In this document: positions 1 to 64,000 of the stretch, piece by piece
Layout of the letters: the number at the start of each line of letters is the position of its first letter
Position numbering within the stretch: the stretch's first letter is position 1
Assembly: GCA_025594325.1 (NCBI GenBank)
Contig: JANHCV010000008.1
Span: 1,612,001 to 1,676,000 of the forward strand
Length of the DNA: 64,000 nt
Reading direction: 5' to 3'
From: Blastocladiella emersonii ATCC 22665
Lineage: Eukaryota > Fungi > Blastocladiomycota
Position numbers and translations under genes: made by a program
The notes under the pieces: model-generated
Databases searched by the model: none
What the model was told of the DNA's origin: nothing
What the model saw: only the letters and a program-made list of their open reading frames with translations

Positions 1-881
1 CGAGCTGGCACGTTAAACTGTTCGTGTGAGAGACCTAAAAAGTCGCTTGCGAGTTTACATGGATGGACGATGAAACACTCTGCATTTGCGCCCTTGACAA
101 GTCGGAGTTCAGCAACGAAGCGAATGGCATTGAAACTGACCTCAAGTTTCAGATCGCCGTCGCTGTTGGGATTAAAGTACCCAGTCACGCTGGCCAGAGT
201 GGATGCAAGTGTTGCCTGCGTATAGAACCCGCGGGGAATCGTGTACTTTGACCGTAACCCAGTGACTTGCCCACTCTTGATTTGATCCAGCGATGTTCCA
301 AGCGGGAACACAGTCATATCCAGGAAGTCGTTTGTTGCGTCGACGCTATAGATGTTGTTCTCTATTGTAAAATCCAAGAGTCGGACGTGCGAGAACCTTG
401 AACCAGGTGGGAGCGGAATACGACCATCCGCCTGGACATCCGCGTTGGTGAAAGTGAAGACGTGCTCCTCAGTGGGATGTGACGCCTGGTGCTGTAGTTC
501 GAGTGCCTTTTGCCGAGCATCAACCGGTGCCGTGTAGACCGCACTTGATACTGTATCGACGGGAACGGCGTCAATGGAGAACGGCATGGTCGCAGTCGCT
601 TCCAGATCACGGCGAGTCACTGTGGGTACGCTCGGAAGTTCCTTGAGCATGCGTCGCTTAGCCTTTGCCTCAGCCGACACTGGGTTCACTGGTCGAAAGA
701 CTTTTTTTGTGCCATCCCTGGAGATACTCACAATCTTCTTGATCTTGAGGACGCGTTTCATGGGCCTTTGCGCAATGGGGATATCGTTCTCCTTGTTTCG
801 GATCCGGTCAGTGTCAGTCTCGGGCCGCGACCCAGTTGGTGCGCGGGACGTTGGACGCGTGCTTGGGCGTTGCCGATTCAT
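1..881 (-). CDS. Minor capsid (penton) protein, PLV/Polinton type, 3'-partial; missing from the supplied ORF track
   Basis: Manual translation from the ATG at 881 stays open to the window edge: MNRQRPSTR...FTIENNIYSVDATNDFLD...YTIPRGFYTQATLASTL. This resembles the 'N.Y.I...N' and 'IP.G.Y....L...L' penton motifs. Basic N-terminal extension. Confidence 0.75.
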   Translation of the reverse strand, partial: MNRQRPSTRPTSRAPTGSRPETDTDRIRNKENDIPIAQRPMKRVLKIKKIVSISRDGTKKVFRPVNPVSAEAKAKRRMLKELPSVPTVTRRDLEATATMPFSIDAVPVDTVSSAVYTAPVDARQKALELQHQASHPTEEHVFTFTNADVQADGRIPLPPGSRFSHVRLLDFTIENNIYSVDATNDFLDMTVFPLGTSLDQIKSGQVTGLRSKYTIPRGFYTQATLASTLASVTGYFNPNSDGDLKLEVSFNAIRFVAELRLVKGANAECFIVHPCKLASDFLGLSHEQFNVPA

Positions 882-899
882 TTACAGTACCCAAGGAAT

Positions 900-1661
900 T
901 TAATTCACGTACTTTTCGAACCGTTTGGTGAGCAGTCTCGCCTTGCTATTCTTGTAATTGACGTGCATGAACGAATAGTCCTCGGCAGTACAGTGATTAT
1001 AGATCTGCAACCACCGGTCCCAAGTCTTGCCACAATGATGCTCCTCGTAAAAGTTTTTCACTTCCTTTTGATTGCCCGTTGAGAACAACAGAAAGTTGGT
1101 TGTGTTGAGACGAAGCGGCTTGGCAAGCTGGAAGTAAGATTGTGTGACGTAGACCGTGGAAATCATGTAGTGTCGCCCGTTCATGACACAATCAATGAGG
1201 ACTTTGCTTTTAAGCACACCCGTTGCCGCGCAATCGTCGAGTACAAGGAGTACGGGCTGTCGATCGCGTTTGGGGATGGCTTTTTGCGACTCGATGAGTT
1301 CGTAGACCACGTTTTCAAAGGTCGCGGCATCCGTATGGACATCCGCCTCGGATGGAACGGTGGGGTCTTCAAGGTCATCGTCTGGGAACAGTCGCGCTTC
1401 GGCCTTGTCTTTGCGGCGGGGCTTTGAGAGGATTCCTGGCGCGAAGATGTGTTTCCACTTCTCGTCGCTTTCAAACGATGGACAGCACACGACAAGCCGG
1501 CTAAACTGGCCCTTGTAAAAGCGTGTGATCATGTTCAGTAGCGTGAGCGTCTTGCCACTTCCACGACATGCTACGATCGCACACGAAAAGCACACTTTGG
1601 GGATGAGCGAGTCCGGGCCCTTGGCGTCGCCCTTTTCTCGTAACGGTTTGATTTCGAACAT
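900..1661 (-). CDS. A32-like DNA packaging ATPase (FtsK-HerA superfamily)
   Basis: Walker A ACRGSGKT, Walker B LLVLDD, and the A32-type segment GRHYMISTVYVTQSYFQLAKPLRLN. Confidence 0.93.
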   Translation of the reverse strand: MFEIKPLREKGDAKGPDSLIPKVCFSCAIVACRGSGKTLTLLNMITRFYKGQFSRLVVCCPSFESDEKWKHIFAPGILSKPRRKDKAEARLFPDDDLEDPTVPSEADVHTDAATFENVVYELIESQKAIPKRDRQPVLLVLDDCAATGVLKSKVLIDCVMNGRHYMISTVYVTQSYFQLAKPLRLNTTNFLLFSTGNQKEVKNFYEEHHCGKTWDRWLQIYNHCTAEDYSFMHVNYKNSKARLLTKRFEKYVN

Positions 1662-1676
1662 CTTTACGGTATACCA

Positions 1677-1769
1677 TCAAAAGTATTTGCGTTTGAGCCA
1701 CAGAGCACACTGGACACACTCTACGGCGAGAACGTATCCGCCAAAATACATTAAAGCAGTTGAGAACAT
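1677..1769 (-). CDS. Possible 30-aa hydrophobic micro-protein (MFSTALMYFGGYVLAVECVQCALWLKRKYF)
   Basis: ATG-to-TGA ORF that fills the gap between two viral genes. Hydrophobic stretch followed by a basic tail. Below the ORF-track cutoff. Confidence 0.4.
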   Translation of the reverse strand: MFSTALMYFGGYVLAVECVQCALWLKRKYF

Positions 1770-1798
1770 GACTGATTTAATGTGTGATGAGAAAATAT

Positions 1799-2104
1799 TT
1801 AGGCGCCTTCTGAAAGCGCTCGGTCTATAGCGTGCCCTACGTGGGCAATACTGTCAAGAATCGGATCAACGCGGAGAATGGCTTCCTCAGCCAGGCCGCT
1901 TGCAAGGTTCACGCCAGCTGCAATGTCGCGAAGGACGGGAATCGGAAGACTCGAGATCATGCCGCTGTAGTACTTGGTATTATGTATAACGGGCGAGACT
2001 TTCTCGTGGAGAATGCGTTTCCCATAGTCGATACCAGTAACGAGCGCTTTGGCGGCAATCCCCGCGTATCCTTTCAAGTTATTCCAAGCGTTTGCAAACC
2101 ACAT
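1799..2104 (-). CDS. Small candidate virion protein with N-terminal amphipathic helix (adenovirus pVI-like, putative membrane-lytic)
   Basis: MWFANAWNNLKGYAGIAAKALVTGIDYGKRIL shows amphipathic periodicity. Located in the virion module. Function is inferred. Confidence 0.55.
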   Translation of the reverse strand: MWFANAWNNLKGYAGIAAKALVTGIDYGKRILHEKVSPVIHNTKYYSGMISSLPIPVLRDIAAGVNLASGLAEEAILRVDPILDSIAHVGHAIDRALSEGA

Positions 2105-2119
2105 TGTTTAACTATAGGC

Positions 2120-2650
2120 TCAGGAAAAAAGATGCGAAAAGTCTTGCACTGCAGATTTGGGCTGACGGGGATTCTGGAGTCGTTTTGGTTTGGCAGCGGG
2201 TTTGGGCACAGGTTTGGGCGGCGGGTCATCATACGAGCTCTCTGACTCGGATTCCGAGACATACACGACGCGTTGGCGCTGTTTCTTGGGCTTGGGCTTG
2301 TACACGACAATTTCTTCCTCCGATTCCGACTCGGACACTTGCACAGCCGCTTTCTTGGAAGCGATCCGAGTAGCGAGTTCCTTGAGCTTGGTCTTTTGTG
2401 CGGCAGCGAGGTCTTTCTTGCGTTGGGCCAGATTGGCGGCACGGACTTCGCGTGCTTTCGCCAGTGCATCCAGTCGCCGCTGCTTGATCACGTCCGGATC
2501 AGTTTCTTTAGGGAGTGCACTGCCGCCACGTTTCTGTTTCCACAGTTTCGCATTCTTGATTTCAGAAAGAACTTCCTCAACCGAGGCATCTGAGGTATCT
2601 GTCGCGGATGTTTCAAGGATGGGCTCCTCTACGGGCTGAGTGCGCGGCAT
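2120..2650 (-). CDS. Charged low-complexity viral protein (candidate core/DNA-binding)
   Basis: 176 aa with an RLDALAKAREVRAANL helix, K/R-rich and SESESE-rich tracts. Starts at GTAAATG. Confidence 0.65.
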   Translation of the reverse strand: MPRTQPVEEPILETSATDTSDASVEEVLSEIKNAKLWKQKRGGSALPKETDPDVIKQRRLDALAKAREVRAANLAQRKKDLAAAQKTKLKELATRIASKKAAVQVSESESEEEIVVYKPKPKKQRQRVVYVSESESESSYDDPPPKPVPKPAAKPKRLQNPRQPKSAVQDFSHLFS

Positions 2651-2675
2651 TTACAGTATCCTCAGAAAAAGATTT

Positions 2676-2927
2676 CTACGACGCAGTCTTCGTTTTCAGT
2701 TTCAAGAGCATTCGCTGTCTGATCTGAGAAATGTTTTCTTTGTGCGGGTCACTTGTGTGTTGGCGAACCAGGTCTTGCATCTTACGGAGACGCTTTGCCT
2801 GTCGTTTTCCAGAGATTTGGTTTTCTACCGGTTCCACGGGCCGTTCCTGAAGCGAAAAGGCAATGGACACGTCGTCGCTAATCGTATTCCGTGGGTCGTT
2901 GATCAGGACAAGCTCGGACAAATCCAT
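2676..2927 (-). CDS. Hypothetical viral protein (83 aa)
   Basis: Co-oriented with and tightly packed against its neighbours; preceded by GTAAAG. Confidence 0.6.
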   Translation of the reverse strand: MDLSELVLINDPRNTISDDVSIAFSLQERPVEPVENQISGKRQAKRLRKMQDLVRQHTSDPHKENISQIRQRMLLKLKTKTAS

Positions 2928-2953
2928 CTTTACTGAAGCCCGTCAAAAAGATT

Positions 2954-3733
2954 TCAAGTACTTGTGCGGCCGAAGGGCACTTTACAGACGTCCAAGAGCA
3001 CTCGGACAAAGAACTGGTACCCAGACATGTCCTTGACAATGGTCATGGTGATCCGGTTTTGCTCGTTTTTATCAAACTCGACAGAATGGGCTGCAGTATC
3101 GAGATGAAGGCGGTGGCGGTAGATATCGCGAAAGTACACTTGGCATCCCACAATGTGGTTCAGATCCGGAGTTGGGAGGATATTGGTGATGTCGAAAGTG
3201 TGCTGCGACTCGGACAGCGTCATGTCGTAATCGAGCAAAACGCGTTTGATGGGCAGGCTATGGGAACCAAAGTAATCGGCCTCCACGGTTCCGTCCATGC
3301 GAGCGTCGCCCTTGACGTAGAACGCGTTTTCGTCTGGCGGTGGGCCATTGTGCAGGATACTGAGGCCGTGATACGACAGATTCGTGACAACTTCAGGCGG
3401 ATCGTCGCTACGGCCAGGCGGAGCAACGTACTGGCAAACCTTTACGGTGCCGTTACCCATGTCTTCGGCCTCCATTGCGTACTGCGGACCACCTGGTCGG
3501 TACCGCCATGGCGACATTGCAAATCGCGTAGTTTCTCCTTCACCGCCTGGTCCTGTAATGCTAAACACGGCGCCGTCTTCCTTGGTATTTGAGTGCAGTC
3601 GCAGTACGGCGTCAGTTTCAATATCGACACTTCCATTGGCAAGTTGGATCGTGAGGTCTTGGTGGCGCTGGTCCATGACCTGGGACGAGAGCGTTCGGAC
3701 GCGGAGTGAGCCGTTTGCAGTTGTGGATGCCAT
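2954..3733 (-). CDS. Hypothetical viral protein (259 aa), beta-rich, possibly fibre- or capsid-associated
   Basis: Clean ORF starting at GTAAATG, divergent from the fibre gene. The FYVKGDARMDGTVEAD segment resembles fibre shaft repeats. Confidence 0.65.
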   Translation of the reverse strand: MASTTANGSLRVRTLSSQVMDQRHQDLTIQLANGSVDIETDAVLRLHSNTKEDGAVFSITGPGGEGETTRFAMSPWRYRPGGPQYAMEAEDMGNGTVKVCQYVAPPGRSDDPPEVVTNLSYHGLSILHNGPPPDENAFYVKGDARMDGTVEADYFGSHSLPIKRVLLDYDMTLSESQHTFDITNILPTPDLNHIVGCQVYFRDIYRHRLHLDTAAHSVEFDKNEQNRITMTIVKDMSGYQFFVRVLLDVCKVPFGRTST

Positions 3734-3782
3734 TTACTTGAACGCACGATTTTAAATTCAGCGGCGTGGGCAGTGATCGGCG

Positions 3783-3798
3783 ACATCCCCAGGGATGC
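3783..3798. promoter_or_regulatory. Dyad ACATCCC-CA-GGGATGC in the divergent intergenic region; recurs at 6901, 9190, 12454 and 12482
   Basis: Palindrome with a 2-bp spacer. The 16-mer at 3783 is the exact reverse complement of 12454-12469. Function unknown. Confidence 0.5.
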
Positions 3799-3848
3799 CC
3801 GTGTCAGCGTACGGTCATGTCGTGCATTTTTATCTCTCCAAAGTGTAA

Positions 3849-6494
3849 ATGGACTTGAACACGCGAAACATCTTTGGGTACGCACCTGGTACCGGTACTC
3901 CAACTGTGGTCGCCGATCCGGTGGCCATTGACAGCGTCTCAAACCTTGCAACAAAGGCGTACTGTAACGCCAACTCTGGAGTGGCTGCGGGGACCAACAT
4001 CGTTGTTACTGGCAAGACCGTTGCAGTGAGTGACCTACCTGGATTCTCCCAAGTCACGCTATCTGAGCCACCCACACTTCCAACGCATGCCGTGACCAAG
4101 GCCCACCTTGAATCAAAACTTTCAAACGTGATTGGCGCAGGTCCTGGTGTGAATGTCATTGGAAACGTCGTATCGGTAAAGGTGGACGACGCGACGCTTG
4201 GAGTTGGGGCACAGGGAATCTATGTCAAGTCCGGTCTTGCAGCTGGATCAGTGACGTCTGCGGCGATTCAAGATGGTTCGGTGACCACGGCAAAGCTGGT
4301 CGATGCATCTGTCACGCCTGAGAAACTCACAAGTGTGCCATGGACAAAAGTTACGGCTCCGCGGATCACAAACGCCATGCTGGCTGAACCCGTTGCCGAC
4401 GCAAACATTGCCAGCGTTTCAGCGACCAAGGTCGTGGGCCAATTTGCACAGAGTCAGCTCCCAAACACGATCGACGCGGGCCGAATCGGCGGTACACTTG
4501 CCGCGGCTAATCTCCCTTTGACTATTGACGCTGGCAAACTCACTGGATTGGTTCCGGTGTCGTGTCTTCCCGCAACGACATCGACAGCTGCATCGACCAT
4601 CACTGGACTCATCACCGACTCCCAAATCGCCGGAGTGTCCGCATCCAAGGTTTCGGGCGTACTTGCTGCTGCGAACATCCCCACGGTATTCTCAGGGATG
4701 ATTGCCTCCCTTGAAACGACCAAGTTGAACGGGCAGATCACAAATGCCCAAATCGGTGCCGTAGATGCTGCAAAGATTACGACTGGAACCATTGACTTGG
4801 CTCGACTCCCTGATGTTTCAAACAAAGTTGGTTCTCTGTCCGGCCTTGCACTTGTTGATGCATCTGTTTCGGATGCCAAACTTGTGAGTGTTTCTGGTGG
4901 AAAGCTCGTTGCGGGTTCAGTAGGTACATCAGCACTCGCTGACTTGGCTGTTTCGAACGCCAAACTTGCAACGGGAATCGACGGCGCCAAAGTCACGGCC
5001 GGATCTATTGGCAATGTCCAACTCGCAAGCGGTGCTGTCTCGGACATCAAGGTCGCGGACGTTTCTGCCGCAAAGCTGACAGGTACACTCGATGTTGCAC
5101 GCATTGCTGACGGTTCGATTGGCAATCTCAAACTCGCAACGGGAATTGATGGCGCCAAAGTCACGGCCGGATCTATTGGCAATGCCCAACTCGCAAGCGG
5201 TGCTGTCTCGGACATCAAGGTCGCGGACGTTTCGGCTTCCAAGCTCACTGGCACACTCGATGTTGCACGAATTGCGGACGGTTCGATTGGCAATCTCAAA
5301 CTTGCAATGGGTATTGATGGCGCCAAAGTCTCGGCCGGATCCATTGGAAATAGCCAGCTTGCAAGCGGTGCTGTCTCGGACATCAAAGTCGCGGACGTTT
5401 CCGCTACAAAGCTCACTGGAACTCTGGACGTGGCACGTATCGCGGACGGTTCTATCGGGAATCTCAAACTGGCCACAGGAATTGACGCTACGAAACTCGC
5501 AGGAACCATCGACATTGCCCGTCTTCCCGATATTTCCTCAAAAGTGACATCCGTGAGCGCATCCGCACTAACAGGCACAGTGCCTCAATCCGCACTTGGA
5601 CTTGGCGCGACGTTTGCGTTTACGAATACGACGGATAGCACATCGACTTCATCTGGTGCGATCACGATTAACGGCGGACTTGGAGTGAATAAACAACTGT
5701 CCGTGCCCAACATTCTGGTCCGAAACTTTACGAGCGCGAATATGGTCTTTGACAGTGCGGTAAACACGCTGACGTACGTCGACTTTAAACAAGCTGGCGT
5801 CATCAAGAACAATCTCGCATGTACTGCCGCAGGGAATCTCGAACTCGCATCCGCAACGACGGGCGGCGTATCCCTGGCAGCTGGCGGTGGGAACGTGGTC
5901 ATCGGATCAGCGACCCTTGGAACAGAAAAACTTCGAGTCAACGGCACTGGTCGGTTCACTGGCCAACTCACACTCGACCTTGCTCCAGTGGCGGGCACAG
6001 ATGCCGCGAATAAAGCGTACGTCGATAATCTCATGGCTACAAATCGGTGGGGACAGGTTCTCATCAACTCGGCGAGTTTGTCGTTTTTATCCGGACAATC
6101 CCAGGTCATCACGGGCGCAAACAGTCAAGGCGCGGCGATCGTAAACTCGACAAGTCCCGGGTTCCTGGGTCTTGGAGCAACCAACGGCTGTTTCACTGTC
6201 AGCGCAACGGGATGGTACGCACTACGCAGTCAGGGCTGGTACACGCAGGGAAGTACGGTCACGGAGCACATCGCGACTTACTCGCTGTATAATGCCACCG
6301 ACTCGACGGTAGCGGGTAAGGACTACATTGGACTGCTGGCACGAGCTCTCTGTAAGTTCGCGTCGGATCAATACATGGGAGGCAGTGCTACAGTGTACCT
6401 TGAAGCCGGAAAGCAGTACGGGTTCACGTGGTCTTCCACCGTTTCCATGACCCAATCCGTTCACGTCACTCTTGACCTCTTCTTTATGCGCTGA
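3849..6494 (+). CDS. Fibre/receptor-binding-like protein (881 aa) with internal repeats and a C1q/TNF-like C-terminal head
   Basis: ATKAYC, AVTKAHLE and DAANKAYVD fibre-type motifs; many I.A.K[VIL]TG repeats; C-terminal FTVSATGWY...VYLEAGKQY beta domain. Confidence 0.7.
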   Translation: MDLNTRNIFGYAPGTGTPTVVADPVAIDSVSNLATKAYCNANSGVAAGTNIVVTGKTVAVSDLPGFSQVTLSEPPTLPTHAVTKAHLESKLSNVIGAGPGVNVIGNVVSVKVDDATLGVGAQGIYVKSGLAAGSVTSAAIQDGSVTTAKLVDASVTPEKLTSVPWTKVTAPRITNAMLAEPVADANIASVSATKVVGQFAQSQLPNTIDAGRIGGTLAAANLPLTIDAGKLTGLVPVSCLPATTSTAASTITGLITDSQIAGVSASKVSGVLAAANIPTVFSGMIASLETTKLNGQITNAQIGAVDAAKITTGTIDLARLPDVSNKVGSLSGLALVDASVSDAKLVSVSGGKLVAGSVGTSALADLAVSNAKLATGIDGAKVTAGSIGNVQLASGAVSDIKVADVSAAKLTGTLDVARIADGSIGNLKLATGIDGAKVTAGSIGNAQLASGAVSDIKVADVSASKLTGTLDVARIADGSIGNLKLAMGIDGAKVSAGSIGNSQLASGAVSDIKVADVSATKLTGTLDVARIADGSIGNLKLATGIDATKLAGTIDIARLPDISSKVTSVSASALTGTVPQSALGLGATFAFTNTTDSTSTSSGAITINGGLGVNKQLSVPNILVRNFTSANMVFDSAVNTLTYVDFKQAGVIKNNLACTAAGNLELASATTGGVSLAAGGGNVVIGSATLGTEKLRVNGTGRFTGQLTLDLAPVAGTDAANKAYVDNLMATNRWGQVLINSASLSFLSGQSQVITGANSQGAAIVNSTSPGFLGLGATNGCFTVSATGWYALRSQGWYTQGSTVTEHIATYSLYNATDSTVAGKDYIGLLARALCKFASDQYMGGSATVYLEAGKQYGFTWSSTVSMTQSVHVTLDLFFMR
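4977..5480 (+). repeat. Three tandem 168-bp (56-aa) coding repeats in the fibre gene
   Basis: IDGAKVTAGSIGN.QLASGAVSDIKVADVSA.KLTGTLDVARIADGSIGNLKLA.G starts at 4977, 5145 and 5313. Confidence 0.95.
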
Positions 6495-6495
6495 T

Positions 6496-7607
6496 TCAGT
6501 GGCGCACCGTACCCCTAAATCGACCAGGTTCGCGTCGATCACGTTCCGGCGGCTTGCGTGGCTCGATTGGCTGCTTAGTGCGCGTCTGTGGTGCTGGTCG
6601 CTGTGGCGCAACGCGTCCCGGCGGCTCACGTGATACTGAAACGGGCTGGAGATCAGTTCGAGAGTAAAACCCGACGCGACCGGCGACTTTATAGCTCGGA
6701 TTACTCACCCCCGAACCCTTGCGGACTTTGGTGACTTGGTGCAATGTGTCGCTCCACACCGGCTTTCCCTTGGACTCTCACTGGGTCTTGTACGGAATGC
6801 GCACGCGAACGAGCTGGCCGACTTTCAGCAACGCGCTCAGTGGATCACCCTCTCTGGTTTGCCCCGAGCGGCACGGATGGCTTTGAGCTCTGTCTTGGCG
6901 ACATCCCTGGGGATGTTGTCGTAGGCGTTCGGCGCTTTACCCGTCCCACGACTCTTGGACTTGTTGATCACGTCCTCGATTACCTTGAGGTGTTTTGGCC
7001 AGTCGTTGTTGCCTTCAATCGACATCCACGGGATGAGCATTGACTTGATTGTACGATTCATTCGTTCTGCAACTCCCTGGCCTTGGGGCACTCCGGGTTT
7101 GCCTTTAATGTGCTTCACAGTGGTCCCGGCCACAATGGTTGCAAACTCTGTCCCGTTATCCGTCTGGATCGTAGCGGGATTCAAATTGTGTTCCTCTACG
7201 ACCTTGTCCCAGATTGCCCGCACGTTGGCCGCTTCGCGTTTCTTTACGGGTCGGAGATAGACTTTACGCGTGGCAAGGTCGACAGCGACGAGAATTGCAG
7301 TGTAACCGTTAAAGTGCTTTGCTTCGCCCATGATAATCGAGTCCATCTGGAAGTTGCGGCCGGGACTAACGGACGAGATCACACGAATGTCGCGGTGCTT
7401 GTACTTGGGCTGTTTATATTGCTGCCACACTGATTGCTCTCCAAGCCATTTTTCGAGTTGGGCTCGGTAGATGTGCTGCCCTGTACTTTCCGCGGTGATG
7501 ATATCAAATAATCGCCTGATGCCGACGCCAACGTGGCCCTTTTTATAGCACAGGTTGCTCAAATACTCTGATTGAGCATCCGTAAGTGGTTCTTCGTGCG
7601 GATACAT
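6496..7607 (-). pseudogene. Polinton-type rve (DDE) integrase with C-terminal frameshift and premature stop
   Basis: The core 6837-7607 has QMDS, QTDNGTEF and AERMNRTIK. The C-terminal domain LKVGQLVRVR...PVWSDTLHQVTKV...FYSRTDLQPV continues in another frame after a shift near 6850-6855, with an in-frame TGA at 6778-6780. It ends 1 bp from the stop of the fibre gene. Confidence 0.88.
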
Positions 7608-7631
7608 TATATTAACAAGGAGAAATATCCA

Positions 7632-8984
7632 TCAGTTCTTGCCGACCATGTACGTGTCGACGTGAACGCCCACGGAATGACCCATGGCATGGGCGCGAGC
7701 CTTGATCTCGTTGTACGCCTTCGTGTTCTCAGGCGCGCTGATCCGGCGCAGCTTCTGGACTCCAACGTCAAGTCCAACGAGCTTGCCACTGCGGCCAACG
7801 TCTTGGCACCACTTCTTGCACAGCGCCTCGGCGTCATCAATGCTGTCGGCAAACACGAAATCAAAGCCCTGGTCGCGGCGGTACTTGATAAACTTGGCGA
7901 GCATGTTAGCCTGGTCGTCGGCAACGCGGTGCTTGAAGTCGTATCCGCGGCCGGCCGTCTTGATCACAATGGGACCGTAAATGAGCTTCGTCTCAGGGTC
8001 GTAGTGCGGGAAGTGGTCCGTCTTATCCACAGTGAGGAATGCGAGGTCACTGCGAACCGTAGTCAGAGTCTGGAGGTAAAGCTGCAGCTGGTGGACCTTG
8101 CTGGCGAGGCTGACTTCCTTGTCCAGCGTCCAGTCAAACTTCTCGTTGATCGCCTTCAGAACCTCAGCCTGAGTGGGCAGCGTGCCGGCTTCCTCCTTGT
8201 TGCGGGCCTCGCGCTTCTGCTTACGAAGCTCCTGGGCGTGCTTCGAGTACTGATCAGCAAGCTCATTGTCGCCGTTCCAGTTGCAGTACACGCTGAGCCA
8301 CTTGGCCGTGTCCAACTGGAGCGCATCCGGCGGGTTGTTCTTTCCCTTTTTGTTGTCCCACTTGACCATGGCGGCCTTCACAGCATCCACGTTGTGCATC
8401 GAGACGCCTGAAGCCATGAACTTGGTGAGAATGCGGTTCGCCGTCGCTTTATCAGTATCGCTGCGCTTCCCGACTTCCTTGTTGGCCTTGATGATGTCCG
8501 CGTTCTTGAACTCCTCAATCGACTTGGCTGTGATCGTCTCGAACTTGAGCTTCTTTGCGGGGCGCTCCGGCACGGTGGTCTCAGACGCGTCGCTCATGAC
8601 CACGTCCGCGGACGAGTGATCAGCCGCGTGATCCGAGTCACGTGACGTGTCGTCACCGCCATTGCCGGGCACGGTCGACGCCTCTTGCTCCATCTCATTG
8701 TAGGGGCGCTTCAGCGCGCGGCGACAATGCGAGTCCAGAACCAGCTTGAAATCCCGAACGTGCAAAACACAGTCAAAAACTTGATCATTCACATTAGACA
8801 TGCCTATAAGCAGCGTATCAGACTGAGCCTCAATGACTTTGAAGCGTGGGGCGAGCTCAGCCACGTGGCTTGCGATCGCTTGCTGCTGAGCCTTGATGGC
8901 TTGGAGGCGGGGCTCAAGCGCGCCCATGAACTCCTTGGTGGCTTGAGCGAGGATGTCCTTGACCAGAAGCTCGAACGACGCCAT
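7632..8984 (-). CDS. Tyrosine recombinase, PLV/virophage-type, with coiled-coil and acidic N-terminal extension
   Basis: Catalytic-like residues in order: TVRSDL (R), VIKT (K), QKLRRI (xxLR), AMGHSVGVHVDTY (H...Y at the usual spacing). Confidence 0.8.
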   Translation of the reverse strand: MASFELLVKDILAQATKEFMGALEPRLQAIKAQQQAIASHVAELAPRFKVIEAQSDTLLIGMSNVNDQVFDCVLHVRDFKLVLDSHCRRALKRPYNEMEQEASTVPGNGGDDTSRDSDHAADHSSADVVMSDASETTVPERPAKKLKFETITAKSIEEFKNADIIKANKEVGKRSDTDKATANRILTKFMASGVSMHNVDAVKAAMVKWDNKKGKNNPPDALQLDTAKWLSVYCNWNGDNELADQYSKHAQELRKQKREARNKEEAGTLPTQAEVLKAINEKFDWTLDKEVSLASKVHQLQLYLQTLTTVRSDLAFLTVDKTDHFPHYDPETKLIYGPIVIKTAGRGYDFKHRVADDQANMLAKFIKYRRDQGFDFVFADSIDDAEALCKKWCQDVGRSGKLVGLDVGVQKLRRISAPENTKAYNEIKARAHAMGHSVGVHVDTYMVGKN

Positions 8985-9079
8985 TGTGCTTTACTACAGA
9001 GCAGGCAAAAAAGGTACGCGGGGATGTCCGCGTTTTATACGTTTGGCGTTATCGCTAAAAGTTTTCGCGCCTGTTGCTA

Positions 9080-9535
9080 ATGGACTCGCACTTGATGGGA
9101 TTCTTCCTGAGCCATGTCACTGACATCCCCAACACTGTATTCGATCCAGAACTCGTTCTGCAGCTTGACAGCGAAGCCATCGCAACGATATCCCCAGGGA
9201 TGGCGGATGCCGCGTTTGAGAAGGTCCGCGCACTCGCTGCCCGCGTGGCGATCGTCGAACTCGCTTTGAATCGCAAGCTTTCCAAGTGCCCGCTCACTTC
9301 CTGGGGCGAAAACACACTCCTCGAGCTCGTGGGCAAGTTCAAGGTCCGGAAGCTGGACGTGGACATTGCAGGAACTCTTGCCAAGTTTTCCATTCCAGAG
9401 TGCGAGGGGGAAAACATTCGCGCGGAATGGGAAGAAGTAAAGCTCGATGTGATGCTCAAGGCAATTGCAAAGGCATCTGTGCGCAAACTCGAAAAGAAAC
9501 AGAAGCCAGAAACGGCGGAAGATGACACAGAATAG
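9080..9535 (+). CDS. Hypothetical viral protein (about 151 aa)
   Basis: ATG at 9080, divergent from the recombinase. Helical, with a charged C-terminus. Confidence 0.55.
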   Translation: MDSHLMGFFLSHVTDIPNTVFDPELVLQLDSEAIATISPGMADAAFEKVRALAARVAIVELALNRKLSKCPLTSWGENTLLELVGKFKVRKLDVDIAGTLAKFSIPECEGENIRAEWEEVKLDVMLKAIAKASVRKLEKKQKPETAEDDTE

Positions 9536-9654
9536 ACGTTCCAGCGATCCAAAAGACATATCGATAGCTATTTCTGAAGAGTTATCGATAAACGCGCCAG
9601 ACGCATAAAAGCAGCCGGTTTTTCCTCTTGTGGGACAGTAAGAACATCCCCAAA

Positions 9655-12021
9655 ATGTCTTCTGCCGCCTCAAAGATTACCGAGACTGTCAAGGACCTTT
9701 CAAAGATTCTTGACCCGCTCTATGCTGTCCGCCTCATGGCACCAGTGAATCCCAAGGCCGTGGAAGCTCTACACAGCAAGGCGATCCAGTGTTCGTGTGC
9801 CGACCCAAAGCAACAGGCCAAGGAAACGAAAATCGTCAACTCAATCCGTCGCAAGATGAATAAGCGCGGTGAAATCGAGACCATCTACAAGTTCTCAGAC
9901 ACGACAAACTCTGGTCGACTTACTACCACGCCTACTACTCCTGGGCTACAAAAGATTTGCGGCGAAACGCGTGCGTTCCTGTTCGAGGGCGTGCTCCAAG
10001 ATATCGACATGCACAACTGTGCGCCAACCATCATCTACCAACTGGCTCGTCACTACGGCCTTGAGTACCCGCTCTTGACAGAGTACATTCAGAATCGAAG
10101 CCTGGTACTGGATCGACTGGGGATGAGTAAGACCGATTTCTTCGCTGGCGCATTCCACAAAAAGTGCCCGTCGGAACTCCCTGCGGATTACAAGATGTTC
10201 CATGCGTTCCTGTACAACGTGGTGGTGCCCAAGTTCCAAGAGATGCATCTGGACGTGTGGGCCATGTCGTCGCCAAAGCATCCCAATCGCCAGGGCTCAT
10301 TCCTCTCGTTCGTCTATCAGTGCGTCGAGTGCAAGGTTCTGCTCCACGCCAAAGACTTTTGCGCCTCGCGTGACATCAAGGTCGCGGTTCTCATGTACGA
10401 CGGCATGATGGTCCGTGCCTCAGATCAGATCAACGAGCAGTTTATGGCCGACCTCGGTGCGTACACGCTCGAAAAGACGGGTTTTGATATCAAGTGGGCC
10501 GAGAAAACCATTGTCGCGCCCTGTGCCATTCCAGAGCCCGAGGAAGAGGAGGAGGAGAAGACGCCCGAGGAGGAAATCTCCGAGTTCATCATCCACGAGT
10601 TTGAGACCAAGGGCTACGCCAAAGACGGCGACACGATCTACGCTGCATCCGAGGCCAATCCATTCTACTACGAACCGCTGATGACAGTGGCAGAGTACAC
10701 GTCGTACCTGCTCGACGAAGTGTTCATTCAGTACTTTAACAAGAACGCGCACAAGTACGCTCGCGATGTTGCTGCTCGTCTCGGCCACGGTTCCAAGCAC
10801 ATCCGCCAGTACAAACCGAATCGCAGCCTGATCGCATTCAAAAACGGCGTTCTGTTCACGGGCACGAAGCGCAATCGCCAGTGGGGGCTTTACAGTTTCG
10901 AGGACATTGAGAACGACCGCGAGCGATTCGAACGCGAAGTTTGCGGCGGATGCCCTGTGGCATGGTCGTACATTGACAACGAATTCGACTTTAGCATTCC
11001 GCGCTCGGAATACGGCAACCTCGACCTCGGCCCGTACCGCGACGTTCTCGATCTACAGATGGGCGAGGACCCCGAGGCAATCAAACAGTACATCATGCTT
11101 GCGTTCGGCCGTTCATGCTTCCCTGTAGGCGAGCTCGACAACTGGCGTCTTTGCCTCATTACGTGGGGCGAGTCGGGTACAGGCAAGACTCTGACAATGG
11201 ATCTGCTCAAGGAAATCCACGGAATCCAGCGCATGAGTATCATGGAAAGCGGGGCGAAGATGACGCCGTACACAATCGGTTACGTGCGCGAAAAGCCATT
11301 CTGGATTCTCCAGGATGTGGGCAAGGACGTGATTGCCAAACTTGGTCAGTCGCTGTTCAAGAACGCATCTGAGGGCGGCGGTCTCATGGGCGGCATGAAG
11401 CATCGCGACGAAGACACCAAGCAGTTTACCACCCATATCATGATGACGCTCAACTACCTCGTACAGTTCCAGGAAGAAAGTGGCGAAACCTCTACTCGAA
11501 TGGTCATTGCCCATTTCAAGAACAAGCCGGCTCGCAAGGACGACAAGATTTTCAAGCGAATCGTGGACAAGTACCTGATCAACATTATCGTCACGGGTCT
11601 TTCGGCGTATCATTCGACTCTGGATCACCTTGACGCGAACCCAGAGCAGACCTTCCGCGATGATGTGCTGAGTCCATTCTTCAAGCAATCCAACGAACAG
11701 GCGCGTGTGCTTAATGACGTTTATGGCAAGGCGATCCTGGCACAGGACTCGGGGTTCGTGGTCACTCAAGACCCGGCCGACTACGTGGGACTGGACGAGA
11801 TTCAGAACGCGGGCAATGTCTCGATTTCCGCCAAGTGGAACGACGAGCTCATGGCAGCGATTGGACTGAAGGCCGATCGCATCAAGGTGTGTCGGAACTG
11901 TGGAAAGAAACACGTCAAGGGGTGCTGTGCAGACTACAGTCGTACGGCCCGCTCTTCAAAGCGAGTGGTGACTGGAATCCGCCGCGCCCGTTTCTCAGAT
12001 GGCACAGAGGACGACGACTGA
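9655..12021 (+). CDS. PolA-like primase-polymerase (TVpol) fused to D5-like superfamily 3 helicase, with a C-terminal Cys/His cluster
   Basis: SGRL...LQ...R...DIDMHNCAP (motif A-like) and LMYDGMMV (motif C-like). Helicase motifs IAFKNGVL, WGESGTGKT, ILQD and TLNY. Terminal CRNCGKKHVKGCC. Confidence 0.88.
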   Translation: MSSAASKITETVKDLSKILDPLYAVRLMAPVNPKAVEALHSKAIQCSCADPKQQAKETKIVNSIRRKMNKRGEIETIYKFSDTTNSGRLTTTPTTPGLQKICGETRAFLFEGVLQDIDMHNCAPTIIYQLARHYGLEYPLLTEYIQNRSLVLDRLGMSKTDFFAGAFHKKCPSELPADYKMFHAFLYNVVVPKFQEMHLDVWAMSSPKHPNRQGSFLSFVYQCVECKVLLHAKDFCASRDIKVAVLMYDGMMVRASDQINEQFMADLGAYTLEKTGFDIKWAEKTIVAPCAIPEPEEEEEEKTPEEEISEFIIHEFETKGYAKDGDTIYAASEANPFYYEPLMTVAEYTSYLLDEVFIQYFNKNAHKYARDVAARLGHGSKHIRQYKPNRSLIAFKNGVLFTGTKRNRQWGLYSFEDIENDRERFEREVCGGCPVAWSYIDNEFDFSIPRSEYGNLDLGPYRDVLDLQMGEDPEAIKQYIMLAFGRSCFPVGELDNWRLCLITWGESGTGKTLTMDLLKEIHGIQRMSIMESGAKMTPYTIGYVREKPFWILQDVGKDVIAKLGQSLFKNASEGGGLMGGMKHRDEDTKQFTTHIMMTLNYLVQFQEESGETSTRMVIAHFKNKPARKDDKIFKRIVDKYLINIIVTGLSAYHSTLDHLDANPEQTFRDDVLSPFFKQSNEQARVLNDVYGKAILAQDSGFVVTQDPADYVGLDEIQNAGNVSISAKWNDELMAAIGLKADRIKVCRNCGKKHVKGCCADYSRTARSSKRVVTGIRRARFSDGTEDDD

Positions 12022-12534
12022 ACCCACTACCAAATGGCCGCCTACTCTATCAACCTATTTTGTGTCTCTGTGTCTCTGTGTCTCAGCTATAATATTCTTT
12101 TCTATAAATTGAAGAAAAAAATAGTAACATACTAAGTATGTATGTTGTTTTCAGTTCAAAATACGATTTACAAGTGAAATCGCAGGGACACTGGGTCACT
12201 GGGACAAGACTCACCAACCCTCATCGATACTCTCACTGACTGACTCACCATTTCCTCACCGCGCCGACGGATTCATAGACCGTTTGCCAATATCGCCCAT
12301 GCCCGTCATGGATTTCAATTCATCGAATAATCGCAAAGTCATTTCGAGACGCGTCGCGGATCAGATGACCGTCACGTGGGCCGCGAGACACTTGGAGACG
12401 CGTCGACTTATCACGTGAGGACCCTCCGCCACTTCGTGGCTGCGGGCGCGCGCGCATCCCTGGGGATGTTTCTGACGGGCGTCCCCAGGGATAGACCTAA
12501 CCACATCTACCTCTATAGCCATTTAATCCTATCC

Positions 12535-12560
12535 TGAGGTATCCTTATAAGGATACCTCA
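12535..12560. repeat. Perfect 26-bp palindrome TGAGGTATCCTTATAAGGATACCTCA
   Basis: Read directly from the sequence; centred on TTATAA. Confidence 0.95.
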
Positions 12561-12587
12561 TGAGCAGAGGTTTGTCTCGCTGGACGC

Positions 12588-12803
12588 TGTTGCGTGTCGT
12601 TCATGTGGCCACGACCGCGGTGATCAATCATCTGATCTCGCGTGAGCCGCCCGCAATCCCTCGCTCCCGCGCCGCCGCACCCCGCTGCGGCGCGCCCTGC
12701 TTTGTTATCCATTCTCCCCTCTCCCCGTCTTGGGTTCGGGGCCGAAGGCAGGAATAGACATCCCTGACTACTCGTCTCCCGCCTCCTCCTGTCGGCATCA
12801 ACA
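12588..12803 (+). mobile_element. Solo LTR (family A, 216 bp)
   Basis: TGTTG...CAACA termini flanked by the 5-bp TSD GACGC on both sides. Homologous to 44364-44584. Confidence 0.85.
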
Positions 12804-13393
12804 GACGCATTACCGTTGAATCCCTGGGTTCGTCCTGCCGCGCACCACGTCAAGTGTAGACTCTCAGTATGTAGAAAGCGGCTCACGGTTACTGAAGTTG
12901 GCGTTTGAGACTGAGACCATCCTCTGGGGATGGGTGTGACAGAGTGTTTAGCTCTTACGACGTTGAATCTCCGACCTATATCTCAAAAGGCATTTAAATT
13001 CTAATTTATTGCCATGCTGCCGTGTTACATGGTCGCAAAGGAGAGGGGTGACGAGCGCGGCGAAACGACGCTGTTCACGTGCTTGCGTCCCTCACGTGGG
13101 CGTCACATGATAGTTTGTCGCGTCTTGCACACCATATGTCCGCCCAGCTGATTGAGCAGCTGAAACATAAAAGTCAATAAAAAAAAGATATGCTAAATTA
13201 GCGTTGAGCCGACGGCGCTATCGTTACACTCGCAACCCAGAACTCGAGCCGGGAAACAATTGACTGATTGAGAGTCGTCAGCTCAAATGACATTGACATG
13301 ATTTCCCTACCCGTCTTGTTCAGTTTTTCTCACGCTTGTTCCAATACGAATATTTATACACCCATTTTCACTTCCGATGAGACAGTCAGCGAC

Positions 13394-14125
13394 TAAACCC
13401 ATGAGTAAACCCTGACTAGACTCGGACCAAACCCGCATCAGACTCGGATCAGACCCTGACTAAACTTCAATTGAACTGCGACTAAACCTCGACTGAACCT
13501 TGACTAAACCTCAACAAAATCTTGATTAAACCGTGACTGAACCTCAACTAAACCTCGACTGAACTCAGACTGAACTCGGAGTAAACCGCGACCAAACCTT
13601 GACTGAACTGTGACCAAACCAAGACCAAACCTGAAGTAAACCGCGACCAGAACTCGACTAAACCTCGACTAAACCAACACCAAACCTGAAGTAAACCTCA
13701 AGCAAAACGCGAGCAGAACGCGAGCAGAACGCGACTGAACCGCGACTAAACCGCGACTGAACCGCGACTAAACCGCGACTAAACCGCGACTAAACCGCGA
13801 CTAAACCGCGACTAAACCGCGACTAAACCGCGACTGAACCTCGACTGAACCGCGACTAAACCGCGACTAAACCGCGACTAAACCGCGACTAAACCGCGAC
13901 TGAACCTCGACTGAACCTCGACTAAACCTCGACTGAACCTCGACTGAACCTCGACTAAACCTCGACTAAACCGTGACTAAACCTCGACTAAACCTCGACT
14001 AAACCGTGACTGAACCTCGACTAAACCTCGACTAAACCGTGACTGAACCGCGACTGAACAGCGACTGAACTCGGAGTAAACCGCGACTGAACGCGACTGA
14101 ACAGCGACTGAACCGCGACTGAACC
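13394..14125 (+). repeat. Left subterminal array of 11-bp units (ACCGCGACTAA / ACCTCGACTGA variants)
   Basis: Dozens of tandem units, degenerate near the TIR and homogeneous at about 13740-14040. Confidence 0.95.
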
Positions 14126-14599
14126 TGCAGCAGACCACAATCAAACCACGACCAGACGGCACATCGTGAACTCCATATTTTTCTCTTTCCTGCTTAATGA
14201 TCCTTGAGGTAATGGCTTGTAACCACCCACGGTTACACGATGCGAACATGAATTGCGTAACCATACGCGCGGGAACCCAAGCTCCCCACCGCTAGCGCTG
14301 CTCTCAGTTGCCACCACAGCTCCCGGCCATGTGGGGTTGCGCAAGAGTTTGCGGGCGATGTGAGGCGGAGTCAGGACTTGGAGCGCGCACAGACACGGGC
14401 AATGTGCAACGGCACTCCTTCCAAAGAGGTCGCGTTGGGGTCAGCGGAGCGGGACGCGATGCGCCTCAATGATGAATCACGTGCTTCTTCTGATAGGTAA
14501 TTCAATAGACCCATTCGAATAAAAGCGCTAGAATAATCATAGTACGCCGCCACGCGCGGCCACCGCCGCGCCCGTCCGGCGCTCGCGGCCCGAGCTCGT

Positions 14600-15460
14600 C
14601 CGCGGCCACCACCGCCGCCGCTACCACTCCTTGATGTTGAGCGACTTGATCTCGAACTTGACGCTGGCGACGGCTGTGGTCGCCGGCCGTCGCAGCAGAT
14701 CGAACTTGGACTTGTGCGCCGCCGACAGCCGTCGCCCTGGTGGTGAGGGACGCGGAGTCAGCAAAGCCGGGCGTGGGAGATGATCGTGCGTGAGAGACGT
14801 ACTGCGAGGTCATGGTCGCTCAGTCCCACTTGTCCGCGCACGACAGCGAGTCGAGGAACTTGTCGATCTTGGCGCCAGCGCCCGACAGCTTGATCTGCAG
14901 CGGGAGGTGCGTGTGCGTCAGCAAGGTGCTCAAGGTGCGCGTCCATTGCAGCAAACCAGGTCGGGAACGCACCGTGACCAAAGTTGCCCTCAATCGCGCG
15001 GTACTTGACCTTGATCGCCTTGGCGAGGCCGAGGAACAGCACGTCAGAGTCAATGGTCATGGTCGGGGCCGTGGTTGACGTTGCTCGAGGTCTTGACGGC
15101 CGTTGCAGACGCGTCCTTGATGACCATGGCGGTACAGTCGGTGATCGAGTCGAGCTTGGCCTCGCCGACGCCTTGGGCACGCGGACGACGGCGCCCACGA
15201 GTGCCGACACCCGCAGCAAGTGAGAAAGCGTACCGCATCGCCAGGGAGCTTGGCGGCCTTGATCACGTCGGCGAGGAACGCGGTTGCTACGCGGCCGAGG
15301 ACGCGTCAGAAAGCGGGTCACGTCGTAGCCGCGGTGATACACGCGCACACCTTGTCGAACGCGGCCGTGCACGCGCTTAGTGAGGCCCTTGTCGAACAAC
15401 TTGGTCGAAGCGGATGCTCGGCCTTGCGCGCGTCACTGAGGCGGTCGATCGCGTCAAACG
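14600..15460 (-). pseudogene. Degenerate multi-frame gene fragment of unknown family inside the CMC-like element
   Basis: Coding-like segments (KLDSITDCTAMVIKD, LFLGLAKAIKVKYRAIEGNFGH, QIKLSGAGAKIDKFLDSL) lie in different frames. Confidence 0.35.
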
Positions 15461-16329
15461 AGGCGCACTTGGTGTTTTCGAGGCGTTGGTCGACACAATC
15501 GCTCGGTGGGCGGAGATCTGGACGAGTGAGGTGACGAAGGGGACGGGTCAGCGTGGTTCGAACGACGTGTTCAAGGCGGCGAGTGATAAGGGGGTGATGG
15601 CAGGCGGAACCGAGCCAATCCGCCGCGGAGGACGATCGGCAGCGGTCCCGCGCGTGGCGAGGTTGACGAGTGTCGAGGGGAAGGGCGGAAGTGGGGCGGA
15701 TGAGTGGACGGAATACGCGCGCTCGCGGCGACTCAGCACGACGCGGATGCACCGCCGCAGCGGCGGCGTACGCCTCCTTGGTGGCCCCGGGCACGTCTCG
15801 GGGGTCGGTTCGTCGTCTTAGGCGAGCGTGGAGGGCGCGGACACGACTCTGGCATGGCGAGCGAGGCGGCGAAGGCGGCCTCACGACACGGGCGCCGCCG
15901 CGGCGCGGGCGACAGACAGACGAGAGCCGCATGCGATGCGGAGGGGGTGGATGCGTCGTGTTCATGGTGATAGAGGGGTGAGTTGAGTACTTGGCGGTTC
16001 GGCGGGAGCCGCAGCCATCCGCGGCGAACGCGCGCGCTCAAGAGCGATCGGCAAAAGTCGAACGCGTCACGTGGCGTGACCTTCGCGTCCTTCGCCTCCC
16101 TCACCGCTCGACGTACCATTCAAACCATCCACTGACTCTATGCAACCAACTCAAAGTGTCGAGCTCTACTTACACCGTCCCTGGAGATGTCGAATCCGTG
16201 TGATTGCCCTTAAAGGCTCCTGACCTCAATGTCGTCACCCGTCGAGCTCAAGATTTTCACGCGCCGGGAGTTCAACTGAACGTTGATCCGCGCATCAGCG
16301 CCGACTGGATGTTTGCCCTGATTCTCAGG

Positions 16330-17090
16330 CGTTGTTCGAGCATCCGCTTGAGCTCATGAACGACCGCATTCTGGGAGCAGCGCACAAGTGGGTTCCGGAC
16401 GCTCGGCGCAGCGAGAGGCCGACAACCCGCTGCTGGGTCCCGACGACGTCAAGGTACCCCGTGTGCGCGCGATCTGTATCGCAAGCACAAGAAACTGACG
16501 CTCTCGACCCGCGGCACGTGAAGTTCTCCATGTCCAAGGCGCGATCTCGTTCGAGGCCTTTTCGCTCGGCGGGTTCCGCAACAAGCAGCTCACGGGCAAG
16601 TGTCAGTTCCCAACCCACGGCAAGTCGCACACGGACTGGGTCATGGTACGCTGCTGGCTGTGCTCATACCCGAATCGTTCGGTCGCTAACATCTGCTATC
16701 TCGCGTACGGTAGTATCTCACGTCGGACAAGAAGTACCGCGTCGGGAAGCTGGCTGACGCGCTGCACTCCACGCACAACGGCACCGAGCACGACGTGGCC
16801 ATCGTCAAACAGATCCGCGTCCAGAACGACGCGCCGGGCAGCACCGCGACGTGCAAGGACTTTCCCGTGCAGGCGCTCGCCCTGCATCCCGTGGAACCGG
16901 GTATGGGCCTCGGTCGGTACCACGCCGTGAGTGTGACAGACTTCCAGACGTTCGTCCACGTCGTGCCCGACTCCAATTGGCCCGCGGCGCCGACGACCGC
17001 AGGCGCAGCCAACTTCAAGCTCGACGGCGAGTACCGGTGGCTGCTCTACCCGTTCAACTGCGCGGGGTCGGCCGCGCATCCCGTTGCCCA
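16330..17090 (+). pseudogene. Plavaka/EnSpm-like transposase C-terminal fragment with introns
   Basis: After removing GT-AG introns: GKCQFPTHGKSHTDWVM-YLTSDKKYRVGKL...VSVTDFQTFVHVVPD. This resembles the '..D.V.V...V.++' and 'V.+IP.F' tail of Plavaka-type transposases. Confidence 0.4.
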
Positions 17091-18269
17091 CTCGATGCAT
17101 TACTGTCCTTGGTCCCCTGCTTTGCGTGTGGCGGCGCGCTTTCGGGCGGCGCGGCGAGCTGAAAATGCCCACCCACGCTGAGGCGACGCGCGCGCACCGC
17201 CACCGCCACGGCCTTCCCGCTCGCCTGCGGCTTGGCTCCACTTCGACCTCCGACCTCCTCTGCCCGTCCTCTCTCCCGCATTCGAGCAGCGCCTGCTCCT
17301 GCTCCTGCTCAACCACCACTCTCGGCCGCCGTGTTGCAACCGCACCATTCACACCTCCAGCAACCCAACCCGCGCGCCGAGTCACCGCCGTCCTCGCCCT
17401 TCCTCCTCCCCCTCCTCTGCTGTTGGTCGCGCGTCGGCGCTGGAACGGCAGGCCACCCTCCGCCATGCCGACGTACGAACTTGACGACCTACCCGCTGCG
17501 GTGCTCGCCATGAACGTCTGGCGCTCGAAAAAGGCGCTTCGAGTCGGCCCCACTGGCTGCTTCAGCTGCGGCATCTGCCTCATGGGCGGCGAGGGGACTG
17601 CCGCGATCCTTTCTGCAGCGGTATGCTGCTTCCGCCGCCTGGGCAGAAGAGTACGTGCATCCAGCTTGGCCGCCGTCGCGCTGCAACTAACGCGCTTGCC
17701 CCTTGCTTCCGCGCGTAGCCATTGAATTTTGGCCCGGCACTACCAAGACGATGCCGGCCGGTGCTCGCGCTTTTCTCAAGTCGAAACCCAACGGTACCAC
17801 GCTGTTCAAGCACCTCAACACGGTGTTCGGCATCATTAGTCCAAGCAAGGTCGCCGTGAACATGTGCTCGACGTGCGACAAGGAGTACTCAGCTGCTTGG
17901 TACGCAGACTCGCTGGCGCACCACCCTGTCTTCGTGACAACTCACTCCCTCTCGTGCGCCGCGAGTCTAGTTTGCCCTCGGTTCCACTCGGCGCATCTAC
18001 GGCGCCCGCCCTCCATCACCCTGTCGACAACAACGACGGCGACTCGACGCTTTCGGAGCTGGAAAGCAACGCTGGCGCTGGCGCTGACCGTGGTGAGGAG
18101 GCGAGCGATGGAGATGATGACCACGACCACGACGAGTACGAGCAGCTTGACGAGCCCGCGCGCGCAAGCTCGAGTCGCCAGCCTGCTACTCGCCGTATTC
18201 CTGGTCCAACGTCGTCGCGCAAGCCGCCGGCCCTGCGGTCGCCTGCGTCAACCGCGTCTGCGTCAACGG

Positions 18270-18964
18270 CGCGGCGTGCGCGAGGAGGGGCCCCAACGTG
18301 GAAATGGCTGCAACGAGGTTGACACGCGTGCTCGTGGGCGCGCGCGGCTGCACAATGACGGCGGGGACCCCTGTCTCGCTCCACGCGAAGCGGTGGTTGG
18401 CCGCTGTCGGCTGGATGCCGCACTCGTCGCAGAAGACAAGCTGGTCGGCCCTGAAGCCAGCGGTTTCGACGTACTGGCGCCAGGCGGCGCGCGCCTCCTC
18501 GTTGTAGTTGGCGCCGCGCAACTTGACCACCGTCTTCGAGAAGCCAAGGCGGTCGAGAAGCCTCAAAAGCGTCGACACGGAGACCGACTTGATGCGCTCC
18601 GCGCGCAGCAGCTCGGAAATGTCGCGTAGGGTGAGCCACGGGGTGCTGGTGATGGAAACGCGCACAAACTAGATTGCAGGGGCAGGAGCGCGGGTTGAAG
18701 ATGAGCACCGTGCCCGACGCGGCGGATACCTTGTGGAGCGCGACGCACCTCATCGTCGTCGGCGTCGAGCTTGGTTTCGCGCGGCGGACGCGGGACGGGC
18801 TCAAACGCAGCGACTCCACCCGCCCTGTAAGCGACCACCCAGCGCGAAATCGTAGAGTGGCTGCAGAGAAGTTTGTTTCCGACCTCGCGCACCGACATTC
18901 CATTGTTCAAGACCATGTTACATGCCGCGAGTTGCAGGCGCAGCAGATGCTTGTTCTGAGACAT
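18270..18964 (-). pseudogene. IS630/Tc1-like transposase, 5' part only (HTH plus first catalytic Asp)
   Basis: MSQNK...GMSVREVGNKLLCSHSTISRWV HTH, an intron, then LVFCDECG...RVNLVAAIS. Breaks off at about 18270. Closely related to 63309-64000. Confidence 0.8.
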
Positions 18965-19789
18965 GGCAGGGAAGTCGGACAGAGCGAAGGGAGCGGCGGG
19001 TGGGACGGCCAAGCGAGCTGCTATTGAGATGGTTACGCCGATGCACGGAGTGAGCGGGCCGCGAGATGCGGTGTTTGGGAGCGACGCCGGGGTCGAGGTC
19101 GGCACGCCGTGTCCCGCGCGTGGCTCAAGTGCACGCGACCGAGCCGGCGGCTGAAACGAAACGAGCGCCGAGCCCCGCTCCCTGCCCCGCTCCTCCAAGC
19201 GACCGCGGACATCCATGAATACCTGTTCTCATGAATCTTATGCCCATGTGACTTGGTGCAATCTGTTTATGGGCCGTTGGCACAGACCTTTACGCCGCGG
19301 AGAGCGGTCCCACGCCCCGAACGCCCCTACCCGTCGCCACACTGTGGGGCAGCGTTGTTCGCGTGCACGTAGCGGGTAGAGTCACCGCCGCGGCAGCCCA
19401 AACGATGGCTTGAGAGGAAGGTCATAGTCTTGGGTTCTTGCCACAAGTGGTGCCCGACCCGGAGCACGACCACGACTCGCCTTTTGTCGCTGCCCTTGCA
19501 AGGAGCGGAGCTCGTGGCGCGCTGCCACGGTCCCCGTAGATCGCGCCCTCACGGCTTTTCAGTGAGCTTGGCCGATTCCGCGCAGTGAAATGGGCCAGGC
19601 AACTACTTTATGGGCACGCCGCTGAGCGCAGACTTGACTGCACCCTTGCACGTTTGGCCCGCTCATGGTCAGCTCAAACAATTCGTCTGAGGATACGTGA
19701 TGGACACTCGGGCGCGCTCTTACTGGGTTGCCAAGCATGCTGCCGAAGCCTTGCGCTCGAGTGGTCCATCGATATTCGCAGCGTGGCAA

Positions 19790-20440
19790 GCCAGCCTGGC
19801 CCGCGTCGCGTAACTACCTCGCGTGCTCACCCCTTTGCGTTATCGCGCGACCTCTCGGCGGAATCTACTACTTCTCGCAAGGCTTTAGAGATTCTCTAAG
19901 CTGTGAGTTGTACGACACCAAGCAAGAAAGAGAAAAAAGTGGGGTCTGAGCGGGACTGCCTTGTGACGCGTAACTAACCTCGCGTGCTCACCTCGTTGCG
20001 ATATCGCGTAAATTCTGAGCGGAATCTACTACTAACTGCAGTGCTCTTTAAGGCTCCTGAGAAGAGAGTTGGGTGGTGTTAAAAAGGAAAGTGAAATATG
20101 GGGGGAAAGGGCAGATCGTGCTTGTGGCACGCAGCTGACATTGCGTGTCTTTCCCTTTGCGATATCAAATAATTTCGCAATGGAATCTACTACTACGCGT
20201 AAGTTTATAAAGGTCTTCTGAGCTGTGCGTTGGGCGTTATCAAGCAGGGCAGTGAGATACATGGGGTGTAGGCAGGCTGGCCTTGTGGCGGGTAGCTGAC
20301 CTCAGGTGCCCAACCCTTGCGATATCGCGTATTTTCTCGACGGAATCTACTACTACGCGAGAAGCCATGGAGGTCTCTTGAGTTGTTCTTTGGGAGTTAT
20401 TAAGCAGGGGAGTGAAATAAGTGAAATGGGAGCAGACTGT
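19790..20440. repeat. Four diverged tandem repeats of about 161 bp
   Basis: Invariant core GGAATCTACTACT at 19860, 20021, 20182 and 20342, each preceded by TTGCG(A/T)TATC. Confidence 0.85.
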
Positions 20441-20949
20441 CTGGTCACGTTCTGGTCTGGTTTTGGTCCAAGTCTGCTTTCAGTCTGCTTTCAGTCCACT
20501 CAGGTCATATTCAGGTTTGCTCCGAGTTGTCTCGGCGCTGGCTTCATTCAATTTCAGTCTGGTCTGAGTCTAGTTTGCGTTTAGTCCGAGTCTAGTTTGC
20601 GTTTGGTCTGCGTTTAGTCTGGTTTTGGTTTCAGTTTAGTCTGCGTTTGGTCCAGGTCTGGTCAGCTTTTGCTCGAGTTTGATTTTAGTTTAGTTTAGTT
20701 CCAGTTCAGTTTGAGTTTACTTTGGGTTCAGACTGAGTCTACTTTGGGGTTGATGTGGGCGTTTCAGGGTCTGCTCATAGTCTGACTCAAGTCGAATAGA
20801 ATTCTGTTTCTGGTTTGCTCGAGGTTTACTCTGAGTTCAGTCATGGTTGAGTTTAGATTTACTCTAGGTTTACTCTAGGTTTACTCTAGGTTTACTCGTG
20901 GTTCAGTCATGGTTCAGTTGAGTTTCAGTCACGGTTTAGTCTGAGTTTA
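20440..20949 (-). repeat. Inner part of the right subterminal 11-bp array (reverse complement of the left array)
   Basis: TTTAGTCTGAG / GGTTCAGTC-type units. Continues at 24189-24411 beyond the Harbinger insertion. Confidence 0.85.
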
Positions 20950-21158
20950 GGGCCCGTTTGGTTCAGATCAGGTGGATCAGCTGAAAAAGTTGCCACGTTT
21001 CACCTCACCCCCGTTCATCTCAGCGGCCATGCGAACCAAACGCCCCGCTGGATGAACGCCCCCCCGCAATAAAATCTTTCCCACCTCTTTGCAGCCGCAC
21101 TTATTGCAACGAATCAACACCTAACCTCACGCATCGTGTTCTCGAGCCCTCAAACGAC

Positions 21159-22476
21159 ATGGGCAAGGGATACAACCGCAAGCTGCGCGGCCTCATGCTC
21201 ACGGCCGCCCTCGCTCTCCTGCGACGTCTCGCTGCGCGCAACGAGCGCCGCTCGTGGGAGCCTATCCGCACGTCCACGCTTTCTGGCGAGTCGTGGGTTC
21301 AAGAGCTGCTGACGTGCAACAGCGAAACGCGTTTTTCGGAAATCGCCCGTATGCCCCGCGAGACCTTCAAGGCCATCTGCCGCCTGTTCCGCGACCGTGG
21401 CCTTCTCGCCGACGGCCGCGAGCTGTCCGTCGAGGCGCGCTTCATGGTTTTTCTTGTCATGGCCGGCGAGGGCAGCACCAACCGCAACCTCAGGGAGCGG
21501 TTCCAAATCTCTGGCGAGACCGCGTCCAGGGTTCTGAAGCAAGTGCTCGACGCTCTGTACCGCCTGATGCCCGAGTTCATTGTCCAGCCGTCCGATTCTA
21601 CGCCCGTGCATGAGCGCATCGCCCACGATCCGAAATACGCTCCGTTCCAGAACGCGGTCGGCGCGCTTGACGGAACGCACATCCCGTTTGTTGTGCCCAC
21701 TAAGCTTCACGACTCGTTCCGAAACCGCAAGGGGACCATATCCTCAAATGTCCTCGCTGCCTGCGACTTTGACTTGAACTTCACCTACGTTCTCGCAGGG
21801 TGGGAGGGCAAGGCGCACGACTCGCGCGTGCTCTCGGACGCCTTCGCCCGTGGGTTCAAAATCCCCGCCGGCCGCTTCTACCTCGCCGACGGCGGCTACG
21901 CAAACCGCACGTCCATCATCGTGCCCTTCAGCGGTACCCGCTATCATCTTCGCGAGTTTGCGCGCGGCAAGGATGGGTACGTTCTCACTGCCATGACCAT
22001 CACGTTGGCGCCATCTCATCTGCTTCACCAACGTACGTAGAGTTAAGAACCGCGAAGAGCTTTTCAATCTGCGCCACGCGTCGCTCCGCAACTCTGTTGA
22101 GCGTATCTTTGGCGTGCTCAAGAAGCGGTTCCGCGTCCTCTCGATTGGCGCGGCCTACCCAATCAAGACTCAAGTCAAGCTTGTGTACGCGCTCTGCACG
22201 CTGCACAACATGATCAACAAGTGGAACCAAGGCGGCGACGCCTTCTTTCGCGACGCCGAGACGGAGCTCCGGCGCGCGCGGGACGCGGCGCGTGAGGCGC
22301 CAGTGCGTGGGCGCGAGCCCCTGGACGACGAGAACGAGGAGGACGACGAGGCCGCTGTCCTCGAGGCCTCGCTGGACGGAGCTCGTCAGCGCGGTATCTC
22401 GCTTCGGAACCGCGTCGCAAATGTTCTTTGGACCGAGTACAGGCGTGTCATGGCCGCTCGTGGGACCCGTCTTTGA
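21159..22476 (+). CDS. Harbinger DDE transposase (HARBI1-like), intron 21977-22040, 417 aa spliced
   Basis: GALDGTHI, GWEGKAHDSRV, YLADGGY; splicing restores FNLRHASLRNSVERIFGVLKKRF. Confidence 0.95.
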
Positions 22477-22788
22477 AGGCGCGAAATAATTGTTGTACCC
22501 GCATGCATGCTGTAATATACTGATTTGTCAAGTACTATAACGTTAGATAAGCGATTCCAGATGATTTGACGCGTCGCTGAGGTCAGAACGCATCGGTGGA
22601 GACGCGTCGATCAATCACGTGACGTGCGAGACACTTTGAGAACCACGCGTTTCTCAACGAGTCGCGTCATTTTCGAGCGAAGGGTAACAATTGAAGATAC
22701 GATGGATACAAAGCCAGATGTATTGGACACAAATGGGCGAGAACAAGGCCAGGAAGCAACGCGAGGGAGGGGGACATGTGCGAGAGAG

Positions 22789-23918
22789 CTACTGAATGAA
22801 AAACTCGAGGACGCGCTTGCGCTTCGGTCCGGACACGGCCATGACGCGAAGCGCTTGATCCTCGGTCAGGCGGGTGGCGACGTCGATCTGGTACTCTTCA
22901 TTGTCGTTGTACGCGTCCTGGACCCATTCAAGTGCGGCGGTCAGAACGGGCTTGGAGTCGGCGGTCGAGACGCTCTGGAACACCTCCTTGATGCCCATGA
23001 GGAATTCCGAGTCCGAGAGGCGACGCGAGCTGCTGTCCGAAGTGCGGCTGCGCTTGCTGGCGGGGGCCGCGTCGTCTTGACCATCGACACCTTCCACGTC
23101 ACCAGACTCCTTGCCGTCCTGCTTGAGGTGCGAGTACTCGCCGGTGGCGGTCGAGCTGCCCCACGGCATGTTGGCCTTCTTGTAGTACGGGAAGGGCTTG
23201 CAGCCCGCAGTCAGCTCCTCCTTGAGCTCTGCCTACAATTGAAGCAGGCCAGGCGCTGTTAGCTCGCCGCGAGTTGACGCGTAACGATATTGAACAAACG
23301 TACCGAGAGATCGTTCCAGAACTCCTCTGGCACGTCGACCGTGCACTCACCCTCATTCCAGGTGCAGCCGTTGCCCGAGTACGACAGAAGCCGTTTTACG
23401 GCGCGAAAACAAGTGCGAAGCTGGAGCCGAACGCTGACGTTGTTAGCGCTACGGTTGACGCGTGTCCGCAAGACAAAGCGTACGTATGTCACGCGGTTCT
23501 TGAACTGCTCCGCCGTAAACTGCATGTTGAACTCGTCCGACAGGGCCTGGGCAATCGACACACGGTGCTGGGCCTTGAGCGTGTTGCTGTCGCCGAGCAC
23601 GCCGTCGTCGGCGAGGTTGCAGAAGTGGTCGAGGAGGAAGTTGGTCGACGCGGAGCAGAAGGTGGCCTTGCCGCCGCTGGCCTTGCCGCTGCTGGCCTTG
23701 CTGCCACTGGCCTTGCGCTTGCTTGGCTTGGCGATGGTCACGGGCGGCAGCGGGTTGGTCGGCGTGACAGCAGCGTTGCCGTCGCTCCCAGCAGCGTTGT
23801 CATCTGCATCCTCGTCGCTATCGGCGGGCGGCGGCGGGATTTCGGGCACGTTCTTGACGATCTCCTCGATGGACATGGCCGTACGGCCAGCGCGCTTTTT
23901 GCTTGACGGGGGAGCCAT
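22789..23918 (-). CDS. Harbinger Myb/SANT-like DNA-binding protein, two short introns
   Basis: Spliced QFKNRVTY-LRTCFRAVKRLLSYSGNGCTWNE...FWNDLS-AELKEEL...KPFPYY. GTACG donors. Confidence 0.88.
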
Positions 23919-24188
23919 TCTTTTCGGCTTTGAGGGAGGACGGGGGAGAGAGAGCGAGTTACGTTGGAGGAAAACGGCGTTTATATAGGCCGGGGAGCAC
24001 AGCCTGAAGGTTTCGGGGGCGAGCAGACGGGCGATTCAGCGACGAGGGTTCCATTCAGCTCACCCGGGGGTCGAACCAAACGCCGCGATGAACGCGACGG
24101 GGTGAAAATGCCACGTTTCAGCTGGGTGAACACCGGACCGTGTAAAATCGATTGATCCACCTGATTCACCCCGGAACCAAACGGGCCC

Positions 24189-24411
24189 TTAGTCTGAGTT
24201 TAGTCTGAGTTTAGTCTGAGTTTAGTCTGAGTTTAGTCTGAGTTTAGTCGAGGTTTAGTCGAGGTTCAGTCACGGTTTGGTCTTGGTTTGTCCATGGTTC
24301 TGTCGCGGTTTAGTCGAGGTTCAGTCGCGGTTCAGTCGAGGTTTAGTTGCAGTTCAGTCGCGGTTCAGTCGCAGTTTAGTCGCGTTTTAGTCGCGGTTTA
24401 GTCGCGTTCTG
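24189..24411 (-). repeat. Outer part of the right subterminal 11-bp array
   Basis: TTTAGTCTGAG about five times, then TTTAGTCGAGG / TTCAGTCGCGG units up to the TIR. Confidence 0.95.
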
Positions 24412-24480
24412 GTCGCTGACTGTCTCATCGGAAGTGAAAATGGGTGTATTGGACACTCCTAAAACATGCACAAAGCGATC

Positions 24481-25338
24481 CTACTCTGGACTAGACCGCG
24501 TCTCAGTAGCGCTGCGCTTATCAACGACGGATGCGTCCTCGTTCGTCTCCTCGCCTCCCGGAGGCGTCGACTGCGGACTGCCGCTCGCAATGAACTCAAA
24601 TGCGGCTGCGTGGCGCGTCTTGAAATCGTCCCAACCGCACAGCTCGATGGTTCCGGGCGCCAAACGGATATGACAGTTGGCGTCGTGAACGCGTTTCATG
24701 ACACCCGCGACGCTGGTCCCGTCCTCCTGCCCAGGCGATTCGGCGTTCAAGAACATGATGCTGTCGGTCATGACATCGAGTACCGCTGACGATACGATAT
24801 TCGCGCACGCAACCTTGACAACGGCTCGGATAGCCGGCACGATGCCAGGCGTTTGGGCAATGTGATGTGATGCCGTCACGGCGCGCGTTGCAACCACGGG
24901 ATCGGCCCATGCAATCATGTGAGCGGCACGACTCGAGTGCGCGAAGATGTTCGCCGAGACGTGGCCGGCGGCGGCACACGCCGGGTACTGCTTGATGATC
25001 GGGTTGCGTTGGAGGAGCGGCAGGAATAACGTAAGCGGGTGCGCGTCAAGCGCGTGCCAAAGGTCGGCGAGGCAGCAGCGCGGAATTGGGCCTTTGCTCG
25101 CGGGTTTTGGGTCCTGCGGCTTCTTGAACCGCAGGTTGGCGAGACCATCTGGCGAGACGGCCTGCAAAAACCACGCGAGGACGCGATTCCATTCATCGCG
25201 CTGCTGTTGGTTGATGGCGAGCATGACTTGCAGCTTAGGGTTGCCGAGCGGGACTCGAACGGCGGCGGCAGCAGCGACGTTGAACGCCGCGGAAAGATTG
25301 TCTGCGACGCAAGCAAGAACAACAATCAGCCGGTGCAA
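24481..25338 (-). CDS. Hypothetical protein or gene fragment
   Basis: 285-aa ORF with plausible composition and no recognised motif. Confidence 0.3.
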   Translation of the reverse strand: MHRLIVVLACVADNLSAAFNVAAAAAVRVPLGNPKLQVMLAINQQQRDEWNRVLAWFLQAVSPDGLANLRFKKPQDPKPASKGPIPRCCLADLWHALDAHPLTLFLPLLQRNPIIKQYPACAAAGHVSANIFAHSSRAAHMIAWADPVVATRAVTASHHIAQTPGIVPAIRAVVKVACANIVSSAVLDVMTDSIMFLNAESPGQEDGTSVAGVMKRVHDANCHIRLAPGTIELCGWDDFKTRHAAAFEFIASGSPQSTPPGGEETNEDASVVDKRSATETRSSPE

Positions 25339-25776
25339 GGCCGCAAGCGTGATCCGGATCGCGGCACCTTCAACGCTGCAATGGTGAAGCGTGCACCCGT
25401 TGCCGTTCCAACCATCGTCCAGATGTCCTTGTAAGCCTCAATGGACCGCGCTTCGCGCAGCAGCGGAAAGAGGTCAACACCGCTTGTATCCGAATACCCG
25501 CAAAGAGTCTCGGCAAACTGGCGACGCGTGGCTGGGTCGTCGAGGACGCGGTCAACTGAACGAAGCACTACAAGCATGCACACTGCATTCAAAGACGCCG
25601 CTGGGTGTGTGGTCGGACAAAGACAAAGCAAACGCGCGGCGTCAGCGGACATGGACTCGGCCGCCTGTGTTACGGACTCAAAGTGCTCAGTTGTGCTTGA
25701 CGACACAATTGACTGAGCTACAACCAATATTCGAGCCGCGGCGCGTGTCATGACGCCAGGGCGTCCCAAAGGTGGC

Positions 25777-26630
25777 TGTAAGGTGCCGAGGGGGAGGGTC
25801 TTGCGCCACAAGGAATGACTAGCCGGATAATGAAGGATTGTATCACGAATGACAAGAGAGAGGGAGAGCGAGGGCAACGCTCGGCTTATGAGGGACTGCG
25901 CCACCAGCCCGCGCCACCAGCCCAAGCCGTTGGATCACCAAACCGTGACACTATCTCCCCTTCCCCCTCCGCGGGTTGGGTTTTGACAGGTTCTGCGCGT
26001 GGAACTCGGCGAGCAGCTCGAGGTGCTTGAGGTTCGCGTACGGCTCCCAGGTGTTGTCATCCTTGGGGCAGCCGTGCCACTTGAGCAGGTACTTGACGCT
26101 GCGACCCAAAGCCGACCTGCGCGCGTCGACAATCGCCTCGACCGACCACTCCTCGCGCCCGTTGACGACGTACGGCGCCGGCGGCGGCGGCGGCAGCGTG
26201 CGGCCCGGGAACGTGTCCTCGTCGTGCGCGACCACCAGCTTGATGAGCGAGACGTGGAACACCGGGTGGACGCGCGCCATGGTCGGCGGCAGCTCGAGCT
26301 CGGCGGCCAACTTGCAGATGAGGCGCACGATCTTGAGCGGCTCCGTGTACTTGGGCCCAAGCTTTGCCTTGGGCACGTTGACGCGCAGGTTCTTGGTGCT
26401 CAGCAGCACCATGTCGCCGACCTTGTAGTCGGGGCCCTCGTGGCGGCGGCGGTCAGCGTGCTTCTTGTACAGCTCCTTGGCGCGCTCGACCTTCTCGCGC
26501 ATCTTGCCCTGGACGTCGGCGATGCGCTCGGCCAGCGCGGCGGCTGACGGGACCCGATCCGACCGAACTGGCGCGGCCGAGAGCCGCAGGTTGAACGCGT
26601 AGTTGGCCTTGAACGGCGACATGCCCCGTG
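25777..26630 (-). mobile_element. Ty3/gypsy chromovirus 3' remnant: integrase C-terminus, chromodomain, polypurine tract and 174-bp 3' LTR (25777-25950)
   Basis: YKVGDMVLL...LGPKYTEP...HPVFHVSLIK, then EEWSVEAIVD...KYLLKWHG...TWEP. PPT GGAGGGGGAAGGGGAG immediately precedes the TGTCAC...TTACA LTR. Confidence 0.93.
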
Positions 26631-29600
26631 CTCGCTGACCAGGTCCGCGCGAAGCACCCTGCGAATCATGCCAAAGTTGATGGTCTCTTGGGTGGTACCA
26701 GGAACTTTGCAAGCAATCGACGCGCACCACCTGCGTGTTATACTCTGTGAGAATCCGAGTTTTTAGGATCAGTGTGAAGTGAGCATATGGGTGATCAAAG
26801 ACGGCGAGTGGGCTCTGATCCTGCACTTTGTGTGCCTGCGCGCACCGTTTTCGATGTCCTGCACTCGCTTTCTTCCGTTCGCTTGATTCGCGCCTGATCA
26901 CTGAGCACAGCTCTTGGCGCCTCGACTTGGTAATCCGCGTGGGCCGTCCATGACACCCGCGCCCGCTGCATCGCGCGAGCTCCGTCGCAGCCAGTACACG
27001 AGCTTGGCGCGGCGTGTCGAGTGACTGCTACTCCTCTTACTCTTCAGCTTTTGGCGTCTCGGCTGTACAAGCCGCGCCAGGACCAACAGCGCACGCGTCG
27101 TTCCCCTCACCTTTCCCTCTCAGGTCGCAGCCACCTGTGGAGCGAGCGATGCGACCAGCTTGTATCGCATCGATTTCAGGTCGACACAACCTCGCCCTGT
27201 GTTGTGTCACCTGCGCGCGCGAATCCATGCTCTCAGCGTGCGAGCTGCGCGTCTGACACGCCAGTAGCTTTTTGACGCGGACGGCTCGACTTTGTATAAC
27301 TCGATCAGCCTCCGCGATGCACGTGGTGCAAAGTAGATCTCTAGACTCGATTGCGGTTGGACTTGAACCTCACTTTGCTGCCTGAGGCGGCGGCCGCGAT
27401 CAGCGTCACTTGTTTGCGGATTCATGGAGTACCCACATAATCAACGCGGCACTAGAGGTCCTCATATCTCCTTGGTGACAAGAGAATCAATGCTGTCCCA
27501 ATCCGCGGACCTTGGGAGCGAGCGGCGTGAGGCACGAGGTTGTGTGTCCCACCTCATGGGCTTGCATCCATGAAAAGCGAGCACTTTGAGCACCCGAATA
27601 AGTTGGAACATGTCTCACGTAGAGTTGATGAGCTCCCGGTATCGTAAACGCGGCCGACGCAATCCATCGTCAGGAACCGCCGCGTGACGTGAAAGGCCCG
27701 TGGTCGACTGCACCAGGCGCCCTCCTACATCCGCAATATGGACTCGCCAAGACCAGCGGGGTTCTAGGGAGGCTATATAGGCTAATCGCTATAACCTCAG
27801 GCGCACGAGAGCTCCGACTTGACGCCATGGGGTAATCGCGGAGAGGTGGACTATGAATGCGTTGTTCAAGTTGCACCGCGGTCAACATGACCTGACCACG
27901 CCACCAAAACGCGGTACTCCTCGGCCTGTAAAAGTTCCTCCGTCGGATAATGACTCAAAATGGTCTTAGAAATAGCCTGCGGTGGTAGCCACTCTCAATT
28001 CAGAGTGTGAGGTCGTGCGGGAAGCAAGCCTGTGCCTCATTCATCGCCTGTGATGGCCACGCGCGTCACGTCTTCATTCTAGCTTGCGCCGATGCTATAC
28101 TGCAACGCGAAGCTATCACTAAAATGCAGTAATAATCGTTATGTCGTCTCCGTTGCCAGAAGCGGCGATGGTCGGGTGACTTGATGAGCTTTGCACTGCA
28201 ACGACTTCAGCTGGGCGAGGCAGAGGGGAGCGTCGATATCAACTTCGCACCAAGGTGTCAGAGAATGCTGAGAAACATTGTTTAATAACTTCTCCGCTCC
28301 ATCTCTCGCATTTCCTCGTGCTCTTGGATCCTCAAACGCGTCGAAAACACTGGAGAGACGCGTTGCGCCACACAGCTGATCAAGCAGCTGATCCCTGAAA
28401 ACGTGTCCAACTCTGAGCGCTCTCTCCCGCAGACGTGACTATGTTGATCTTCTCTCGTGAGATCTACAACTACGCTACGCGTAACTGAATGACCGTGCTC
28501 AGCTTGAGACTTGGGTAGCGCATGCGATCACAGCAAGCTGACTTCGCGTGCCGCAACAGCGACTGCACACTCACGCGCTGAAGTTGACGGCGTAAAGAGC
28601 ATGTGTCAAAAGCCCGCGATATTGGACAGTAAGGGCATGGTTGCAGCATCCATGTGGTTGACTAGTCGCGGCTGGGCTTTGGTGCAGCGACTTTCGCTTC
28701 AGGCGCGATGCATCTCCACGCTTCACGCCTACAATCACTCGTTGCCGCTCTAAGACTTCCAGCAAGACGTACATCCGCATTCCCTTGCATGAGCACACGC
28801 GTGACACTCAGCTATGCTGGATCGCGTCACAGGGCTGACCGCGGACCGCGTCTCGAACCTTTCACGCGTTCGGCCTGCTTGGCCACCGTTCTCGTTCAGC
28901 TACTCCTACCTATGCAGTTCTCATTACTCACCACGAGTTGGCTTGGCTTCCGAACGACCTGCTTCCCTCACACGCGAGCTCAGGAACGCCAGCGCATCAC
29001 TGAAGCGCGGCGAGTCGCGGTCCTTGCGCGAACTGCAGTCCTTGCGCGAGCCGCCGCCACTTCGTCAACTGTAAGCACCTGCGATCCGTGACAACATTGC
29101 GGCTGTCGGATTGAACTGTCGTGTGATACTCGTCATGTACAGCGGGCGCAGGTTGCATCGCAACGCTTCATGTGAGAGCACGTGAGACGAATGCACACCT
29201 GTCCGGCAGGCGACGCCTGTGCCCTCCGCCCCTGCCCTGCGCCGCCGCCGGGTCCGCTCCCTCTCCCCATCGCCCTGAGGAGAGCTGGGTCCGAGCAAGT
29301 AATGCACCTTTCGACTTGTAGTCGACCATCATGAAGCTCATGAAACTTGATTAAGGACGCCAACGGCCGCTCACAACAACCGCAAGGACCTCCGAGTTTT
29401 CGCTGACCACGATCTGGCGGTGGGCAGCCGCGCAGTACGCGGCTGGAACTTCAGCAGTATCGCGGCGACGGCACGCACAGTCTTCGCGCTCGCTGGCGTG
29501 GAGACGCAGGGTCACCGCCTGTTGATCCTTGCCGTTTCAGCACGTGCCCACGTCATGGTGTCAAAAGCAAACTGCTACTTTATGGTGCCATTCGAGCGGT

Positions 29601-29916
29601 CCAACGTCGGTCTGGCGTTCTGCTCGCGCGCTCATCGTGACAACGCTTCCTACCTAAGCGTCGACGTTCCCGTCGTGCAAACGAAAGCGCTTCCTTTGCT
29701 GCGTGCGCGTCTCGCGTGCGGCTTTGGACGGGCTCGCATGGTGTCTAGCTCAAGTCGCGAGCGGCGGGCGACGACTTGAAGTCCACCGATTCACAAACTG
29801 TATCGCTCTCTCGCAATGCGCATAAATTCGAGACGTGCGCCCAGCTCGATTGATGCGAGCATACAAAATGGCTGGGAGTTACTACTTGGCAGGCACGAAC
29901 GAGGAGGAGGAGCCTG

Positions 29917-30147
29917 AGAAATCGGACTGGTCAGTCCGATTTCTACGGGCCCGTCCAAAAATCGCCTGTGAATTCCTCCTGCTTGGGCTTAACTGAGGGG
30001 AAGGACCTTGTCGACCTGTAGAAATCGGACAGGCCTGTCCGATTTCTATGGGCCCGTCCAGTAGTAGCCTGGGATTTCCTCCGGATGCGACTTGCTGAGA
30101 GGAGCGGCCTTGACGACCTTGAGAAATCGGACGAGCTCGTCCGATTT
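29917..30147. repeat. Three units of about 102 bp, each containing an AAATCGGAC-N6-GTCCGATTT palindrome
   Basis: Palindromes at 29917-29944, 30019-30048 and 30124-30147, with centres TGGTCA, AGGCCT and GAGCTC. Confidence 0.9.
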
Positions 30148-30356
30148 TCCAGCCCTGAGCTTTGAACTCGGTCAGGGTGATGATTCCTCTCCACTCAAAA
30201 TGCTCGACTTCGGTGGAAAAAAATAGCAAAGCCCTCCCGCTGAACATTGAGGAGCAAAAACCCATCACTTTCAGTGCAAAGCTGAGTGTCGTAGAAGCCA
30301 AAACGACACGCTTTGCGCATGTGCAGGAACAAACGCCTCCACAAACAGGCGCATGA

Positions 30357-30582
30357 AGTATCGGTATCGCCCAGATATCTGCATGCAGGTATCGGTATCG
30401 GGCAGGTCCAAAACGCGCAAGTATCGGTATCGGAGCCTCAAATATCGCGATTTGTAGCAAAAAATTTTCCCAGTATTGGTATCGCCAGGGACGCGAAATC
30501 TGGGCCAAATATCGTATCGTGCCCAAAAAGATTTTCCCGTATCAGGTATCGCGTCTACGATACCGGGAGCGCGGCAACTCTA
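30357..30582. repeat. GTATCGGTATCG repeat cluster ending in GGCAACTCTA (possible one end of a hAT-like MITE)
   Basis: About five GTATCG(G) blocks. TAGAGTTGCC is a hAT-like terminus; the other end was not found. Confidence 0.4.
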
Positions 30583-32229
30583 GATTATCGCTGCATGAGA
30601 AGTTTTGCCAGGCGGAGACGAACGAGACGAAGCATCGTAGAAGTGGCCTCGGTGGTCGGACAGGGCGGCCCCGTTTGGCTTCTTCGGACACGCTTGCGGG
30701 CCGATCGGACAGCTTAAAAATTAAATGGGTCGACCCCACCCCCAAATAAAAATTGCCCGGGCCCTCGCGGGCTCGAAATCCCAACTCAAGAAAATGAATC
30801 GCTTCGAGCTCACTTGCTGGAGGATGCCTCACATCCCAACTTGACAAAGAGGAGTCGATCCCCCGCCTTCGGAAAGCCGCAACTGAAAGGAATCGGCCCT
30901 CAAATTAAATGCCAGGACCTCGAATCCGCTGGCCCGTTGCTCGGCCAAGTCGAAATAGAGAGCTAACTCGCGCGAGGAGAAAATTGACGCGATCCAGCAG
31001 GAAGTGAGAGGATCAAGAATGCAACGCGCCCGAAATATATATACAGCGACACCAGCGTGGAGACTCCGCCGTCCGAGAGGAGCCGCGGATGCGGCGCGTG
31101 ATCCGCGAGCAAGGCTGCTCAGGCGGGAAGCCCGCCTTGGCCACGAGCGGCCGGGCGGCGGTGTGGGTCGGGCCAGACCCGCCGCCGGCGGACTAGAGAC
31201 CCTTGGGCGAGATTGCGGTTGATGCGTCGACACATGGGGAGAACTGGACAGTGACGAGGCCGCGCGCGGCGAGGGACGACAAGGTACGCGCGACGTGAGC
31301 ACCTGCAAGTACTCGCGGCGAGTCGACGCGAGCAGGTCGGGGCGGAAACGCGACGTACTACACAGGCCATGAAGCGCGTCGGCATGGGGCGACAAGGTTC
31401 GCCGACCTGCTCCTTGTCGCCGCCGCCGCCGTCGGCCGCACCGCCCGATTCGCCGCTGCCACCGCCGCCAGCAGCGGGCTTGCCGTGGTACTTGTCGATC
31501 TCGCCCTGCACGATCTCGGGGTACTCGTGCAGCTCGCGGAGCGCGTTGTGGGAGGGTTCACGCGTCCCGTGCGAGTGCGCGGGCAGGCGGACGAGGGCCA
31601 CGAAGTCGATGAAGGCGCACACGAGGGTGAGGAGCGGCTGAACGACGGCGATGGCCTTCATGGCAAACAAGCCGACGGCGAGCACCTCGACGAGCGCGGC
31701 GTGCGCGTGCACCGTAGTCTTAGTCCCAATGAAGGCGGACTTGGACCGCGAGCAGCAGAAGGACGAGAACAGCAGCGCCAACGACACGCCGTCGTTGGGC
31801 TGCGCGCATGGACGACCCGGGCGACCTTTGGGCGACGGTGGATCAAGCGCGTGCGTGTCGTGCTCGGCGCGCAGCTTCTGCAGGGTCGCGCGCCACGCGC
31901 CGCGGCGACGCTACCTCGCGGGTGGGAAGCGGCGACGCTACCTCGCGGGTGGGAAGCGGCGAACCGTCGGCGGGCAGGGAGACGGGGTGCATGATGGTGT
32001 TGTGCTCGAGCCGCAGGTCCAGGTGCAGCTCGTCAAGAGACCCAATCGAGATCGTGACGGCGTCAGCGTGGTGCGGCGGGCGCGCCTACTCGGTCGCGAG
32101 CAAGCGGGCACGGAGGCCGAGCTCGAGCGAAGCGGTGACGGCCGGCGGTGGTAGATAAAGCTTCATGGGGCGCCGGCGGCAGCGAGCGGGGGAGAGAGCG
32201 TGAGCAGCCCGCTCCGGGACTTCGCGTTT

Positions 32230-34024
32230 TGCGGGGCTTTGCCCAAGCTATAGTGACCGCGATTTTCTGCTCTCGTTTCGTCACGTTCCAGTCACACTTT
32301 TCTCAATGACATCACTCCCCGTGTCGCGCTGCGCCACTTCGCTTCAGCTCTCGCTTCCGCGCTGCTCCCCTCCCATATGCTCCCCTTAATCGATGAAGCT
32401 GAATTACTCTATGCAATGGACCTCATAATTCATGAACTCGACCGCAGGCTGGTCCCGTCTCCCCTCGGCGCTTCCTTCGGGTGGAGCCCGCGCAGCGAAG
32501 TGCTGTGCTGTGCTTCGTTCGACCGTTGGCTTGAGTGTTCCATTGGCATCGCTTTCGCACTTTCCTCTTCAAGGTGCACGAGTGCTGCTTAAGCGAGCTC
32601 GTGAGCGGAGAAGCATGCCGCGGGATGCTTTCACGTTGCCTGGGCTTGCAGTGCCTTGTCTCCTGAGGTGACCCAAGCTCGAAATTCTTGCTCATTGTGT
32701 CCTTATCCTTCCCCTTCTGTTGATGGACTCGCTCTTCCTGCGCCGCCGCCGTCGCCGCTATTACTACACTGCCGTTGTCCCCGCCAGGCCTAGCGTCACG
32801 TCGCGTCGCGTCGCGTCCTGGTTACTTGCCGCGTGACTTTGCGGTGAGCGACGCGGAGCGACGAAGCCGCGTGAACCCTCGCGGCGAGTAGCTACTCGAT
32901 ATCTCCTTCTCGGCGGTATGAGGTGCGAGCTATGTTCCGAGCAGAGCGCGCAGCTGATTTCGTTCCAGCGCAAGCATGCGCGGCTCCATCGGCTGTGCTG
33001 CTCACCGGTTTTGTTCATGATCGCTGCAACCTGGCCGGTGGCGGAACGCGCTATTGGCTCGCTAGAACACCTTGTCGGCGAGCTCTATTTGATGCGCGCT
33101 GCGAATCATCATGACGTTCGACATCGTTGATATGCTTCCCACGCAATTTGTGCACGTCGACCACCGCGCAGCTGAAGGCGAGCGAAAGTTGGCTGAGCAG
33201 GCCGTCGCGGCCGCTGATGCCAGCTTCTCACCAACAGGCGTGCGTCAGCACGAGCTTGACAGTCCTCCCGTTCTTGAGGTTCCACGTATTGCTGCATGGG
33301 CAAGTTTTGCCAGGTGGGACGAACGAGACGAAGCGCTCCGCCCATGCGTGCATCATGATGCACACGATGTTGATTCGCGCTGACGCGTCCCACGTCGCAA
33401 CGAACGTCATCCCATGGTCCGCCCTATCGCGCGTCGACCTTGCGCAACCGTTCCACAGTAGGCCCGCTTCATCTGAGCGCTCTTGGTCCGTTTCTGAGAA
33501 ACCAAGCTTGCTCGAGGTCTAAATCTAGATTGTGGCATGCGATGCACACGGTCACATTGTCGGCTGGTTCCTTCGATGAAAGCTCATCGCGTTGCAGGAG
33601 ACCACAGGGAAGTTGAGTCGCTGGAAGCGCGCGCTAAGTGAAGGAAGTAAAAAGCGATCCGGTTGGCAACCTTCAGTTTGCTCCGTCCCGTCCGTAGTCG
33701 ACTTAATCCAGCTCAACAGCAGGAAGGCGAGCAAAAGCGAGAGAAGTAGGCGTGTCGGGACAGCTCCAACGCGCGGAACTGACGCGTCGCGACCCTTTCT
33801 CTCGTGTCCCTCCATGTAACGCGGATCCGAAGAACGGCCTCAGTCAGCGCTGCTGCACCTGAAGAAACTTCCGTGTGTTTCACTTCATAAATCAAATGCA
33901 GTTACTTGAATCACGCGTCCACAACGCGTCCGTTGCGCTAAGTGATCGCGGGCGAGAGGGCAGTTGGGCAAAGCCCCGCACAGTTGACACCCGAACGGAG
34001 TGAGTGGTGGAGGTACTGGCAATT
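32230..34024 (+). mobile_element. Non-autonomous Helentron/HINE-like repeat, copy 1
   Basis: Inverted TGCGGGGCTTTGCCCAA at the 5' end and about 43 bp inside the 3' end. The tail has a small hairpin and ends in AATT. Homologous over its length to 58274-60169. Confidence 0.6.
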
Positions 34025-34247
34025 TCGAGCAGCGGTCGAGCGGCAGAGGCCCCGTCAACCGGTCACATGGGCCCCGCTGACGATGGCGCAACTGCTTTTC
34101 GCTCGCGCTGATCGACGCCACCGGCTCGCCCTCACTTTAGCGCCCGCCCGCCGCCCCGCGCACTAGCTCTTCCACCCGCCCTCACGCAACCCTCCGCCTC
34201 GGCGGTCCACTCCTCCACCACTACCCGATCCACACCCACCTTCCTCA

Positions 34248-35027
34248 CCATGGCGGGCTTCGTCGCGCGTCCGTGACGCTTCATCTCGTCGCGTTCCTTG
34301 CCTCGCCGCCCAGCTCCGCGGCCAACATCTGGCTCGGCCACCGCCTCAAGACCTTCGCCAAGAACTCGCGTAGCTCGGTTCTGGAGGCGTATGTGCCAGT
34401 CTGCTCGCCCTCGCATTCCGCGAGCACCGCGCTGACAGCGAACGCCACGTCGTTTAGGCCTCGCTTGTGACGCGGCCTCCGCCCCATCGTGCTCGACAAG
34501 ACCGCGCTCACGCTCGCGGGCCCCCGGCGTGATCCGCGACGTTGCCGCCCGCCTGTTTGGCTTCCCAAGCAGTCAACGCACGCGGTATGCTTGCGCACGG
34601 TGCCGCCGCGCGAGTTATCCCACTGACCTCTCGCCCCCGCGATTTCCAGGCAACATTTTCCCGTGGCTCAAGCTCAAGCACGTCTTGTACCTCGGCCGCG
34701 TCACCCCCGACGGCGCGCGCAACCTCAAGCGCAAGCGCTTCCACATGCAGTACCAGGCCAACTAGACCCAGGCCGCGGCGCGCGGCACTCAACACGATCA
34801 CGGCCAAGTGCGACAAGATGTACCCGGCGGTCCCGCTCGACAAGCACTCGTTCCAGTCGCAGATCAACACGCAGCGCCAGGTCAACTTCCTTGGCCAAGC
34901 GCAACGCGCCGCGGCGGCGCCGTCGATCAAGGAGCTCAGGCGTGCAACGACCTCGTGGTCGTGGTCGTGGTCGAGTCGCTCAAGCGACTGTTCTCCGCGG
35001 TCAAGAAGTACGAGGAGGAGGGGCTGA
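34248..35027 (+). pseudogene. Degenerate intron-containing gene fragment, family not recognised
   Basis: ANIWLGHRLKTFAKNSRSSVLE, GNIFPWLKLKHVLYLGRVTPDGARNLKRKRF and LNTITAKCDKMYPAVP lie in shifting frames. Confidence 0.35.
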
Positions 35028-35564
35028 TGGTGGGGGTTGGGGAGCGAGCGGCCTACGGGCTGAATTTGACGTCCTTTGTTTTCGAACTCTTTTTCTTTTT
35101 CGCTTCAATCTTTTCTGAGCTGCATTTGAATTTCCTGAACCCCCAAAATCGCATTTAACGGTAGCGCGTTTAGATGCGTTTTGCTGCTTTGGACGGAGCG
35201 TGTCCAATCGGACAGAACGTGTCCGATCGGACAGCTCTGTCCAATTGAGTTCAGCATCCTAATCGGACACGCGCTGTCCGAACCGTCCGAAGCGGCCAAT
35301 TTAACCAGCGGGAAATCTACGCTGAGCGGTCAGCCTATGCGTGCATCATGACGCACACGGTATTTGTTTACGCTAGAGAGTCTCGCGTCGCTGTCGACAA
35401 CATCCCGTGGGCACCGTAACGCGCGTTGACCTTTCACGATCGTTCCACCGTAGGCCCGCTTCATCGGATATATGTTGTTCCGCGCCAAAGGAGGTGAGCC
35501 CGCTCGAGCTTTCAAGCTGGATCATAGCGTGCGACGCGAACGCCATCATTGTTGAGTGCTTTCT

Positions 35565-35738
35565 TGTCACGGTTCAGTGATCCAACGGCTTGGGCTGGTG
35601 GCGCGGGCTGGTGGCGCAGTCCCTCATAAGCCGAGCGTTGCCCTCGCTCTCCCTCTCTCTTGTCATTCGTGATACAATCCTTCATTATCCGGCTAGTCAT
35701 TCCTCGTGGCACAAGACCCTCCCCCTCGGCACCTTACA
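35565..35738 (+). mobile_element. Solo LTR of the chromovirus family (174 bp)
   Basis: Near-identical reverse complement of 25777-25950, with TGTCA...TTACA termini. Flanks CTTTCT / CTTTGT give only an imperfect TSD. Confidence 0.9.
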
Positions 35739-36105
35739 CTTTGTATCACCGTAAAACCTCCTCCAAGCGGTGATTTCTTCCATGGGTCAGATGACAAGCT
35801 TGGCCAAGTGCCCACAACTCATCGTCGAGCTATTCCACTGCTTCGCTCCTGTTCCAGCCCAGTTGACGCGCATCCTTCCTGCCGGCTCACTCAATACGGT
35901 TCTGACCGCTGAGGACGCAGCTCAGTTCCTTGCTGTTGAATGGTCAACGCCGGCGCATTGGGAGCAGCGTTTGCGTCTTGCTCCCTCGCTCGAGATGAAC
36001 TAAGATGATAGCTGTGATTTGTGTACACATTTAAATGTTCTGAGTGATAGTATTGATCCACCTTCACATTCCTCATCGAGAGTTGCTCGTTGTTCAACCC
36101 CATAC

Positions 36106-37802
36106 TTAGTCTCCTAACAAGAGATTGCAATCCGGGAGCGCTTTTCGCAACTTCGCCATCACCTCGGGCGAGCGCGGCGCGTCACAGTCGGTCAAGTCCA
36201 GGAACTCGAGCCGCGTCAGGTCGAGCTCAAGCATCGCGGCGAGTCCCGCGTCTGAGATGCTGTTCGTCGCAAACGCGGCGCACCGGGCCGCGGCTGAGAG
36301 GTTGGATAGAAGCGCGATGGCGCCTGCATCGCGGATGCTGCAGTCTTCCAAGCGGAGGTCTACAAGGGAGGCCGGTAAACGGCGCGCCTAAGCAGTTGCG
36401 CCCGCGTTGTTAATCGGCATTTGTTGCAGGAGCAGGGAAAGGAGGTTGGGCGGGAGCCACGGAGCCAGGATTTTGGCGGCCCGGTCACTGAATTGGTTGT
36501 TGGACAGATCCAACGATTGCAACTTTGGCGGAATCACAGGTGCGAGGGCAGCCAGGCAATGGTCGTCGAGCGCGCAGTAGTAAAGCGTGAGTTGAGTCAA
36601 GGATTGTGGGATGCAGGACGCGAGATGTTGAGCAAGCGGCAAGCAAACTGGAGTGCTGATAAAGTGAAGCGTCTCGAGCGTTAGTGGGAGGAGCGAGCCA
36701 GCAAGATTACCAATTGGGCCCACGAAGGAACAATCCCAAAACTCGAGTAAGGAAAGCTGGGGTGGCATGCGCTCCGCAAGAGCTTCAGTGGCCTCCTGAG
36801 TCCACTGAACCCCGGCGAATTTGAGAACTTGAAGCGGAGGGGGCAGTCCGTGTACGAGGTCCAGGGTTCCTTCAGGGTTGAGAGATGGCGACCGAGCGTC
36901 AAATTCGAGGCTCCGCAAGTGGCGCGGGAGGAAGCGAAGGTACACCGACTCGGACGCGGACAAGAAGCGCGTGTACAGCTTTAGCTCTGCAACCGAGTTG
37001 GGAAGCCACGGCCCAGGGTTTGCCTTGAGAAAGCATGTCGCAAAGCCGGAAGCCAGGTTGACCGAAGTAACCGTGTTTGGCAGTCCCATACGAGCGAGGA
37101 TCGCATAGGGCACGCCGGATCCAGCAAAACTCGCCGACCGCACCTGCTGGTTGGGGCTGGCAAATGCCGCGCGAAGTCGGTCGGCGCCCCACTCGGTGAT
37201 GCGCATGTCGTTTAGTTTTAATTGCGCACACTCGCCAGCCGCGATTTTGGGAGCAATGTGCGCGGCATACATGTCGCCGGCGGTGTGTCCCTTGAGCTCA
37301 TGGTCCTGGACGTACGAGACAATGGGGTCAGTGCAAGTCGTGTGGTGAGGTTTGCGCAGCAAGTCGGTCATACCAATGCGAGCTTTGCCTGCTCCTTGGC
37401 CCGCCGTTTCGGACAAATATCAAACAAAACATTAAGTTGCTGCTCAGGAAACGGCTTGCATCCAGGAAGGAGGCCCGAGTTGCGCCACCATTCCACGGCT
37501 GCGATCGAGCCTGACGCAAAGGCTTTGGAGACTGCGTTGCGCATGTCATTGGTGCTCGCAGTGCGGCTAGATGCCCGCCACAAGTTGAGCACGGCGATCA
37601 AGCCTCGCTTGCTTGCAACTTTAATCGAGACAGCGGACATGACATGCTTCTCAACGGCGCGGTAGACAGCAGGGGCCGCCAAGCGTGGATAGACGCGGGT
37701 GTAGTGCGCGAGTGCCGTGACGTTGGTTGGATCGGTCCCAAGCACGGCAAAGACGAGGACGCTCTCGGCGAGCGTTACAATGTTTAAGCAAGGTGCATCC
37801 AT
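36106..37802 (-). pseudogene. Ankyrin-like plus RNI-type leucine-rich-repeat gene with a frameshift (about 37400) and an in-frame TAG (36388)
   Basis: AFASGSIAAVEWWRNSG ankyrin-like unit and repeats such as LQSLDLSNNQFSDRAAKILAPWLP. The reading frame continues past the TAG into ARRLPASLVDLRLEDCSI. Confidence 0.7.
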
Positions 37803-38379
37803 GGTGTCGAGTGCATGATATGATGATACATGGATGAGCGGTTGGAGAGCGAGGACCGGTCGCGACGGCGCAGCGCTGCTTTGAGCGGCTCGCCCGAATT
37901 CACCCCTTGCCGATACTCCCTGTGATAGGCAGCGACTCTATGCAACGTTCTCATGAGCCATAAATATATGCTGTGCACATCCGGTTATGTCCGATCGGTG
38001 AGGGTTGGGAAATGGTCATGGGCCTGGCGACTCGCCCTGCTGCTCCCGACCACAGCGTCCGAGTCGTTAGGTCCGGGACCCAGTCAAGACTCTCTCGTGG
38101 AACTACTTAGGGCCCGTTTGGTTCCGGGGTGAATCAGGTGGATCAATCGATTTTACACGGTCCGGTGTTCACCCAGCTGAAACGTGGCATTTTCACCCCG
38201 TCGCGTTCATCGCGGCGTTTGGTTCGACCCCCGGGTGAGCTGAATGGAACCCTCGTCGCTGAATCGCCCGTCTGCTCGCCCCCGAAACCTTCAGGCTGTG
38301 CTCCCCGGCCTATATAAACGCCGTTTTCCTCCAACGTAACTCGCTCTCTCTCCCCCGTCCTCCCTCAAAGCCGAAAAGA

Positions 38380-39509
38380 ATGGCTCCCCCGTCAAGCAAA
38401 AAGCGCGCTGGCCGTACGGCCATGTCCATCGAGGAGATCGTCAAGAACGTGCCCGAAATCCCGCCGCCGCCCGCCGATAGCGACGAGGATGCAGATGACA
38501 ACGCTGCTGGGAGCGACGGCAACGCTGCTGTCACGCCGACCAACCCGCTGCCGCCCGTGACCATCGCCAAGCCAAGCAAGCGCAAGGCCAGTGGCAGCAA
38601 GGCCAGCAGCGGCAAGGCCAGCGGCGGCAAGGCCACCTTCTGCTCCGCGTCGACCAACTTCCTCCTCGACCACTTCTGCAACCTCGCCGACGACGGCGTG
38701 CTCGGCGACAGCAACACGCTCAAGGCCCAGCACCGTGTGTCGATTGCCCAGGCCCTGTCGGACGAGTTCAACATGCAGTTTACGGCGGAGCAGTTCAAGA
38801 ACCGCGTGACATACGTACGCTTTGTCTTGCGGACACGCGTCAACCGTAGCGCTAACAACGTCAGCGTTCGGCTCCAGCTTCGCACTTGTTTTCGCGCCGT
38901 AAAACGGCTTCTGTCGTACTCGGGCAACGGCTGCACCTGGAATGAGGGTGAGTGCACGGTCGACGTGCCAGAGGAGTTCTGGAACGATCTCTCGGTACGT
39001 TTGTTCAATATCGTTACGCGTCAACTCGCGGCGAGCTAACAGCGCCTGGCCTGCTTCAATTGTAGGCAGAGCTCAAGGAGGAGCTGACTGCGGGCTGCAA
39101 GCCCTTCCCGTACTACAAGAAGGCCAACATGCCGTGGGGCAGCTCGACCGCCACCGGCGAGTACTCGCACCTCAAGCAGGACGGCAAGGAGTCTGGTGAC
39201 GTGGAAGGTGTCGATGGTCAAGACGACGCGGCCCCCGCCAGCAAGCGCAGCCGCACTTCGGACAGCAGCTCGCGTCGCCTCTCGGACTCGGAATTCCTCA
39301 TGGGCATCAAGGAGGTGTTCCAGAGCGTCTCGACCGCCGACTCCAAGCCCGTTCTGACCGCCGCACTTGAATGGGTCCAGGACGCGTACAACGACAATGA
39401 AGAGTACCAGATCGACGTCGCCACCCGCCTGACCGAGGATCAAGCGCTTCGCGTCATGGCCGTGTCCGGACCGAAGCGCAAGCGCGTCCTCGAGTTTTTC
39501 ATTCAGTAG
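38380..39509 (+). CDS. Harbinger Myb/SANT-like protein (copy 2)
   Basis: ORF translations identical to copy 1. Confidence 0.88.
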
Positions 39510-39821
39510 CTCTCTCGCACATGTCCCCCTCCCTCGCGTTGCTTCCTGGCCTTGTTCTCGCCCATTTGTGTCCAATACATCTGGCTTTGTATCCATCGTA
39601 TCTTCAATTGTTACCCTTCGCTCGAAAATGACGCGACTCGTTGAGAAACGCGTGGTTCTCAAAGTGTCTCGCACGTCACGTGATTGATCGACGCGTCTCC
39701 ACCGATGCGTTCTGACCTCAGCGACGCGTCAAATCATCTGGAATCGCTTATCTAACGTTATAGTACTTGACAAATCAGTATATTACAGCATGCATGCGGG
39801 TACAACAATTATTTCGCGCCT

Positions 39822-41139
39822 TCAAAGACGGGTCCCACGAGCGGCCATGACACGCCTGTACTCGGTCCAAAGAACATTTGCGACGCGGTTCCGAAGCGAG
39901 ATACCGCGCTGACGAGCTCCGTCCAGCGAGGCCTCGAGGACAGCGGCCTCGTCGTCCTCCTCGTTCTCGTCGTCCAGGGGCTCGCGCCCACGCACTGGCG
40001 CCTCACGCGCCGCGTCCCGCGCGCGCCGGAGCTCCGTCTCGGCGTCGCGAAAGAAGGCGTCGCCGCCTTGGTTCCACTTGTTGATCATGTTGTGCAGCGT
40101 GCAGAGCGCGTACACAAGCTTGACTTGAGTCTTGATTGGGTAGGCCGCGCCAATCGAGAGGACGCGGAACCGCTTCTTGAGCACGCCAAAGATACGCTCA
40201 ACAGAGTTGCGGAGCGACGCGTGGCGCAGATTGAAAAGCTCTTCGCGGTTCTTAACTCTACGTACGTTGGTGAAGCAGATGAGATGGCGCCAACGTGATG
40301 GTCATGGCAGTGAGAACGTACCCATCCTTGCCGCGCGCAAACTCGCGAAGATGATAGCGGGTACCGCTGAAGGGCACGATGATGGACGTGCGGTTTGCGT
40401 AGCCGCCGTCGGCGAGGTAGAAGCGGCCGGCGGGGATTTTGAACCCACGGGCGAAGGCGTCCGAGAGCACGCGCGAGTCGTGCGCCTTGCCCTCCCACCC
40501 TGCGAGAACGTAGGTGAAGTTCAAGTCAAAGTCGCAGGCAGCGAGGACATTTGAGGATATGGTCCCCTTGCGGTTTCGGAACGAGTCGTGAAGCTTGGCG
40601 GGCACAACGAACGGGATGTGCGTTCCGTCAAGCGCGCCGACCGCGTTCTGGAACGGAGCGTATTTCGGATCGTGGGCGATGCGCTCATGCACGGGCGTAG
40701 AATCGGACGGCTGGACAATGAACTCGGGCATCAGGCGGTACAGAGCGTCGAGCACTTGCTTCAGAACCCTGGACGCGGTCTCGCCAGAGATTTGGAACCG
40801 CTCCCTGAGGTTGCGGTTGGTGCTGCCCTCGCCGGCCATGACAAGAAAAACCATGAAGCGCGCCTCGACGGACAGCTCGCGGCCGTCGGCGAGAAGGCCA
40901 CGGTCGCGGAACAGGCGGCAGATGGCCTTGAAGGTCTCGCGGGGCATACGGGCGATTTCCGAAAAACGCGTTTCGCTGTTGCACGTCAGCAGCTCTTGAA
41001 CCCACGACTCGCCAGAAAGCGTGGACGTGCGGATAGGCTCCCACGAGCGGCGCTCGTTGCGCGCAGCGAGACGTCGCAGGAGAGCGAGGGCGGCCGTGAG
41101 CATGAGGCCGCGCAGCTTGCGGTTGTATCCCTTGCCCAT
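39822..41139 (-). CDS. Harbinger DDE transposase (copy 2)
   Basis: Same as copy 1 except VVPAK versus VVPTK. Confidence 0.95.
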
Positions 41140-41355
41140 GTTGTTTGAGGGCTCGAGAACACGATGCGTGAGGTTAGGTGTTGATTCGTTGCAATAAGTG
41201 CGGCTGCAAAGAGGTGGGAAAGATTTTATTGCGGGGGGGCGTTCATCCAGCGGGGCGTTTGGTTCGCATGGCCGCTGAGATGAACGGGGGTGAGGTGAAA
41301 CGTGGCAACTTTTTCAGCTGATCCACCTGATCTGAACCAAACGGGCCCTTATTTA

Positions 41356-43217
41356 CTAGGGGTGTGTGCATTTGCACACTCTGTCTCAGCAGTAGGCGAC
41401 TAGGCTGGCTTGAAAATATGCTGGACGTCAAGTTCCGTCCGCGTTGAAAGGCGAGTAGTGAATGACGTGTCAAAATCGCCATGTATTAATGAGCTAAGGA
41501 CTAGGTAGTGGTTGCCTCCGCCAGACTTTGCAGTCGAGCGTACTCGGCAAGTAAATGTTGATCCTGTGTTTGATTCAGGCCTTGGATACCTGGATCACGC
41601 AGGATCACGATGTCGTCACCGCGCCGTACACGCGATAGGATCATGTACAGGAAGCGCGACGGTAACGATCCACGCGTCATGTCAGCGAGATCAACGATGA
41701 CCTTTTTGAGGGTCATCCCTTGGGCCTTGTGCGCCGTCAGCGCGTACGCGAGCTCGAGCGGGAACTGGGCTCGATGGATCGTCTTGGATGTGCCGGCCAC
41801 CTTGTTCTTGAGGCGGAACGAGGCGATCTCGCGGCGCAGCGGGAAGCAGCCGTCGGGGATCCCTGGTAGCTTGGGCATGCGACCCAGATCCTTGTTGGGC
41901 CGGATGATGACTGCATCAATGTCGTTGTTCGCGTCGGTGGCAAAGCCTTCAACACGGCCAATGACGCCGTTGACGATGCCGCGACTACACGATGCGAAGC
42001 GAGGAAGCGCTGGTGAGTCCACGCGCCTAATGGCCGGCGAATATGACGCGGAGACGTACGGCGTGTTGATGTTCCGCGCCACGATGACACGCGTGCCAGC
42101 AAACAGCTTGAGGGTAGACGGGACGTGGTCCGTCTTGCTCGAGGGAAGCAGTTTTGCGAAGTTGAGCATGCGCTGATCGCTCTCGCTCTGACCGCTGCTC
42201 TCAATGACGGGCTGCCGCCAAAGGAGTGGTCCAGTTGCCGAGAGCTTGCGGACGAGATCGACGCACTCGAGGTCAAAGATTTCGTCGGGTTGGAGACCGA
42301 GGCGACGCGCGTGTTTCGCGGCGGCCATCGAGTTCCACGCGTCGCGCACCGAGTTCTGCGCCGTGATGAGGACCTGGTCGCTCCAGTCGTCGAGCTGGCC
42401 TGGGTGCTGGCCCAGTACGACGTCTGCCCGCCGCGAACCGAGGTACTCGATCACGCGCGCTGCGAGACGATGCAGTTGCGCAAGTCTTGGAGCACGTTGA
42501 GGAAGCTCGCGTCGCCCGACTGCCGCATCTGCTGCACGAGGAAGAAGACCGAGTCAAAGGCGAGCCACTGATCGCGACCAATGTTGGCGTCAGTTGGAGT
42601 TCTGCTGACCGCTGGCCGCTCCTTGCGCTTGGACGCGCGCTTCTTCTTCTGCTGCTGCTGCTGCTGCTAAGGCTCGCCGTCGACCTGCATCGAGTCGCCA
42701 TCATGAGCTGCATCCACCTCGGGCTCGGGTGCGCGTTCGACCGGCTGCTCAGATGGAACCGTGAGCGAGCGGGCCATGACGGGCTCGAACTGGAAAAAGT
42801 CGCCAAACGCGAGGACGTGCAGGCCGCCAAACGGACGATGGTCGCGGCTCGGGTATAGCGCGTCGAAGCGCAAGTGCATTGCGGCGAACAGCTCGGCGCC
42901 GAACATGGAGATCTCATGCGCGTCTCGTGCTAGTGAGACACAAGAGACGCGATGTGTCTCGCGCACGCCACGAGTGCGAGACAGGAGACGCGAGACAAAC
43001 GCGAGACACAATACGCGCAAGCGGTGAATTAAATCAAAGCGTCAGGGAAGCGTGTGGATGCCCACGTAGGACATGAAGGACTGAGGAAATGTAGAGGATA
43101 TGCACAGTGGCCGCGGGAGGAGCGGGAAGAGTGAGAGGTCAGGTTCACGGAGAGTATTCCGACGTCGAACTGTGCCCCAGACGATTTTAGTTGAGTTGCA
43201 TAGAGTTAGAGGGTAGA
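41356..43217 (-). mobile_element. Internally deleted Helitron
   Basis: The 3' end has hairpin GTGTGCA-AA-TGCACAC, then CTAG|T. A candidate 5' end A|TCTACC lies at 43217 (less certain). Contains a PIF1 helicase remnant; no Rep domain seen. Confidence 0.65.
41501..42930 (-). pseudogene. PIF1-family (Helitron RepHel) helicase, disrupted
   Basis: HEISM, PFGGLHVLAFGDFFQFEPV, QQMRQSGD, QFPLELAYALTAHKAQGMTL and LYMILSRVR. Has a TAG at 42667 and a frameshift near 42450. Confidence 0.88.
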
Positions 43218-43399
43218 TTTATTAAGAGGATTTGGAGAAAATTGAGGAGAAGATAATTCGAGCTCGACCGAGACGCGTCGCGACGCGTGTTGATGGGAGT
43301 GGCAGAAAAGTCAGGCGTGCCAAATGGCCCAGCTTGAGCGCGAATTCAGCTCCACAGAAACTCAGCCTACTGCTGAGAACCTTATCCTTTGGCCGGCGT

Positions 43400-44081
43400 G
43401 AAAGTGTGCGAGTCCATTCGGTTCGACGGGACCAGCAAGCGCTTGTGCGGAGCGGCCCTTAAGTATCTCGGCCAACAAAGTCGCACGACGTCGTGCCGCG
43501 TTGTCGGGAATGCGAACCTGGGCGTTGGGCGTGGTCCAGTCGGTCGCGAGACACGCGCGCATGTGGTCGGCCCAGAAAACGCGTATCAGCGGGTCGAGCT
43601 AGTTGGAGTAGGTAAGCTGGCCGACATGGCGAGTGAGCGCCGAGACGGCTTCGCGGTCGGCAATCTTGGTCTGCGCCACGGCACGCGGGACGAGCAGGTT
43701 GCGTGCGAAAACCTCAAAGTGGGTGTCGCTCAGCACGAAATTGAGGTTGGAGGTGCCATATTTGCGCTTGGCCTCGCCGACCGTGTGCGCCACGTCGCGC
43801 AGGTCGCCGCACTGGAAGACAAGCGCACCGAGGTGCGTGCGCTCACGCGGGTTGTGGTACAGGAACAGGTCGCGCGGGAACGACTTGCCATAGGGAAGGT
43901 AGGGGTCCGAGTCGTCGTTGAGTGCAAGCGTCGCGCTCGTCTGCGTCGGCGGCACAAGTGGAACCAAGGGCGCAGCAGAAGGCATCGGCTATGGGTCGTC
44001 GCGGCCGGCAGCAGCGGCAGTGGCGAGACCACGGGCCACTTTGCCCTTAGTCTCGGAGGATTTTCCTTTTTTTTGCTTCAT
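43400..44081 (-). pseudogene. Truncated DUF4470-like paralogue of the 51673 gene
   Basis: DPYLPYGKSFPRDLFLYH...VFQCGDLRDVA...ARNLL. Has a frameshift near the start and TAGs at 43989 and 43599. Confidence 0.8.
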
Positions 44082-44363
44082 GGTAGTGCAGGTGGTTAGG
44101 GGAGCGAGTCTGAGACCAATCGCCGCGGGTATGAGTGGCGCCCTAGCTTCGAATCGATCACGTGTTGTGGCGCGATTGATCGACGCGTCTCGCGGGTGCG
44201 TCTTTTGTTAGCGACTCGCAGAGCGTATGCAGTTTACTTCAACATCTAGCCGTTACTTCCCTCGTCCTCCATCGACAGGGGCTCACGCCCGCCGTCACGT
44301 TGGAGCAGCGATTCACGCTGTAGACCTTGGTCTGTCGAACTTTGCGCAAAGCTTTGGAGACCC

Positions 44364-44584
44364 TTTTACGCGTCGTTCAAGCGGTGGTAATCGGGGTGAT
44401 CATCCCCCTGATTGCGTGGTTCGCCCGCATCCCGCCTCGCCACCCGCCGCGTTAACGCGGCGGCGCTCCCGGTTTCCTCATCCCCTCACCCTCACCCAGC
44501 CCTGGCTCGGGGCCGAGGCCAGAGTACACAACCCTAAATAGCTGTATCGTGGTCTCCTCGTGTTCCCTTCTTCTACACTCAACA
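44364..44584 (+). mobile_element. Solo LTR (family A, diverged, 221 bp)
   Basis: Aligns to 12588-12803 (GTCGTTCA, GGTGATCA, TCGGGGCCGA, TCAACA). TSD GACCC on both sides. Confidence 0.75.
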
Positions 44585-45444
44585 GACCCGGATTTGGTGT
44601 CACGTAGGAGTTCAGTTCAGGGCCCAGTTTGCCGCGGGCGCGGATTGTGACGGCGACGCGCTTGATCAAGCTGGGTTTGATTGCATCAAAAACGATGGCC
44701 TGTTCGCTCCTGAAGCGCTCATCGTATAGCAAGCTGCTGCTCGAAGCAGGCCTCTATCCCGCGCAGCGCGCATCTCGCTCGGGCTGCCGCACCCGAAGGA
44801 TAACAGGGACACGAATATTTTAATTAACGTGATGCGTCCTTGCGACCAAGGAGCGCCGTCGGTCGGAAGACATTAAAAGTGTTGCTACTCTCGCACAACG
44901 CGAGATGAACGAAGGTCGTGCTCGCAATTAGTGAGCGCGGCGCTCGTGGCCGTCGTGGACGTGGCGACGCAGCCCGCTGGGCGGCGCGGTGAGCGAGACT
45001 ATGGCTGCACGCGGGACAGCCGCGTCCACGTCGCGTGTATCTACGTGGATCTCGAGCAGACGTTGGAGATGCTTCTCAAATAGTGTTACGAGTCATCTGT
45101 GTATCGGTGCCCATCGTCGTTACGCAACATCCCGACCATGTGTTCGTTTGGCGCATCCCATTGAGGGAAATGACAGCTTGTTCGGGGAAATGCTACCGCA
45201 GCGTTCTTCGCGATGCGAGAAGTCCGCACTCGGCTCAGACCTTCAGTGCGGAACAGAGCTGAGCCAAACTGCGGGCTGTGAGCTTGAGGACTGAGTGCAC
45301 CGCTGAGCATACGCCGAGTACGGACGGTAACCACAGTTTTCAAGCTTGAATGATGATCGCATATTCAAAACCTCATTGACAAACGGATGCTTAGTTTTGG
45401 CCGCAAACAATTCGCAATTCATTCTATATGACACGCTGTTTCCC

Positions 45445-47270
45445 TCAAAGTAGGGCAGGATGAGTGGACAAGTGGCTGGGGTTGCTTCTGATCTCAATTT
45501 TTGCTGGCCGTTTTGGCAGCGTTGAAAGGGCGACCGCACTCGATGCCTTGGCCTTTGCCTTAACGGTTGAGTTTGGATTATTCGTTGCTCTCTGCGTCTT
45601 GTTATAACTATCAGGCGGTCCAAGCACCCGCAACATGCGTTCCACTTCATCGGAAAGCTTTTGTTGATCATTGCCAATGAGAAGTCCTTGCATGCAATGT
45701 AGCGTGAGCAGCAGCTTACGAAAATGTAAGCGGCGATCGGGGCCCTTGAGCACGCGTAAAGCCGTCTCGAGTTCCGCATGCACCTGAGCGCAAAGTGCAT
45801 CGTTGGTCGCGCTGCGCGCCAGTAAGCGCTCAAGTTCGCAAACAATCTGTGTGATGCGGCCAGTCAGCGTTGCATCGTTGTCACCGCCGCGCGGTGGCTC
45901 GACTGGCCAAAGCGCCGAAGCTCCGGCCAAAATGGTGGAGATGTGCTTGGCGAGCTTGCTTACATTCAATCGAGAACAGCTCGCCATGTCATGTGGATCT
46001 GGAAGGGAACCGGGCATGAATTCGGGCATGGTTGAAAAGAGCGCGATGCACAAGTCGCACTTGATTGAAGCGACTTCAGCGCTGCAAACAACCGAATGAC
46101 TTTGGACTTTGACAGGAGCATCGTAGCGCAGCTGGGTGAGAGCAGAATTCAAGACCAGCTCAAGCGAGCAGCTCACCTCGTCGATTTGATTGCGCAGTAG
46201 CGCACGATCGACCCAGAGCAGCCTGTCGACTATCAATGACTTGACATGTGGGAGAAAGAGGCGCCCCGGTCGCCCGCTGCCGGATTCCTTGATCAGCTGC
46301 AAAATGTAAGCCACGGACTGGGTCCAATGAGCCTTGGCCGTGCTCGGTCCAACTTTAAAGGTCCTCCATCGCATGCACCAAGCTGGCCTTGGCTCGCGGA
46401 GCACGGCCAAGGTAACTCGGCGCGCCGTTTTGTCTGGCGTGGTGGGTGAGAGAGCGATTGCGAACATTCGATATTTCCCCTGCGGAATGATTCGGTGAGA
46501 TGCGATGAGAGTGACAGCGAGGCGAGTGGGCGGAACACCCGCATCCGCAAGGAAGTCAAGGCACTGCTCCATCAGTACAGTGACGGTATCAAGTTCGTCT
46601 GGATCGCAGATTGGGAAGGTGAACTTGATGCCACGCAAAAGGTTCTCTGGATCATAGTGCTCCAAGGTGTCGTTAAAAGGTACGGAGCCTTCAACAGATG
46701 ACATAGAAGGTAAGTTGGTCGATTGGAGGGCCGGTTCTGCCGGCTCCTGCGGTTTTGGAGAAGGAACAGTAGCAAGCGGCTTAGCGTGTGACTCGGGCTC
46801 GAGCACAGGATCTGGGTCAGAGTCCGGTTCAATCTCGGACAGCAAGGAATTGTCAGCTAGCGACATGAGCTCGCTCTTTGCGACGTTTGCCGGCGGCGCG
46901 TCAAGTAGAGGAACTGTCTCACTTGACTCAGAGACAGTACGGGGAGTAGACGGTGCTCCGGCTGGAGAAGAGAGGCCGCGCTGAGCAAGAAGTTCGGTAA
47001 TCTTTGTGTGCGTTGAGAGCGCAGTGGTCAGTTCCGCTGAAGCATTGGCGATTGGTCAGCGAAAAAGGGTGTACCCTGCGTAACGCGGGGGCTCAGGGCA
47101 GCTCCGATGAGCTCGAGCCGGCGCGTCAACAAGTTGCAAAGAGAGCCTTGCTCAAGTCGACTGGCGTCGCCTGGAGCCGTTGTTGGGAGGCTGCCCGTCG
47201 CCGCAACGTAGTCAAACGTGGCGACGCAGGGCCTCAAGTCGGCCTTGGAATCGGATGTCCTTAGTTCCAT
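45445..47270 (-). CDS. Hypothetical host protein; probable 38-nt intron at 47037-47074, 3' structure uncertain
   Basis: 473-aa ORF that joins an upstream exon through a GTACAC...CTGAC...CAG intron. No domain recognised. Confidence 0.55.
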
Positions 47271-47628
47271 AAATCCGTTGCATGAAGTGGTGACGTTTAG
47301 ATTCATGACAGAGACATGTTATGGGAGGGAATGGTCTGACGGCGCCCAAGGTCGCAAATTGGGCGCATTGCGGCACGTGGCCGCCGCCTCAAGCGCTCGC
47401 GCTTCTGCTCGCGCTCACCGCACACGGCGCCATCCTCGCCCTACTCATGAAGTCAACATGAATATTGTCGTTTGCAGAGAACGTGCAACTTTGAACCTGA
47501 GCTCCAAACCCCAGCTGAAACCCCAGCTCGATCGGGCCGGGGTCCGGGAGTTCGGTCAAGCCATCTTATCTCCCATCGCGCCTCACGCGCCGCACGCGGC
47601 TCCGCGACGCGCGACCACCTCTACTGAC

Positions 47629-47660
47629 TTCCCTTCCCTTCCCTTCCCTTCCCTTCCCTT
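47629..47660. repeat. (TTCCC)n microsatellite
   Basis: About six perfect units. Confidence 0.9.
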
Positions 47661-48716
47661 CACCCAAACCTTTTCGCACGACTCGTCGCTGTTGAAAAAT
47701 AAATCTCTCCAAAACTCGTCGCAACATGAAGGGCAGTGAATGAACGTGCGAAACCGTCGAAATGCGCGCCATCGTTACGTGATCAACGACCTTGAACGTG
47801 AAGCTCGTTAGCCGTCAGCGGCAAGCTCGCGTTGCGCACGACGGAGCCTCGTACAAAGTCACTTTTCGGTGAGCTTCCTGCGCTGGAACCGGTGTACAAA
47901 GCCAGCCGCGTTCCGCTTCCTGCCCTTTTCCAGTTCAATCGTTCGCGCGCCCGCACCACTATCCGAAGCAGGAGCAGGAGGAGCAGCAGCAGCAGCGATT
48001 CATGATGTCCGATGACCAACGTGAACTTGAAGAGATTAAGGACAACACCTCGCCGGCCATCACAGCTCGCATCACGACCATCGCGCGCACGTTCAGGACC
48101 GCCACAACCCACTCTTCAGGCTGCAAGACTTACACGCGCAAGAAGTATGTGTTCACGGAACTCCGGAAACAGTTCAACCATCTGTTCGTCGCGCGAGCGG
48201 CCGAACTGAGTGGCTACGTCTTCAAAAAATGGCGCCGAGTGGATCGTGGGGCCCCAACCTTAAAGAACGTGAACGGCCTGTCACTTGCGGTCCGCTGACA
48301 CCGTTATACCTTTGGCGGCGCTGGGACAGAAAAGTAAGCCAGCTTCACGCTATGTTATTAACATGCAACATGACGTTGAGGTGGAACTGTCTCACGTTCC
48401 GCCAGGGCGCGGTCGAGGACGCGGTCGAGAAGTTGATCCGTGCGTGGGCTGTGGCAGGCGGGCTGGCGGTCGTCGCGGCGATGCAGGAAGCCCCGGTCGT
48501 CAATAAAGACATGGCGGTGGATGGGCCTGCATCGTCAGCGCCGCGGAGGCGGCACTACTCACTGCTGCTCGTCCTCAACCGGAGCCTCGCCGACGCGCAT
48601 GACGCGGCCGTGCACGGGCTGCTCAAGTCCTGTAACGACTCACTGACCGTCGCCCTGGTCCTCAACGGGCTCGCCGCGGCATCTCCGCAGCCGCAGCTGA
48701 CACGGCTCTTGCGCGG

Positions 48717-49196
48717 GTGACGTCGCTGTTGGATGCGCTCCCCGACTGGACGAACGCGCAGGCCATAGATACGGACCCAAACGAGGGCGCAGACCTCGAC
48801 GCCGACGTCAAGTCCTTGCTCCCGCACGCCGCGCAGGTCCTGCTGCACATCCTGCAACACGCGCGCAACCTGATCCCGGCGGCGCCGCCGCGCGTCCGCG
48901 TCAAGGTGCTGCGTCTCGCCACCGCGACGCTTGAAAGGGTATGCAACAGTAATTTCAAGGCCTTCAATGCCGCCAAGAAGCGTGTAGAAGTCAGCGGGAA
49001 ACAACTGCGTGGAGCGTTTCACGCCGAGTGCTCCGTTTATGCCGACGCCGAATCGCGCATGACCGAGAATCGCATTGCGTCCCGCGGTATGACTGACGAG
49101 TTTGCACGACAGCGCCTCCTCACCAAACGAACTCATCCCCGCTCAAGTGACGACGCTGATCATATATACGAGGCACGAAGGCGGGGTGTTGATTGA
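48717..49196 (+). CDS. Hypothetical protein or gene fragment
   Basis: 159-aa ORF with GC3-rich codons. Confidence 0.25.
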   Translation: MTSLLDALPDWTNAQAIDTDPNEGADLDADVKSLLPHAAQVLLHILQHARNLIPAAPPRVRVKVLRLATATLERVCNSNFKAFNAAKKRVEVSGKQLRGAFHAECSVYADAESRMTENRIASRGMTDEFARQRLLTKRTHPRSSDDADHIYEARRRGVD

Positions 49197-49731
49197 CCTG
49201 ACGACTACCAAATGTACTTGATGATTTTTCACTCACACCGTCCCCATGAGGAGGAGCACCGAGGAAAGCACGACGCGGTCGCCAGGGTCGCGTTGCGCCG
49301 CATTCAAATCGCCGGGTGCTCATTGGTCCCGCCGCGCCGGCCCGTTCCAAATCTGACTCTGCGTCTCAGCTGGGCTTTCCCGCCGAGCCAGCTCTGGTTG
49401 CTTTTTCTCTGCAAACGACAATAACTTGCAGCAATAACTTGAGACCGCTTCCCCAAGCACGAAAGTGTGTTTATTTGGAATCCGCGTCGATAACGTTGAT
49501 GAGCGGATCCCGGTGCATGCCGTCAACGTGTTGGTCTCCGCGATTGCCGACACAGTCGTTCGACTGGGTTGTTGAGACCGAGCGGATGGCGTCGCGACTG
49601 CGTGGACCGCACCACTTCTGCGGCGGCGACGGTGCCCGGCGATGTTGGTCGACGGGCTCTCGCGCACGGCCAGCTGAGCAGGCGAGCGTGCGTGTCGCGG
49701 ATGGAGGGGCGAGGGTGATGCATAGCGATAC

Positions 49732-50960
49732 ATGAAGTCTTCGGGCGGCGGCGGGAGCGGGAGCGGGAGCGGGAGCGGGAGCGGAAGCGCGGGCGACGCA
49801 GCAACTTTGAGCCGGAATGGATCCAAGACACGGCCCACCGCACGCGCGAGGCCGGCCGGATCAAAGCAGTCAGCTGACAGCCCGGTCGCGATTCGTTCAG
49901 CCGCAGGAAGGACGCGACGCGCCACAGGCGCCGCCACCCGCCCGCCGACCCCGCCGACCCCCGTCTTCGCTGCCACGGCACTCGACAATGTCCCCAACTT
50001 GATGCAAACCAATGAAACTAGCCGGATGCACACGACTTTGCGTGCAGTCGCGCTCCGCCGCGAAATCACCCAGTCGGCCTTGAACAACAGCGAGGGTCGC
50101 GCCTACTCCTTCGTCAACCGCAGCCGCTTCGACCTGATCTCGGACCCGTTCAGCTTCGGGTTGCCCAAAGGCACCGTCAAGCGAGCCGTCTTAGAGCTTT
50201 CTGCCCGGGCGGGTGCTAACGCGAGCTGTGTGAGGCGCCCGCGCACCTCCTCGCCCAGCAGAACAACACGCTCAACAACTTCAAGTGGGTCGCCATGGAG
50301 GGCGTCATGAACCTCATCGACGACGCTGGCGGGAGCAGCGGCGCGCGACGGCGCCACAATTCTCGAGCCTGGAGATCCTCGCTCCCGCAGCTGGCAGCTG
50401 GCGCGCAGCAGATGCTGCGGATCAAGATGGCGACGACGACGTCCGCGATCAACCGCGCAAGTTTGGACTGAACCTCGCTCGCCCCGTTCTCGCGTAGCCC
50501 CAGGTGTACCAGATGCTGATCCTCGCGCGGCACAGCCAGCTCCTCGACGGGACGGTCCCAGGAGGTCATGCACGCGCGCGTTGTCACACAATACGGTTCG
50601 CTTTGGTAGGATACCACGATTGTACGTTTCCGCGCGTGTGACGCGCCCCTCGCTGCATCGATTCACGCGCGCAGTCGCTGACGGGTGCTCGCATGCTTGT
50701 AGGACTGCCTTGTCGATGGCCAGCGACGCGTCGTCGAGCCGCGCATCATCCTCATGTTTGACTACGAGAGCGAGCACGGCACCCTGCTCGCCTTCAACGA
50801 CGTGTTCAGCTACCACCTTCAGCGGCAACCCAACGGGCCGCGTGACGACCTGGGCTACGTCAAGCTCACGCGAAGCGCCGTGTCCATTCCTTCGTCGGCC
50901 GCGGCCGTCGAGCTCGCCGCCCATGCCGTGCCCGCGTTCTCGGCGACGTCGAGTGCGTGA
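49732..50960 (+). pseudogene. Probable multi-exon or degenerate host gene of unknown family
   Basis: Coding-like blocks (RAYSFVNRSRFDLISDPF, NNFKWVAMEGVMNLID, DYESEHGTLLAFNDVFSYHL) separated by frame changes. Confidence 0.3.
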
Positions 50961-51672
50961 GCCGCGACCAGTACCACATCAGCGAGCTTCCAGGCTTCCT
51001 GCACTCGATCCGCTAGCGCGCGGCGGCCGCTTCACACGCCGCAGCGCGCTACGCGCGCACATCTGCCCCCTCTACTGCTATCCCACATTTCGCGCCGCTC
51101 ATATATCGAGTACTTCCCGCCGCAGAACCTGTCGCTCAATTGGCCCCGAATTGGGTCCAGCTCAGTCCGAGTCTCTGACCCTCAGTTCGCTCTGTATGAG
51201 GCCCAATTCATGAGAGCATTTCATATGAAGTCAATTGTGCTGGCCGACACCCATTTCAGCTCATATGGTCCCAGTTCACCGTTCCGGGTTTTGTGAGGCT
51301 CCCTTAAACCACTTCGCTCATGCATCTCATGAACGCAGGACTTGCTGCAATGGAACGGGCCGGCCTTGATGCTTATTCTACACGTGGTGGCGTGGGCACT
51401 TTGCGCTAGTGGCACCGCGTCGGCCGGCTCGCCGCGATTTCCGTGAGCTGCACTTGGAAGTAAAAAATATTCTTGAATCGCCACTTGACAGTTCTGTCTC
51501 ACACAGGGAGCTGAAACCGTGGAGGCAGGGGGACTTAGCCCCCCTGGTGGAGGAGGAGACGCGTTGCGAAATCATCTGACTCACCACATGATCAAGCCGG
51601 GCCGCGTCAGTGAGCGAAATCGCCGCCACTCCTCGCGCGCTCCCCTCTCCCACTGCAACTCGCCTCGCTACC

Positions 51673-54600
51673 ATGAAGCAGAAGAAAAAGACTTCCCGCA
51701 AACGCGGCGGCAAAGCCCCTGCAACCGCTGAGCCCGCGCCCGCCGCGGCGTCGGCCCCGCAGCTTCCGCCGACTTTGACGTGTGCGACGCTCAACCTCGG
51801 CGGGAAGACCGATCCGTTCTACCCGTACGGTCGGACCTACCCGCGCGACCTGTTTCTGTACCACACCCCGCGCTTGCTTCGGCGCCTTGACGCGCTCGTG
51901 TTTCAGTGCGGCGACTTGCGCGACGTGGCGCGCACGTACGACGACGCCAAGCGCAAATACGGGTTCGGTGCCGACGTCACGTTCGTGCTCAGCGAATCGT
52001 ATCCAGAGGTGATTGCGCGCAACTTGCTTGTTCTGCACGCCGTTGCGCGCTGCGACGCCGCCTCGAAGCCTGTGCTTACTCGCCATATTGTCCAACTTAC
52101 TTACTCGCCGCTTCTCGACCCCGACACCCGCGACTTTTGGCACGCGCAGATGCGTGCTTGTTTGGATGCGACTTGGACCAACGAAGATGCCCAGGTTCGC
52201 GTGCTTGACGAGGACACGCTCCGTGCTGTCCGTCACTGCTGGGAGTCGTGGCTCGCGTGTGACTGGTCGCCCGAAAAGCTTATGTGTACCCGCGACGACT
52301 ACTGGACGCTAGTGTACGGCGACTCGTACAACGAAGCCAAGCACGTGGATGCTGCTGTGAACCGATTCATGATCGAATCTCTCAGCCTCTTCACGGAATT
52401 GATTTCCGACGGCGATCGCAGGATCGCCTTGGAGAACGAGGTCCGGTCGCTCTTGGAAAGTAAAATCTTCAGCTTTGACGACGGATCGAGCGCGGCATCC
52501 CTCGGCGCTGCGCGCGTTGTGCTCACTCTTGCAGTCAATCCAACGATGCTTCTCGCCTCTTCTCGCCGCTCTCTCGTGTTTGAGTCTCCGTCTGCCTTCT
52601 CTCCGCTCAACGTTTTTGTCCTTGACCCGTGCGACATGCACGGCAGCCTGCACCGCACGCTGGAAAAGTACGTCAACTCGCTCGTTGAGGCCTTTGGTCC
52701 TGGTAGCGAAAAACGCTCCAATGCCCTGTCACAGCGCCCCGCTTCTACTTGGAAGGAATCGCCACAGGTTACGCCATTCCTTTGCCGCGTCGCCTTTGTC
52801 GCTGGTCATCCCATCAAGATGATGGAGAAGCTTGCTTCTCAGCCTCAAATTTGCTTCCCTCCGCTGACGCCGCCTCGCCCTGCTTACAACGGCCAGCACG
52901 AGCAGAAACTGTTTCTTCGCTTCAACGTCATCGAAACGGGCACCTCGACGGATTCGTGCGGGTTGCTAAACCTGCTCGTGCACGCTTCTCCGCTGCTGAC
53001 CACCAATTGGGAGTCGGGCCGCTCGTTTGTGCACGCCTGGACCGACTACCTGCACACGATCGCGACTTCGCGGTCTGACTACTTGTGCCGCGTCACGGCG
53101 CTCCCGCTCGAGGCGTATCCGACACTTCTCGGCGTGAACCTCTACGAGCAAGGCACTGGCGACTATTGGAACTCTTACACGACACGCCTCGCTTGGAACG
53201 TTTGCCAGGTAGCGTGCTTTGGTGGCCGCAGCCACGAAGAGTTCACTTTCACCAAGGTCACGGATCCGAACGTGCCCGTTGCGCTGCGCGATTCGCCGTT
53301 CCTCCTTGACGCGATTTTGCAGTGTGCGGAGGGATTGTACGGGCCCAAAGCAAATGCCCTTGCTGTCATGCATGGTACACTAAATTCTCTTCCTCCTTGA
53401 TGACTGCGCACTCAATACGTTGCATGCTTGTAGCTGGACCGAACATGACGGGCGCCTTGCTTCCCAAACTTATTGCGCTCGCGTTCGCCTCGGGTCGCTT
53501 GACTTGGACGGGCGCCGCGCAGCTTTCAGTCCCGCCGTGGCCAGACATGCATGAGCTGTGGTCCGCGATTCGCATAGGTCTGTCGCTCACCACGCGCACG
53601 GCGGAGATCTTCGCCCAAGCGCAGCTCAACGGGTTCCCCGTTGGCGAACCACTTGCTGGAGCGTACCTGTACCGCGTCGAGGGGAATATTAGCTGCGCGG
53701 CAATCTCGTCGGCGTGTATCCCAAACGTACTTTCCGCCATGGTGCTCGAGATTGGCGGCGCGCACCAGTTCCGCAGCCTTAGCGCTGTTCAATCTGACAT
53801 CAAGCTCGTGGGCGAGACTGCGGGACAGCAGCTGTACGTCGCCGCATATGTCCCCCAATAGGTTGTCGAGGGTTTTTATGACGAGCTCGAGGTTCGCGTC
53901 CGTTTTGACCATCGCCACGTCTGCATCAAGCCGGCGCACGAGCAGTCCGTGCCTCTTGCTTCTGTCACGACCACCATGATTCCCTCCAGTGCATTGACAG
54001 GTGCTTGGGCCAGCATGCGTAGCATCGCCGACTTTGCGGCTGCGACGCGCTTCTTTCCTTGCAAGCCCGACGCAACGCCCCTGTCATCGAGTCTTATCAT
54101 GCCCATTGTCAGTGCTTCCGAGAGCGCCTCAACGATCGAGCTGACGCTTTCAATTCCGCGCGGCTTGCAGCGTGTACGAGTCGATCGCGTGACCGAGGAC
54201 GAGTCTGATCTTGCAGCTGGCGCCGCCGTTTACAAGGTAAACGGCCGGGTACAGGTTATCCGACTGCCTTGTCATGTCACGGTCAATTCCGTCTCCGCCG
54301 ATCTGCAGCAAAGCACAGTCAAGCTCACTCTCACTCGTGTCCTTGGCCCAATTGCGTTCCATGTCTCTCTTTTCCCGCTCATGTGCTGCCCACCCGATCG
54401 CGCCGACATGTATGACATTAGCGCACTGTGTCATACTGACCAGCAAGCCGCCATCCTCGCTACCAAACAATCCGCCTTGCCTGATGACATTCCCGCGTTC
54501 GATGCCTCGCGGGAAATCCCTGCAGACGACCTGACGTGCGAGCAGCAGGCGCGCTTCGTTCGCTTCTTTTCAACACGTCTCCTTTCTGCATACGCAACGG

Positions 54601-55181
54601 GTCATCGCGTCGTCGAGCTGCGAATTGAGGACTTGGCGAAACAGAACAAAGTACCCGCCGCCGTGATCATTCTAAATCGGCTGTCCGTCATCCCGCCGTC
54701 CAACACGTCGCACGCGCACACGCCCGTCCTCGAGGTCCAGTACATGCCGGCGCCAGCGCCCAATCGTTTCACGAGTTACGACCGTCGTGCGTCGAAGGCC
54801 ACACTTGCGCTGTTTGACCAGATTGCGAACAAGTACCGCTTGCACGGGCCCAACCCGGCGCCCCCCACGCGCATCACGCTTACCACCAACTTTGCGTCGC
54901 TTGCCCTGCAGTATCTCGAGCTTGGGCACTTTTCGATGCCCGCGGAGGGCGTGTGGAACGAGAGTTACTTTGAGCCGGCCTTCTTCAAGCGCATCCAGCC
55001 GCACCTGTACCGCTCGTTCCTCGTCCCGCACTACCCGCGGCACGGCGCCGAGTACAGGGTCCCGATTCCGGAGGTCCCGGTCGAGCCGCACGCTTGCACT
55101 CCGGCTAGAAAGGCGCTTGAGCGCGGCTTCGCGGCCGACCATCACGAGGAGTGGGATGAGCGTATCGTCGAGATTGAGTGA
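51673..55181 (+). pseudogene. DUF4470-domain protein (about 1150 aa), intron 53375-53433, single in-frame TAG at 53859-53861
   Basis: VFQCGDLRDV...ESYPEVIARNLLVL matches DUF4470-type motifs. The three track ORFs join into one frame through one intron and one TAG. No recognisable C-terminal MYND finger. Confidence 0.7.
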
Positions 55182-55322
55182 ATTCTGACGTGATTTATAC
55201 ATCTCATGTTTGAGTTTCGAACGAATGATTCTTTGTGAGCCCCCTGTCGCTCGTGATTCCCACGGCCGAGCGACTTGAACGCGACGCGTCGCGCCTCCCT
55301 CCAACTCCCCAACTCAAAACCC

Positions 55323-57735
55323 ATGAAGCAGTCTGCCATGAAACACTCCATGCATTGCGATCAAGGACCGCCTGCAACGCAGGTGCTGTCGTTTGCCGAC
55401 CTCCCGACCGAGTTGGCTGCCGCCGTGGTTCAGCTCGCTCAGATCGGCACCGCCGTCCCCTCGGCGTCGCGAGTGCTCGCCATTGTCTGTCGCGATTCCT
55501 CGGCGCTCTCGGTTTGGACAACACGGGAACTTGTTCGCCTCGGCGAGCTGAACCGGAGTCGAGTCCGCTACTGGATGCGTTCGCCTAAGTTGATGATAGT
55601 TGAAGCCGTTTCTCAGCTGCAGCACCAACTGCGCCGCACTTGTGATGATTCTGCATCACGCGACGACGATTCTGGATCATGCAACGACAATTCAGCAGTA
55701 TTTGAAGGACTTGGCAGGGAGATCGATGCTTTCTTGCGCGCCATCTTCTCCTGCGCTTGCACAGGTCGCCGCGTCCACTCTCATCTCGTTGGTCGAACAG
55801 CTGACCAGCTCGCCTCGAATATGGCTTCTGTTCTTGAACAACTCACAGATTCTCCGCAGCGAGTCTCGCTTTGCCTTAGTCCTGTTGTGACAATACTTCG
55901 CATTCTCTCGGCCGCAGTCGTGCTCAACAACCGGTCCTTTCTCGCCCACGCACTCGAGGCGATTGAACTGCGCTGGCCTCAGCTGCTCTCCGTGCGGCTT
56001 TCCTGGCACACTTGGGATGCTCTCGCTCTCTACCGTGCTTTTAGCCGTTCAAAGGACTTCGAATTTCCTGGATTGGACACCTCGTCATCTTCATACGAGC
56101 CGTCTCTGACCGATTTTCTTGCCTTTGCCGCGGCCACGTCGTGGAACTCGCGTCCGCTCGAACTTCTTCTCTCTCCGCGGTTTGGCGCTACGCCGACAAA
56201 GGTCCTCGAGTTCCTCTCTCTCAAACCCGTCTCGCATCTCATGTTCAACACGCTCGAGGAGACTCAGATTGAGGACGACGACATTTCTGGTGTGGTAGCG
56301 GCCATCCTTTCGTGCAGCTGCGATGTTCCCAATCCGCTTGTTCTTCAGGCAGTCTGCAGCGTTGCCGAGAACATTCCACAAGTACTGGCTGGCCTCCTGC
56401 CGCAGTTCGTCGACCAAATTCTCGCGTCCCTTACTCCCGAACAGCTTGTTCTCGTCAGTCGTTCGATTGCCGAGTGTATTGAGCCTTCGGAAGAAGATCC
56501 GAATCGTGATCATGAAGCTGAGCTTGAACGGTGCGAGGAGGTGATCAAAGAGGTACTTCCTCCGCTCATCGTTCACGGCTTGCTTCAGCCGCGTGAGCTT
56601 GGCCAGATCCTTGTACGTCTGATCAACGACCGGCACTTGAGCAAGGCGGCTGCCGACCTTCGACCAATTGTGCCTTTGTCGATGTGGGACGACGTTCTCG
56701 TTTCGGGTACATTTCCTTCCGCAGTGCTTGCATGGGGGTTGAGAAAGTGCTAACTCTCGCTGTCCCTGCTGTTGATGAATAGCTTTCAAGGATCCGCAAA
56801 CCGAGGATTGGGGCCAGAAACACCGAGAGCTTGCTCGATTTGCATGCGAAACGCCCATTTTCCACCTCCTTTCTCAACTCAAGCCGGTTTTCGAGTCCCC
56901 AGACGGCTTTCACGTGGGCGACTTCCTTGCTACCTTTTTCAACGAGAGCACCAATACGGACGACAACATGTTCGAGCTCTTCTCCATTGTCGTGCCGCAC
57001 CTGCCAAGCCTGCCCCCGCGAACGTTTGCCCACGACTACGAAATGTGTTTCTTGCTCACGCGTCTCGCGGTGGCCGTATTTTCGCAGCCACAACTTCGAG
57101 ATCGCGCTCTTGACCTTGTGCGCGAAGCGGGCTCTGCTACCAAATTGGTCGTGGTCATGGTCCTCATCCGGCTGAAGTATCCTAACATCCTGCCGGACCA
57201 GCCCGCGTCATACCACGTCGACCAAGCATGCTGCTCATCTGCTTACGAATCTGCTTGGCGCGAAACTTTCTCCACGCTCTTCGCCGCAGCCATGCCCTGC
57301 GGGACCGAACTAGCGAAGCCGCTCTCGGAGGCTGCGAGGTGGGCACGACAGTTTCATCAAATGGTGAGTCGCGACCGGTGTATCTGCTTACGCTGCTACC
57401 AGTCGCGCGAACCGGCCGACGGGTTGACCGAGTTCGTGCTCACCACACTGCTTCAGCACGACGCGAAGCTGGTCGTCACGCTGTTCGAGGCGCTTAATCC
57501 TCTCCCTACCATGTGCTCGAAGTTTCTACCCTCCGGGTCTCTCGACGACGCCATGACCGCAGAGCGCGTTAGTGCTCTTGCTTCGTCACGGGACGCTAAT
57601 GTCAATCATCTGGCTGAGCTTCAACGCCTCGCCCCCACCAAATACGCGGCGGCAGATTTGCTTCCGCCACAAGATGAGGCCAAGCGTCAATATCGCGATA
57701 CCTGGTTCCACGCGTATTACGGCAATCCGTCGTAG
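55323..57735 (+). CDS. F-box-like protein, intron 56707-56782
   Basis: N-terminal LSFADLPTELAAAVV is F-box-like. A GTACAT...CTAAC...TAG intron joins the 492-aa and 273-aa ORFs in frame. Confidence 0.6.
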
Positions 57736-58273
57736 ACTTGTGTGGCCATGTCGTCGGCCCCTGCCGCCTTGGGTCGGACAACGCTGGCATCGTAGGTGAT
57801 CAATTTGTGTGCATACAGGTCTGAGTGGAACAACGATGTTTGGCGTTCATGTTCAAAAACCGAATCAAGTCGGTGAGGGGAAGTGGTGCGGCAAGAAGCG
57901 TCACGGCGCGCCGCGCCACTCACGTGACCAATCCCGATTGAAAGTTTTCCTTGCACTTGGAAAATGAGCATCTGGACCCTTTTTTGGCCATCAATCCTTG
58001 ACAGCATTGGAGTGAAACGGTCCCTATACGTCGCTCAAACCTGAGGCAAGAGCAAAACCGCGTCGTTTTGCAGTTTCGCATCAGTGCCACCAGCGCGCTC
58101 ATGCTTGACCTCCCGCTCTGTACTGCGCCAATAATAAGGTCTGAACTGAGAGTTGACGCCCTTGAAACGAAAAGGCTTGGCCGACACTGCCCGCGGGTGC
58201 GCTTCAAATCGCGTCCCGAAACGCGTCTCGCGGCGGTCAGGTGAGCGTCAGGTGACCGGTTGCCACAACGACC

Positions 58274-60169
58274 AATTGCCAGTACCTCCACCACTCACTC
58301 CGTTCGGGTGTCAACTGTGCGGGGCTTTGCCCAAGTGACCTCTTGCCGCGATCACACGGCACTCCAGACGCGTCGTGGACGCGCAATGCAAGGAACTGCA
58401 TTATTTGTGAACTGAGAGACACGGGACTCGCATCAAGCACAGCGCTGACTGAGATAGTGCTTCGGATCCGTAAAACGCAGAGGGGCTCGAAAGAAAGAGT
58501 CGCGACGCGTCAGAACCACGCGTTGGGGCCGTCGCAACACGCCTTCTTCGCGCTTTTGTGCGTCTTCCTGCTCTTGAGGTGGATCAAGTCGACTACGGAC
58601 GTGGCGGAGATAGCTGAAGGTCGCCGAACGGATCGCTGTTCAAGTTGCGGGAGCGACTCCTTGTGCAGCGAGTTGCGATCAAGCACGCACAAACACGAAC
58701 TGACTCGAGTGATGGTGGCTTTGATCGAGCGCTAGCACGACTTGATTGTGGGCGCTGATCCGATTACTCTTAACATCGCCTCAATGCAGCATACGCGCAC
58801 GTAGCGCGTAGTTCCAGCGCGCTCAAGGCAACTGAGATCGGATTTGTGACAGACGAGTCAAGGCGAGCCACTCGCTCATAACAGCATGCTGGTGTTCTGA
58901 ATGAGCCGAAAATAAAGCAGTCGGCGATCGTGAACTAACAGAACGTATCATGCACAACGAATGCACGCGAAGACTCGATCTCGACTAACGCGTCGATTTT
59001 CTGCTAAGAATGCGACCAACGATGATTCCGTTCGCGTCGCACGCCATGAGCCAGCTCGAGACCTCGCGTGAGCTCGCCTCCTTGTGCACGGAACAAGAGA
59101 GCTCGGATGAAGCGGACCTAAGGTGGAAGGATCGCGAAAGGTTGAAGTGCGCTACGGTGCCCACGGCATGTCGCTGACAGCGACACGAGACACTCCCGAC
59201 CGCGCCCGCGACGACCTCCCTGCTCAGCCGCCTTACGCTCGCCTCCAGTTGCGCGGTGGTCGACGCGTACAAATTTTGCACGGGAAGCCTGTCAGCGATG
59301 TTGGACGTAATGATGGTTCGCGGCGCGCATAGAATAGAGCTCGTCCGAGCTCGACAAGGGTTCTGATGATTTGGTCGTACGACGTTCCGCCGCCGTGCAG
59401 GTGGCAGCGGTCGGGGTCAGAGGCGATCAGCAGCACAGCAGATGAGTTGGGCGTGCTTGCGCCGGAGCAAAGCCAGATGCGCGCTCCGCTCATGAGTTTG
59501 CATCCCGCACCGCCGAAGCAGAGAGACCGCGTAGCTAGTCGTTGAGAGCGTTAAAGTGACTTTGTCGTGCCAATTCGGGCAGCACAACGTCCCGCGACAA
59601 GTAAGCGAGATGCGACGCGACGCTTGGCGGGCACAACGACAGTGTAGTGGCGGCGGCGGCAATGCAAGAAAAGCGAGTACATGGACGCAAGAAAGAGAAT
59701 AGGAACACAAATAGCATCTCCTTCGAGCTGGGGTCGCTTCGCGACGCCAGATATCGCAAGCTCAGACGACGTGAAAGGGTCCCGCGACATGCTTCTCTGC
59801 TCGCGAGCGCGCCTAAGCAGCGCTCCTGCAGTAGCAAGAACAGAGTGCGAAAGCGATGCCAACGGAGCACTTGAGTCACCGGTCGAGTCGAGCACAGCAC
59901 GTCGCCGCGCGAGCGCCACCCAAAGCGCTGCAGGAGAGACGGGACCAGCCTGCCGTCGAGTTCATGATTTATGGAATCCATTGCATAGAGTAAATGAGCT
60001 TCATTGAATAAGGAGAGCAAACGGGAGGGGAGCAGAGCGGAAGCGAGAGCCGAAGCGAAGTGGCGTAACGCGACACGGGAGTGATGTCATCGGGAGCAAC
60101 GTGATCGGGTCACATGCAAAAACTGTCAGCAGAAAGTCGCGGTCACTATAGCTTGGGCAAAGCCCCGCA
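58274..60169 (-). mobile_element. Non-autonomous Helentron/HINE-like repeat, copy 2 (inverted, diverged)
   Basis: Same asymmetric inverted repeats and 3' tail as 32230-34024; homology stops at the same points. Confidence 0.6.
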
Positions 60170-60214
60170 CTTGATCGTGGACGCCTCTCCCGGTTGGCCG
60201 AGTTTCGAGCCCAA

Positions 60215-60536
60215 TGCTATGATGTGAGAGTGGACAAAACGGATCCGCCATGACGTTCCTGCTACCTACAGCACTCCCCCGCACTCGAGCATCACAGCTC
60301 ACTGGTCCATCAGGCTTCTGGTCTCTTGGGGCGGGCATTTTCTTCCGCATTTCATCTCGATTTTATGTCGTAAGCCTTTTTCACGATGGTGAGTGCCAGA
60401 GTCATGCTGAAGTCCCGCTCCCCCGAACTATAAATTTTTTAGCGCAGAGGATCGAACTCCGCCAGGGCTCATAACCTGCTATGATGTGAGAGTGGACGAA
60501 ACGGATCCGCCATGACGTTCCTGCTACATACAGCAC
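60215..60536. repeat. 60-bp direct repeat (60215-60274 and 60477-60536), two mismatches
   Basis: TGCTATGATGTGAGAGTGGAC(A/G)AAACGGATCCGCCATGACGTTCCTGCTAC(C/A)TACAGCAC. Confidence 0.9.
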
Positions 60537-63308
60537 AGCGCGGCGAACACGACGCCGCCGAGCTCGAAAAAGTTGGAGATGTAGCCCAAAATCGACGATA
60601 TGGCCGAGTTTGCGTCCGCGTTAGGCACCACGAAGCGCGCGGAGCGTGGCAGCGCGGGGAACGTGCCAGGAACAGCAAACACCGCGTTGGCCACCGTCGT
60701 TGGGATCACGCTGCGGACGACGGCGTTCTTGACGCACTGCAGCGGAACGCCAGACAGCGTCGCCGAGTGGAACACGGACTCGGCGGTCGCGAAAGGGCTG
60801 CGGTTGAGCACCATGCCGTTGAGTCGCAGGGTGCGGATGAACCACGAATGCCCGCCCGAAGTGGTCGTAGCGGCCGATCCGTCGGGCTCGCGGAGCACCG
60901 CGCGCGCAAACGCCTTGAACGCCGTGGCGAGGTTGTTGGGGAGCAGGCGACCGTCAGCGACGGGAACGTCAGGACGCGGCACACGCGGACGAGCATCATC
61001 CACTCCTTGAAAATTGCAAGCTTGAAGCGGCCCTCGCTAGCAAAGTGGAACAGCGGGGATTGCAGTGTGGGCGCCTCGAGGCGTGGTCGTAGGCCTCATA
61101 AATAGCTTCGAACGCGCCCGACATGGGCTCTTTGGTGTCCGAGTCATATCCGACCAGAACCCGCCCGCAACAATGGTGCAAGGCCAGTGTGGCGCTGTGC
61201 GGCGGCCTCGTCGTGCTGGCAGGAGGTTCAGCTTCATTTGACCAAATGGCACGACGCAGAGGCCATTTTCATGTCGTTGATACATTTGCAGTAAGTGGTG
61301 AAGGCTTATCGTCGGCAGCATGTTGGGTATGGGAGAGAAGTCGCGACCGTCGCGGTGGTCGGCGTGGCCAGCAGCTGGTTCCCGTCGCGGGCTCCACTTT
61401 AGGACTCTGCCGCGCTCGGCCGCCACCCATGGTTTCCTGGCCTTCCGTCCGCAACACTCGTTCATTGGGTGACCGACGCTGCGATGCCTGACTAGGTGCG
61501 TCCGTTAGACATCTCTTAGGAGTGGATCCGCAAGCTCGCCGAGGTCAACTCGAGGCGGTCCGCTTCATGCCCGCTTCGACCCGCGTCCCACAGCCCCGGC
61601 CAGCAGTACCGTTGGTGCGGGTGATGATAGAGCTCCAGGTGGTGTGTTTGTGAGGGTGGCTAGTATGTTGCGCGCGAGCACCAAGACGTATCGCGAGTCG
61701 CGGTCCGCGACGAGACTGCGCGGCGCAGCGTTCTGTTTTTTAACGAACGCGAGGACCGAAGTTTGAGTTGCTACGATTGTTTTCTGCATCGTGTATGGTG
61801 GTCCGGGGTGGCGCGGACGCGTCGGGTGCGGCTCGGGCCGGACGCGCGAGACAGTGCGAGACGCGTCGCGATATCACGTGAAGCGCGTTTTTTGATCGGC
61901 GCGCTGCGCGTTGGCCGCTTCGGCGCTTCGGCGGTGGACTCTGCGCTTCCGCAGCCACACGCCCCCGCCCGCTCGCTCCCGCCCGGCCCCTACATAACCG
62001 GGCGGGTCCCCTTGCACCGACCGACGCTCCTGCACACGCTCGCCGCCGCCGCCATCCCATACGCCGCTCCACGCCGCCGTCGCTGCACACTCGACCCGCG
62101 CCCGCCGACCAAGTGGAGCTTGCCGCCCGACCGATTGACGCTAAACGACGACACGCACCCGCACTCGCACGCTTGGCTCCACGTCACGGTGCGCATCCCC
62201 GCGACCCGCTCGTCACGGCGCACGCGCGCGGCGGCGACGTCGATCGCCCGCCCGCCCACCTCTCGTGCTGATGGGCGCGAGACCGACGTGGATGCCGCTC
62301 CGCCGCCGCCGCCCTGCTCGCCGTCTCTCACACATCCGCGCCCGCGCAGTGTGTCTCACTCGCTCTCGTCGCGATTCCGTAGCTCGCGCGCCCCGCATCA
62401 GCGCTGAGCGGCCCGCGCAGTCGCGTCGGTTGCCGCCACGACCACGGCGAGCGGGAACGCCTCCTGCACCCGCGCTGGGTCGCAGCTCGGTGTCTCACGT
62501 CCGATCGCTCGCGCTCGCTGCCCGTCTAGACGCGCGGAGACGGTGCCAACTCGGTGCTCAAGCTTGACGAAGTCGCGTGCGGTCTCGGTACGATCGCGCG
62601 TCTCGCCTCCACCAGCGCGGCGATGACTAACTCGGCGCCTGCCGCGATCCGTTCCTTCTATTCGAGCGCTCAGGTGCCGCGGCGGCCAAGGCGGGCGCGA
62701 CACGGGTACGTTCTCGCTCTGCTTGCACGACATCTCCCTCAATCCCGCTCCTCACCTCGGTCTCCCGCGCTCGCCCCCGCTGTAACCTCGACCGAGCGCG
62801 TCAAGTGCTTCAAGATGACCACGGCCGCGAGTGATGGCGGCGGCGCAAGGACCGCAGCAGCGGCGCGCGCGCATGGGCTCGACGCGGGCGCGGCGCGGGT
62901 GCGGTGCGGGCGGACCGTGGTCGTGGCGGCCATCGTCGCAGTAGCAGTGCGGGTGCGGTGCTGGGGTGCAGGGCGCGCGCGCTGGCCGCGGCCCTGATCC
63001 CGGCACCGCACCCGCTTTTTTTTTGCGTCCCGTGATCCCTATACAAAGGTCCTTTGTATACTTTGGACGGATTCCTTAGTAAAGCTTTGAGGACGCTTAG
63101 GCCGAAACCCGCGCAAAAGAAACCGCAGCCCAAAGGATTCAAAGCGACTTGAACCGGCCCTCACCCAAAGTTTTCAAAGTAACTCAGTCGCCGCAAAGGA
63201 TCCCAAAGTGACTTAGAAGTGTTCCGTCCAAAGTAAACGTCAAGTATACTCCAAAGCGACTTTGCTAATCCTTTGTATCCTTTGGAGCCCGGGGCCCTTT
63301 TCACTGTG

Positions 63309-64000
63309 GTTTGTGCGCGCTGCCATCACCAGCACCCCGTGGCTCACCCTACGCGACCTTTCCGAGCTGCTGCGCGCGGAGCGCAACAAGTCGGTCTCCG
63401 TGTCGACGCTCTCGAGGCTTCTCGACCGCCTTGGCTTCTCGAAGAAGGTGGTCAAGTCGCGCGGCGCCAACTACAACGAGGAGGCGCGCGCCGCCTGGCG
63501 CCAGTACGTCGAAACCGCTTGCTTCAGGGCCGACCAGCTTGTCTTCTGCGACGAGTGCGGCATCCAGCCGACAGCGGCCAACCACCGCTTCGCGTGGAGC
63601 GAGACAGGGGTCCCCGCCGTCATCGTGCAGCCGCGCGCGCCCACGAGCACGCGTGTCAACCTCGTTGCAGCCATTTCCACGTCGGGGCCCCTCCTCGCGC
63701 ACGCCGCGCCGTACAGCATCAACACGGAGACATTTTGGACCATCATTCGCGACGACCTGGTACGTTGTGTCGATCTTGTGCTCCGACCCCATCCACTTCA
63801 CGCGTCTTGCCTACACGTCACGTTCCTGAAGATCCCGCACATGAATCCTTATCCCGAGCCGTGCTCAATCCTCGTTATCGACAACGCTTCGTTCCACCAC
63901 TCGCACAGACACATTGCCGAACTCGAGCGCGAGTTTGGCATCGCGGTACGCTTCCTTCCGCCGTACTCGCCCGACATGAACCCCATCGAAAACACTTTCA
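63309..64000 (+). pseudogene. IS630/Tc1-like DD35E transposase lacking its 5' exon; runs off the window edge
   Basis: LVFCDE, intron 63760-63831, then ILVIDNASFH...FLPPYSPDMNPIE (35 residues between the second D and E). Confidence 0.88.

Follow-up and report, generated by a model that had tools for sequence, protein, structure and literature searches.

At the left of the window, by which we mean the whole 64,000-nucleotide stretch of DNA analysed here, we find 11 intron-free ORFs in bases 1-12,021, a segment that is 92% coding in the ORF list and its translations. Bases 1-12,560 as a whole are best explained, with good confidence, as the right part of a Polinton-like virus (PLV) integrated in a Blastocladiella chromosome. 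All six genes named in the original prediction (penton, A32 ATPase, fibre, rve integrase, tyrosine recombinase and TVpol-SF3 helicase) are present where it placed them, with weaker support for the penton, the fibre and the recombinase. The penton or minor capsid gene (3-881, minus strand) encodes a basic N-terminal extension and is cut by the left window edge; we assign this partial gene with moderate confidence: a profile built from 43 penton-like ORFs scores it at 7.2 bits versus 1.9 bits for the best of 500 shuffles, hhalign gives only 4%, and it has Atlas values of 0.97-0.98, one cluster there carrying DUF5901 on 26%. The neighbouring A32-like packaging ATPase (253 aa; 900-1661, minus strand) matches Pox_A32 (PF04665, E 3.7e-9) and has 2537 relatives at E<=1e-3, the best at 38%, and its profile matches the STIV B204 ATPase (E 1e-3). 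In a quick tree it groups with L080 and L082, the joining branch having an SH-aLRT of only 87, and each of these loci, its nearest relatives with gene context, carries a major capsid protein (MCP). For that of L082 the predicted fold, at pLDDT 70.7, is a double jelly roll, which matches the MCPs of PBCV-1 (E 9e-17), Sputnik (5e-12) and mavirus (2e-10), the relatives' MCP being closer to the PBCV-1 type than to the other two. From these sequences we infer that the element is very probably a capsid-bearing PLV whose major capsid gene would lie outside the window. No ORF among the 11 in the visible part matches a cysteine protease family, and there is no call to expect the protease predicted to the left of the window, as the majority of PLV groups have none. 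The fibre-like protein (881 aa; 3849-6494, plus strand), a moderately confident assignment, holds three 168-bp repeats at 4961-5485 and gives weak tail-fibre matches (PF09327, E 6.5e-6 but without a passing stretch; phrog_28766, E 5e-5; phage tail proteins, 27-32%).

The stand-alone rve integrase is of the Polinton type (6496-7607, minus strand), and its core ORF (6837-7607) matches PF00665 (E 1.6e-9) with an intact DDE triad, D89/D150/E181, that does not vary across any of the 7 aligned rows. Its C-terminal tail, which resembles P0158 and L080, is interrupted in the window copy by a frameshift near 6850 and then by an in-frame stop at 6778-6780, and continues in another frame to 6496; as had been claimed, the integrase is broken. 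At both lesions the short-read contigs of runs X1, X2 and X3 depart from the window copy, and by eye the gene reads open there. An undisrupted frame would run to 6496, leaving two bases to the stop of the fibre gene. The gene 24 bp upstream on the same strand (450 aa; 7632-8984, minus) is likely, on its sequence, a tyrosine recombinase (YR). A first, smaller YR profile missed it (0.4 bits; hhalign 15%), and an enlarged one scores it at 11.1 bits versus 8.5 bits for the best of 1000 shuffles; R311, K342, R413, H436 and Y445 are present in order, and Atlas values are 0.97-0.98 to Preplasmiviricota clusters, in one of which 16% of members carry Phage_integrase. The ORF finds no match in Pfam or, by sequence, in the PDB, and a single-sequence fold (pLDDT 39.8) yields no usable model. 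A telomere resolvase of the ResT/TelK kind was considered and rejected, with no PF16684 match and E 0.26 to the L002 resolvase.

The rightmost gene (788 aa; 9655-12,021, plus strand) fuses TVpol, a PolA-type primase-polymerase, to an SF3 helicase, and its motifs are intact: the PolA-type DxD (116), Y..R (144) and YDG (248) are kept in 7 of 7 rows, and the helicase Walker A lies at residue 505. PHROG searches return primase matches (E 4e-5 to 3e-4), and PDB profile searches with the TVpol and MCP alignments give nothing meaningful. There is no PolB among the 11 ORFs, and in the visible part TVpol-SF3 takes the terminal replicase position. By tblastn neither TVpol nor the ATPase matches any of 50,697 phage records, which argues against a tailed bacteriophage with its terminase, replicase and capsid genes; only the fibre has weak phage matches.

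A non-coding region follows (12,022-12,560), a candidate terminal inverted repeat (TIR) in which TCCCnnGGGA at 12,457 and 12,482 forms a stem, and it closes with a perfect 26-bp palindrome ending in CA (12,535-12,560), the candidate extreme right end. Contigs of run X4 depart from the window sequence at 12,560, and loose contig ends fall before 12,588 in X1 (3 contigs), X3 (3) and X4 (2). The end at 12,935 proposed earlier is probably ~375 bp too far right, and we place the right end, with the same caution, at 12,560. The TG...CA repeat at 12,588-12,941 is entered from other flanks and behaves as a separate, probably non-viral repeat. Summed contig depth over 12,022-12,560 is ~3x that of the element body and contigs branch at 12,042, with none of the short-read contigs listed bridging 12,042 to the flank. 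Palindromes with arms of at least 9 number six, including the one at 12,535-12,560; of the others, the two longest belong to a host repeat at 29.9-30.1 kb. AT-rich relatives frequently have palindromes as large as this, and none was found at the L080 end examined.

Five smaller ORFs complete the set: 101 aa at 1799-2104 (minus), with no family match; a low-complexity Lys/Glu-rich ORF with an ESESEEE motif at 2120-2650 (minus), of the kind that adjoins the ATPase in freshwater PLVs; 83 aa at 2676-2927 (minus); 259 aa at 2954-3733 (minus), with no family match and negative against the penton profile; and 151 aa at 9080-9535 (plus). The Lys/Glu-rich ORF has 17 phmmer matches among 1188 ORFs (best E 5e-6), and its BLASTP pair test is negative. 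Six of the 11 ORFs begin with the motif GTAAA(GA)TG, which occurs 7 times in 12.6 kb versus twice in 51.4 kb of flank (Markov expectation: mean 0.9, maximum 4 in 200 simulations), counts to be read with the motif having been chosen from the same ORFs on which it was scored; rve, YR and TVpol have loose versions only. On the structural genes this start-site motif resembles what we take to be the pattern of giant-virus and poxvirus late promoters.

The predicted zoosporic fungal host is borne out as Blastocladiella emersonii, in that the TVpol-SF3 helicase is identical at 573 of 573 aligned residues to H9P43_006947 on a 1,801,506-bp contig, and the endogenous PLV itself is supported by gene content and by relatives on Mb-sized contigs. 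Two other contigs, one 2.84 Mb long (99%) and one 2.02 Mb (49%), hold TVpol relatives, a third of 1.38 Mb has an rve relative (60%), and Allomyces arbusculus has two relatives (72% and 50%); by sequence, related copies are thus on three further B. emersonii contigs, with the loci H9P43_002717, H9P43_006444 and H9P43_009102, and in Allomyces, with GGF31_003482 and GGF31_003235. Rich in TEs, the eukaryotic DNA of the flank has a GC content of 0.60 versus 0.54 in the element. The B. emersonii assembly is described as HiFi-based, with 21 contigs and without clear contamination (PMC9730499). No exact full-length match in the protein collection is found for any of 9 ORFs, scans of viral contigs with the ATPase or YR alone as query return no match, and neither does an Rfam search of the window.

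Set beside the features by which PLVs are recognised, we find an A32-like ATPase, a penton (moderate, partial gene) and the element's own replicase and integrase; 12.6 kb in view, 92% coding, beside the gene-dense, intron-free genomes of ~14-40 kb usual for the group; and, as to TIRs and, for rve elements, target-site duplications (TSDs) of 5-6 bp, one end in view, with the palindrome and contig branching at 12,560. Like canonical Polintons/Mavericks and mavirus, the element has an rve with a Polinton-type tail, an A32 ATPase, a penton and a likely TIR, but its visible part lacks a protease and the protein-primed PolB (pPolB) that, with rve, marks a Polinton or Maverick in the strict sense. 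The TVpol-S3H/YREC PLVs of cryptophytes and freshwater metagenomes (L042-L079, L082) share TVpol-SF3, YR, the ATPase-penton order and the Lys/Glu-rich ORF by the ATPase, but as described (PMC12220804) are without a stand-alone rve, and their proteins are only 22-29% identical. Metagenome contig L080 encodes MCP, penton and fibre together with an ATPase that falls in the same broad group, and its rve (E 1e-22 to that of the window) lies beside a YR-like gene (hhalign 95%), but carries an AEP-type primase instead of TVpol, its rve and YR are divergent, and it is AT-rich. An rve beside a YR-like gene recurs in L088/L089, and across 169 loci TVpol accompanies YR in 32, rve in 1 and both together in none; the rve-YR pairing is rare among PLVs and is shared with one free-standing relative, L080.

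The idea that the element mixes two modules holds insofar as rve and TVpol-SF3/YR are both present, but the mixture is not unprecedented: mid-GC EMALEs of types 5-7 in Cafeteria burkhardae, likewise host-integrated, combine rve, YR and a long primase/helicase without pPolB, although the account in PMC8547959 makes them mavirus-type virophages with a protease, whereas here the host is fungal and the capsids of the ATPase kin are of the PLV type. In Halocafeteria seosinensis virophages and PLVs, terminal palindromes adjoin TSDs and accompany non-pPolB replicases and rve, and rve+Yrec pairs occur, but in virophages rather than PLVs, and the palindrome illustrated is 52 nt versus 26 here (bioRxiv 2026.07.28.741278). 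With both features already described in these virophages, novelty is lower than claimed. A zoosporic fungal host stands, but the novelty of a PLV there was overstated, since Bellas and Sommaruga (2021, PMC7805220) had already noted integrated PLVs in Allomyces macrogynus and Spizellomyces punctatus; these share a zoosporic host (Allomyces of the same order), ATPase and helicase, but the Allomyces element is noted there only for MCP, ATPase and helicase, a description that does not extend to an integrase pair, ends or copies.

In the life cycle we propose, rve would insert the element into the fungal chromosome through its CA end, TVpol-helicase would copy the genome after excision, starting from a hairpin into which the terminal palindrome folds, and YR would resolve the replicated ends. 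That rve and YR are both native to the family is quite probable, and rve is the probable chromosome integrase; hairpin priming falls just short of an even chance, and a role for YR as end or dimer resolvase is tentative.

Somewhat more doubtful is another division of labour in the same virus, in which rve serves the fungal chromosome and YR is an integrase into a co-infecting giant virus, making the element a virophage-like parasite of Mycodnaviridae. Such a reading has been proposed for rve+YR virophages (PMC8547959; bioRxiv 2026.07.28.741278), Blastocladiomycota are infected by Mycodnaviridae, PCR being positive for 30 of 58 Allomyces isolates and a polinton-like integrase lying on five viral contigs (PMC13533422), and the presumed late-promoter resemblance of the motif would fit; against this, the window holds no giant-virus DNA, and the main text of PMC13533422 has no mention of Blastocladiella. 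YR is unlikely to be an idle relic. Rather improbable, too, is a transitional genome in which a YR+TVpol end module took the place of an earlier PolB module, with rve left behind and decaying: published module replacement in PLVs (bioRxiv 2023.10.16.562556), the pairing of PolA replicases with YR and of PolB with DDE integrases (bioRxiv 2026.10.13.758929), the counts of 32 and 1 among the 169 loci and the two lesions of the window copy favour it, but the X1, X2 and X3 contigs, the intact DDE with a CA end and the recurrence of the gene pair in L080 and L088/L089 speak against decay.

We consider it quite improbable that the element is a capsid-less or truncated transposon-like relic that no longer forms virions; searching with the aligned MCPs of two relatives gave 5 matches, all environmental and none fungal, among the best 7995 candidates scored, which does not show that the gene is lacking, but the ATPase, the fibre and the visible part of the penton are open frames, near-identical copies exist, and for Allomyces macrogynus an MCP is reported alongside ATPase and helicase (PMC7805220). 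A nested transposon or retrotransposon fragment as the source of rve, inside an ordinary YR/TVpol PLV, is very unlikely: all 12 rve+YREC cases among 8300 PLVs and virophages are given as nested retrotransposons (PMC12220804) and TEs abound in the host flank, yet no reverse transcriptase, LTR or TIR is found around the gene in the window, the gene fills the fibre-YR gap exactly, and its closest relatives are stand-alone integrases of 380-415 aa on 3-16 kb contigs and in L080. Hardly credible at all is a free virus or contaminant mis-joined to a fungal contig; none of the short-read contigs listed bridges the junction, but related genes sit on four Mb-sized HiFi-assembly contigs and in a second genus, summed short-read contig depth over the element is only ~2-3x that of the flank, and phage matches of ATPase and TVpol are absent.

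For the integrated PLV that we favour, dependence on a helper giant virus, for example a member of the Mycodnaviridae, is nearly an even proposition, and the window copy would need the rve of a sister copy for re-integration. The helicase swap between copies is a clean example of replicase domain shuffling inside one genome. Fungal DNA viruses are barely described and giant-virus infection of Blastocladiomycota was shown only recently; B. emersonii, a model organism that grows in culture and has been sequenced with long reads, offers a near-intact, multi-copy PLV, in which a retrovirus-type integrase lies next to a likely recombinase-type insertion enzyme, a rare pairing in PLVs, here in a lab-grown fungal host. 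The reason why rve and a tyrosine recombinase persist side by side in some elements with palindromic ends, and whether fungi gain virophage-like protection against giant viruses, thereby become testable questions. It is a long shot that Blastocladiella and Allomyces share an active family of hairpin-ended, two-integrase PLVs, latent in chromosomes, woken by Mycodnaviridae via the late-promoter motif and also inserting into them; if true, fungi would have a defence of the virophage type, one open to testing in a model species that can be cultured.

By every feature tested within the window, the element is a real endogenous Polinton-like virus (PLV), as originally predicted, and its compact gene packing is borne out, with 11 intron-free ORFs in bases 1-12,021 that make up 92% of the DNA, at a GC content of 0.54 versus 0.60 in the flank. 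Pfam identifies the ATPase (900-1661, minus strand) as Pox_A32 (E = 3.7e-9) and recognises the retrovirus-type integrase, rve (6496-7607, minus strand; E = 1.6e-9). The 788-residue primase-polymerase-helicase (TVpol-SF3; 9655-12021, plus strand), for which the name TVpol is taken from the literature, keeps the PolA-type DxD, Y..R and YDG motifs in 7/7 rows when aligned to relatives from viruses and carries its Walker A motif at residue 505; 222 of 262 IMG/VR pattern matches to its N-terminal domain were confirmed as relatives. The penton (3-881, minus strand), fibre (3849-6494, plus strand) and tyrosine recombinase (YR; 7632-8984, minus strand) are weaker identifications than these three. With a 43-sequence profile the penton reaches 7.2 bits (best of 500 shuffles, 1.9); hhalign gives it only 4%, and Atlas 0.97-0.98. 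A first, smaller profile did not detect the window YR, and an enlarged one gives 11.1 bits (best of 1000 shuffles, 8.5); its R, K, R, H and Y residues stand in catalytic order, and in Atlas it falls among Preplasmiviricota clusters (0.97-0.98), one of which has Phage_integrase on 16% of its members. A ResT/TelK resolvase was ruled out on sequence as an identity for this YR.

All 573 aligned residues of the helicase gene are identical to H9P43_006947 of Blastocladiella emersonii ATCC 22665, on a 1,801,506-bp contig. The main text of the genome report (PMC9730499) describes a HiFi assembly of 21 contigs, with contamination not clearly present, and has "virus" or "viral" in its references only. 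A search with the helicase gene returns six matches, three from B. emersonii (97, 99 and 49%; different contigs), two from Allomyces arbusculus (72 and 50%) and one environmental, and a fourth B. emersonii contig carries an rve relative (60%). In short-read runs X1-X3 the element has ~2-3x the summed contig depth of the far flank, a measure that is not a copy number; all four runs (X1-X4) derive from one sample. In the protein of one copy, P0005, the last 42 polymerase-domain residues match the window protein at 98% identity but the helicase does so at 45%, and this helicase is closer to Allomyces P0004 (56%); between the window helicase and Allomyces P0002 the identity is 74%. In one X1 contig the match to the window likewise breaks off at 10,562 (residue 303, in the acidic linker) and resumes at 11,976. 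Together these comparisons suggest that two helicase types have been exchanged at the acidic linker behind one TVpol domain, and that both occur in Blastocladiella and Allomyces.

Pieces of Harbinger, Gypsy, Tc1-like and helicase-bearing transposons lie in the flank alongside LRR and DUF4470 genes. One Harbinger element, 3,245 bp long and carrying DDE_Tnp_4 and Myb, forms a near-identical inverted pair at 20949-24193 and 38105-41349, the former embedded in an 11-bp tandem array. Arrays of this unit, AACCGCGACTA, at 13356-14125, 20558-20949 and 24188-24449 share a unique flank in opposite orientation and are likely two copies of a single satellite-bearing repeat. A Gypsy integrase tail with chromodomain (25951-27027), two Tc1/IS630-like pieces (18266-19228 and 63217-64000), a UvrD-like helicase fragment (41501-42553) and a 103-bp repeat present three times at 29907-30147, each with a 24-30 bp palindrome, also occur here.

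ATPase relatives number 2537 at E ≤ 1e-3 (best, 38%); one, P0022, comes from a chytrid, Boothiomyces sp. JEL0866, and its 20,787-bp contig probably represents a further fungal PLV. A phage affinity finds little footing, as neither ATPase nor TVpol has a match among 50,697 phage records and the fibre alone has weak partial ones, in 45. In a quick ATPase tree (n = 88), the window protein groups with three context-less proteins (SH-aLRT 96), and a wider group with the ATPases of metagenome loci L080 and L082 is weakly supported (SH-aLRT 87). These loci come from a metagenome scan yielding eight. L080 encodes fibre, ATPase, major capsid protein (MCP), penton, rve (E 1e-22 to the window rve), an adjoining YR-like gene (hhalign 95%) and an AEP-type primase; L082 has TVpol (E 3e-19) together with fibre and ATPase genes and an MCP predicted to fold as a double jelly roll, with PBCV-1 as its closest match. 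A search for the element's own MCP, run with the alignment of L080 and L082, did not find it; the 7995 best candidates scored yielded five matches, all environmental. Across 169 loci (215 fetched less 46 weak integrase matches; partial, redundant and from different queries), TVpol occurs with YR in 32 and with rve in one, rve lacks both in four, and all three occur together in none at E ≤ 1e-3. A relaxed search finds a YR-like gene adjoining rve in L080 and L088/L089, and none beside rve in L203 and L049. In L088/L089 the two genes lie tail to tail (9995-12125) in a 20-kb element whose capsid and protease genes may be of virophage type. In L203, TVpol-helicase adjoins a stand-alone rve (6902-11283) on a fragment that also carries three capsid-like genes, with no YR in the 11.6 kb examined. 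The PLV-like IMG/VR contig L002 (34,654 bp; regions 4381-5148 and 15065-19590) is, over the sequence examined, a perfect fold-back centred on 17,327/17,328. It encodes a ResT/TelK telomere resolvase (PF16684, E 2.7e-11) and an AEP-like/origin-binding helicase replicase, and is a candidate hairpin-ended PLV or amplification artefact.

The right border had been predicted at 12,935, which probably does not hold. A perfect 26-bp palindrome with terminal CA occupies 12,535-12,560; at least two X4 contigs depart into other flanks at 12,560, and X1, X3 and X4 contigs join from other flanks at 12,588, among the contig ends listed (24 of 204). None of the contigs listed bridges the viral end and flank. 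The viral right end is thus probably 12,560, and 12,588-12,941 (TG...CA), with no clear target-site duplication, probably a separate host repeat. Two motifs chosen post hoc by inspecting the sequence are TCCCnnGGGA, at five places in the element and none in 51 kb of flank (10 strand-counts versus a Markov mean of 0.24), and GTAAA(GA)TG, at the start of 6/11 ORFs, all in the structural module, with looser versions at the other five; the latter may resemble the poxvirus late TAAATG. At 12382-12418 the viral end region also contains an ACGCGT...TCACGTGA motif that recurs in host/transposon intergenic DNA (22597-22622, 39676-39701 and 61845-61881), possibly as host transcription-factor sites.

Retroviral integrase substrates end in CA, and rve would have inserted the element into the chromosome. 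The window rve is indeed broken, with a frameshift near 6850 and a stop at 6778-6780; its tail is read in a different frame and reaches 6496, two bases short of the fibre stop. This would fit a decaying integrase, a reading we consider unlikely and one at odds with X1-X3 contigs, which differ from the window at both lesions and whose frames read open by eye; these may be sister copies or, given slight differences in the flank as well, another isolate. With the protein-primed polymerase missing, another solution to end replication is needed, and the terminal palindrome may supply it by forming a hairpin that primes TVpol-SF3, a model put forward in a study of Halocafeteria elements (bioRxiv 2026.07.28.741278). 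YR would then resolve the replicated ends, an idea found in a passage of bioRxiv 2023.10.16.562556. The main alternative, that YR integrates the element into the genome of a helper giant virus, is possible though somewhat doubtful; Mycodnaviridae giant viruses are described, in the section concerned, as infecting Blastocladiella's phylum (PMC13533422).

The prediction that rve and YR/TVpol modules coexist stands, but their pairing is less unusual than supposed, since rve plus YR without protein-primed PolB is already described in virophages. According to the relevant sections, mid-GC EMALEs (PMC8547959) likewise combine rve, YR and a long primase/helicase without that polymerase, and in Halocafeteria (bioRxiv 2026.07.28.741278) the pair is described in virophages and not in PLVs. 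Among 8300 elements, all 12/12 rve-YR co-occurrences are reported as nested retrotransposons (PMC12220804, in the part concerned). Nor are zoosporic-fungus PLVs new: accessible sections record integrated ones in Allomyces macrogynus and Spizellomyces (PMC7805220; also a preprint), and an excerpted 2026 framework includes chytrid PLV ATPases. The Blastocladiella element itself has no description among the literature matches listed or in the portion of a eukaryote-wide survey consulted, and bioRxiv supplements may list one. What is new is the combination of stand-alone rve, YR and TVpol in a fungus.

Follow-up and report, generated by a model that had tools for sequence, protein, structure and literature searches.

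A 14-bp near-palindromic word recurs at about five to seven sites in a Polinton-like virus (PLV) integrated in a fungal genome, that of Blastocladiella emersonii. Its core, TCCCCAGGGA or TCCCTGGGGA, is found five times in positions 1–13100, the PLV part of the 64,000-nucleotide stretch analysed here (the window), and not once in the 51 kb of host DNA at positions 13101–64000. Because the CA/TG spacers are fixed, one site is centred in a divergent promoter, two form a terminal pair and rare codons occur in the coding copies, the pattern speaks for selection acting on the nucleotides themselves rather than on a protein or an RNA fold. Our tentative preference is that the word is an operator of a dimeric, virus-encoded DNA-binding regulator, for which a 151-aa protein of the element is the best candidate.

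Sites, letters and codons

The sites are as follows.

3784–3797, plus strand: full site CATCCCCAGGGATG, in the middle of a divergent promoter
6902–6915, minus strand: full site in the rve integrase gene, encoding N-I-P-R-D-V with a rare AGG codon; the sense strand carries the CA form
9189–9202, plus strand: one-change site (T at position 1) in the 151-aa gene, about 110 nt past the gene start, encoding I-S-P-G-M with rare ATA and GGG codons
12455–12468, minus strand: full site, first of a terminal head-to-head pair
12480–12493, plus strand: two-transition site, second of the terminal pair
713–726, minus strand: variant site TATCTCCAGGGATG in the penton-like gene, with an AGG codon
4687–4700, plus strand: possible weak site in the fibre gene, adjoining a half-site at 4676
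12918–12932, minus strand: one-base insertion variant, possibly part of the virus, lying past both a 26-bp palindrome and an insertion of 216 bp that is solo-LTR-like
9019–9652, strand not assigned: half-sites around the 151-aa gene (9019, 9124 and 9645)

All eight dyad strings quoted in the sequence-only reading are present where it placed them, the one at 12454 being the exact reverse complement of the 16-mer at 3783. The excess that it suspected is borne out within the window: Markov models of order 2, 3 and 4 predict 0.015, 0.017 and 0.079 copies of TCCCCAGGGA, against the five observed. With up to two mismatches, CATCCCNNGGGATG has 11 matches, compared with 2.18 ± 1.40 in 100 shuffles, none of which reached 11. 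In a look-elsewhere control, a dispersed dyad family of at least four copies arose in none of 150 simulated elements, and one of three copies in three of them. The single host look-alike noted before (16177) was an undercount, since the host part holds four at two mismatches or fewer (16176, 28042, 32614 and 49078). By PWM score, the 713 variant (18.2) exceeds the best host match (15.2), while the weak site at 4687 (13.9) falls within the host background. A partial match of 9/14 letters lies at 12820.

The letters are alike at all sites: the spacer is CA/TG in 5/5 cores, as had been claimed, the changes are transitions only, and the flanks are not conserved beyond 7 bases from the centre. To our knowledge, none of several look-alikes (CreA SYGGRG, yeast PDS, papillomavirus E2, Dcm CCWGG and FokI GGATG) would explain all 14 conserved positions.

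Stand-alone half-sites were absent from the earlier list. The half-site, CATCCC followed by CA or TG, occurs 17 times in 1–13100 and not in the host part, where about two would be expected, a shortfall that is not significant in 51 kb, a small and transposon-rich sample; host DNA without half-sites would suit a virus-specific reader. The copy at 9019 (CATCCCCG) lies in the divergent gap between the recombinase and 151-aa genes, and those at 9124 and 9645 are CATCCCCA, the latter directly 5′ of the helicase start codon. The half-site at 12759 is not viral, because it lies inside the 216-bp insertion. Stand-alone ATCCCCA is found five times on the sense strand against 1.2 expected (P = 0.002); all five stand-alone Ile-Pro pairs able to spell it do so, whereas ATC CCC is used by none of the seven other Ile-Pro pairs (P = 0.001). 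Among all sense 7-mers ATCCCCA ranks fifth, a rank that does not stand out once multiple testing is allowed for. At 10118 the antisense half-site may be protein-driven, since it overlaps L-G-M residues kept in Allomyces homologs.

Constraint on synonymous positions at the coding sites, a check proposed in the sequence-only reading, is supported: coding DNA holds two exact cores, against a mean of 0.026 when proteins are fixed and codons resampled (0/3000 resamplings reach two). The element has 6 AGG among 178 Arg codons, and two of the six are inside sites (P = 0.001); for ATA codons it is one of five (P = 0.07). The CA form is on the sense strand at all three firm coding sites (P = 0.125), or 4/4 with the weak one (P = 0.06), a polarity partly favoured by codon structure.

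At the divergent promoter, the centre of the 3784 site (3790.5) all but coincides with the midpoint (3791) of the start codons at 3733 and 3849, for which the chance is about 0.02, and on either side the gene's promoter element lies downstream of the site. Rare codons, identical letters free of compensatory changes and this exact centring support the earlier proposal of selection on the DNA itself, and they favour its suggestion of an operator, which would be bound by a dimeric protein.

The element and its relatives

Apart from the sites, the element has the following features.

1–881, minus strand: penton-like ORF, open at the window edge, labelled from its adjacency to the ATPase and the context given in the sequence-only reading; no family match
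900–1661, minus strand: A32-type packaging ATPase (Pfam Pox_A32, E = 3.7e-09)
3849–6494, plus strand: fibre-like protein with 168-bp repeats
6837–7607, minus strand: rve integrase, 256 aa against 380–415 aa in relatives
7632–8984, minus strand: tyrosine-recombinase-like protein of Preplasmiviricota type (Atlas score 0.97–0.98, one cluster 16% Phage_integrase)
9080–9535, plus strand: 151-aa protein, candidate reader, with one credible homolog
9655–12021, plus strand: primase/SF3-helicase-type replication protein (PHROGs primase matches; homolog labelled SF3 helicase)
12535–12560, no strand: perfect 26-bp palindrome, with loose ends behind 12560 in X4
12588–12803, no strand: 216-bp TGTTG...CAACA insertion, solo-LTR-like and of high copy number, with a 5-bp GACGC duplication (joint 12582–12804)

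The PLV/virophage assignment is based on the A32-type ATPase and the module of rve integrase, recombinase-like protein and primase-helicase, the left part of the element being outside the window. PLVs are separated from virophages by the double jelly-roll major capsid protein. The replication protein presumably has PolA-like N-terminal motifs. Being short and set apart from sister copies by indels close to the 3′ end of its gene, the rve integrase is probably broken in this copy. The recombinase-like protein matches nothing in Pfam or PHROGs; its homologs lie on five different large contigs, so that it is multi-copy. According to the relevant passages on endogenous virophages and PLVs of Halocafeteria, rve integrase and tyrosine recombinase occur together in virophages and not in PLVs (bioRxiv 10.64898/2026.07.28.741278); this element has both.

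Sister copies show 8 differences in 534–5011 and 16 in 5361–7367, none of those listed being in a site, but the copies are too similar for a conservation test, as about 0.03–0.11 differences are expected per site. No relative was found when viral contigs were scanned with protein seeds (helicase, recombinase, helicase alignment and ATPase), nor when the helicase alignment was run against metagenome contigs. The rve alignment retrieved 38 distant viral loci, none matching the other ten window proteins; the two best, at 30% identity, have neither the core nor a dispersed dyad family. Dispersed dyad families of at least three copies are present in 15 of these 38 unrelated loci and are mostly of low complexity. 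The paired-site pattern was found in 94 metagenome loci and two viral loci, and no metagenome locus proved related by tblastn or blastn (flanks of 80/94). The exact 14-mer itself occurs in at least 120 viral loci. In 46 viral records searched (from 48 14-mer loci and the two rve loci), 41 have one site, two have two, one of 80 kb has three, and the two rve loci have none. P0019–P0021 and P0026–P0028 were judged unrelated by inspection.

Candidate readers and rival explanations

In the model that we tentatively prefer, each subunit of the regulator would read one ATCCC half. A dimer on the 3784 site, 57 bp 5′ of each start, would control both structural transcription units, and the sites and half-sites at 9019–9652 would provide feedback on the block of recombinase, 151-aa protein and helicase. 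Intragenic sites might serve as roadblocks or as a sink for the regulator, and the terminal pair would tie the same protein to the end structure (origin or excision). Repression while integrated is the favoured direction, offered as a proposal without direct evidence.

The 151-aa protein has one credible homolog, in Allomyces javanicus (28–30% identity); since this single homolog reads IWQGA where the window has ISPGM, it does not preserve the site there. No DNA-binding family was matched by the 151-aa protein (Pfam, PHROGs, and Atlas leads all below 0.9), predicted models were unusable (pLDDT 38.6 for it and 41.5 for a 450-aa protein), and a solved-structure search around the candidate proteins gave no match. 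Thus, none of the candidate virus-encoded repressors examined has a family match or a usable model.

Two known systems offer parallels. In the portions of the literature considered, stoperators of cluster A mycobacteriophages (L5, Bxb1) are likewise a short word repeated along a temperate virus with some copies in promoters; most copies are outside promoters and oriented with transcription, and one regulator serves them (PMC6550527). Here too, the same word is found in a promoter and within genes above chance. However, stoperators are described there as asymmetric 13-mers, of which a genome has up to about 30, bound by a known HTH repressor of a bacterial phage (PMC6550527), while the present sites are near-palindromic and belong to a eukaryotic virus whose reader is a candidate only. 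The second parallel, baculovirus hr, consists of imperfect palindromes scattered through the genome of a eukaryotic dsDNA virus and serving both transcription and replication, as the consulted sections describe; these are arrays of 3–8 longer units in AT-rich regions (PMC4535591), unlike the mostly single 14-bp sites here, three of them in coding sequence. The present sites include only one pair (12455/12480), the others being single.

The main rival, which we regard as rather unlikely, is that a transcription factor of the host (or of a helper giant virus) reads the word and couples viral activation or silencing to the state of the host. The terminal region clusters GACGCGTC (12348, 12397) and TCACGTG (12372, 12411), which look to us like fungal MCB and E-box motifs; host DNA has more copies of GACGCGTC than expected (16 vs 3.5–7), and the host site at 16176 scores 15.2. 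In addition, the core agrees with the consensus of the animal COE/EBF dimer, given in the parts of the sources at hand as ATTCCCNNGGGAAT or CCCnnGGGA, with a natural COE site, AGACTCaaGGGAAT, carrying a CCC-to-CTC change (PMC2394523, PMC4512700). The same change is seen in the 713 and 16176 variants, and all five exact cores match the COE/EBF core TCCCNNGGGA. Dimer binding is reported for COE in those parts (PMC2394523, PMC4512700) and predicted here. Nevertheless, the consensus is animal and the host a fungus: COE is reported there as metazoan-only, with flanks AT...AT instead of CA...TG, and its genes as absent from fungi (PMC2394523, 2008). Our literature search found no report of a chytrid COE, and the exact core is absent from the 51 kb of host DNA.

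A mainly replicative or end-processing role of the sites, in the manner of iterons or baculovirus hr, is unlikely in our estimate, although it is compatible with an operator. An initiator dimer on the terminal pair would load the SF3 helicase beside the hairpin tip, and internal copies would be auxiliary origins or enhancers. The head-to-head pair 12455/12480 lies 42 nt from the 26-bp palindrome, which probably marks the element's tip or lies close to it; the pair can fold into a 14-bp stem with a 9-nt loop, and the terminal stretch folds strongly (z = −4.96, 0/200 shuffles as good). Elements of the PLV/virophage kind are expected to have terminal inverted repeats and a target-site duplication; here read depth about doubles at 12151–12600, the opposite element end being outside the window. 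The Halocafeteria elements, in the passages concerned, also have an end palindrome, a non-pPolB replication gene and an rve integrase, and terminal palindromes are proposed as replication primers in non-pPolB PLVs and virophages; unlike here, no dispersed internal dyad appears in those passages (bioRxiv 10.64898/2026.07.28.741278). Similarly, hr palindromes act as origins and enhancers, but one hr unit alone worked poorly, as the sections on hr report (PMC4535591), and 4/6 firm sites here are single and internal. The promoter centring is not predicted by a replication role. Mirror symmetry of the sites about the 26-bp palindrome was tried and is not significant (53/300 shuffles).

The sequence-only reading raised a recombinase-binding signal. 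That the tyrosine recombinase or rve integrase binds or crosses over at these sites, so as to invert the fibre gene (3784/6902) or excise the element, is improbable. A recombinase overlap region needs an identical asymmetric core, and all sites have one; the inverted sites 3784 and 6902 flank the fibre gene, and a recombinase-like gene is present. However, crossover sites of tyrosine recombinases have inverted arms of about 11–13 bp around a 6–8-bp spacer, and no such conserved arms exist outside the core. As conservation stops 7 bases from the centre and no joint among the seven listed (four runs, one sample) is at a site, a crossover role is unsupported. Contigs, which drop rare variants, are collinear across 534–5011 and 5361–7367, and a crossover at 6902 or 9189 would disrupt coding sequence.

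Packaging, condensation or nicking every 3 kb is very improbable. The proposed period comes from five chosen sites (713, 3784, 6902, 9189 and 12455), whose spacing is even (CV 0.15, P = 0.0035; P = 0.027 without 713). This evenness needs 12480 and 12918 dropped and the 713 variant added; it disappears when 12480 is kept (P = 0.33) or all seven sites are used (P = 0.27). The packaging reading is weak because it hinges on this choice, and the left part of the element lies outside the window.

For an RNA hairpin signal (processing, polyadenylation or a translational operator), which has a slim chance, the sense-strand polarity of the coding sites and a possible 10-bp stem at 6902 may be cited. 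Against it, the letters are fixed with no compensatory changes, flanking pairs are inconsistent, four single-site or promoter stretches fold like shuffles (z −1.45 to 0.17, with DNA parameters), the 3784 site precedes both promoter elements, and Rfam gives no match. Finally, an origin by chance, from codon bias or as a by-product of neutral mutation is largely refuted already and has the slightest probability: several half-sites do encode Ile-Pro and CA/TG could be the decay product of a methylated CG centre, but none of the nulls (Markov, shuffle, codon-resampling, look-elsewhere) accounts for the sites, and CpG decay was rejected at a CpG o/e of 1.15, without depletion.

Control of integrated Polinton-like viruses

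On how integrated PLVs are silenced and woken, the portions of the literature considered describe only giant-virus-like promoter words and terminal palindromes; our search, mostly of open-access main texts, found no report of a dispersed operator in a PLV or of PLVs in Blastocladiella. It is conceivable, though not likely, that the word belongs to a phage-style lysogeny switch in a fungal PLV, with a small dimer of a new family and a dispersed, transcription-oriented operator that would shut the structural promoter, block genes from within and cap the hairpin end, or else that it is read by a COE/EBF-like factor, the first outside animals. A 14-bp site selected even within genes is a direct handle on this control, whether it is viral, as a lysogeny-like switch in a eukaryotic virus would be, or exerted by the host or a helper virus.

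A dyad whose core, within the window, is confined to the integrated element

All strings quoted by the sequence-only reading for the dyad CATCCC-NN-GGGATG were found in the sequence. The core TCCCCAGGGA occurs five times in 1-13100 and not once in the other 50.9 kb of the window (0.015-0.079 expected), and under order-2 as well as order-3 models no other 10-mer of the element ranks higher. Chance is a barely credible explanation: a dispersed dyad family of four copies appeared in none of 150 simulated elements. A point against the sequence-only reading is that some dispersed dyad family, mostly of low complexity, was found in 15 of 38 real viral loci. The spacer had been described as conserved, and indeed all five TCCC-NN-GGGA spacers are CA or TG, a uniformity with a chance probability of ~2e-4 for free spacers and of 0.03 for spacers restricted to pyrimidine-purine steps. 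When the six firm sites are oriented, their differences are transitions only, and conservation stops 7 bases from the centre. The host part, where a single look-alike had been noticed, holds four with two mismatches or fewer. Half-sites, i.e., one arm as CATCCC followed by CA or TG, number 17 in 1-13100, one of them inside an LTR-like insertion, and 0 in the host DNA of the window. Stand-alone ATCCCCA is found five times on the sense strand versus 1.2 expected (P=0.002), ranking only fifth among all 7-mers. The half-sites form a weaker layer added to the signal of the full sites. A half-site variant, ATCCCCGCGTA, is contained in a 23-bp inverted repeat (83%; 2052-2074 and 9009-9031) near the starts of a 101-aa ORF and the recombinase.

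Selection on the DNA and placement of the sites

The dyad is real and under selection. That selection acts on the DNA itself, as first proposed from the sites in genes, is supported by codon resampling, in which protein sequences were held fixed and codons drawn per the element's own usage, and by the AGG codons. Exact cores in coding DNA number 2 versus a mean of 0.026 (0/3000 resamplings), and coding sites including the 713 variant in the penton-like gene number 3 versus 0.064; two of the six AGG codons of the element lie inside sites (P=0.001), as does one of its five ATA codons (P=0.07). The CA form is on the sense strand in all three firm coding sites (P=0.125). In the 151-aa protein, ISPGM corresponds to IWQGA of the Allomyces homolog, indicating that these residues are not needed and, equally, that the site is not kept at that position. 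IPRD is not kept in homologs of the rve integrase, the predicted product of the closest one being without that stretch. In sister copies of the element, sites 713, 3784, and 6902 are unchanged (four runs, one sample), a comparison without power at a divergence of only 0.2-0.8% (8 differences in 4478 letters and 16 in 2005).

Site 3784, in the divergent promoter, has its centre within half a base of the midpoint of start codons 3733 and 3849 (chance ~0.02) and is positioned upstream of a T-tract...TAA element. This pattern, a T-tract, 8-16 nt, and (G)TAA right before ATG, was defined after viewing and precedes 9 of 11 element ORFs versus 3 of 340 other ATGs. It resembles poxvirus-type late TAAATG promoters and may be a sign that a helper giant virus transcribes these genes. 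The 151-aa gene is surrounded by one full site and three half-sites. The terminal pair, 12455/12480, is arranged head-to-head, is able to form a 14-bp stem, and stands 42 nt from a perfect palindrome.

Features of the window
882-926, 2651-2695, 3804-3848: examples of the promoter-like T-tract...TAA pattern, in the 45-nt stretch preceding ORFs of the element
12340-12420, 6598-6634, 8576-8645, 13075-13098: MCB-like (GACGCGTC/ACGCGT) and E-box-like (TCACGTG(A)) words, clustered; the cluster at 6598-6634 has matches elsewhere in the genome
12535-12560: perfect 26-bp palindrome
12588-12803: solo-LTR-like insertion, 216 bp, TGTTG...CAACA, 5-bp GACGC duplication, high copy
13407-14125, 20471-20949, 24198-24406: 11-bp satellite arrays of the AACCGCGACTA type, adjoining the element and around the transposase-like gene pair
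21159-23918: transposase-like gene pair, recurring inverted at 38380-41139
29915-30147, 35191-35245: 103-bp tandem unit in host DNA, with nested perfect palindromes (30 and 24 bp)

The element and its end

An integrated Polinton-like or virophage-like element occupies 1 to ~12600 and continues past the left window edge. It encodes a penton-like ORF, an A32 ATPase, small ORFs, a fibre-like gene, an rve integrase, a Preplasmiviricota-type tyrosine-recombinase-like protein, the 151-aa ORF, and a primase/SF3-helicase. NCBI labels the closest proteins Blastocladiella emersonii and Allomyces, which makes the host a blastocladialean fungus. Homologs of the recombinase are present on five large contigs, and contig depth, a rough guide only, is roughly five- to sixfold the depth of a segment private to this copy. 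Near the rve 3′ end (6739-6851), indels and clustered substitutions are seen relative to the majority of sister copies, and this rve is shorter than its relatives; the gene is probably broken here. The recombinase N-terminal part (8560-8891) and the helicase domain (10562-11976; ~49-50% identity in P0007) come in different versions among sister copies, which amounts to module exchange between them. The rve adjoins the tyrosine recombinase (6837-8984), a pairing reported for virophages, not PLVs, in the available part of a Halocafeteria study (bioRxiv 10.64898/2026.07.28.741278).

By analogy with PLVs and virophages of Halocafeteria, the 26-bp palindrome is a probable hairpin tip; in virophages and PLVs of the non-pPolB type, the same study describes such palindromes at the tips (bioRxiv 10.64898/2026.07.28.741278). 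One run shows loose ends behind 12560, consistent with a tip there. However, the DNA further on is also multi-copy, as seen from contigs in which 12582 is joined to 12804. This places the end between 12560 and ~13265, and viral membership of the 12918 variant, which has a one-base insertion, is therefore uncertain. Empty sites of the solo-LTR-like insertion exist in other contigs.

Candidate readers of the dyad

Dyad symmetry, letters that stay fixed and do not covary, a central position in the promoter, and a cost in codon choice together form the pattern that a dimeric DNA-binding protein leaves, and the dyad is likely a protein-docking site. From the earlier proposal of a dimeric-protein operator, the dimer-type signature stands and the reader is a candidate only. 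We tentatively favour a regulator encoded by the element, which would be the dimeric reader, because the host DNA of the window is without the word and sites crowd the 151-aa gene. No DNA-binding family match or usable structure model was obtained for any candidate regulator.

The main rival, unlikely overall, is a host or helper-virus factor. MCB- and E-box-like words are grouped next to the terminal pair. The COE/EBF site as given in the excerpts available (PMC2394523, PMC4512700) fits the core, and the CTC variant as well, whereas COE is reported there as metazoan-only (PMC2394523). These fungi are infected by giant viruses (PMC13533422, whose available passages mention neither promoters nor motifs), and helper-virus promoter words are used by PLVs, according to an excerpt of bioRxiv 10.1101/2022.07.28.501842. 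Less probable again is the terminal pair as an origin, which is compatible with an element-encoded or a host/helper reader. A recombinase crossover site is disfavoured as improbable, and a periodic packaging signal slightly more so: the ~3-kb period first noticed reaches P=0.0035 with a selected set of five sites and is lost when 12480 is kept (P=0.33) or all seven sites are used (P=0.27). An RNA hairpin is very improbable, the letters being fixed where covariation would be looked for.

A related element was not found in the viral or metagenome contigs searched, and a comparable site density is absent from the 46 viral records searched (maximum 3 in 80 kb). In the literature covered, no dispersed dyad operator was described for any PLV; motif tables in the supplements to PLV surveys could bear on how new it is. 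As far as the excerpts describe them, mycobacteriophage stoperators have a known repressor (PMC6550527) and baculovirus hr palindromes form arrays (PMC4535591), whereas the dyad of the element has no known repressor and forms no arrays; its likeness to both lies in the proposed way of working.

Follow-up and report, generated by a model that had tools for sequence, protein, structure and literature searches.

The right part of a probable endogenous Polinton-like virus (PLV) in the genome of Blastocladiella emersonii, a cultured, non-pathogenic aquatic fungus, encodes an rve integrase beside a predicted tyrosine recombinase and very probably ends in a perfect palindrome that closes with CA. Because contigs of sister copies show the rve gene open, its product is likely still the integrase of this element family. 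Overall, we regard it as an even call that the rve enzyme is the family's host integrase and that the recombinase has some other function at the ends of the virus. The enzyme pair and terminal palindromes both have precedents, having been reported in Cafeteria/Halocafeteria virophages; what is new here is a native rve and recombinase pair in a PLV, with a fungal host and a palindromic CA end. What looked like the replacement of a disabled integrase by a recombinase comes down to ordinary decay in one copy.

The element and its probable right end

The window, by which we mean the whole stretch of DNA analysed, comprises 64,000 nt of B. emersonii and holds only the right part of the element, which probably ends at about position 12560 (Table 1). 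Beyond the element, the window consists of host repeats and transposons. The ORF that runs off the left edge had no family match in Pfam, PHROG or NCBIfam; we take it to be a candidate minor capsid protein from a likeness of motifs. The PLV label is a probable assignment from the A32-type ATPase and the gene layout, because the major capsid gene, whose type distinguishes PLVs from virophages and which is expected in the element's left part, falls outside the window. A search for loci related to this ATPase returned none. PLV ATPases have been noted in chytrid genomes (10.64898/2026.06.19.733378). The replicase carries a helicase at its C-terminus and an N-terminal part without a family match, and none of the ten ORFs searched across 1-12021, all in the element's right part, was a pPolB, the left part being outside the window. 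In its recombinase and primase-helicase near a likely terminal repeat, together with an A32 ATPase, the element resembles PLVs described with such an end module; those PLVs, in the accessible parts of the two reports, are usually without rve, whereas here rve is present (PMC4642659; 10.1101/2023.10.16.562556).

Table 1. Features of the element in the window, with strand and basis.
Feature	Position	Strand	Remarks
Probable endogenous PLV, right part	1..12560		Basis: gene set, contig cover in four runs
Minor capsid protein, candidate	3..881	-	ORF runs off the window
A32-type packaging ATPase	900..1661	-	PF04665, E 3.7e-9, above cut-off
14-bp near-palindromic motif	3784..3797; copies at 6902, 9189, 12455		All four inside the element
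Fibre-like protein	3849..6494	+	PF09327, E 6.5e-6; three 168-bp repeats inside
Integrase C-terminal domain, out of frame	6496..6900	-	TGA inside at 6778-6780; stop 6496-6498
Dense difference patch	6739..6786	-	Window copy vs majority contig; TGA included
rve integrase core	6837..7607	-	256 aa; PF00665, E 1.6e-9, above cut-off
(CT)3 run, frameshift site	6850..6855	+	Exceeds the X1-X3 contigs by two letters
Predicted tyrosine recombinase, Xer/Cre-type two-domain build	7632..8984	-	450 aa; variable N-terminal extension
Primase-helicase-like replicase	9655..12021	+	PHROG DNA primase, E 4e-5; TIGR01613, E 2.8e-5 (below cut-off)
Non-coding terminal region	12022..12560		Candidate terminal inverted repeat; one end within the window
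Perfect palindrome, 26 bp	12535..12560		10-bp arms and self-complementary 6-bp core; starts TG, closes CA

Contigs from four DNA runs (X1-X4), all of one sample, were compared with the window. The non-coding region that follows the replicase is likely a terminal inverted repeat: the summed contig depth over 12070-12516 is, in X2 and X3, about twice that of the element body, which is the pattern of a terminal repeat. The outer boundary was placed on thin evidence: among the loose ends listed, a pair of contigs from the weakest run, X4, and a single joint in which one side measures 23 letters. The X4 contigs diverge from the window after 12560, their letters there being dissimilar. The joint comes from X1-X3, where contigs with the right flank but lacking a 216-bp solo LTR match just 23 letters left of 12582. 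We take 12560 to be the end of the element with good confidence, and if this boundary is correct the last two letters, 12559-12560, are CA. Retroviral-type integrases join ends closing with CA, and the likely CA end is therefore as expected if the rve enzyme made the junction.

The palindrome at this end has a 13-nt arm, whereas none of 30 shuffles gave a longest arm beyond the range 6-11; long palindromes, with arms of 15 and 12, are also present within a host repeat of the window. A self-complementary 6-bp core is a property of any even palindrome, and the targets of protelomerases share it. Loci related to the terminal palindrome were looked for, and none were found.

The rve integrase and its broken copy

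The integrase of this element is a stand-alone gene without a reverse transcriptase. In a survey of 8300 elements, as far as its accessible text goes, rve and tyrosine recombinase co-occurred only via nested retrotransposons (PMC12220804). The first-pass annotation had read the rve core as open, with its D, D, E residues, and the C-terminal domain as cut off by a frameshift at the (CT)3 run and a TGA at 6778. These points hold: the core reading frame is open in the window copy, the catalytic triad (D89, D150 and E181) is invariant in all six aligned homologues, and both lesions are present in the window sequence. The C-terminal domain is out of frame with the core in the window copy and in frame in the majority contigs.

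The out-of-frame tail reads, from its likeness to homologous proteins, as the genuine integrase C-terminal domain, presumably the SH3-like one. A profile made from the C-termini of six homologues matched one of the six frames, namely the tail frame, at 34.3 bits (E 6.5e-12, the internal stop being treated as X), and the tail frame scored 36.1 bits against a maximum of 4.7 in 1000 shuffles. The sister rve protein P0009 aligns across the TGA with 16 identities in 28 positions; a PHROG search with the tail gave no match. By arithmetic, the uninterrupted integrase would have 369 aa, and five full-length homologues have 380-415 aa. A single base separates the stop of the tail frame (6496-6498) from that of the fibre gene, which ends at 6494, and the suggestion that the restored frame is the ancestral one is supported by the profile match of the tail together with the lesion-free contigs. 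Decoding of the TGA as an amino acid and programmed frameshifting were both considered and rejected, because TGA terminates the fibre, recombinase and replicase ORFs of the same element and because the gene reads through in the majority contigs without any recoding.

One contig each from X1, X2 and X3 covers both lesion sites and carries neither lesion; X4 has no coverage there. The X1 records that tile the rve gene show zero new stops in the listed differences, block 6747-6757 having been read by hand. Several copies of the element are present. Near-identical relatives of the 450-aa recombinase are on record for B. emersonii. The recombinase genes of this family (family 1) occur on five scaffolds of differing length, and in X3 a piece specific to the window copy has a depth of 37.8 against about 212 for the element body, contig depth being a rough guide and not a copy number. 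This ratio corresponds roughly to five or six copies, and we put the family at about five copies or more. A second, more distant family has a recombinase that is 35% identical (three genes) and an rve integrase that is 60% identical. Since the X1-X3 contigs are free of the lesions and several copies exist, the majority rve allele is open and the break is specific to the window copy, though other copies may be broken. The first-pass annotation had raised the possibility of intact integrase alleles in other copies; the lesion-free contigs, from three of the four runs of one sample, agree with this, and they are silent on the window copy's own allele, since contigs lose minority alleles and so neither confirm nor refute it.

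The window copy's allele bears on a separate possibility, independent of what the recombinase does, namely that both lesions are errors of assembly or polishing and that the integrase of this copy is intact. We consider this improbable. Neither lesion occurs in any contig, the frameshift is located in a dinucleotide run and, in Cafeteria virophages, re-sequenced sites never confirmed the fragmentation of conserved genes in the accessible account (PMC8547959). However, the two lesions are unlike each other and less than 75 bp apart, and the stop sits within a dense patch of substitutions that are mostly silent or amino-acid-conserving; this patch (6739-6786) may be a recombined segment. Moreover, the absence of the lesions from the contigs is not peculiar to them, as the window copy's differences are missing from the contigs along the whole element, and X3 holds a long piece specific to the window copy without any difference. 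Synonymous and non-synonymous tallies from a partial list of differences (3/3 for the rve core, 3/3 for the recombinase and 3/0 for the fibre) are too few for use. The broken integrase is best regarded as decay confined to a single copy, although it might instead be an error of the assembly.

The broken gene had also been offered as a sign that the recombinase had taken over integration. A published model of end-module turnover, in which a recombinase and a primase-helicase displace the rve module, predicts decay of rve (10.1101/2023.10.16.562556), and here the recombinase and the replicase adjoin the likely terminal repeat as that model describes, with an intact recombinase in the window. That the broken rve gene is a first sign of such a displacement is nevertheless very improbable to us: the majority contigs, from three of the four runs, carry the gene open, the likely end of the element closes with CA, and recombinases decay too, the first Arg being lost in two of the three family-2 recombinase genes. 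We hold with high confidence that there has been no takeover at the level of the family, that it would be the rve enzyme that links host DNA to the CA terminus, and that the window copy would move only with an integrase supplied by a sister copy. The other reading offered at the first pass, that the recombinase has another job and that this copy is immobilised, was the better of the two; its second half needs amending, since a sister integrase could act in trans and the lesions are those of an assembled sequence.

The predicted tyrosine recombinase

The 450-aa ORF beside the integrase had itself no relevant match in Pfam, PHROG or NCBIfam, and PDB sequence searches gave nothing relevant; of five aligned relatives, two show a weak similarity to PF00589 (best E 0.0049). 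By alignment, the catalytic residues R311, K342, R413, H436 and Y445 are kept, and the R-K-R-H-Y motif recognised at the first pass is thus present, with the correction that the first His position is occupied by Gln410, which replaces the His of the H-x-x-R motif. Five of the six residues of the superfamily set R-K-H-R-H/W-Y are therefore present. K342, H436 and Y445 are invariant in all ten aligned proteins, down to 23% identity, and R311, the first Arg, is conserved in seven of the nine proteins covering the site and R413, the second, in nine of ten. The first-His position is Gln in nine of the ten proteins, and this position is reported to vary within the tyrosine recombinase superfamily (PMC3558466).

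A structural model built from the ten-sequence alignment reached a pLDDT of 74.8 and a pTM of 0.62, with a poor C-terminus; a single-sequence model (pLDDT 45.7) was set aside. Around H436 and Y445 the model is weak (pLDDT <50), and active-site geometry is not readable from it. Among the Foldseek matches listed, all 39 belong to the tyrosine recombinase superfamily (best E 1.2e-3, none <=0.001). Structure comparison gave Z 10.4 for XerA (rmsd 9.8, 227 residues aligned), 9.9 for Cre (rmsd 5.0, 244 aligned) and 9.8 for XerH (rmsd 4.7, 257 aligned). With an E limit of 0.001, nine predicted viral structures match, and giant-virus proteins lead among the named ones, with an Aureococcus virus protein at E 1.4e-5 and a Heterosigma virus tyrosine recombinase at E 3.8e-5. 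As judged from the predicted fold, the protein is a tyrosine recombinase with a core-binding and a catalytic domain, and the identification made from the letters withstands this comparison.

Membership in the protelomerase family was considered and rejected, as there was no PF16684 match and protelomerases score Z 4.6-4.9 against the model, compared with about 10 for Xer and Cre. In the Atlas, protelomerase accounts for 2 of the 30 named matches (at 0.95) and Phage_integrase for 17 of the 30 (at 0.96). A protelomerase-like K-x-x-R motif was likewise discarded, the aligned position being Gln.

Relatives of the recombinase were looked for in viral contigs and metagenomes without finding related loci, and a recombinase profile gave no significant match to any of the 40 compared loci. 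In two virophage contigs (L002 and L003), rve adjoins a convergent ORF with recombinase-like motifs, recognised by eye; this ORF has neither a Pfam recombinase match nor significant similarity to the window recombinase, and the two contigs, which are fragments 74-76% complete, have no palindrome with an arm of at least 9, an absence that says little in fragments. Three other fragments (L001, L044 and L046) have rve and no recombinase recognised by eye. Seven other proteins of the element gave no tblastn match to the virophage loci L001-L003 and L043-L046.

A protein with this fold could also serve mainly as a DNA-binding repressor or scaffold that silences the provirus through the 14-bp motifs. 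The replacement of the first catalytic His by Gln would suit such a function, the phage repressor SroF has the same fold (Z 9.4; rmsd 5.9, 242 residues aligned), and the motif itself is found in the element only, with four matches against 0.02 expected and one copy (3784..3797) between two divergent genes. The conservation of the catalytic residues across the aligned proteins is, however, greater than a repressor needs, with K, H and Y unchanged throughout and both Arg positions largely kept, which leaves a mainly regulatory protein a distinctly improbable reading.

Possible roles of the two enzymes

The closest parallels come from virophages. In Cafeteria burkhardae, all mid-GC EMALEs (types 5-8) are described with rve and a tyrosine recombinase and without pPolB, and they mostly have short target-site duplications; for EMALE05, which has both enzymes, duplications of 3-5 bp are listed in seven of the eight supplement rows covered (PMC8547959). 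The present element is like them in its rve and recombinase, its long primase-helicase and the absence of pPolB in the part seen; it differs in that they are stramenopile virophages, and the portion of the main text available makes no mention of a palindrome or hairpin (PMC8547959). In Halocafeteria seosinensis, terminal palindromes beside target-site duplications are reported to accompany certain RVE integrases and replicases other than pPolB (10.64898/2026.07.28.741278). The element shares end palindromes, an RVE integrase and a replicase of non-pPolB type with the virophages and PLV subtype 4 of that host, and it shares the joint presence of RVE and tyrosine recombinase with some of the virophages (10.64898/2026.07.28.741278). 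According to the accessible text, the enzyme pair there occurs in virophages and not in PLVs, unlike here, where a PLV has both, and the palindrome is drawn with 52 nt, against 26 in this element (10.64898/2026.07.28.741278). The authors of that preprint put forward hairpin priming and integration into giant viruses, and the same text proposes no recombinase action on the palindrome.

For virophages with both enzymes, a scheme with two targets has been proposed (PMC8547959; 10.64898/2026.07.28.741278), in which the rve enzyme would insert into the host chromosome and the recombinase into a giant virus that serves as helper, while the palindrome would do no more than prime replication. We consider this scheme improbable for the present element. 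It agrees with the giant-virus proteins being the nearest named viral predicted folds, and palindromic ends are known without both enzymes (10.64898/2026.07.28.741278). Neither an att-like site nor a helper virus was seen in the window, however, and the scheme leaves unexplained the link between recombinases and non-pPolB replicases, a link that one preprint, in its accessible part, terms elusive (10.64898/2026.10.13.758929).

We propose instead that the terminal palindrome may be the site at which the recombinase works, which we judge to be slightly less than an even chance. The palindrome could fold back as a hairpin and prime replication by the primase-helicase, no pPolB being present in the part of the element seen. 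Replication primed in this way would yield head-to-head junctions, and the recombinase would resolve these by cutting across the 6-bp core. Alternatively, it might recombine the two terminal palindromes and so release the provirus. The rve enzyme would nick the palindrome at its outermost CA, and the full palindrome would be rebuilt with each insertion.

A division of labour of this kind has relatives elsewhere. Ectocarpus phaeovirus proviruses have a recombinase integrase together with a telomere resolvase (PMC13236599), and the phaeoviruses and the TelA/TelK systems (PMC3558466) are like the present element in combining an integrase with a second enzyme at a palindrome with a 6-bp core, an arrangement that is proposed here. 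In those systems, by the accessible accounts, the palindrome lies inside the genome and the part of integrase is played by the tyrosine recombinase (PMC13236599; PMC3558466). Unlike TelA and TelK, the protein studied here falls outside the protelomerase family by profile and is closer to Xer/Cre in predicted structure. A literature search, with most subscription papers outside its scope, found nothing joining Blastocladiella or protelomerase with polinton.

Several points speak against a role of the recombinase at the palindrome. Palindromic ends are reported in a Halocafeteria PLV subtype, and the PLVs there are said, in the accessible text, to be without both enzymes (10.64898/2026.07.28.741278), so an element may have such ends without depending on a recombinase. 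In addition, the predicted fold is far less protelomerase-like than Xer/Cre-like, and its first His is Gln. A pPolB gene may also lie in the left part of the element, outside the window.

The role of tyrosine recombinases in small eukaryotic DNA viruses has been variously assumed, in the sources available to us, to be that of a host integrase, of a giant-virus integrase or of an enzyme of end maintenance. A broken gene is in itself ordinary, and a single broken rve copy should be treated with caution as poor evidence for the takeover of a module. It is a rather unlikely but wider proposition that the recombinases of PLVs and virophages lacking pPolB are end resolvases and not host integrases, and that rve integrates at the outer CA; if true, this would account for recombinases travelling with PolA/AEP replicases. 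In B. emersonii, one multi-copy element, present about five times or more, unites rve, a recombinase and a short candidate target, and this makes the question directly testable.

Repeats beyond the likely viral end

The 216-bp solo LTR lies 27 bp to the right of the likely viral end, and its empty site is present in contigs. Further into the host DNA, each of the two near-identical 3245-bp elements encodes a transposase that we take to be Harbinger-like, and the pair likely arose by recent transposition. One of these elements is bracketed by two of the 11-bp satellite arrays, and every unit of the 103-bp tandem repeat contains a palindrome of 24-30 bp.

Host repeats in the window
Feature	Position	Remarks
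Solo LTR, 216 bp	12588-12803	TG...CA; 5-bp target-site duplication
Two near-identical 3245-bp elements	20949-24193, 38105-41349	inverted relative orientation
Arrays of 11-bp satellite unit	13370-14125, 20556-20949, 24188-24421	
103-bp tandem repeat	29915-30147	

Short motifs of the viral element

A short motif of the viral terminal region (12382-12418) recurs in host DNA at 22597-22622, 39676-39701 and 61845-61881, and a similar motif within the integrase tail (6598-6634) has matches to many host contigs. Within the window, a 14-bp near-palindromic motif is confined to the viral element, where it occurs in four copies (at 3784, 6902, 9189 and 12455; 0.02 expected), with weaker matches at 713 and 12480. 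The arms of the viral terminal palindrome are similar to a half-site of this motif, which is possibly an operator or promoter element.

Variation between provirus copies

The N-terminal extension of the recombinase (8560-8891) is a swapped segment: in this copy it is unlike the majority form of the family, and in the recombinase part the two are 96-98% identical. Over 8947-11000, where a small ORF lies and the replicase gene begins, 60 of 1376 letters differ from a contig of one DNA run (X1) and there are several joints; the provirus copies look mosaic.

Possible further elements with both enzymes

In the virophage contig L002 (9995-12125), and also in L003, an rve gene adjoins a convergent ORF in which recombinase-like motifs were recognized by eye. 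Prim-Pol is present there, and no pPolB was seen; this may be another dual-enzyme element. The host species itself has more distant families of recombinase and rve proteins (P0016, P0019, P0020, P0017, P0009 and P0021), which indicates that it carries one further provirus family or more. Two recombinase genes of this second family no longer encode the first catalytic Arg.
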